Source: Gemmatimonadota bacterium | GTDB lineage: Bacteria; Latescibacterota; UBA2968; UBA8231 | NCBI GenBank assembly: GCA_038153405.1 | Contig: JAYOYH010000079.1 | Location: forward strand, 1-17,176 | Length of the DNA: 17,176 nt | Direction of reading: 5' to 3' | Part shown: positions 1 through 17,176 of the stretch, piece by piece | How positions within the stretch are numbered: the first letter of the stretch is position 1 | How the letters are laid out: each line of letters starts with the position of its first letter | Made by a program: the position numbers and the translations under genes | The notes under the pieces: model-generated | Told to the model about the DNA's origin: nothing | The model's database searches: none | Seen by the model: the letters and a program-made list of their open reading frames with translations, nothing else

Positions 1-33
1 AGTGCGTTTAAATCCCACGGCAAATGAGTTGTG

Positions 34-2013
34 ATGGTGCGAAGTTCAATATTTGTATGGACATCGTTGCTGGTATGGATTTCCGTAGTGACGCTTTCTC
101 CCGTCTGCGCACAAGAGGTCTTTCTCGTCGGGTCTGCGGACAGGCCTTGGAACGAGTTTGGCACGACACCCGGCGGCGTTATCGCCTATGTGGAGGCGTT
201 AGGCGATGTGCGCGATTCGGCCGGCGAGACCGTATTTGTCGACGTCCCCGACTCGCTTGGCGGTTGGCTCATGCCCCTGCGCCTCAGCCCGGAGTTCAAT
301 ATTTCCTCTGACGTGTTCGAGCGCGGCGGCAGCATTGACGTGCCGATCTTGGCGCGCAGCGAAGTGGATCCGGCCGAGTTGGAGGGCGTGCTCAACGGCG
401 ACCACGCCGTCGCCTACGATCGCAAATTTGTCGCCGGGCGCATCGTGCGCAACAACGGTATCACCATTCGCCTCGACTTGGGTGCGCGATTTGGCGTAGA
501 CCGGATTGTTTTCTATCCCAGAATGACCGAACAATTTCCCTTTGTCAGCGACTATCTGCGCGGCTACGAAATCTATCTGAACGACGGTCAGCCGCAGAAT
601 CTCTTTGCCAGCGGCCAGCCGATCTTCACTTCGCCCATACTGCGCGAACCCGATAACCGCCAAGCTCGAGTGGACGTGGGCATCGAGGCGCAGTTCGTGC
701 GCTATGTGGAACTGAAGTCGATATCGCCGCTCGGTTTTGAAATTGACGAAATAGAAATTTACGGACGAGGCTTCGTGCCGACGGCGCGCTATGTCTCTAA
801 TGTCCTCGACTTGGGCGAAGACGTGGTTTGGGGGCAAATTAACTGGAACGAAGTATTTGCCGGCCGCGAAGATGACTCCGAACTCGAGATTCGCGTGCGC
901 AGCGGCAGCGATCTGACGCCCGACGTCTACTATCGCACCGTATCGGTCGACGGCGTCAGCCAGCTGCTGCCGACCAATAGCAACGGCGATACGTTGACCG
1001 AAGCTAGCTATATGCGGCTCAAGGAAAACGAACGCGGCCCCATCCGCGTCGATATCGCCAACTGGAGCCAGTGGCAGCTGGCCGGCAACGGCGTAGAGCT
1101 AAACGTGCCGGCACCGCGCCGCTACTTCCAGTTTAGCATCGACTTCACCAACCGCGATCTGACGGCGAGTAGGGCGGTGGCCGATCTGGGTTTCGAGTAT
1201 GAAAAGCCGCCCGTTGATCGCATCGTCGCCGAGATAGGCCCATCGCAGACGCAGGTGGGCGAGGAAACCACGTTCACTTACTTTGCGCGCGTGGTAAACG
1301 CCAGCGGGCGAGCCGGCTTTAGCCGCTTTGAAGTGGAGACGCCCGCGCGCGTGGCGGCTGTCCGTTCGGTCGAACTCTTTGACGCGCAGGGCAATGTGCT
1401 GGAGGCAGCCGATTTCTCTGCGGCCAATTTGAACGAGCTGCCCATAGTCGACGGCGCGCTGTCCATTGAAGAAGTAACAGGCAATAGCTTCGCGCTGGGT
1501 CTGCCACAGGTCAGCGCGGACGGCGCGCTGCTGAAAATCGTTTTTGACGCGGCGGTTTTTCGCTATGGCACCCGCTTTCAAGGGCGCGCATTCACCGACG
1601 CCAGCACGGCGATTCCCCTGCAGACTGAGGGGGGTAATGCGACGGCGGAACTGCAGACCGACGAGCTGCTGGTGCGGGTGACGGTGGGCTCGCAGGTGGC
1701 TGGGGCGCTGAGCGCTGTGCCGCGCGCCTTTACGCCCAATGGAGACGGCGTCAACGACGAGGTGCAGATCAGCTATACCGTGCTCCATCTGCTCGAGCCC
1801 TCACCGGCGACTGTGCGCATCTACGATCTGGCCGGCAGCGTCGTGCGCCAGTTCGATGCGGGGCAAGTGCAAAACGGGCGCAGCGAGCTGCGCTGGGATG
1901 GCAAAGGCGATGGCGGCCAACCGCTGCCTCCGGGCACGTATATAGTGCAGGTAGAAATTCGCTCAGACAGCAGTACCGAGAGCCGCGCGCACAGCGTGGT
2001 GATTGCTTATTGA
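34..2013 (+). CDS. Secreted protein, paralog A: discoidin/F5-8C-like domain, conserved central domain, C-terminal FlgD-Ig/T9SS type-B-like domain
   Basis: 659-aa ORF from ATG 34 (GTG 31 also possible). Signal peptide ends VCA|QEV. Discoidin-like pattern NGD...LDLGARFGVDRIVFYP...YVEL...IDEIEIYG. C-terminal FTPNGDGVND...IYDLAG...WDGKGDGG..LPPGTY...VVIAY. Clear paralogy with 5824-7662 and 9412-12060. Confidence 0.85.
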   Translation: MVRSSIFVWTSLLVWISVVTLSPVCAQEVFLVGSADRPWNEFGTTPGGVIAYVEALGDVRDSAGETVFVDVPDSLGGWLMPLRLSPEFNISSDVFERGGSIDVPILARSEVDPAELEGVLNGDHAVAYDRKFVAGRIVRNNGITIRLDLGARFGVDRIVFYPRMTEQFPFVSDYLRGYEIYLNDGQPQNLFASGQPIFTSPILREPDNRQARVDVGIEAQFVRYVELKSISPLGFEIDEIEIYGRGFVPTARYVSNVLDLGEDVVWGQINWNEVFAGREDDSELEIRVRSGSDLTPDVYYRTVSVDGVSQLLPTNSNGDTLTEASYMRLKENERGPIRVDIANWSQWQLAGNGVELNVPAPRRYFQFSIDFTNRDLTASRAVADLGFEYEKPPVDRIVAEIGPSQTQVGEETTFTYFARVVNASGRAGFSRFEVETPARVAAVRSVELFDAQGNVLEAADFSAANLNELPIVDGALSIEEVTGNSFALGLPQVSADGALLKIVFDAAVFRYGTRFQGRAFTDASTAIPLQTEGGNATAELQTDELLVRVTVGSQVAGALSAVPRAFTPNGDGVNDEVQISYTVLHLLEPSPATVRIYDLAGSVVRQFDAGQVQNGRSELRWDGKGDGGQPLPPGTYIVQVEIRSDSSTESRAHSVVIAY

Positions 2014-2036
2014 GCGCTGTTAGCAGGGAGGAATAC

Positions 2037-4700
2037 TTGAATACTCGATTATTTTTATACGTGCTGGCCGTGCTGTGGCTAGCTGCGACGACACAGCTGG
2101 CCCTCGCGCAGGATACCGGCACGCGCTTGGGCTCCGTAAAGCGGGGCGGACGAGTCGACTTTTCGCCCAAGGGCCCCGGCGTGCTCTTTGATGCGCTGGA
2201 CCCGGCCGTTAAGAAATGGTACGTGCCGCAGGAGCTGTACAACGAGTACCGCTGGATGCAGTGGCAGTACACTAACTACGCCCGCGAAAACTACCAGCGC
2301 TACGTCAACACGTCGCAAGAGGGCGATTACTTCTACGACATATACGGCAACTTCGTCACGCGCGGCTGGTTGGTATACGACTGGCAGCAGAATCGCCCAC
2401 AGCAGTTTGGCAGCGGCATTCTCAAGACCAACCGCTACAACACGTGGTTCGACAAGCTGATTATTGCATCCGACAGCAAGGGGCAGTATCACTACAGCTT
2501 GACCATCGGCGACGCGATCCGCACCACGCTGACGCCGATGACCTTTTCCAAGCCCGGCTTTAACGGCGTGCAGTGGGATTTTGCCGCCGATAAGTACTCG
2601 GCCACGATGCTGCTGGCTCGGCCCAGTCGGCCCGGCATTTCGACCTCGCTCGACATTCCCGACCAAAAGACCAGTGCCACCAATCTGCTGGGCGGACGCA
2701 GCGTCATACACGTCGGCGATTTCGTCGAAGTAGGCGCTACCTACTTGACGGCCTTTCAGACGCAGACGCTGCTGGACGATTTTAGCGGCAACCCCTTTAG
2801 CGGCGGTGCTCTGACGACCGACCAGAATGCGCTGCCCATTTCGCGCATCGTCATCCGCCTGGCCGATGACTCGCCGCAGGACGGCATTGGCGGCGCGGCG
2901 CTCTTCGATGATGAAATCATCATAAAGGACACCGAAGGCAATGTCTATCGCGGCAGCCAGATCAACTTCGAACCGATTCGCGAAGGCGGCTTTCAGCGCG
3001 TCGGCTACATATCGGCCGACGGCGATGAGCGCATTACGCTGACCTACGATTTTACCGACCCGGCCTATATTGGACCCGATCCATCGGTGATCGAAGAAGT
3101 CTCCTTTGAACTGGTATTGTCCAACGACTACCGGGTGGAAGTCACATCCGACCGCCAGACCAACATCGATTCGCAGCCAGTCTTTTTGCTGGTAGAGCGA
3201 GCCGATGGCAATATTCGCGACAACTCCAACCAGCGCTTGCTGAAGTTCGACTATGGCCTGCCGACGGCGAACGTCATCTTTGGCTTTACGCTGGAAGCAA
3301 CCAAAGTCTGGGGCTTTGATTTCTACGGTGAGTACGACTTTAATCGCCAGTATCGCCAATATCCCAACGTCAATCTCAACGATCACCATAAGGCGATTAA
3401 AAAAGCCGATGCGTGGATGTTCAACCTATCGCGGGTCGACGACCCGTTTTTTGCCTTTCTCGAAGCCTACAGCATGGACGACGCCTATTCGACGCGCACC
3501 TATTTAGCTGGCACCTTGCGCCAGGACGAGATCGACTACGAAGACGAGACATTTTACGTGTACGAGTTTGTCGACGACAACGACGATCAGGACCGGCGCC
3601 CCGACTGGACCCGCTTTGGCCAGCCGCTCGTCGACAACGCCGTGTTTCCCGGCCTGGACGAAAACAACGACTTCATATCGGACTTCAACCAGAACGACAC
3701 CGAGGACCGCGAGAACTTCGTGCCCGACTACGAGGAGCCCTTTTTGCGCTACCATTCGGACCGGCCCGAGTTCTTGTTTGGCATCGATATGAACAACAAC
3801 GGCTGGATAGACCGCTTCGAGAACGACGAAGAGCCCGACTATCCCTACGGGCGCGACCTTCGGGGTCGCAACGCGTATGCCGGCGTCATGATTTCGCCGG
3901 AGGCCAAGCTGACGGTGGGGTGGCTGGACGAGGAGCTGATCTCCGGCGACGGACGCAATCGCAGCGCCTATATGCTTTTTACCTACGAGCGCGACGTGGC
4001 CGATTTGGGGCGGGTGCGCCTCTATGAAAATCTCCGTCTGGTCGAAGACAATATTCCCGACAATCTCTTTCAGTGGGTGCAGCCGCCCAATTCGCGCGGC
4101 ACGCATCAGCGCATATTTGACCCGCTGCCCGCCAGAGACACTTGGATCAACACCACATATGCGCAGGTCGACTACCGCGGCCTATCGCATTTGAACATCA
4201 TCAACAAGCTCAAGTACGAGGTGTATAGCCAGCGCGAAGAACACGGCGATTTGCGCGGGACCTCCAGCTTTTTTGGCTTGATAAACAAGGCCGATTACAC
4301 CATTGAACTGGGGCAGATAGAAATCGAACCGCGCATCAAGAGCGAGTATCTGCGCCAGCGTCCCTTCAGCAGGCGCGATCCCAAGCGCCGGGAGCTGACG
4401 GAGACGCTCTTTCTCATCGCTCGCTTCCCGCTGCTGCGCCATACGCTAATTGAACTGGGGCTGGAACTATCGCATTTCGAGCAGTTCCGCGACAGAGACG
4501 GCGTGCCGCTGCACCGTGCGCTAGAGCCAGACTCGAACAGCCGGATACTGGCCGTTCAATTCGCCAATGCCGGCGACTATCTGGGCTATAAGCTGCATCT
4601 GCAGACGGGTATGCGCCTGCAAAAGCAGACGTTTGAGAATCTGCCGTCCAGCACGACGAGCACTATTTTCATGACGGCGTACGCCGGTTTGGAGCGATAG
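2037..4700 (+). CDS. Large secreted protein, probable outer-membrane beta-barrel with an acidic calcium-binding-like insertion
   Basis: Start reassigned to TTG 2037 because GGAGG lies at 2027-2031 and this gives the signal peptide MNTRLFLYVLAVLWLAATTQLALA|QD. Many alternating amphipathic strands (FDFYGEYDF, YMLFTYE, INKADYTIELG, IELGLEL, LHLQTGMRL, IFMTAYAGL). D/N-rich segment at 3525-3848. The CDS is secure; the barrel fold is inferred. Confidence 0.75.
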   Translation: MNTRLFLYVLAVLWLAATTQLALAQDTGTRLGSVKRGGRVDFSPKGPGVLFDALDPAVKKWYVPQELYNEYRWMQWQYTNYARENYQRYVNTSQEGDYFYDIYGNFVTRGWLVYDWQQNRPQQFGSGILKTNRYNTWFDKLIIASDSKGQYHYSLTIGDAIRTTLTPMTFSKPGFNGVQWDFAADKYSATMLLARPSRPGISTSLDIPDQKTSATNLLGGRSVIHVGDFVEVGATYLTAFQTQTLLDDFSGNPFSGGALTTDQNALPISRIVIRLADDSPQDGIGGAALFDDEIIIKDTEGNVYRGSQINFEPIREGGFQRVGYISADGDERITLTYDFTDPAYIGPDPSVIEEVSFELVLSNDYRVEVTSDRQTNIDSQPVFLLVERADGNIRDNSNQRLLKFDYGLPTANVIFGFTLEATKVWGFDFYGEYDFNRQYRQYPNVNLNDHHKAIKKADAWMFNLSRVDDPFFAFLEAYSMDDAYSTRTYLAGTLRQDEIDYEDETFYVYEFVDDNDDQDRRPDWTRFGQPLVDNAVFPGLDENNDFISDFNQNDTEDRENFVPDYEEPFLRYHSDRPEFLFGIDMNNNGWIDRFENDEEPDYPYGRDLRGRNAYAGVMISPEAKLTVGWLDEELISGDGRNRSAYMLFTYERDVADLGRVRLYENLRLVEDNIPDNLFQWVQPPNSRGTHQRIFDPLPARDTWINTTYAQVDYRGLSHLNIINKLKYEVYSQREEHGDLRGTSSFFGLINKADYTIELGQIEIEPRIKSEYLRQRPFSRRDPKRRELTETLFLIARFPLLRHTLIELGLELSHFEQFRDRDGVPLHRALEPDSNSRILAVQFANAGDYLGYKLHLQTGMRLQKQTFENLPSSTTSTIFMTAYAGLER

Positions 4701-4741
4701 ACATTACACTTGAGAGTCGGGTGCCAATCTGTTATTTTCTT

Positions 4742-4801
4742 TAGTGAGCGCCTGTTCGGATGGCTTTGCCCGTTGCTTAGCTGAATGAGCGGCGTTCACT
4801 A
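4742..4801 (+). other. Intergenic RNA stem-loop upstream of the TWGQIK protein gene
   Basis: TAGTGAGCGCC (4742-4752) pairs with GGCGTTCACTA (4791-4801), 11 bp with one G-U. The interior can form GGC-TTT-GCC (4762-4770) and GCTTA/TGAGC (4775-4790). Confidence 0.55.
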
Positions 4802-4846
4802 CTCTGTTCCCTGTTGCTTTCTCATCAAGGTGAAAGCTATCTGCAA

Positions 4847-4853
4847 AAGGAGG
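4847..4853 (+). promoter_or_regulatory. Strong Shine-Dalgarno sequence for 4858..5727
   Basis: AAGGAGG lies 4 nt upstream of ATG 4858. Confidence 0.8.
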
Positions 4854-4857
4854 CTGT

Positions 4858-5727
4858 ATGAAGAAGCTCAACGCATTGCTGGGGGCCGCGCTCGTTGCGG
4901 CGCTCGCGACGGGTCCGTCTTATGGACACCAGGGGGAAATGAAGTTCATGTTCCAGTTCCCCGATCACTTGACGCCTACGCTGGACGGCGATATGTCCGA
5001 TTGGGATATCGTCGGTGAGGTGTATCAGATCCAAGGCGAGACCATGTTCAACCAGTTTGGTGCTCCGATGGATCTGAGCGATTTTAACGCCAAGCTGATG
5101 TGGGGGTATAACCTCAGTGCCAACAAAGCCTACTACGGAGCGTGGATCAGCGACGATATGATCAACGATACGGAAAAATGGTCGACGACCACCGACTGGG
5201 ACCACTCGGGCGGCATCTTCCGTCGCTTTGATCAGGGCGATGAGTTCGAGGCGCGCTGGGCCAGCGCACAGGCGCAGCGCTACGACGTTGCGGCGCCGAT
5301 TTTCAGCTCGTCCGGTTACTACACTCGTATAATTGACGGTTCGAAAGCGTGGGCCGGCACCGACCCTTATCTGATGTGGGGCGGTCAGTTCCTGCGCGGC
5401 GATGTCAATACGTTCGAGCCAGCTGAAATGTTCACCGAGTATGCGATGGTGCCTTTTGATGACATTCATCCCGACGGCCCCGATGCCAGTATTGAGCACA
5501 AGTTTGCCGAGGGCCAGATCGTCGGTATCGAAGTGAACTGGGGCGACAAAGACGCCGATCCGGGCGCCTACGACGACGCCTACTGGTCGGGCTTTGGCGG
5601 CGTCGGTGCATCGGCAGACGCCGACCAGTTTGGCGACTACCTGCTGGCGCCGATTGAGGCGGGTCTGCCCACGGCTACGGCTGTCGAGACCAGCACTTGG
5701 GGTCAGATTAAGACGAGCCTCGACTAA
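4858..5727 (+). CDS. Secreted CBM9/DOMON-like sugar-binding-fold protein with a C-terminal TAVExxTWGxIK tail
   Basis: 289 aa with strong SD and signal peptide MKKLNALLGAALVAALATGPSYG. PTLDGDMSDW matches the PxIDGxLxDW start of CBM9/DOMON-like domains. EYAMVPF and GQIVGIEVNWGDKD resemble the later strands of that fold. Ends LPTATAVETSTWGQIKTSLD. Confidence 0.8.
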   Translation: MKKLNALLGAALVAALATGPSYGHQGEMKFMFQFPDHLTPTLDGDMSDWDIVGEVYQIQGETMFNQFGAPMDLSDFNAKLMWGYNLSANKAYYGAWISDDMINDTEKWSTTTDWDHSGGIFRRFDQGDEFEARWASAQAQRYDVAAPIFSSSGYYTRIIDGSKAWAGTDPYLMWGGQFLRGDVNTFEPAEMFTEYAMVPFDDIHPDGPDASIEHKFAEGQIVGIEVNWGDKDADPGAYDDAYWSGFGGVGASADADQFGDYLLAPIEAGLPTATAVETSTWGQIKTSLD

Positions 5728-5770
5728 GAGCGCGTCGCAGGCCTGTTGTGACAGGCGATCAATGTAGTGT

Positions 5771-5810
5771 GTGGCGGGGTTCGCGGGCGACTGTGGACCC
5801 CGCCGCTTTG
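5771..5810 (+). terminator. 16-bp stem-loop with GCGA tetraloop: weak terminator or mRNA-stabilising hairpin
   Basis: GTGGCGGGGTTCGCGG-GCGA-CTGTGGACCCCGCCGC (5771-5806) gives 16 contiguous pairs including 4 G-U, followed only by TTTG and then the next SD (AGGAGG 5812-5817). Confidence 0.7.
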
Positions 5811-5823
5811 TAGGAGGTGTGCG

Positions 5824-7662
5824 GTGAGACGGCTTTTTCTATGGACATCGGTTTGCCTGCTGGCTGTATCGGCCAGTGGACGCGAACACTATCAGTTGGG
5901 TGGAGCGACGGGCGTCCCTTGGTCGGCCGTGGGCACACCCAGTTTTATCGACGAGGTGTTCGCACCGGGCAGCATTCGCCCGTTGAGTACCGAACTGAGC
6001 CACAACCTCGTTAGCACGATGCGCAATCGGGGCGGCGATCTCACCAGCTTAGTTAGCATTTACACCCTGCCGGCGAATTGGCCCGATACGCGCGGCTTTG
6101 CCGTTGACGGAGATCCGGCTACGGCCTTTGTACATCCGCCGCGCATCGACTTTTTTCGACCGGGCTATTTCTACACCACGCCCATGTTCTTCGACTTGGG
6201 TGCGCCGTTCCCCATAGAGCGCGTGGTCTTTTCGACTCGTCCCGATCAGCCGGGCAATAAAATACGACGGTTTCGTTTCTATCTGAACGACGGCAGTGCC
6301 GAAAGTCGAGACGACAAAGGAAACATAGTGTGGACGCTCGTGCACGATGAGAAAGACAATCTCAACGCGCGCGTGGAGCTGAGCGTCGAGCCTCAGATCG
6401 TACGCCATCTCTACCTGCACCCTCTGGAAGTGGGAGACACTTGGGAAGTCGCCGAGTTTGAGGTGTACGGTCAGGGGTTTGTTCCCAAGGCATCGTATAT
6501 TTCTGATCCCATTGATTTGGGTGCGCTGTCGAGTTTAGGGCGGATATGGTGGAGCGGTCAACGCGATGCCAATTCTAAAGTTCTGATTCAGACGCGCAGT
6601 GGTAGCGACGATCAGCCCGAAGTGTATTGGCGCAAAACAGGCGTTGGCGACCAAGAAGTTTCGACGCTGGCCAGCGGGGCTCCCATGTCGCGCGCCGACT
6701 ATTTTTCCACGCCGCAAAACGTGCGCGGTCGCATTACGCAAGACCTGGAAAACTGGAGCGTCTGGCATACCTATGAGTACGAAGATGGGCTCGACGGCAC
6801 GCGCATACTGTCGCCGGGTCCGCGCCGATTCGTGCAGCTGCGCATCGACTTTTCATCGCAGGCTTTGCAAGGTGGTCAGATTGACTCGCTGTTCTTTGAG
6901 TATTCGCAGCCACCTCTTGTCGGTACAGTGATCGGCGAGATTCACCCTTCATCGGTCAACCCCGCTGAACAGGTCCAGTTTACCTACGCTATTCGCGCGC
7001 GAATGGATGCGGGCCTGTCGGGCTTCGATCAGCTGGAATTGCGCACTGCGGCGCAGGTGGAAAAGATTTCGGCCGTGCGCATTGACCGCCAAGAAGTCGA
7101 CTACAGCGCGGCACTCGACCCGGACGATCCCCATCAGTTCAGGGTGAATTTCCCTCGTATAGATCAGGACCAGACCCTGCTGGAAATCGACTTTGATGCG
7201 CGCGTATTCGTATACGGAACGGTCTTTAGCGCCTCAGTAGTCGACAGCGAGACGGACGAAGTCGGTCAGGAAGTGACCCCCGGCGATGCCGTGGCGGCGC
7301 TCTTGAGCGACGACATTGTCGTCCACACCGCGCTTGAGGGCCGTTTACTCGATGACGTATCTATGGGACCAAATCCCTTTACGCCCAACGGAGACGGCAT
7401 CAACGACCAGGTGCAAATTCGCTATGCGCTGTTGCGCCTGACTAGAGCGATGCCGCTGACGGTAGAAATTCGCGATTTAAACGGTCGCAAAGTACGCGAT
7501 TTGAGTAGCAATAGTGGCGCGGGAATGCTGTATCAGCTGACGTGGGACGGTCTCGACGATGAGGGTCAGATGGCTGCACCTGGTCTATACATAGTGCGCA
7601 TTGCCGTGGAGGCCGACAGCGGCAGCGAGGAAAAACTGGGCTATGTTGCGTTGGCCTATTAG
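5824..7662 (+). CDS. Secreted protein, paralog B: discoidin-like domain, conserved central domain, C-terminal FlgD-Ig/T9SS type-B-like domain
   Basis: Start reassigned to GTG 5824 (AGGAGG 5812-5817), giving signal peptide MRRLFLWTSVCLLAVSASG and 612 aa. Motifs AVDGDPAT, FDLGAPFPIERVVF, VAEFEVYGQGFVP, TRSGSD, NWSVW, PGPRR and PNPFTPNGDGIND...WDGLDDEG...PGLY...VALAY. Confidence 0.87.
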   Translation: MRRLFLWTSVCLLAVSASGREHYQLGGATGVPWSAVGTPSFIDEVFAPGSIRPLSTELSHNLVSTMRNRGGDLTSLVSIYTLPANWPDTRGFAVDGDPATAFVHPPRIDFFRPGYFYTTPMFFDLGAPFPIERVVFSTRPDQPGNKIRRFRFYLNDGSAESRDDKGNIVWTLVHDEKDNLNARVELSVEPQIVRHLYLHPLEVGDTWEVAEFEVYGQGFVPKASYISDPIDLGALSSLGRIWWSGQRDANSKVLIQTRSGSDDQPEVYWRKTGVGDQEVSTLASGAPMSRADYFSTPQNVRGRITQDLENWSVWHTYEYEDGLDGTRILSPGPRRFVQLRIDFSSQALQGGQIDSLFFEYSQPPLVGTVIGEIHPSSVNPAEQVQFTYAIRARMDAGLSGFDQLELRTAAQVEKISAVRIDRQEVDYSAALDPDDPHQFRVNFPRIDQDQTLLEIDFDARVFVYGTVFSASVVDSETDEVGQEVTPGDAVAALLSDDIVVHTALEGRLLDDVSMGPNPFTPNGDGINDQVQIRYALLRLTRAMPLTVEIRDLNGRKVRDLSSNSGAGMLYQLTWDGLDDEGQMAAPGLYIVRIAVEADSGSEEKLGYVALAY

Positions 7663-7672
7663 GGAGGGATGG

Positions 7673-9412
7673 GTGTTATTGGGGCGATCTCTACATCATG
7701 GATTTTTGGTCATTGGTTTTCTGCTCTTCGCGCTCTTATCTGCGGGATGCTCAGAACCCGTAGCCCAACTGCCGGTCGGTTCGGTCGCGCGGATCGATAG
7801 TACCTTGATTGAAGCCGACTACGTTCGCGCGTTTGTCGAGCGCATAGCGCCTGGTCTGCGCTCGACAAACACAGGGAACGATGCGCGGCGAGACTATCTG
7901 CGCAGCGTGCTGGCTCGGCACCTGTTGGAAATGGAAGCACGTGCGCGCGGGTTGCACGAGGACGAGGTGATACGCACCGAATTTCGCCGGCTGTGGCGCC
8001 AGCGCTTGATAGAGGCTTATCGCCGCCAAATACTCCCCGGCGAAGTAGAGATCAGCGACGAGGAAATTCGCGCCTACTTCGTCGAGAGCGGTCTGAATCG
8101 CCGCCGTCAGATGGCCGGTATTCTCGTAGAAGACGAGGCGCTGGCGCAGCGCGTCAGCCAAGAGCTGGCCGCCGGTGCCGATTTTGGTCAGATGGCTCGT
8201 GCGCACAGCATTGACGAGCGCTCGCGCGAGCAGGACGGCGTGCTGGGCTTTATCGATCTGCTTGAAGCGCGTCGCTTGCAGGTTCCCGATGCGCTTTTTC
8301 GCGACTGGCCTGCCGGAAAGATTTCCGACGTTCTGCCGATGGGGCGGCGCTTTCAGCTCATTCGCTTTGGGCCGGAGCAGCCGGTGCCCTACCAGGAGCG
8401 CCGCGCGGATATTTACGAGCTGCTCTACGGGCAGAAGTTCGGCGAGTTAGAAGAGCGCGAAGTCCAGCGCTTGGAGCGCAGGCTCGATCTGAAAATGGTG
8501 CCGCAGGGATTGGCGTTGCTGCTCGAAAAAGGCGATCTCTACACGCGCTTACGCAGTGAACAGCTCTCCGGGGAAGAGCACCAAGTAGCGTTGTTCACCT
8601 ATAAGGGTGGTCAGATTACGCTGGGCGACTACGTGGAGATTTTGAGTCGAGATATGCGCTCGCTGTCGGGTTGGGGGCTGAGTGACGAAGCGGAGGTGCG
8701 CGAGGTGGCCAGCGAACTAGTCTTGACGCAGGTCATGCTCTTCGAAGGTGCGAAGAGGGCGGGCATTGCCGATCGGCCCGCTGAAAAAGCGTGGGCGGAG
8801 AACACGCAGCGGCGGCTGTTGATTGAGGAGTTGCGCAAGCGCGAGATCGTCGATCCGCTGCTCGTAACGCGCCAGGAGGCCAGAAATTACTACGATGAGC
8901 ACGCAGAGCTGTTTGTGGAATCCGACGAGTATATTCTGGTGGAACTATTGGTCGACGACCAAGAAAAGGCCCGTGCGCTGCGCCAGCAGATCGACGAGGG
9001 CGAGACGATTTCCTCTTTGGCCCAGCAGCACACGCAGCGCGCCGATACCAAGGAGGAAGCGGGTCTCATGCATATGGGCGACTACGAGCGCCTGGCCATG
9101 CCGGAGTTGCACAAGGCCGTGACGCAGGCCGAGAAGGGCCAGGTCGTTGGACCCGTGAAGGTCAGGGAGGGCTATAGCTTGTTCAAGGTCATGGATCGCC
9201 AGATCGGTAAGCTGAAACCCTTTGACGAGGTCGAGCGCAAAGCCCGTGCGCTGGTGCGCGCCGAAAAGAAAGAAGTGCAGTTTGAAGATTGGATCGACCA
9301 ACTGATGGAAAAGTACGCAGAGCGTATCGTCGTATCGGAGGAAGCGTTGGTTGGTGCGCTGCCCGATACGTTCTTGACGCGTTTGGCCGTTGGCGATGGG
9401 AGCGATAAATAA
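7673..9412 (+). CDS. Lipoprotein foldase/chaperone with two parvulin (PpiC-type) PPIase-like domains, PrsA/SurA-like
   Basis: Start reassigned to GTG 7673 (GGGAGG 7662-7667). Lipobox LSAG-C with Cys at 7748. Duplicated architecture with ISDEEIRAYF...GADFGQMARAHSID...GVLGFI...GKISDVL and VTRQEARNYY...GETISSLAQQHT...GQVVGPVKVREGYSLFKV...KPFDEV. Confidence 0.85.
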   Translation: MLLGRSLHHGFLVIGFLLFALLSAGCSEPVAQLPVGSVARIDSTLIEADYVRAFVERIAPGLRSTNTGNDARRDYLRSVLARHLLEMEARARGLHEDEVIRTEFRRLWRQRLIEAYRRQILPGEVEISDEEIRAYFVESGLNRRRQMAGILVEDEALAQRVSQELAAGADFGQMARAHSIDERSREQDGVLGFIDLLEARRLQVPDALFRDWPAGKISDVLPMGRRFQLIRFGPEQPVPYQERRADIYELLYGQKFGELEEREVQRLERRLDLKMVPQGLALLLEKGDLYTRLRSEQLSGEEHQVALFTYKGGQITLGDYVEILSRDMRSLSGWGLSDEAEVREVASELVLTQVMLFEGAKRAGIADRPAEKAWAENTQRRLLIEELRKREIVDPLLVTRQEARNYYDEHAELFVESDEYILVELLVDDQEKARALRQQIDEGETISSLAQQHTQRADTKEEAGLMHMGDYERLAMPELHKAVTQAEKGQVVGPVKVREGYSLFKVMDRQIGKLKPFDEVERKARALVRAEKKEVQFEDWIDQLMEKYAERIVVSEEALVGALPDTFLTRLAVGDGSDK

Positions 9413-12060
9413 TGGCGACGAATCGGCGGACTCTCAGCGCTTTGATCGGCCTTGCACTCCTCGTTTTTGCGACGCCCCCGCTGGCCCAGTCGCGTGGCTA
9501 CAGCCTGCGCGCCGATCGAGTGGAGACGAGCAGCAGCGCGCACTGGCAGGCGTGGGGCTTTCCCGGCGACATGGTCGAGGTCGATGCGGACGGTGCGATC
9601 CGCTCGCGCTTCGTGCGCGGCCCGTACAATGCGCTGTCCGATGCGGGCCAGTATAACCATGCCATTGTCAGCAATGTGCGCAGTCAGTACAACAACGCCT
9701 TTGATCTGGACGGTGAACTGCGCACGCGCGGCGGCATCAAGCAGGCTCCGTCGAACCCCAACTTGGCCGCGCGCATCATGGACGGGGACGAGGCGACGTT
9801 CTGGGAGCCCAACCCGAACGATCCGCTGAGCAATTGGGTGTTGGAAATCGACTTGGGCCGCCTAGTATCGGCGAGAAAGGTCGTTCTGCGCTTCGCCGAA
9901 GAAGGCGATCCCTTTCTGCAGTTCAGGGTGCACTCGGCCGGCGGCCAGAACCCCTTTGGCACGGCGGATCGCAGCGGCGCGCTCGACTACGTATTGGTCG
10001 GTGGCACGACGCAGCCCAATCGCGACCAGCGGCTGTTCGAGTTCGACCTAGATCCCATCGGACCCCATTCAGACGGTTGGACGGGACGCATGGTGCAATA
10101 CGTGCGCATTGCGGTCACAGACACGCGCGCCGACCGCGCCGAAGAAGTTTCTGCAGAAGCGTACCAAGCGATGCCCGCCGGCGAGCGCGGAGCCGTCGAA
10201 TATATCTGGCGCATCGCCGACGAAGAGCGTTTGGTAAGCGAAGAGCGCTACGGACAGCTCACGGCGAACGAACAGGGCGGCATTCGCTACTTTCGCCGCG
10301 AATTGCCGCGCTTGGCCGAAGTCGAGGTCCAGACCGTTGGCGAGAATATCTCGCTGGGGCTCATAGGGCGCGGCGGCAGCTTGCACGACGTCAACCCCAA
10401 CGCCTCGCCGGAACTGGCCTTCGACGGCAATATGAGCAGCGAATGGTCCGGTGTGGTGTACGACATAACCGGTGAAACGGTCGAGTGGGGTTTGCTCAAC
10501 GTCGATCTGGGCGCTCACTTCCGCGTCAACGCCGTGCGCCTAGTAACGCGCCTGCTCGACGGAGGTGGCCGCGTGCTCTACGGCTATTTGCTGCGCGGTT
10601 CGGATGGAGCGCGCGCGCCAGACGGCAGCTTTATCTGGGAAGATTTGAGCGGCGAAGACCGCTTGCTCAACCAGAACACCCGGCTTTTTGAAGACCGCTT
10701 CGATTCGCGCGTCCTGCGCTTTTTGGAATTTCGCAACTTGGATATTGCCCGTCGCACGCTGGCTCATCTGGGCCACCGCGTTCCCAGCGTAGTCACCGAA
10801 ATAGAGGTCTACGCCGAGGGTTATTTGCCGAGGCTGGAGATGCAGTCCGGCCTCATCGATCTGGGCGCGGCCAAAAACCTGACGACAATAGACTGGCAGG
10901 CCGATCTGCCGCCCGGCACGGCGGTGGAAATTCGCACGCGCAGCGGCGATGATTTGCGCGAGGTCAAGAGCTACTTCAAGGCCGACGGCACGCAGGTGGC
11001 TAACGAAGAGGAATACAATAAGCTGCCGACGTTTTTCCAGGGCGAAGTACAAGTCGAATTGCAGCCGGGTCAGGGCTGGAGCAGCTGGAGTCAGGCCTAC
11101 GATGCGCCCGGCGCGCGCGTTCTTTCGCCCAGTCCGCGCCGCTACATGATGGTGCAGGCACGCCTCTTTAGCGACGCGCAAGACGCCGTGGCCACGCTGC
11201 GCTCCATCCAAGTTCACTTCACCCTGCCACTGGCCGAGCGCATCGTAGGTGAGATCGAGCCCAAGCAGGAGGTGCCCATTGGCGTGCCGGCGGAATTTGA
11301 GCTCTTTGTGCGTCCGTCGTTTGCCGCGCGCGATTCGGGTTTCGATCGCGTGCGCGTCGTGGCACCCTCGCGGGCGGCCATGCATTTGACCCGCGTAGAT
11401 CTGGGGCGCGCGAGCGAGTTGGCGGCGGCCATCGGCGATGGCTACGCCCGCCGCGATGACGGTGCCCTGGTCGATGCAGCGGGTGAGATACTGACGGTGA
11501 GCGGCCAGGGCACAGACTCGCTCTTTATCGAACTGCCCGAGGTCCAGCAGCGCGGTGGAGCAGAAGTGCTGCGTCTATCGTTTTCATCGACCGTGTATCA
11601 AAGCGGATCGACCTTTGCCGTCGAAGTGGGCAATTCGCAGAACCCGGACAACTGGCAAAGCGTGGATCCGGGCGAAGGCGTTGGCGACGAGCTGGCGGTG
11701 GGGGAAGGGCTTACGGTTCTGACGCCCTTAGACAGTCGCATGATCAAGATGATTGCCAGTTCTGCTCTACTGACGCCGAACGGAGACGGCATAAACGACG
11801 AAGCGGCTTTTGAATTTGCCGTGCTCAAGGTTAACGCCGCGCGTTCCGTACGCGTATCGCTCTTCGATCTTAGCGGCCGGGCGATACGCCGCATCGAGGA
11901 GAGTCGAGGGTTGGCCAACGGGCAGTACAGCCTGCGCTGGGACGGTCGCGATGAGGGGGGTGAGCTGGTGCCTCCAGGGCTATATATGGCCCGCATCGGC
12001 GTCGATAGCGACGGCGAACATAGCAGCGATGTCAGTCGGATTGTGGGCGTAGCCTACTAG
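9412..12060 (+). CDS. Secreted protein, paralog C: two discoidin-like domains, conserved central domain, C-terminal FlgD-Ig/T9SS type-B-like domain
   Basis: 882 aa. The ATG overlaps the upstream stop (TAATG at 9410-9414). Signal peptide ends PLA|QS. Two repeats: MDGDEATFW...IDLGRLV...LAEVEV and FDGNMSSEW...VDLGAHF...VTEIEVY. Also TRSGDD, GWSSW, PSPRR and LTPNGDGIND...WDGRDEGG..VPPGLY...VGVAY. Confidence 0.88.
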   Translation: MATNRRTLSALIGLALLVFATPPLAQSRGYSLRADRVETSSSAHWQAWGFPGDMVEVDADGAIRSRFVRGPYNALSDAGQYNHAIVSNVRSQYNNAFDLDGELRTRGGIKQAPSNPNLAARIMDGDEATFWEPNPNDPLSNWVLEIDLGRLVSARKVVLRFAEEGDPFLQFRVHSAGGQNPFGTADRSGALDYVLVGGTTQPNRDQRLFEFDLDPIGPHSDGWTGRMVQYVRIAVTDTRADRAEEVSAEAYQAMPAGERGAVEYIWRIADEERLVSEERYGQLTANEQGGIRYFRRELPRLAEVEVQTVGENISLGLIGRGGSLHDVNPNASPELAFDGNMSSEWSGVVYDITGETVEWGLLNVDLGAHFRVNAVRLVTRLLDGGGRVLYGYLLRGSDGARAPDGSFIWEDLSGEDRLLNQNTRLFEDRFDSRVLRFLEFRNLDIARRTLAHLGHRVPSVVTEIEVYAEGYLPRLEMQSGLIDLGAAKNLTTIDWQADLPPGTAVEIRTRSGDDLREVKSYFKADGTQVANEEEYNKLPTFFQGEVQVELQPGQGWSSWSQAYDAPGARVLSPSPRRYMMVQARLFSDAQDAVATLRSIQVHFTLPLAERIVGEIEPKQEVPIGVPAEFELFVRPSFAARDSGFDRVRVVAPSRAAMHLTRVDLGRASELAAAIGDGYARRDDGALVDAAGEILTVSGQGTDSLFIELPEVQQRGGAEVLRLSFSSTVYQSGSTFAVEVGNSQNPDNWQSVDPGEGVGDELAVGEGLTVLTPLDSRMIKMIASSALLTPNGDGINDEAAFEFAVLKVNAARSVRVSLFDLSGRAIRRIEESRGLANGQYSLRWDGRDEGGELVPPGLYMARIGVDSDGEHSSDVSRIVGVAY

Positions 12061-13609
12061 CCGTCAGGGTGACGACATCGTCGTAGAGCCGTCGCTCGCT
12101 GCCCTGGTAGGAGCCGTCTGCGGCAAAGAGCGGAAAGACGTATACGGGTTTGAGCGTGGCCTGCCAGCGCCCATCGGCAAGCGGTTGTACATCGACTTCC
12201 AAATGACCATAGTGCTTTCCACCGTCGACGAGCCCGCCGTCGCTCCAGCGCTCGGGAGCGTGCGTGTGCGCGAGAAAGGCCTGCTGTGGATTGACTAGGT
12301 CCTGTTGAGGGCCGCGCAGTCCATCGCCGCCGATGCCTATATCGTAAAAGTGCACAGTGTGCGGCACCTGCTCACCGCTTTTGACCACTTCCATCCCATC
12401 CACTTCGGAGCGCTCCCACATTTCATCGTGTCCGGCCAGTACGGCGTCGACTCCATAGCGCAGAAAGAGGGGCGTTAGGGCGCGCACGGGCACGCCCGAC
12501 TGCGCGTCAAAGCCCTCACCTTGCCCCGGTGGCCAGCCGTGTGGCCCGACTGAATAGGGCGTGTGATGAAACATCACGAAGGTGAAATGGCGCGTGCGCT
12601 GCGCGTCGTCCAGCTGCGCTTCGAGCCAGGTGTACTGCTGAGATCCGGGTCCGAAATCAGGGGCGTGGCCGCCGCCTTCGTCGTCCTCTCCCAACAGGAA
12701 GAAGTTGGTGTCGCCGGCCGATTGGTGCGGACTGCCGTTGGCCACGTCCAGCCCGATCAGGGCGATGGGGCCGTAGTCAAAGCGATAGTAGCGGTTTTGC
12801 TGCTGCGGATTGTTTGAGCCGTTGGCGGGGAATTCAAAATAGCTACAGAAGCGCCCAATGGCCCGCTCGGAACCGGGCTGGTCGTAGCGGTCTAGATAGG
12901 GGCCTTCGTAGTACTCGTGATTGCCCGGTACCGCTAGAAGGGGCACGCGGCTAGCCAAGCTATTCTCGCCGTTTTCCGCCGTGATATGCCGCCAAAACTC
13001 ATCCCAATCGCGCTGTTCGCCGCCCGATTCAACCAGATCGCCGGCAATGGCGATAAAATCGGGTTGGCGACTGGCGATGACCGCCAGGTTGGCCGCGTAG
13101 CCGTCGGTCTGGTCGAGCGGGTAGAGCCGTTTTCCATCGCGATTGGGATCGGCCCAGTCGGCGCGTTTGCCAGTCGATTCGGGTTCGGTCTCGCTGTCGC
13201 TAAAGGCGATAAAGCGGATGGGCTGGTCGACGAGCGGCGCCGTGGCGAAGGCGGCGCTAAAGACGGAGGCGCCCTGTTCCACAGTGTAGGTGTAGGTCGT
13301 CGCCGCCTGCAGGTTTTCCAAGCGCAAGCGGTGGCGAAAGGGCGCGGCCGGGGCCTGTCCACCAAAGAAGGTCGTGTCTTCCCAGGTCGTATACGCCAGC
13401 GCATCGGCGCGCTGCGGCGCGGAGTCCAGTGCGGATTCCATGGTTGAACCCTGCGCGCGGTAGGTCAGTTTCCCCGGCGTCTGCGCGTCGGAAAACCACA
13501 GGATCGTCGCGCCGTTTGTCGCGGCGTTTTGGACGTAGGGAACGATGCGGAAATCGGCGCCTAGGGCGAGCCCAGGAAGCAAGACGGCCAGTGCGAAGAG
13601 TAGGAGCAT
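12032..13609 (-). CDS. Secreted calcineurin-like metallophosphoesterase with N-terminal FN3/purple-acid-phosphatase-like domain
   Basis: Motifs FSDSE, AGDLVE, VPGNHEY, FHHTPYS and VLAGHDEMWER. N-terminal HRLRLENLQAATTYTYTV is FN3-like, preceded by a hydrophobic signal peptide. Start uncertain: ATG 13609, TTG 13618 or GTG 13639. Confidence 0.88.
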   Translation of the reverse strand: MLLLFALAVLLPGLALGADFRIVPYVQNAATNGATILWFSDAQTPGKLTYRAQGSTMESALDSAPQRADALAYTTWEDTTFFGGQAPAAPFRHRLRLENLQAATTYTYTVEQGASVFSAAFATAPLVDQPIRFIAFSDSETEPESTGKRADWADPNRDGKRLYPLDQTDGYAANLAVIASRQPDFIAIAGDLVESGGEQRDWDEFWRHITAENGENSLASRVPLLAVPGNHEYYEGPYLDRYDQPGSERAIGRFCSYFEFPANGSNNPQQQNRYYRFDYGPIALIGLDVANGSPHQSAGDTNFFLLGEDDEGGGHAPDFGPGSQQYTWLEAQLDDAQRTRHFTFVMFHHTPYSVGPHGWPPGQGEGFDAQSGVPVRALTPLFLRYGVDAVLAGHDEMWERSEVDGMEVVKSGEQVPHTVHFYDIGIGGDGLRGPQQDLVNPQQAFLAHTHAPERWSDGGLVDGGKHYGHLEVDVQPLADGRWQATLKPVYVFPLFAADGSYQGSERRLYDDVVTLTASRLRPQSD

Positions 13610-13622
13610 AGCCCTCAATATA

Positions 13623-14408
13623 CTAGCCGTATGCTCCACTGGGCAAAAAACCCAATAGCACCCGCAGGCGCTCGTCGGCGTTTGCGTAGACGTGCTCGGG
13701 CATCTGGTAGTTCATAAAGGGCGCGTACTTGTGGCCGATCAGGCGGCGCGCGTAGCTGATTTGCGTCATGTAGCGCGTGCGCTGGCTGTCGTTGGGGCCG
13801 CCGCGATGCCAGACCTGGTTGTTGAACATCACCACAGATCCGGCTGGTCCCAAGCACGATGCGACGTGGGCCTCATACGGCGTGCCTTCTATCGGGTTGG
13901 GTGGACTGGCGCCAAATAGGTGGGAACCGGGAATGCACTGGGTTGGTCCGTGTGCGACCTCATCGACGTCGGTCAAGTAGTAGTTGGCGGTGAAGAGCAG
14001 CACGGGCAGGCGCACGTTGCTGGGCGGCTCGCCGTGCGTGACGATGTAGTGCGAAGGATCGTCTTGGTGCCAGGTGCTCAGGCCGCCGCCGGGCGGCGTG
14101 CGGAAGCTGTTGTTGTGCACGACGTGCGTCGTCGTGGCGATCAGCGCCTCGGCAAAGGTGGCGATCGGCTCTATGTCAAATAGCGATAGGTTGGCGCTGC
14201 TGCGCTCGAACATGCGCGGCCGCAATTCGATGGCTCCGCCGGGCGGTGGTGGGTTTTCAGCCAGTGCGTCGTCCAGGTCGTCGCGCAGCGTGGCGACGAG
14301 GTCGGGAGGAAGCACGCTGCGCAGAAATAGAAATCCGTCCCGGTGAAATTGCTCAACCCATTCTGCAATTTGACGCTCGTCAGCCGTGATCATCGATCTA
14401 TTCGCCAT
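13623..14408 (-). CDS. Phytanoyl-CoA dioxygenase (PhyH) family Fe(II)/2-oxoglutarate dioxygenase
   Basis: FHRDGFLFL, WHQD (HxD), YYLTDV...GPTQCIPGSH, GPAGSVVMFN..VWHRGGPN...R. Start reassigned to ATG 14408 (MANRSM, AGAAGG upstream), which removes the overlap with the divergent gene. 261 aa. Confidence 0.9.
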   Translation of the reverse strand: MANRSMITADERQIAEWVEQFHRDGFLFLRSVLPPDLVATLRDDLDDALAENPPPPGGAIELRPRMFERSSANLSLFDIEPIATFAEALIATTTHVVHNNSFRTPPGGGLSTWHQDDPSHYIVTHGEPPSNVRLPVLLFTANYYLTDVDEVAHGPTQCIPGSHLFGASPPNPIEGTPYEAHVASCLGPAGSVVMFNNQVWHRGGPNDSQRTRYMTQISYARRLIGHKYAPFMNYQMPEHVYANADERLRVLLGFLPSGAYG

Positions 14409-14464
14409 GCGCGGCCTTCTTTTATACCTTAATTTGCAATAATGAAGAATGAAAGGATATCGCC
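14409..14464. promoter_or_regulatory. Short AT-rich divergent intergenic region between the PhyH and DsbA-like genes
   Basis: 56 bp, strongly AT-rich relative to its flanks. Contains SD-like elements for both genes (GAAAGGA on +, AGAAGG on -). No convincing -35/-10 pair. Confidence 0.45.
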
Positions 14465-15274
14465 ATGCCCACGCTAGCAAGCTTTGCGGCTTTTGCCGCT
14501 TTTTTTGTAGCCGGTTGTGCGCCGAGCGCCGAGCAAATTAAGCATCTTTTGGCGGAGAATCCAGAGATACTTACCGATGTGATAAGAGAAAATCCACAGG
14601 TGGTATTTGACACTATCGAGAAAAACCCGGAGCGGTTTATGGCCGCGGTCAACGCGGCGGCTCAGGTTGCGCGCGCGCGCGCGCAGGCCGAAGAGGAGCG
14701 CCGCGAAACGGAGCAGCGCGAGGTCGAATTCGATAATCCTAAGCAGCCCGAACTAGCCGTTGGTCGCGTGTACTGGGGTCAAGCGCAGGCGCGCATTACC
14801 ATCGTCGAGTACTCGGATTTTGAGTGCCCCTACTGCGCGCGCGGCTACCGCACCGTAAAAGAGCTGATGGCCGAGTATGGCGACGATGTGCGATTGCTCT
14901 ACAAGCACCTGCCGCTGGAAATGCACGAAGGCGCCCTGCCGGCGGCACTTTACTTTGAGGCCATAGCGCTACAGTCGGACAGCGCGGCGCGCCAATTTCA
15001 CGATGCGCTCTACGAAAATCAGGGACAGCTGCGCGCGCAGGGAACGGCGTGGATGGATGAGGTGGCGCGCGGCTTGGGGCTCGATATGGCGCGCCTGCAG
15101 GTCGACGTCGAGTCGGACGCTGTGCGGAGGCGAGTCGAAGCAGATATGGAGGAAGCCGCCTCGTTTGGCTTTACCGGCACGCCCGGCTTTCTGATCAACG
15201 GTGTATCGCTAAAGGGGGCCTATCCGGCGTCGGCTTTTAGAACGATTATCGATCGCCAATTGGGCACCCCATAG
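14465..15274 (+). CDS. DsbA-family thioredoxin-fold lipoprotein (Com1/BdbD-like)
   Basis: IVEYSDFECPYC active site, YKHLPL, and FTGTPGFLING cis-Pro loop. Lipobox VAG-C. N-terminal LAENPEIL helical segment typical of Com1/ScsC-like DsbA proteins. SD GAAAGGA. Confidence 0.92.
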   Translation: MPTLASFAAFAAFFVAGCAPSAEQIKHLLAENPEILTDVIRENPQVVFDTIEKNPERFMAAVNAAAQVARARAQAEEERRETEQREVEFDNPKQPELAVGRVYWGQAQARITIVEYSDFECPYCARGYRTVKELMAEYGDDVRLLYKHLPLEMHEGALPAALYFEAIALQSDSAARQFHDALYENQGQLRAQGTAWMDEVARGLGLDMARLQVDVESDAVRRRVEADMEEAASFGFTGTPGFLINGVSLKGAYPASAFRTIIDRQLGTP

Positions 15275-15290
15275 CGCCGCTGCAGGTGCG

Positions 15291-16457
15291 CTACTCGCGC
15301 TCTAGCGATAGCGTGTAGAGCCGTTCGTCGGGAACCATGTTCAGGCGCAGGCGGTTTTCCTCTACGACAAAGCGCTCCTGCCCGGCCACCGGCGTTGGCG
15401 TAATGCGCACGCTGCGCACGCCCAGGTCGGAGTTAAACTGAAAATCGAGCGTCAGTGGCTCGTCGTATACGTCGTTGTCCAATCCGTCGCCAATAAAGAG
15501 TTCAAACGAATCGGGCATCTGGTTGCCAAAGAAGCGCGCTATTTGAATGTCTAGGGCATTGCGCTCTTGGATGTAGGCGGCTACGGAGGCCAAGTTGCCG
15601 CTCCAAAAGTCGTTGGCTCTAATAAAGTCGAGATCGCGCACGAACTCGACGTAGGGGTAATAGCCCCATCCCTCCGGATAGCCTATGGAATGGTAGGTCA
15701 TAATGGTCCACGCGCGGCGCCGCAGCGTCTGGATGAGAATGGGCTGCAGCTGGTTGTGCGTGCTCGGATCGCGCGTGCTGGCGTTGCCCATGATGACGGA
15801 GGGCAGGTTGTGCCAGTGATCCGGCTCGCGCACGCCGTCGGCACAGATGTAATAGGCGCTCGGATCGCGCGTGCCGCCGCGTGCGGCGATAAACCCAGCT
15901 TGGCGATTGGCCGCCTGCGTTTGCGCATCGCGGCCGGCAAAGAGCGGGTAGGCGTAGACCTTGGGTTTTAAACCCCAGGCGCGCATCAGGGAAAAGTTGG
16001 TGCGGAACGATTGGTAGGCGGCGTGATAGCCAAGCGCGTCGTGGTCTATGTGCGAGTGACCGTGTCCAAAAAAGCCAATACCGCGCGGCATCAACTCCGT
16101 GCGCATGCGCTGCGTGATGGCGATGCGCTTGAAGTGGGAGAGCTTGTTGCTGACAATCTCCACGTCCATCGACAGACCGCGGGCAATGGCCGCATCCGTG
16201 GCCAGCGAGAAAACGGGATCGATGCCCCATGGCGCATCGTAGGTGATCGACACGGCGGCGCGGCGGCCGTCGCGCCACTTGGGGGCCGTGATGTTAAAGA
16301 CTTCTTGGCCCTGATGGCTGGCGGTGAAGACGGCCGGCGCCGCATCGACGAGCTTGCCGACAGGAACCGGCGCTTCCGGTCCGGCCAGACGGGTCGCATC
16401 TTCGCAGCTACAGAGGGCCAGCAGTAGAGCCAGCGATGATATAAATAGACGCAACAT
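15291..16457 (-). CDS. Polysaccharide deacetylase (CE4/NodB-like) family lipoprotein with a C-terminal beta domain
   Basis: Lipobox-like LCS-C. KWRDGRRAAVSITYD (TFDD-equivalent), HGHSH, YAYP, WTIMTYH, and the C-terminal VAAYIQER...YDEPLTL typical of this subfamily. Confidence 0.82.
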   Translation of the reverse strand: MLRLFISSLALLLALCSCEDATRLAGPEAPVPVGKLVDAAPAVFTASHQGQEVFNITAPKWRDGRRAAVSITYDAPWGIDPVFSLATDAAIARGLSMDVEIVSNKLSHFKRIAITQRMRTELMPRGIGFFGHGHSHIDHDALGYHAAYQSFRTNFSLMRAWGLKPKVYAYPLFAGRDAQTQAANRQAGFIAARGGTRDPSAYYICADGVREPDHWHNLPSVIMGNASTRDPSTHNQLQPILIQTLRRRAWTIMTYHSIGYPEGWGYYPYVEFVRDLDFIRANDFWSGNLASVAAYIQERNALDIQIARFFGNQMPDSFELFIGDGLDNDVYDEPLTLDFQFNSDLGVRSVRITPTPVAGQERFVVEENRLRLNMVPDERLYTLSLERE

Positions 16458-16469
16458 CGTTTTTTTATG

Positions 16470-16486
16470 AGTAGTTAGTAGTTAGT
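16470..16486. repeat. Heptamer tandem repeat (AGTAGTT)x2.4
   Basis: AGTAGTT AGTAGTT AGT read directly from the sequence, just upstream of the 16457 start codon. Confidence 0.6.
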
Positions 16487-16504
16487 CATGCAAAGGTAAT
16501 GAAC

Positions 16505-16521
16505 GGCAGAAGCCTTGCCAA
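16505..16521 (-). promoter_or_regulatory. Putative sigma-54 (-24/-12) promoter for the deacetylase gene
   Basis: The minus strand reads TTGGCAAGGCTTCTGCC, with exact GG-N10-GC spacing and 2 mismatches to TGGCACG-N4-TTGC. It lies about 50 nt upstream of ATG 16457. Confidence 0.45.
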
Positions 16522-16575
16522 ATACGCGGCGTACGGGCCGCCTGTCACTCGTCTGGCCGGTGGCAACGGGGGCCG

Positions 16576-16581
16576 TATAAT
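16576..16581 (+). promoter_or_regulatory. Putative sigma-70 -10 box for the gene at 16666
   Basis: Perfect TATAAT in a GC-rich genome, 84 nt upstream of GTG 16666. The -35 position (CTGGCC) is weak. Confidence 0.4.
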
Positions 16582-16665
16582 GACTTGAGTTAATCATTGG
16601 AGCATCGTACATTTCCAGCCTGTTCGTTTGCGATCATGCCCATCGGCCCCATCAAGGAGTTTGAC

Positions 16666-17176
16666 GTGCGTAGACATCTTCCCGTCTTCACGATACTGCT
16701 CATACTGGCCACCTATGCCGACGCTCAAATCGGCGTATTTAAATTTGGCGGCAGCGGAAACGCTTGGAGCCGCAGTGACAGCAACACGGTCTTCGTCGAT
16801 TTTGACTCCTTTCCCGGCTCCATTGCGCCGATCTATTTCAACGGCGCGGACAATATTCTCGACCAGCTGCCGTTTTGGTCGCCCTTCAAATTTCCGACCG
16901 AACTGGACTACGAAGACGGGCTGATACCCCGCGTGTGGCGCGCCGCCAACGGGTTTTACTGGTATACGGCCGGCACATTGACGACGGAGTGGGTCGACGG
17001 AGACAGTTCGTCCTACAGTCCGCCAGTGCGGCGCGGCATCGAGTCGGAGTGGTACACGTTTGACGTGGGCGTGCCGGTGCCGGCTCACGTCGTGGGTTTT
17101 TACACGCCGCCCACCGGTTTTCGCGCCGACGGCACGCCGCTGAGCGACGATATCTTCAAGGCGTTTGAGGTTTCTA
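16666..17176 (+). CDS. Secreted protein, paralog D of the discoidin/CTD family (3' truncated by the window edge)
   Basis: Not in the ORF track because there is no stop in the window. AAGGAG at 16654-16659, then GTG. Manual translation: MRRHLPVFTILLILATYADA|QIGVFKFGGSGNAWSRSDSNTVFVDFDSFPGSIAPIYFNGADNIL...WVDGDSSSYSPP...WYTFDVGVPVPAHVVGFY...FKAFEVS. This aligns with paralog B (YQLGG..GVPWS...FID..FAPGSIRP...VDGD...FDLGAPFP). Confidence 0.85.
   Translation, partial: MRRHLPVFTILLILATYADAQIGVFKFGGSGNAWSRSDSNTVFVDFDSFPGSIAPIYFNGADNILDQLPFWSPFKFPTELDYEDGLIPRVWRAANGFYWYTAGTLTTEWVDGDSSSYSPPVRRGIESEWYTFDVGVPVPAHVVGFYTPPTGFRADGTPLSDDIFKAFEVS

Follow-up and report, generated by a model that had tools for sequence, protein, structure and literature searches.

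The window analysed here, a whole stretch of 17,176 nucleotides, encodes three proteins with C-terminal domains (CTDs) of nearly equal length that all stop at Ala-Tyr, and raises the question of whether these tails are a sorting signal and, if so, of what kind. The sequence-only reading of this DNA took them for a hybrid between a T9SS type B CTD and a FlgD-Ig domain, with an invariant terminal strand specific to one system. To our knowledge, nearly all work on T9SS signals has been done in Bacteroidota. Our search of the open-access literature found nothing on this tail or on the barrel encoded beside it, and no publication on T9SS in Latescibacterota.

Three tails in a single gene run

Translation confirmed the dimensions of the three tails. 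From the (F/L)TPNGDG(V/I)ND motif to the stop, the segments at 1729-2013, 7378-7662 and 11770-12060 encode 94, 94 and 96 aa; [IL]xDLxGxx[VI]R, WDGxxxxG and PGxY are common to all three, and the ends are VVIAY, VALAY and VGVAY. The CTD itself starts about 13 residues ahead of the TPNGDG motif. The genes for A, the giant barrel, the 289-aa ORF, B, the PPIase and C form one run on the plus strand:

31..2013, + strand: protein A, 660 aa; N-terminus resembling a signal peptide (by eye), a domain predicted to be CBM32/discoidin-like, more beta-sandwich domains and a Tyr-ended CTD
1690..2013, + strand: CTD of A; TPNGDG motif at 1729, seven predicted strands, C-terminus VVIAY
2010..4700, + strand: 896-aa protein (giant barrel); predicted to form a large beta-barrel in the outer membrane, with an acidic insert; candidate partner
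4858..5727, + strand: 289-aa protein; signal-peptide-like start, [ST]WGx[IVL]K motif at the end
5767..7662, + strand: protein B, paralogue of A; 631 aa if translation begins at the first GTG, though the real start is probably further on
7339..7662, + strand: CTD of B; motif at 7378, C-terminus VALAY
7601..9412, + strand: parvulin-type PPIase; two rotamase domains (PF00639, PF13145), lipobox-like Cys (by eye)
9412..12060, + strand: protein C, 882 aa; paralogue of greater length, matching F5/8 type C
11731..12060, + strand: CTD of C; motif at 11770, C-terminus VGVAY
16597..17175, + strand: 5' part of a fourth family member, which runs off the window end

The PPIase at 7601..9412 is a probable dedicated foldase. 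At its end the window's contig shares 55 nt with the start of contig C45, and the family ORF found there ends in PVGIAY. Genes ending in [ST]WGx[IVL]K number 13 in the genome, and a paralogue of the 289-aa protein has a CBM9-like match.

One family of 52 genes and a second tail class

A tail profile was built from 42 motif-bearing ORFs and run on the 3866 called genes of this genome (G000, 93% complete). Two well-separated classes were obtained: 52 tails above 50 bits (the Tyr class) and 49 weaker ones (the K/R class, type-A-like). All 52 Tyr-class genes share one homologous body and fall into a single BLAST cluster, whereas the 49 K/R-class tails are spread over 23 body clusters, with PNPFN in 38/49, TPNGDG in 0/49 and a terminal Lys or Arg in 42/49. 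The WDG and GxY motifs are common to both, but the type-A-like class differs in its PNPFN start, its Lys/Arg end, its diverse cargo and its lack of barrel linkage. The Tyr tails are a distinct CTD class, type-B-like by profile and separate from the type-A-like class. Their domain ends at the stop in all members; the signal peptides of the Tyr-class proteins were judged by eye only. The bodies of A and B are 31% identical over 488 columns (E 3e-61) and their CTDs 44%; to call the proteins otherwise divergent, as had been done, obscures that they are full-length paralogues.

Portability is a hallmark of a sorting signal. No Tyr tail on unrelated cargo was found among the 52 family genes in this genome, and because a single homologous body underlies all of them, portability is not seen and the conservation of the tail may be inherited. 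When homologues of A are compared, conservation of the CTD does not exceed that of the body. A profile search of 1.84 billion proteins gave 861 matches at E<=1e-30, and the 150 top matches listed are all multi-repeat proteins; this search bears on the hybrid claim treated below, not on portability.

The conserved residue is the terminal tyrosine

The family ends follow the pattern [VIL]x[VIL][AV]Y. In this genome (n=52) we counted AY 37 times, VY 11 times and SY, IY, AH and AW once each, giving Tyr in 50/52 and Lys or Arg in 0/52. Homologues of A (120 matches listed of 177) end in AY (55), VY (47), another xY (13) or a residue other than Tyr (5), and a set of 50 close homologues in VY (24), AY (21) or IY (5). 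The relatives are labelled Candidatus Latescibacterota or Gemmatimonadota; their 231 distinct tails, from 159 barrel loci, comprise 131 VY and 71 AY ends, with Tyr in 224. AY ends lie far above chance, at 37/52 family genes against 4 of the 3814 non-family genes, 75 of which end in Y. These counts, in the genome and in the relatives, show conservation of the Tyr but not of the Ala: the proposed invariant Ala-Tyr does not hold, and Tyr alone is near-invariant, being kept in 136/138 aligned rows at a mean column identity of 25%.

Profile scores and the Ig module

Scored in isolation, the three window tails all pass PF13585 (A 42.1, B 31.8, C 29.0; cut-off 27) and PF13860 (A 51.3, B 34.9, C 33.3; gathering threshold 27), but only A passes TIGR04183 (A 26.2, B 18.9, C 16.2; cut-off 23) and TIGR04131 (A 36.4, B 21.6, C 22.9; cut-off 35), the latter only when scored in isolation. 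The PF13860 match names a fold, not a flagellar role. With an alignment of 47 of the 52 tails, matches at E<=0.01 were 46/47 for PF13585, 46/47 for PF13860, 42/47 for TIGR04131 and 28/47 for TIGR04183. Eight K/R-type tails (five of this genome and three of relatives) all matched TIGR04183, seven above the cut-off, and none matched TIGR04131. Three tails from the master operons described below gave no TIGR04131 match at E<=0.01.

The hybrid reading is not supported, the tail being an ordinary Ig module. Both motifs co-occur in one internal Ig domain of the streptococcal C5a peptidase, which matches the tail profile with an E of 9e-9, and at least one domain with both motifs is present in 133 of the 150 top matches listed (multi-repeat proteins). 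Since both motifs stand together in single domains, CHU_C and FlgD_ig are models of the same fold whose coverage overlaps. The tail profile also matches FlgD and the PorU CTD. The FlgD Ig-like domain (PF13860) and the fibronectin-like domain of C5a peptidase (PDB 1xf1, 3eif), which has SPNGDG and WDGxDxxG...GxY in one domain, are the same module; it is internal in C5a peptidase and part of a flagellar protein in FlgD, whereas here it is always terminal and Tyr-ended.

The closest comparison is the T9SS type B CTD (TIGR04131, PF13585; SprB-SprF, PG1035-PorP-PorE), with which the tails share the TPNGDGxND loop, the terminal position and the register of the last strand. Bacteroidota plasmids supplied five type B CTDs linked to PorP/SprF; their last strands fall in the same register as those of the tails, and the ends are Y, R, K, K and a short extension. 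As one of these ends in Tyr, a terminal Tyr is allowed in an ordinary type B CTD, and the tyrosine end is not specific to the present system as had been supposed. The Latescibacterota tails differ in being about 8-10 residues longer with full FlgD-Ig loops, in the almost fixed Tyr, against R, K, Y or a short extension in the Bacteroidota examples, and in being confined to one paralogue family. Passages of two papers on type B systems (PMC12618676, PMC9143113) describe there, as here, a barrel gene directly downstream, and orphan tails as well.

Predicted structures

The AF2 model of mature A has a pLDDT of 95.6. In this predicted model, residues 61-218 are CBM32/discoidin-like (4zxe, Z 14.8, rmsd 2.4, 129 aligned). 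DSSP on the model assigns seven strands to the CTD, the last at residues 622-631 of 633, in a block with a pLDDT of 90-96, and the model matches PorU 6za2_B with Z 13.1 and rmsd 2.3 over 102 aligned residues. T9SS CTDs are seven-stranded sandwiches, according to passages of PMC10994853 and PMC11285876, and the tail shares this Ig sandwich and the structural match with the type A CTD (TIGR04183; PorU, RgpB). The invariant or near-invariant CTD columns are P542, N543, D545, G546, N548, D549, L573, G575, G589, W595, D596, G597, P607, G608, Y610 and Y633, most of which belong to loops A-B, C-D and E-F or to the C-terminal end. Judged from standard Ig topology, the terminal Tyr would lie at the distal tip of the domain, clustered with the PNGDG and DGxDxxG loops and the DLxG turn.

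The predicted fold of the 896-aa protein (pLDDT 79.9) has roughly two dozen long strands and a long acidic loop. All 50 structural matches listed are membrane beta-barrels; the best, 7zgx (Z 14.8, 384 aligned), has an rmsd of 7.4, which leaves the giant barrel without a close structural relative. PorP/SprF is not among these 50 matches, which excludes nothing. The protein has no Pfam or NCBIfam match, its Atlas neighbours are unnamed Latescibacterota/Gemmatimonadota clusters, and Foldseek with whole models returned low-TM matches only.

Linkage of the tails to the giant barrel

The genome encodes 23 paralogues of the giant barrel. A tail gene is found no more than 10 kb away from 21 of them, and directly upstream of 16. 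Counted from the tails, 34/52 Tyr-class genes lie at most 10 kb from a barrel, against 3/49 K/R-class genes and 199/3866 of all genes, and the other 18/52 are orphans with no barrel within 10 kb. In the relatives, a tail gene stands directly upstream of 146 of 170 barrel ORFs, another barrel of 22 and nothing labelled of 2; this count leaves out 46 barrel ORFs at locus edges and comes from loci biased to close homologues. Across 80 genomes of the phylum, with 15 candidates scored per genome and related genomes not independent, the barrel was found in 43, the family in 43, both in 42 and neither in 36. The barrel-only genome of this tally, G003, does contain one divergent family member, and the tail-only genome, G029, is 75% complete. 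No full-length tails were found in three barrel-less genomes, where the best matches reached 50-57 bits against 104-114 for true members, and the family was not found in the 32 genomes of families f2 and f3, all SprA-positive and likewise without the barrel. The linkage that the sequence-only reading had called for is present in gene order, and the two genes are co-distributed.

A strict pairing of tail and giant barrel is opposed by the orphan tails, by the five master loci described below in which a small barrel follows the tail gene, and by genomes where barrel matches outnumber tails (60 vs 2 in G054, 15 vs 1 in G003 and 6 vs 1 in G006, matches not being copy numbers). Many of the barrels in G003 are near proteins with a short Trp-containing tail or near DUF4159-type genes. 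Coevolution between barrel and CTD was analysed on 152 pairs, with an effective number of 52-74 for about 970 columns. The top intra-barrel MI-APC pairs were not hairpin-like; as this positive control failed, the inter-protein list was discarded. The correlation of 0.83 between barrel and CTD identities is expected from block duplication and is not counted as evidence.

Master operons and a smaller barrel

A Tyr-tail gene, giant barrels, a TPR protein of about 1090 aa and ExbB/ExbD-type genes occur together in master operons of G000 (contigs C7 and C34), G003, G006 and G054. In five master loci, from five families (G000 C7, G003, G006, G015 and G001 C224), a PorV/PorP-like barrel of about 300-350 aa lies directly downstream of the tail gene and is followed by giant barrels; further along, where the sequence reaches, are the TPR protein (four loci) and the ExbB/ExbD-type genes (three loci). 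The giant barrel comes first in other master loci (G000 C34, G054 and G001 C59). With hhalign, the small barrels reach 99.7% against PorV and 86.5% against PorP, whereas the giant barrel resembles neither (<1%). One of five small barrels tested passes PF11751 (24.3 vs 22.3).

In Bacteroidota, type B cargo depends on a cognate carrier of the PorP/SprF family, whose gene usually comes next downstream; orphan type B cargo can share one carrier (PMC12618676). No cognate PorP/SprF-family gene lies directly downstream in the window, and a weak PorV/PorP-like gene takes this place in the master loci only. Unlike in type B systems, the usual downstream gene, in the window and in 16/23 loci of the genome, encodes the giant barrel of about 900 aa, which is unrelated to the 14-stranded PorP/SprF, and GldLMN were not detected. 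In a quick unrooted tree the master-operon copies are set apart from 50 expanded copies including A, B and C (SH-aLRT 98), at a point where long branches meet, so that the grouping is only suggestive. Our preferred candidate for the original carrier, in an ExbBD-linked master operon, is the small PorV/PorP-like barrel; in the expanded cassettes, of which this window is one, the giant barrel would be the partner for docking or for work; given an unrooted tree with long branches, the word original is one that we infer.

Secretion machinery in the genome

SprA was identified in this genome in a 2133-aa frame (TIGR04189, above the cut-off), together with PorU (665.7 bits) and seven PorV-family matches above the cut-off; SprA was found in 80/80 phylum genomes. 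No PorP/SprF was above the cut-off in G000 with PF11751, which lacked a positive control, or TIGR03519, and the best weak match is at the end of the tail/barrel locus on contig C10. GldL, GldM and GldN (TIGR03513, TIGR03517, PF19841) gave no match in G000 and none in the control genomes either. The sequence-only reading had named as evidence against itself either a variable Ala-Tyr end, or tails that occur independently of the barrel and score as ordinary T9SS CTDs in a genome with a canonical T9SS. About half of this applies: Ala-Tyr is indeed not conserved and SprA, PorV and PorU are present, but no full-length tail was found in the three barrel-less genomes. Overall, that reading is partly supported.

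A type B variant, a docking domain or a by-product

Taken together, we consider it somewhat better than an even chance (about 0.55) that the Tyr tails of this predicted sugar-binding family would be a lineage-specific variant of the T9SS type B signal, by which the proteins may be retained at the surface on an outer-membrane barrel of the same module. In its favour are the clean separation of the two tail classes and their profile matches, the shared register of the last strand, the T9SS core, the linkage and co-occurrence with the giant barrel, and the PorV/PorP-like gene of the five master loci. Counting against it are the single body under all 52 tails, TIGR04131 passed by only one window tail and matched by none of the three master-operon tails, the lack of a PorP/SprF above the cut-off, a giant barrel unlike PorP or PorV, the 18 orphan tails, the surplus of barrel matches in G054 and G003, GldL, GldM and GldN not found, and a CTD conserved no better than the rest of A. 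By analogy with SprB-SprF and PG1035-PorP, a family protein would be exported by Sec, fold with the aid of the linked PPIase and pass through SprA without cleavage by PorU. Its folded tail might then be captured by the carrier barrel, holding the lectin-like protein at the surface. PG1035 is described in passages of PMC9143113 as uncleaved on PorP and independent of PorU and PorV. The signal would be the folded distal surface, with Tyr in place of the usual terminal Arg/Lys. Every step of this scheme beyond the gene evidence is one that we infer.

The Tyr tail may instead be no T9SS signal but a docking domain for the giant barrel, or a structural end-cap, in a separate ExbBD-powered capture or uptake machine where the giant barrel exports or holds the lectin. 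We regard this as rather unlikely. It would account for the master operons, which join the tail gene, giant barrels, the TPR protein and ExbB/ExbD-type genes, and it agrees with the same Ig module being internal in proteins without a T9SS link, with a tail never seen on unrelated cargo and with the failure to find GldLMN, which the control genomes share. It fits less well with a tail domain that is always last and has a fixed end register, like T9SS CTDs, with SprA in 80/80 genomes, with the PorV/PorP-like gene after the tail gene in five master loci, and with barrels that can expand without tails. Distinctly unlikely, in our judgement, is ordinary type A handling, with PorV as carrier and cleavage by PorU, under which the Tyr and the barrel linkage would be by-products of block duplication from one ancestral operon. 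Retention of Tyr in 136/138 rows and 224/231 of the relatives' tails, set beside Lys/Arg ends in 42/49 K/R tails, argues against it, as do the 32 SprA-positive f2/f3 genomes in which the family was not found and the barrel is also lacking. These weigh against the points that such handling would explain: a single paralogue family, TIGR04183 matches for 28/47 tails with tail A above the cut-off, the model match to PorU 6za2_B (Z 13.1), PorU and several PorV genes in the genome, and 18 orphan tails.

We think it very improbable that the [VIL]x[VIL][AV]Y end is released as a strand for a partner, the strand donation suggested by the sequence-only reading, or that it is recognised in the manner of a BAM beta-signal. 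The alternating hydrophobics and free terminal aromatic do resemble a beta-signal. Yet the AF2 model already contains all seven strands of a T9SS-type sandwich, the last at 622-631 of 633 (block pLDDT 90-96), and with no strand missing in the predicted CTD, donation is not required. Furthermore, where the module is internal its last strand alternates in the same way but lacks the Tyr, and the chains are predicted soluble beta-sandwiches, not barrels.

A bolder version of the type B variant is possible, though we are doubtful of it: the Tyr tail would be the address label of an undescribed Latescibacterota envelope machine, with a third T9SS-type signal class, the giant barrel as its new reader, an ExbB/ExbD-type motor and long TPR scaffold replacing GldLM, and dozens of lectin variants displayed, whose catch might be imported. 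Ton-powered SusC/SusD-type uptake is similar in its repeated cassettes of barrel and binding protein, and the master operon has ExbB/ExbD-type genes; it differs in that the giant barrel has no match in Pfam or NCBIfam, and the place of the SusD lipoprotein is taken by a CBM32-like protein with a CTD tail. If a dedicated barrel reads the Tyr class, the carrier rule (type A with PorV, type B with PorP/SprF) would gain a third pairing, and a TPNGDG domain ending in [VIL]x[VIL][AV]Y would be a sequence handle for giant-barrel cargo. The tail alone is a modest variant, and the surrounding module holds most of the interest. This genome shows two separate CTD classes in an FCB phylum other than Bacteroidota, with SprA in every sampled genome of the phylum and GldLM undetected in this one.

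A shared nucleotide block in two of the tails

The first 48 nt of the A and B tails are identical at 42 positions, as had been reported. No other pair among the 990 formed by the 45 members whose motif could be located scores higher, and P=0.0014 for these two peptides under the genome's codon usage, without correction for choosing the best pair. The remainder of the two CTDs matches at 19-24 positions per 48-nt block. In the relatives the matching block falls to 29-35/48 (15/21 loci showing two tails), with 33/48 in the closest locus; because it is not kept there, gene conversion and a DNA element were rejected. We read the block as a chance high on a conserved motif, for which a special mechanism is unneeded.

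Tyr-ended proteins and master operons

The 55 nt common to the window's contig end and the start of contig C45 of the source genome (G000) suggest that the two pieces below are parts of a single protein, a fourth carrier of the Tyr-ended C-terminal domain (Tyr-tail).

16597-17175 (window), + strand: partial last ORF, extending past the window end
1-1557 (C45): probable continuing piece, sharing the 55-nt overlap

The Tyr end is shared with a Bacteroidota protein, as Tyr is also the last residue of a PorP/SprF-linked type B CTD on Hymenobacter volaticus plasmid NZ_CP095068.1 (locus L244). SprA was present in all 80 phylum genomes (G001-G080). GldL, GldM and GldN had no match in G000 in a profile search that gave none in the control genomes either. 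A TPR protein of ~1080 aa is encoded in the ExbB/ExbD-linked master operons of G000 (n = 3; loci L011 and L016).

C7:72465-91080: master operon
C34:20416-39048: master operon
C85:9835-14706: master operon, broken off at the contig end within a small PorV-like gene

The giant barrel and its neighbors

The giant barrel family has expanded on its own in two phylum genomes: G054 has 60 matches, many solitary or fragmented (L075-L079), and G003 has 15 (L065-L074), several adjoining a ~440-aa DUF4159-type gene. Alignment and the predicted model place many invariant columns of the family in an Asp/Asn-rich loop that possibly binds calcium.

2109-4697 (window): modelled giant barrel, with the predicted long Asp/Asn-rich loop at about residues 463-583 of the model
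4858-5727 (window), + strand: gene whose product finishes with a short [ST]WGx[IVL]K motif

The latter motif is common to 13 genes of the G000 set, eight of which have a barrel gene no more than 10 kb away, and similar tails lie close to barrels lacking a Tyr-tail neighbor in G003. Such a tail could serve as a second sorting tag, or the protein that carries it could be the more constant partner of the barrel.

The genes 3' of the tail/barrel module (12032-16457) are unrelated to it.

12032-13639, - strand: metallophosphoesterase, purple acid phosphatase-like
13623-14480, - strand: PhyH dioxygenase
14465-15274, + strand: DsbA-like thioredoxin
15291-16457, - strand: probable lipoprotein, 388 aa, without Pfam match

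Follow-up and report, generated by a model that had tools for sequence, protein, structure and literature searches.

A short C-terminal tail on small exported proteins of Latescibacterota, a candidate sorting signal for the T9SS sortase PorU

RESULTS

The tail-bearing gene and its surroundings

The window, i.e., the whole 17,176-nt stretch of contig JAYOYH010000079.1 that was analyzed, carries a gene whose 289-aa exported product ends ...IEAGLPTATAVETSTWGQIKTSLD-stop (Table 1). The phylum-named records among its 51 homologues are labeled Latescibacterota or Gemmatimonadota, from which the source genome likely belongs to Latescibacterota. Alignment of the query with 49 of the 51 homologue matches (50 rows) revealed a variable N terminus followed by a conserved H24, before which the signal peptide would be cut; residues 2 to 17 form a helix in the AlphaFold model. 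The model used was alignment based (mean pLDDT of 81.7); single-sequence folding gave a pLDDT of 31. Foldseek returned the CBM9 entry 1i82 as the best match of the passenger domain (E value of 1.5e-8, 13% identity), a likeness of fold. The 289-aa protein itself gave no Pfam match; relatives do give CBM9_1 matches.

Table 1. Features of the tail-bearing gene and its neighborhood
Feature	Coordinates	Strand	Basis
660-aa protein with type-B-like (TPNGDG) CTD, no TAV linker	31..2013	+	Profile matches
896-aa putative outer-membrane protein, one of 23 paralogues	2010..4700	+	Paralogue and distribution searches
Gene for 289-aa exported protein with tail	4858..5727	+	ORF list and 51 homologues
Likely Sec signal peptide, residues 1-23	4858..4926	+	Basic start, hydrophobic stretch
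CBM9/DOMON-like beta-sandwich passenger domain, approximately residues 24-265	4927..5652	+	AlphaFold, Foldseek
Flexible P/G/T/A linker, residues 266-273	5653..5676	+	Length varies among homologues
T-A-V-E, predicted PorU cleavage site between T274 and A275	5677..5688	+	Motif likeness
[ST]-W-G-x-[IV]-K-x-x-[FYL], predicted recognition element replacing the CTD	5695..5724	+	Conserved positions
Type-B-like CTD protein; true start probably near 5825	5767..7662	+	Profile matches
16-pair intergenic RNA hairpin past the tail-gene stop, not part of the signal	5771..5806	+	z of -3.28, 103-nt region
PpiC-type (SurA/PrsA-like) peptidyl-prolyl isomerase	7601..9412	+	Profile matches
882-aa F5/8-type-C protein with type-B-like CTD	9412..12060	+	Profile matches

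Nucleotide 5671, where the original prediction of a C-terminal mini-tail began, belongs to T272; the sequence in its title, TAVETSTWGQIKTSLD, begins at 5677. The exact motif is kept in 46 of the 50 aligned rows, with shifted spacing in 3 more and an early end in the remaining one. Residues 275 to 289 have pLDDT values of <50, and a paralogue in the source genome (G000:C5:72952-73863) ends without the tail. The tail thus stands outside the passenger fold, as expected for the separate tag that had been predicted. Longer passenger forms bearing a CTD instead of the tail were sought and not found, which counts as weak evidence. Upstream of the gene, at 4710 to 4738, lies a weak sigma-70-like site at chance level; with this site and the downstream hairpin, the tail gene may be expressed above its neighbors. 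Unrelated neighbors occupy 12032 to 16457: a secreted metallophosphoesterase (-), a PhyH dioxygenase (-), a DsbA-like thioredoxin (+), and a 388-aa protein without a family match (-).

The tail is a recurring C-terminal module

Three counts in the source genome (4.86 Mb, 93% complete) place the motif at protein ends. In its six-frame translation, 14 of 16 matches to [ST]WGx[IVLM]K had a stop no more than 15 residues away; of 4102 genes from a crude gene call, 17 encode W[GA]x[IVLM]K among their 22 C-terminal residues, versus 0.7 expected; and a tail profile, seeded on 13 of its own 20 matches, scored >12 bits in 20 places, all C-terminal and one per protein. By a crude hydrophobicity rule, 18 of these 20 proteins have a signal-peptide-like N terminus, versus 736 of 2629 genes of similar length (28%). 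A GTDB scan with TAV[EQ]xx[ST]WGx[IVLM]K yielded at least 120 loci, and among those listed 116 of 120 have a stop within 15 residues, the other four being two matches cut by the sequence end and two internal chance matches. The terminal tail is real and far above chance in the source genome, and its enrichment in signal-peptide proteins, likewise anticipated by the original prediction, is supported. When the pattern was loosened and the stop position left free, matches stayed at chance level. Record titles of the listed GTDB matches name mainly Latescibacterota, Gemmatimonadota-labeled bins, Eisenbacteria, Handelsmanbacteria, and Coatesbacteria, and none among those listed names Bacteroidota.

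Pfam matches were obtained for 27 of the 56 tail proteins scanned and fell into approximately 15 unrelated families, including CBM9, fasciclin, YHYH, LTXXQ, FGE-sulfatase, NHL, beta-helix, CHRD, Cache, and LTD. Fasciclin, a common domain, was found also together with PF18962 in a search with that domain, and comparison of tail-protein bodies with the bodies of CTD proteins of the source genome returned only four weak pairs. Within the tail, W and G/K are near-invariant, and 91 of 109 tails have a hydrophobic residue at W+7, a position outside the search pattern. The tail is a real, modular, terminal element carried by many unrelated small exported proteins. None of the NCBIfam models matched any of 48 tails at E values up to 1, the tail retrieved no more than two leads from the Atlas, both under 0.9, and no description of it appeared in the result listings of literature searches.

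The front of the tail resembles a PorU cleavage site

The source genome encodes 106 CTD proteins, which we divided into 42 type-A, 51 type-B-like, and 13 that fit neither class. A TAV located 18 to 21 residues ahead of PNPF is present in 19 of the 42 type-A CTDs, versus 0.5% of control windows, and in none of the 51 type-B-like CTDs; a looser motif raises the type-A count to 21. At the T-A-V positions, the 20 tails of this genome have T/S in 20, A in 16, and V/I in 20. The linker proposed to be common to tails and T9SS CTD proteins was thus recovered, on the type-A side. The motif fits what excerpts of the PorU literature report: the Porphyromonas gingivalis PorU consensus is given as X/(GSA)(VLI), with EGT/SIA and EPT/ATE as examples (PMC4560394), and T9SS cut sites T/SL and T/GI are given alongside short CTDs of 43 to 55 aa (PMC11969387). 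In the excerpted text of PMC9143113, a P. gingivalis type-B CTD is reported to be uncleaved, with which the missing TAV of the type-B-like CTDs agrees. CTD cleavage has also been called sequence independent (PMC4804311), which counts against a strict dependence on the motif. By its sequence match, the front of the tail fits a PorU-type cut site.

The tail further resembles the type-A CTD (TIGR04183, PF18962) handled by PorU (NF033707; 6ZA2) in pairing a signal peptide with a C-terminal signal on diverse passengers, in a genome that encodes SprA, PorU, PorV, and a PorZ-like protein. However, only about 15 residues follow the predicted cut, versus 70 to 110 in type-A CTDs; the tail protein matches neither TIGR04183, PF18962, nor PF13860 and has neither a beta-sandwich CTD nor CTD motifs; and tail passengers are small. 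Lacking a folded CTD, the tail falls outside the type-A family, yet at the sortase step its mode of action appears to be that of a type-A CTD. The nearest precedent is provided by the short CTDs of Prevotella intermedia, a reduced signal that is cleaved and glycosylated according to excerpts of PMC11969387. Those are, however, three-stranded sheets of 43 to 55 aa with motifs B, D, and E, and the tail is a third as long with another motif. In the published accounts seen in excerpt, including that one, short T9SS signals are folded beta-sheets of at least 40 residues.

With TAV, the opening of a CTD linker, at its front, the tail might be the functionless stump of a lost CTD, or else part of the fold, for which it can be said that low pLDDT is only weak evidence to the contrary. 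We give this the slimmest chance of all readings. WGxIK does not occur in the CTD linkers of the 44 tail-bearing genomes described below, where no tail precedes a CTD in tandem (exact PNPFN, gap of 6 to 36 nt), and the tail is conserved across phyla on unrelated folds. The terminal position of the GTDB matches, the unrelated Pfam domains, and the tail-less paralogue largely refute it.

Tails, TAV linkers, and PorU are absent together from one clade

Tail-bearing genomes (n = 44) were picked from the GTDB scan; this set and a 151-genome sample of the phylum are not mutually independent. All 44 contain the tail pattern (1 to 71 matches each; control, 0 to 1) and a C25 peptidase, and 41 have SprA. 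In the phylum sample, where f1 is the family of the source genome and f2-f4, f6, f8, and f10 are other families, the strict pattern was found in 66/66 genomes of f1 and 13/13 across eight small families, and elsewhere in 5/56 of f2-f4, 0/4 of f8, and 2/11 of f10. PorU was detected in 65 of 66 f1 genomes, in 28 of 28 from other classes, and in none of the 56 f2-f4 genomes. The latter retain SprA (55/56) and mostly a C25 match (53/56; predominantly a long paralogue of approximately 1900 aa among the matches listed), and all five f2-f4 genomes tested keep a PorV orthologue and 6 to 22 CTDs.

The few tail matches in f2-f4 do not behave as tails: none of the five strict ones ends a protein, and a looser pattern gave 115 matches in the 56 genomes versus 79 for the control, i.e., near chance, with no real tail among 36 inspected. 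A Met-less 79-aa segment in one genome (G190) looks like a tail relic. The linkers are mostly missing as well. A loose TAV match was found in 1 of 27 rows of type-A CTDs from f2-f4 (two rows being duplicates), and [ST]AV...PNPFN occurs 0 to 2 times per genome, versus 3 to 44 in f1. Families f8 and f10 combine a Cys-type PorU and mostly TAV linkers with few tails; 5 of 10 f10 loci that were read are real variant tails, with D-V or A-V, and one real variant tail was found in f8.

In a SprA tree (37 rows, FastTree), f2-f4 form one clade, sister to f1. Tail, TAV linker, and PorU vanish together in these families, and SprA, PorV, and CTDs stay. Since f2-f4 form a single clade, only one co-loss is represented, to which every gene lost alongside PorU fits equally well. 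Since the tail-less clade retains both, we rejected PorV and SprA as sufficient on their own. Genomes of f2-f4 such as G071, G099, G155, and G190 have SprA, PorV, 7 to 16 PorV-family paralogue matches, and type-A CTDs, with no canonical PorU. Judged from gene content, f2-f4 would represent a natural sortase-less T9SS, whose CTD proteins apparently carry no cleavage linker.

The joint absence also bears on whether the tail depends on the T9SS at all. In the PEP-CTERM, IPTL-CTERM, and LPXTG signals, a short C-terminal motif recurs on exported domains of many unrelated kinds and precedes a transmembrane helix and a basic tail. The tail is likewise reused across unrelated exported domains, but it has no transmembrane helix. 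A T9SS-independent envelope anchor, either an amphipathic membrane helix or an exosortase/rhombosortase-type signal, with retention of the passenger in the periplasm, would suit the W0/I+3/F+7 spacing, which fits a helix, and the K/R that flank these positions. A likeness of the tail WG to that of IPTL-CTERM stands on the same side. LTXXQ and Cache passengers are typically periplasmic, which favors such an anchor and counts against a sorting signal. Size favors it too, all 20 tail proteins of the source genome having 153 to 452 aa versus >470 aa for most of its 106 CTD proteins, a difference that may alternatively reflect a possible size limit of the route. Helicity, which the original prediction proposed, is less clear from the mean hydrophobic moment of the tails, 0.40 at 100 degrees (helix) versus 0.51 to 0.56 at 160 to 170 degrees (strand), and the AlphaFold model leaves the tail unstructured. 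We regard the anchor as quite unlikely: the tail contains no hydrophobic or transmembrane segment, none of the 48 tails matched NCBIfam, and the fixed W, G, and K point to recognition by a protein. The anchor also leaves unaccounted for a TAV common only with type-A linkers, as well as the absence of the tail in the PorU-less clade.

The putative 896-aa outer-membrane protein is not a general tail receptor

The original prediction nominated the barrel and CTD paralogues of the operon as receptors of the tail. In the source genome, 8 of the 20 tail genes have a same-strand paralogue of the 896-aa protein no more than 8 kb away, and for 4 of them it lies within 200 bp; this protein family, like the passenger family, was not found in any of the five PorU-less f2-f4 genomes tested. 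PorU and the 896-aa protein are accordingly told apart only by comparison with other phyla. Among the 44 tail genomes, the query used found the 896-aa family in 22 and failed to find it in 22, some of which have 36 to 41 tail matches. PorU exceeds the NCBIfam cut-off in 20 of these latter 22; its scores in the remaining two are 396 and 271 bits. Furthermore, 12 of the 20 tail genes have no 896-aa paralogue within 8 kb on their strand, and 18 of the 23 paralogues have a type-B-like CTD gene no farther than 3.5 kb away, versus only 6 of 23 that lie near a tail gene. A co-encoded receptor is therefore highly improbable; of the co-occurrence proposed with the barrel or T9SS genes, the association with the sortase was retained and that with the barrel was not. 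The distribution points to PorU, encoded away from the operon.

The 896-aa protein, for which no Pfam or NCBIfam match was obtained and whose nearest named Atlas cluster, DUF6029 at 0.89, is a lead only for a barrel fold, is likely a partner of type-B-like CTD proteins. This arrangement recalls the type-B CTD and its PorP/SprF shuttle (TIGR04131; PMC9143113 and PMC12618676), the operon neighbors being TPNGDG CTD proteins without TAV beside a dedicated outer-membrane protein. Unlike type-B substrates, tails have no TPNGDG-type CTD and are mostly unlinked to the barrel-like gene, and the 896-aa protein is far larger than PorP. The closer association of its paralogues with type-B-like CTD genes than with tail genes suggests that some passengers work in cassettes without the barrel reading their tail. 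One such repeated cassette, seen at 31 to 12060 and at paralogous loci of the source genome, comprises type-B-like CTD proteins, a protein of approximately 900 aa, a PpiC isomerase, and often a CBM9-like tail protein; among the genomes searched, it was found only in those of Latescibacterota type.

A serine replaces the catalytic cysteine of PorU in the source family

The source genome encodes SprA (606 bits; cut-off, 200), PorU (665 bits; cut-off, 420) at G000:C91:1334-5065, an adjoining PorV-family gene (257 bits; cut-off, 90), and a full-length PorZ-like protein that scores below the cut-off. PorM and PorP were not found by a search run without a positive control, so that this T9SS possibly has no known motor. 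Excerpts of PMC4560394 describe Cys690 of P. gingivalis PorU as essential, its replacement by Ala abolishing the enzyme. In the alignment to 6ZA2, Ser806 takes the catalytic Cys position, for which we infer a two-residue numbering offset relative to Cys690. Among 41 aligned PorU sequences, 24 have Ser at this position (23 of f1 and 1 of f6; codons AGC/AGT), i.e., every f1 and f6 sequence, and 17 have Cys, including those of tail-bearing lineages outside f1 and f6. The His of the known Cys-His dyad is kept; Ser806, His771, and Arg839 are invariant among the Ser forms. From these residues, the Ser-type PorU would be either a serine sortase or a pseudo-enzyme that binds tails and TAV linkers without cutting.

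The second option corresponds to a reading in which TAV and WGxIK dock noncovalently on a pseudo-enzyme PorU, or on a factor lost with it, tethering or carrying the passenger with no cut. It predicts the same co-loss with PorU in f2-f4, accommodates the Cys-to-Ser change in 24/24 f1 and f6 sequences, and gains from the SprA tree, in which Ser-PorU lineages surround the PorU-less clade, as if function had decayed first. We nevertheless hold it to be unlikely: Cys is kept in the tail-bearing lineages outside f1 and f6 (17 of 41), the three invariant residues suggest a maintained active site, and dozens of passengers would need to be held by the product of one PorU gene.

Proposed route and significance

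We consider it fairly probable that the tail is a CTD-less PorU sorting signal, made of a cut site and a short recognition element, that leads to covalent surface anchoring. Following presumed Sec export to the periplasm, the tail protein would cross the outer membrane, probably via SprA, with W-G-x-I-K-x-x-F as the minimal signal or riding on PorU or another CTD-bearing carrier. The same element would dock on PorU or a PorU-linked factor, and PorU would cut between T and A of T-A-V, freeing a peptide of approximately 15 residues. Transpeptidation might then link the passenger to an LPS-like acceptor, a cell-surface glycan; in the source family, the nucleophile of PorU would have to be serine. 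Against this sorting signal stand the Ser at the catalytic Cys position, which means that cleavage in f1 and f6 may not occur, the single co-loss event, the scarcity of tails in f8 and f10 despite a Cys-type PorU, the folded state of the short T9SS signals in the accounts cited, the failure to find PorM and PorP, and the unexplained passage of 15 residues through SprA. A broader claim, that a 15-residue peptide without a folded CTD constitutes a third class of T9SS signal, sufficient for SprA export and PorU anchoring in several uncultured FCB-related phyla and served by a Cys-to-Ser sortase in the source family, is put forward as a tentative possibility.

New here are the TAV common to tails and type-A CTD linkers, the joint absence of tail and PorU in one clade, and the finding that the barrel is not a general receptor. 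The T9SS signals known so far, all from work on Bacteroidota, are folded domains. If PorU does sort by the tail, these 15 residues would be the smallest known substrate tag of a Gram-negative sortase, with the cut site separated from the recognition element, and could be used as a compact tag for surface display. The tail would also provide a simple rule for the likely surface proteome of abundant uncultured bacteria, whose genomes contain up to approximately 70 strict matches each. With the PorU-less clade and the Ser-type PorU, what was an unexplained motif becomes a claim open to direct testing.

The source genome encodes a second, longer C25 peptidase (G000:C48:5674-11277; approximately 1860 aa) that is PorU2-like and has its Cys intact. 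This long paralogue was rejected as the tail partner: the PorU-less clade, which has no tails, retains it, and in several tail-rich genomes the short PorU is the sole C25 protein. At the other extreme, genomes G020, G022, G024, G029, G030, and G040 each encode 21 to 35 C25 (gingipain-family) peptidases.
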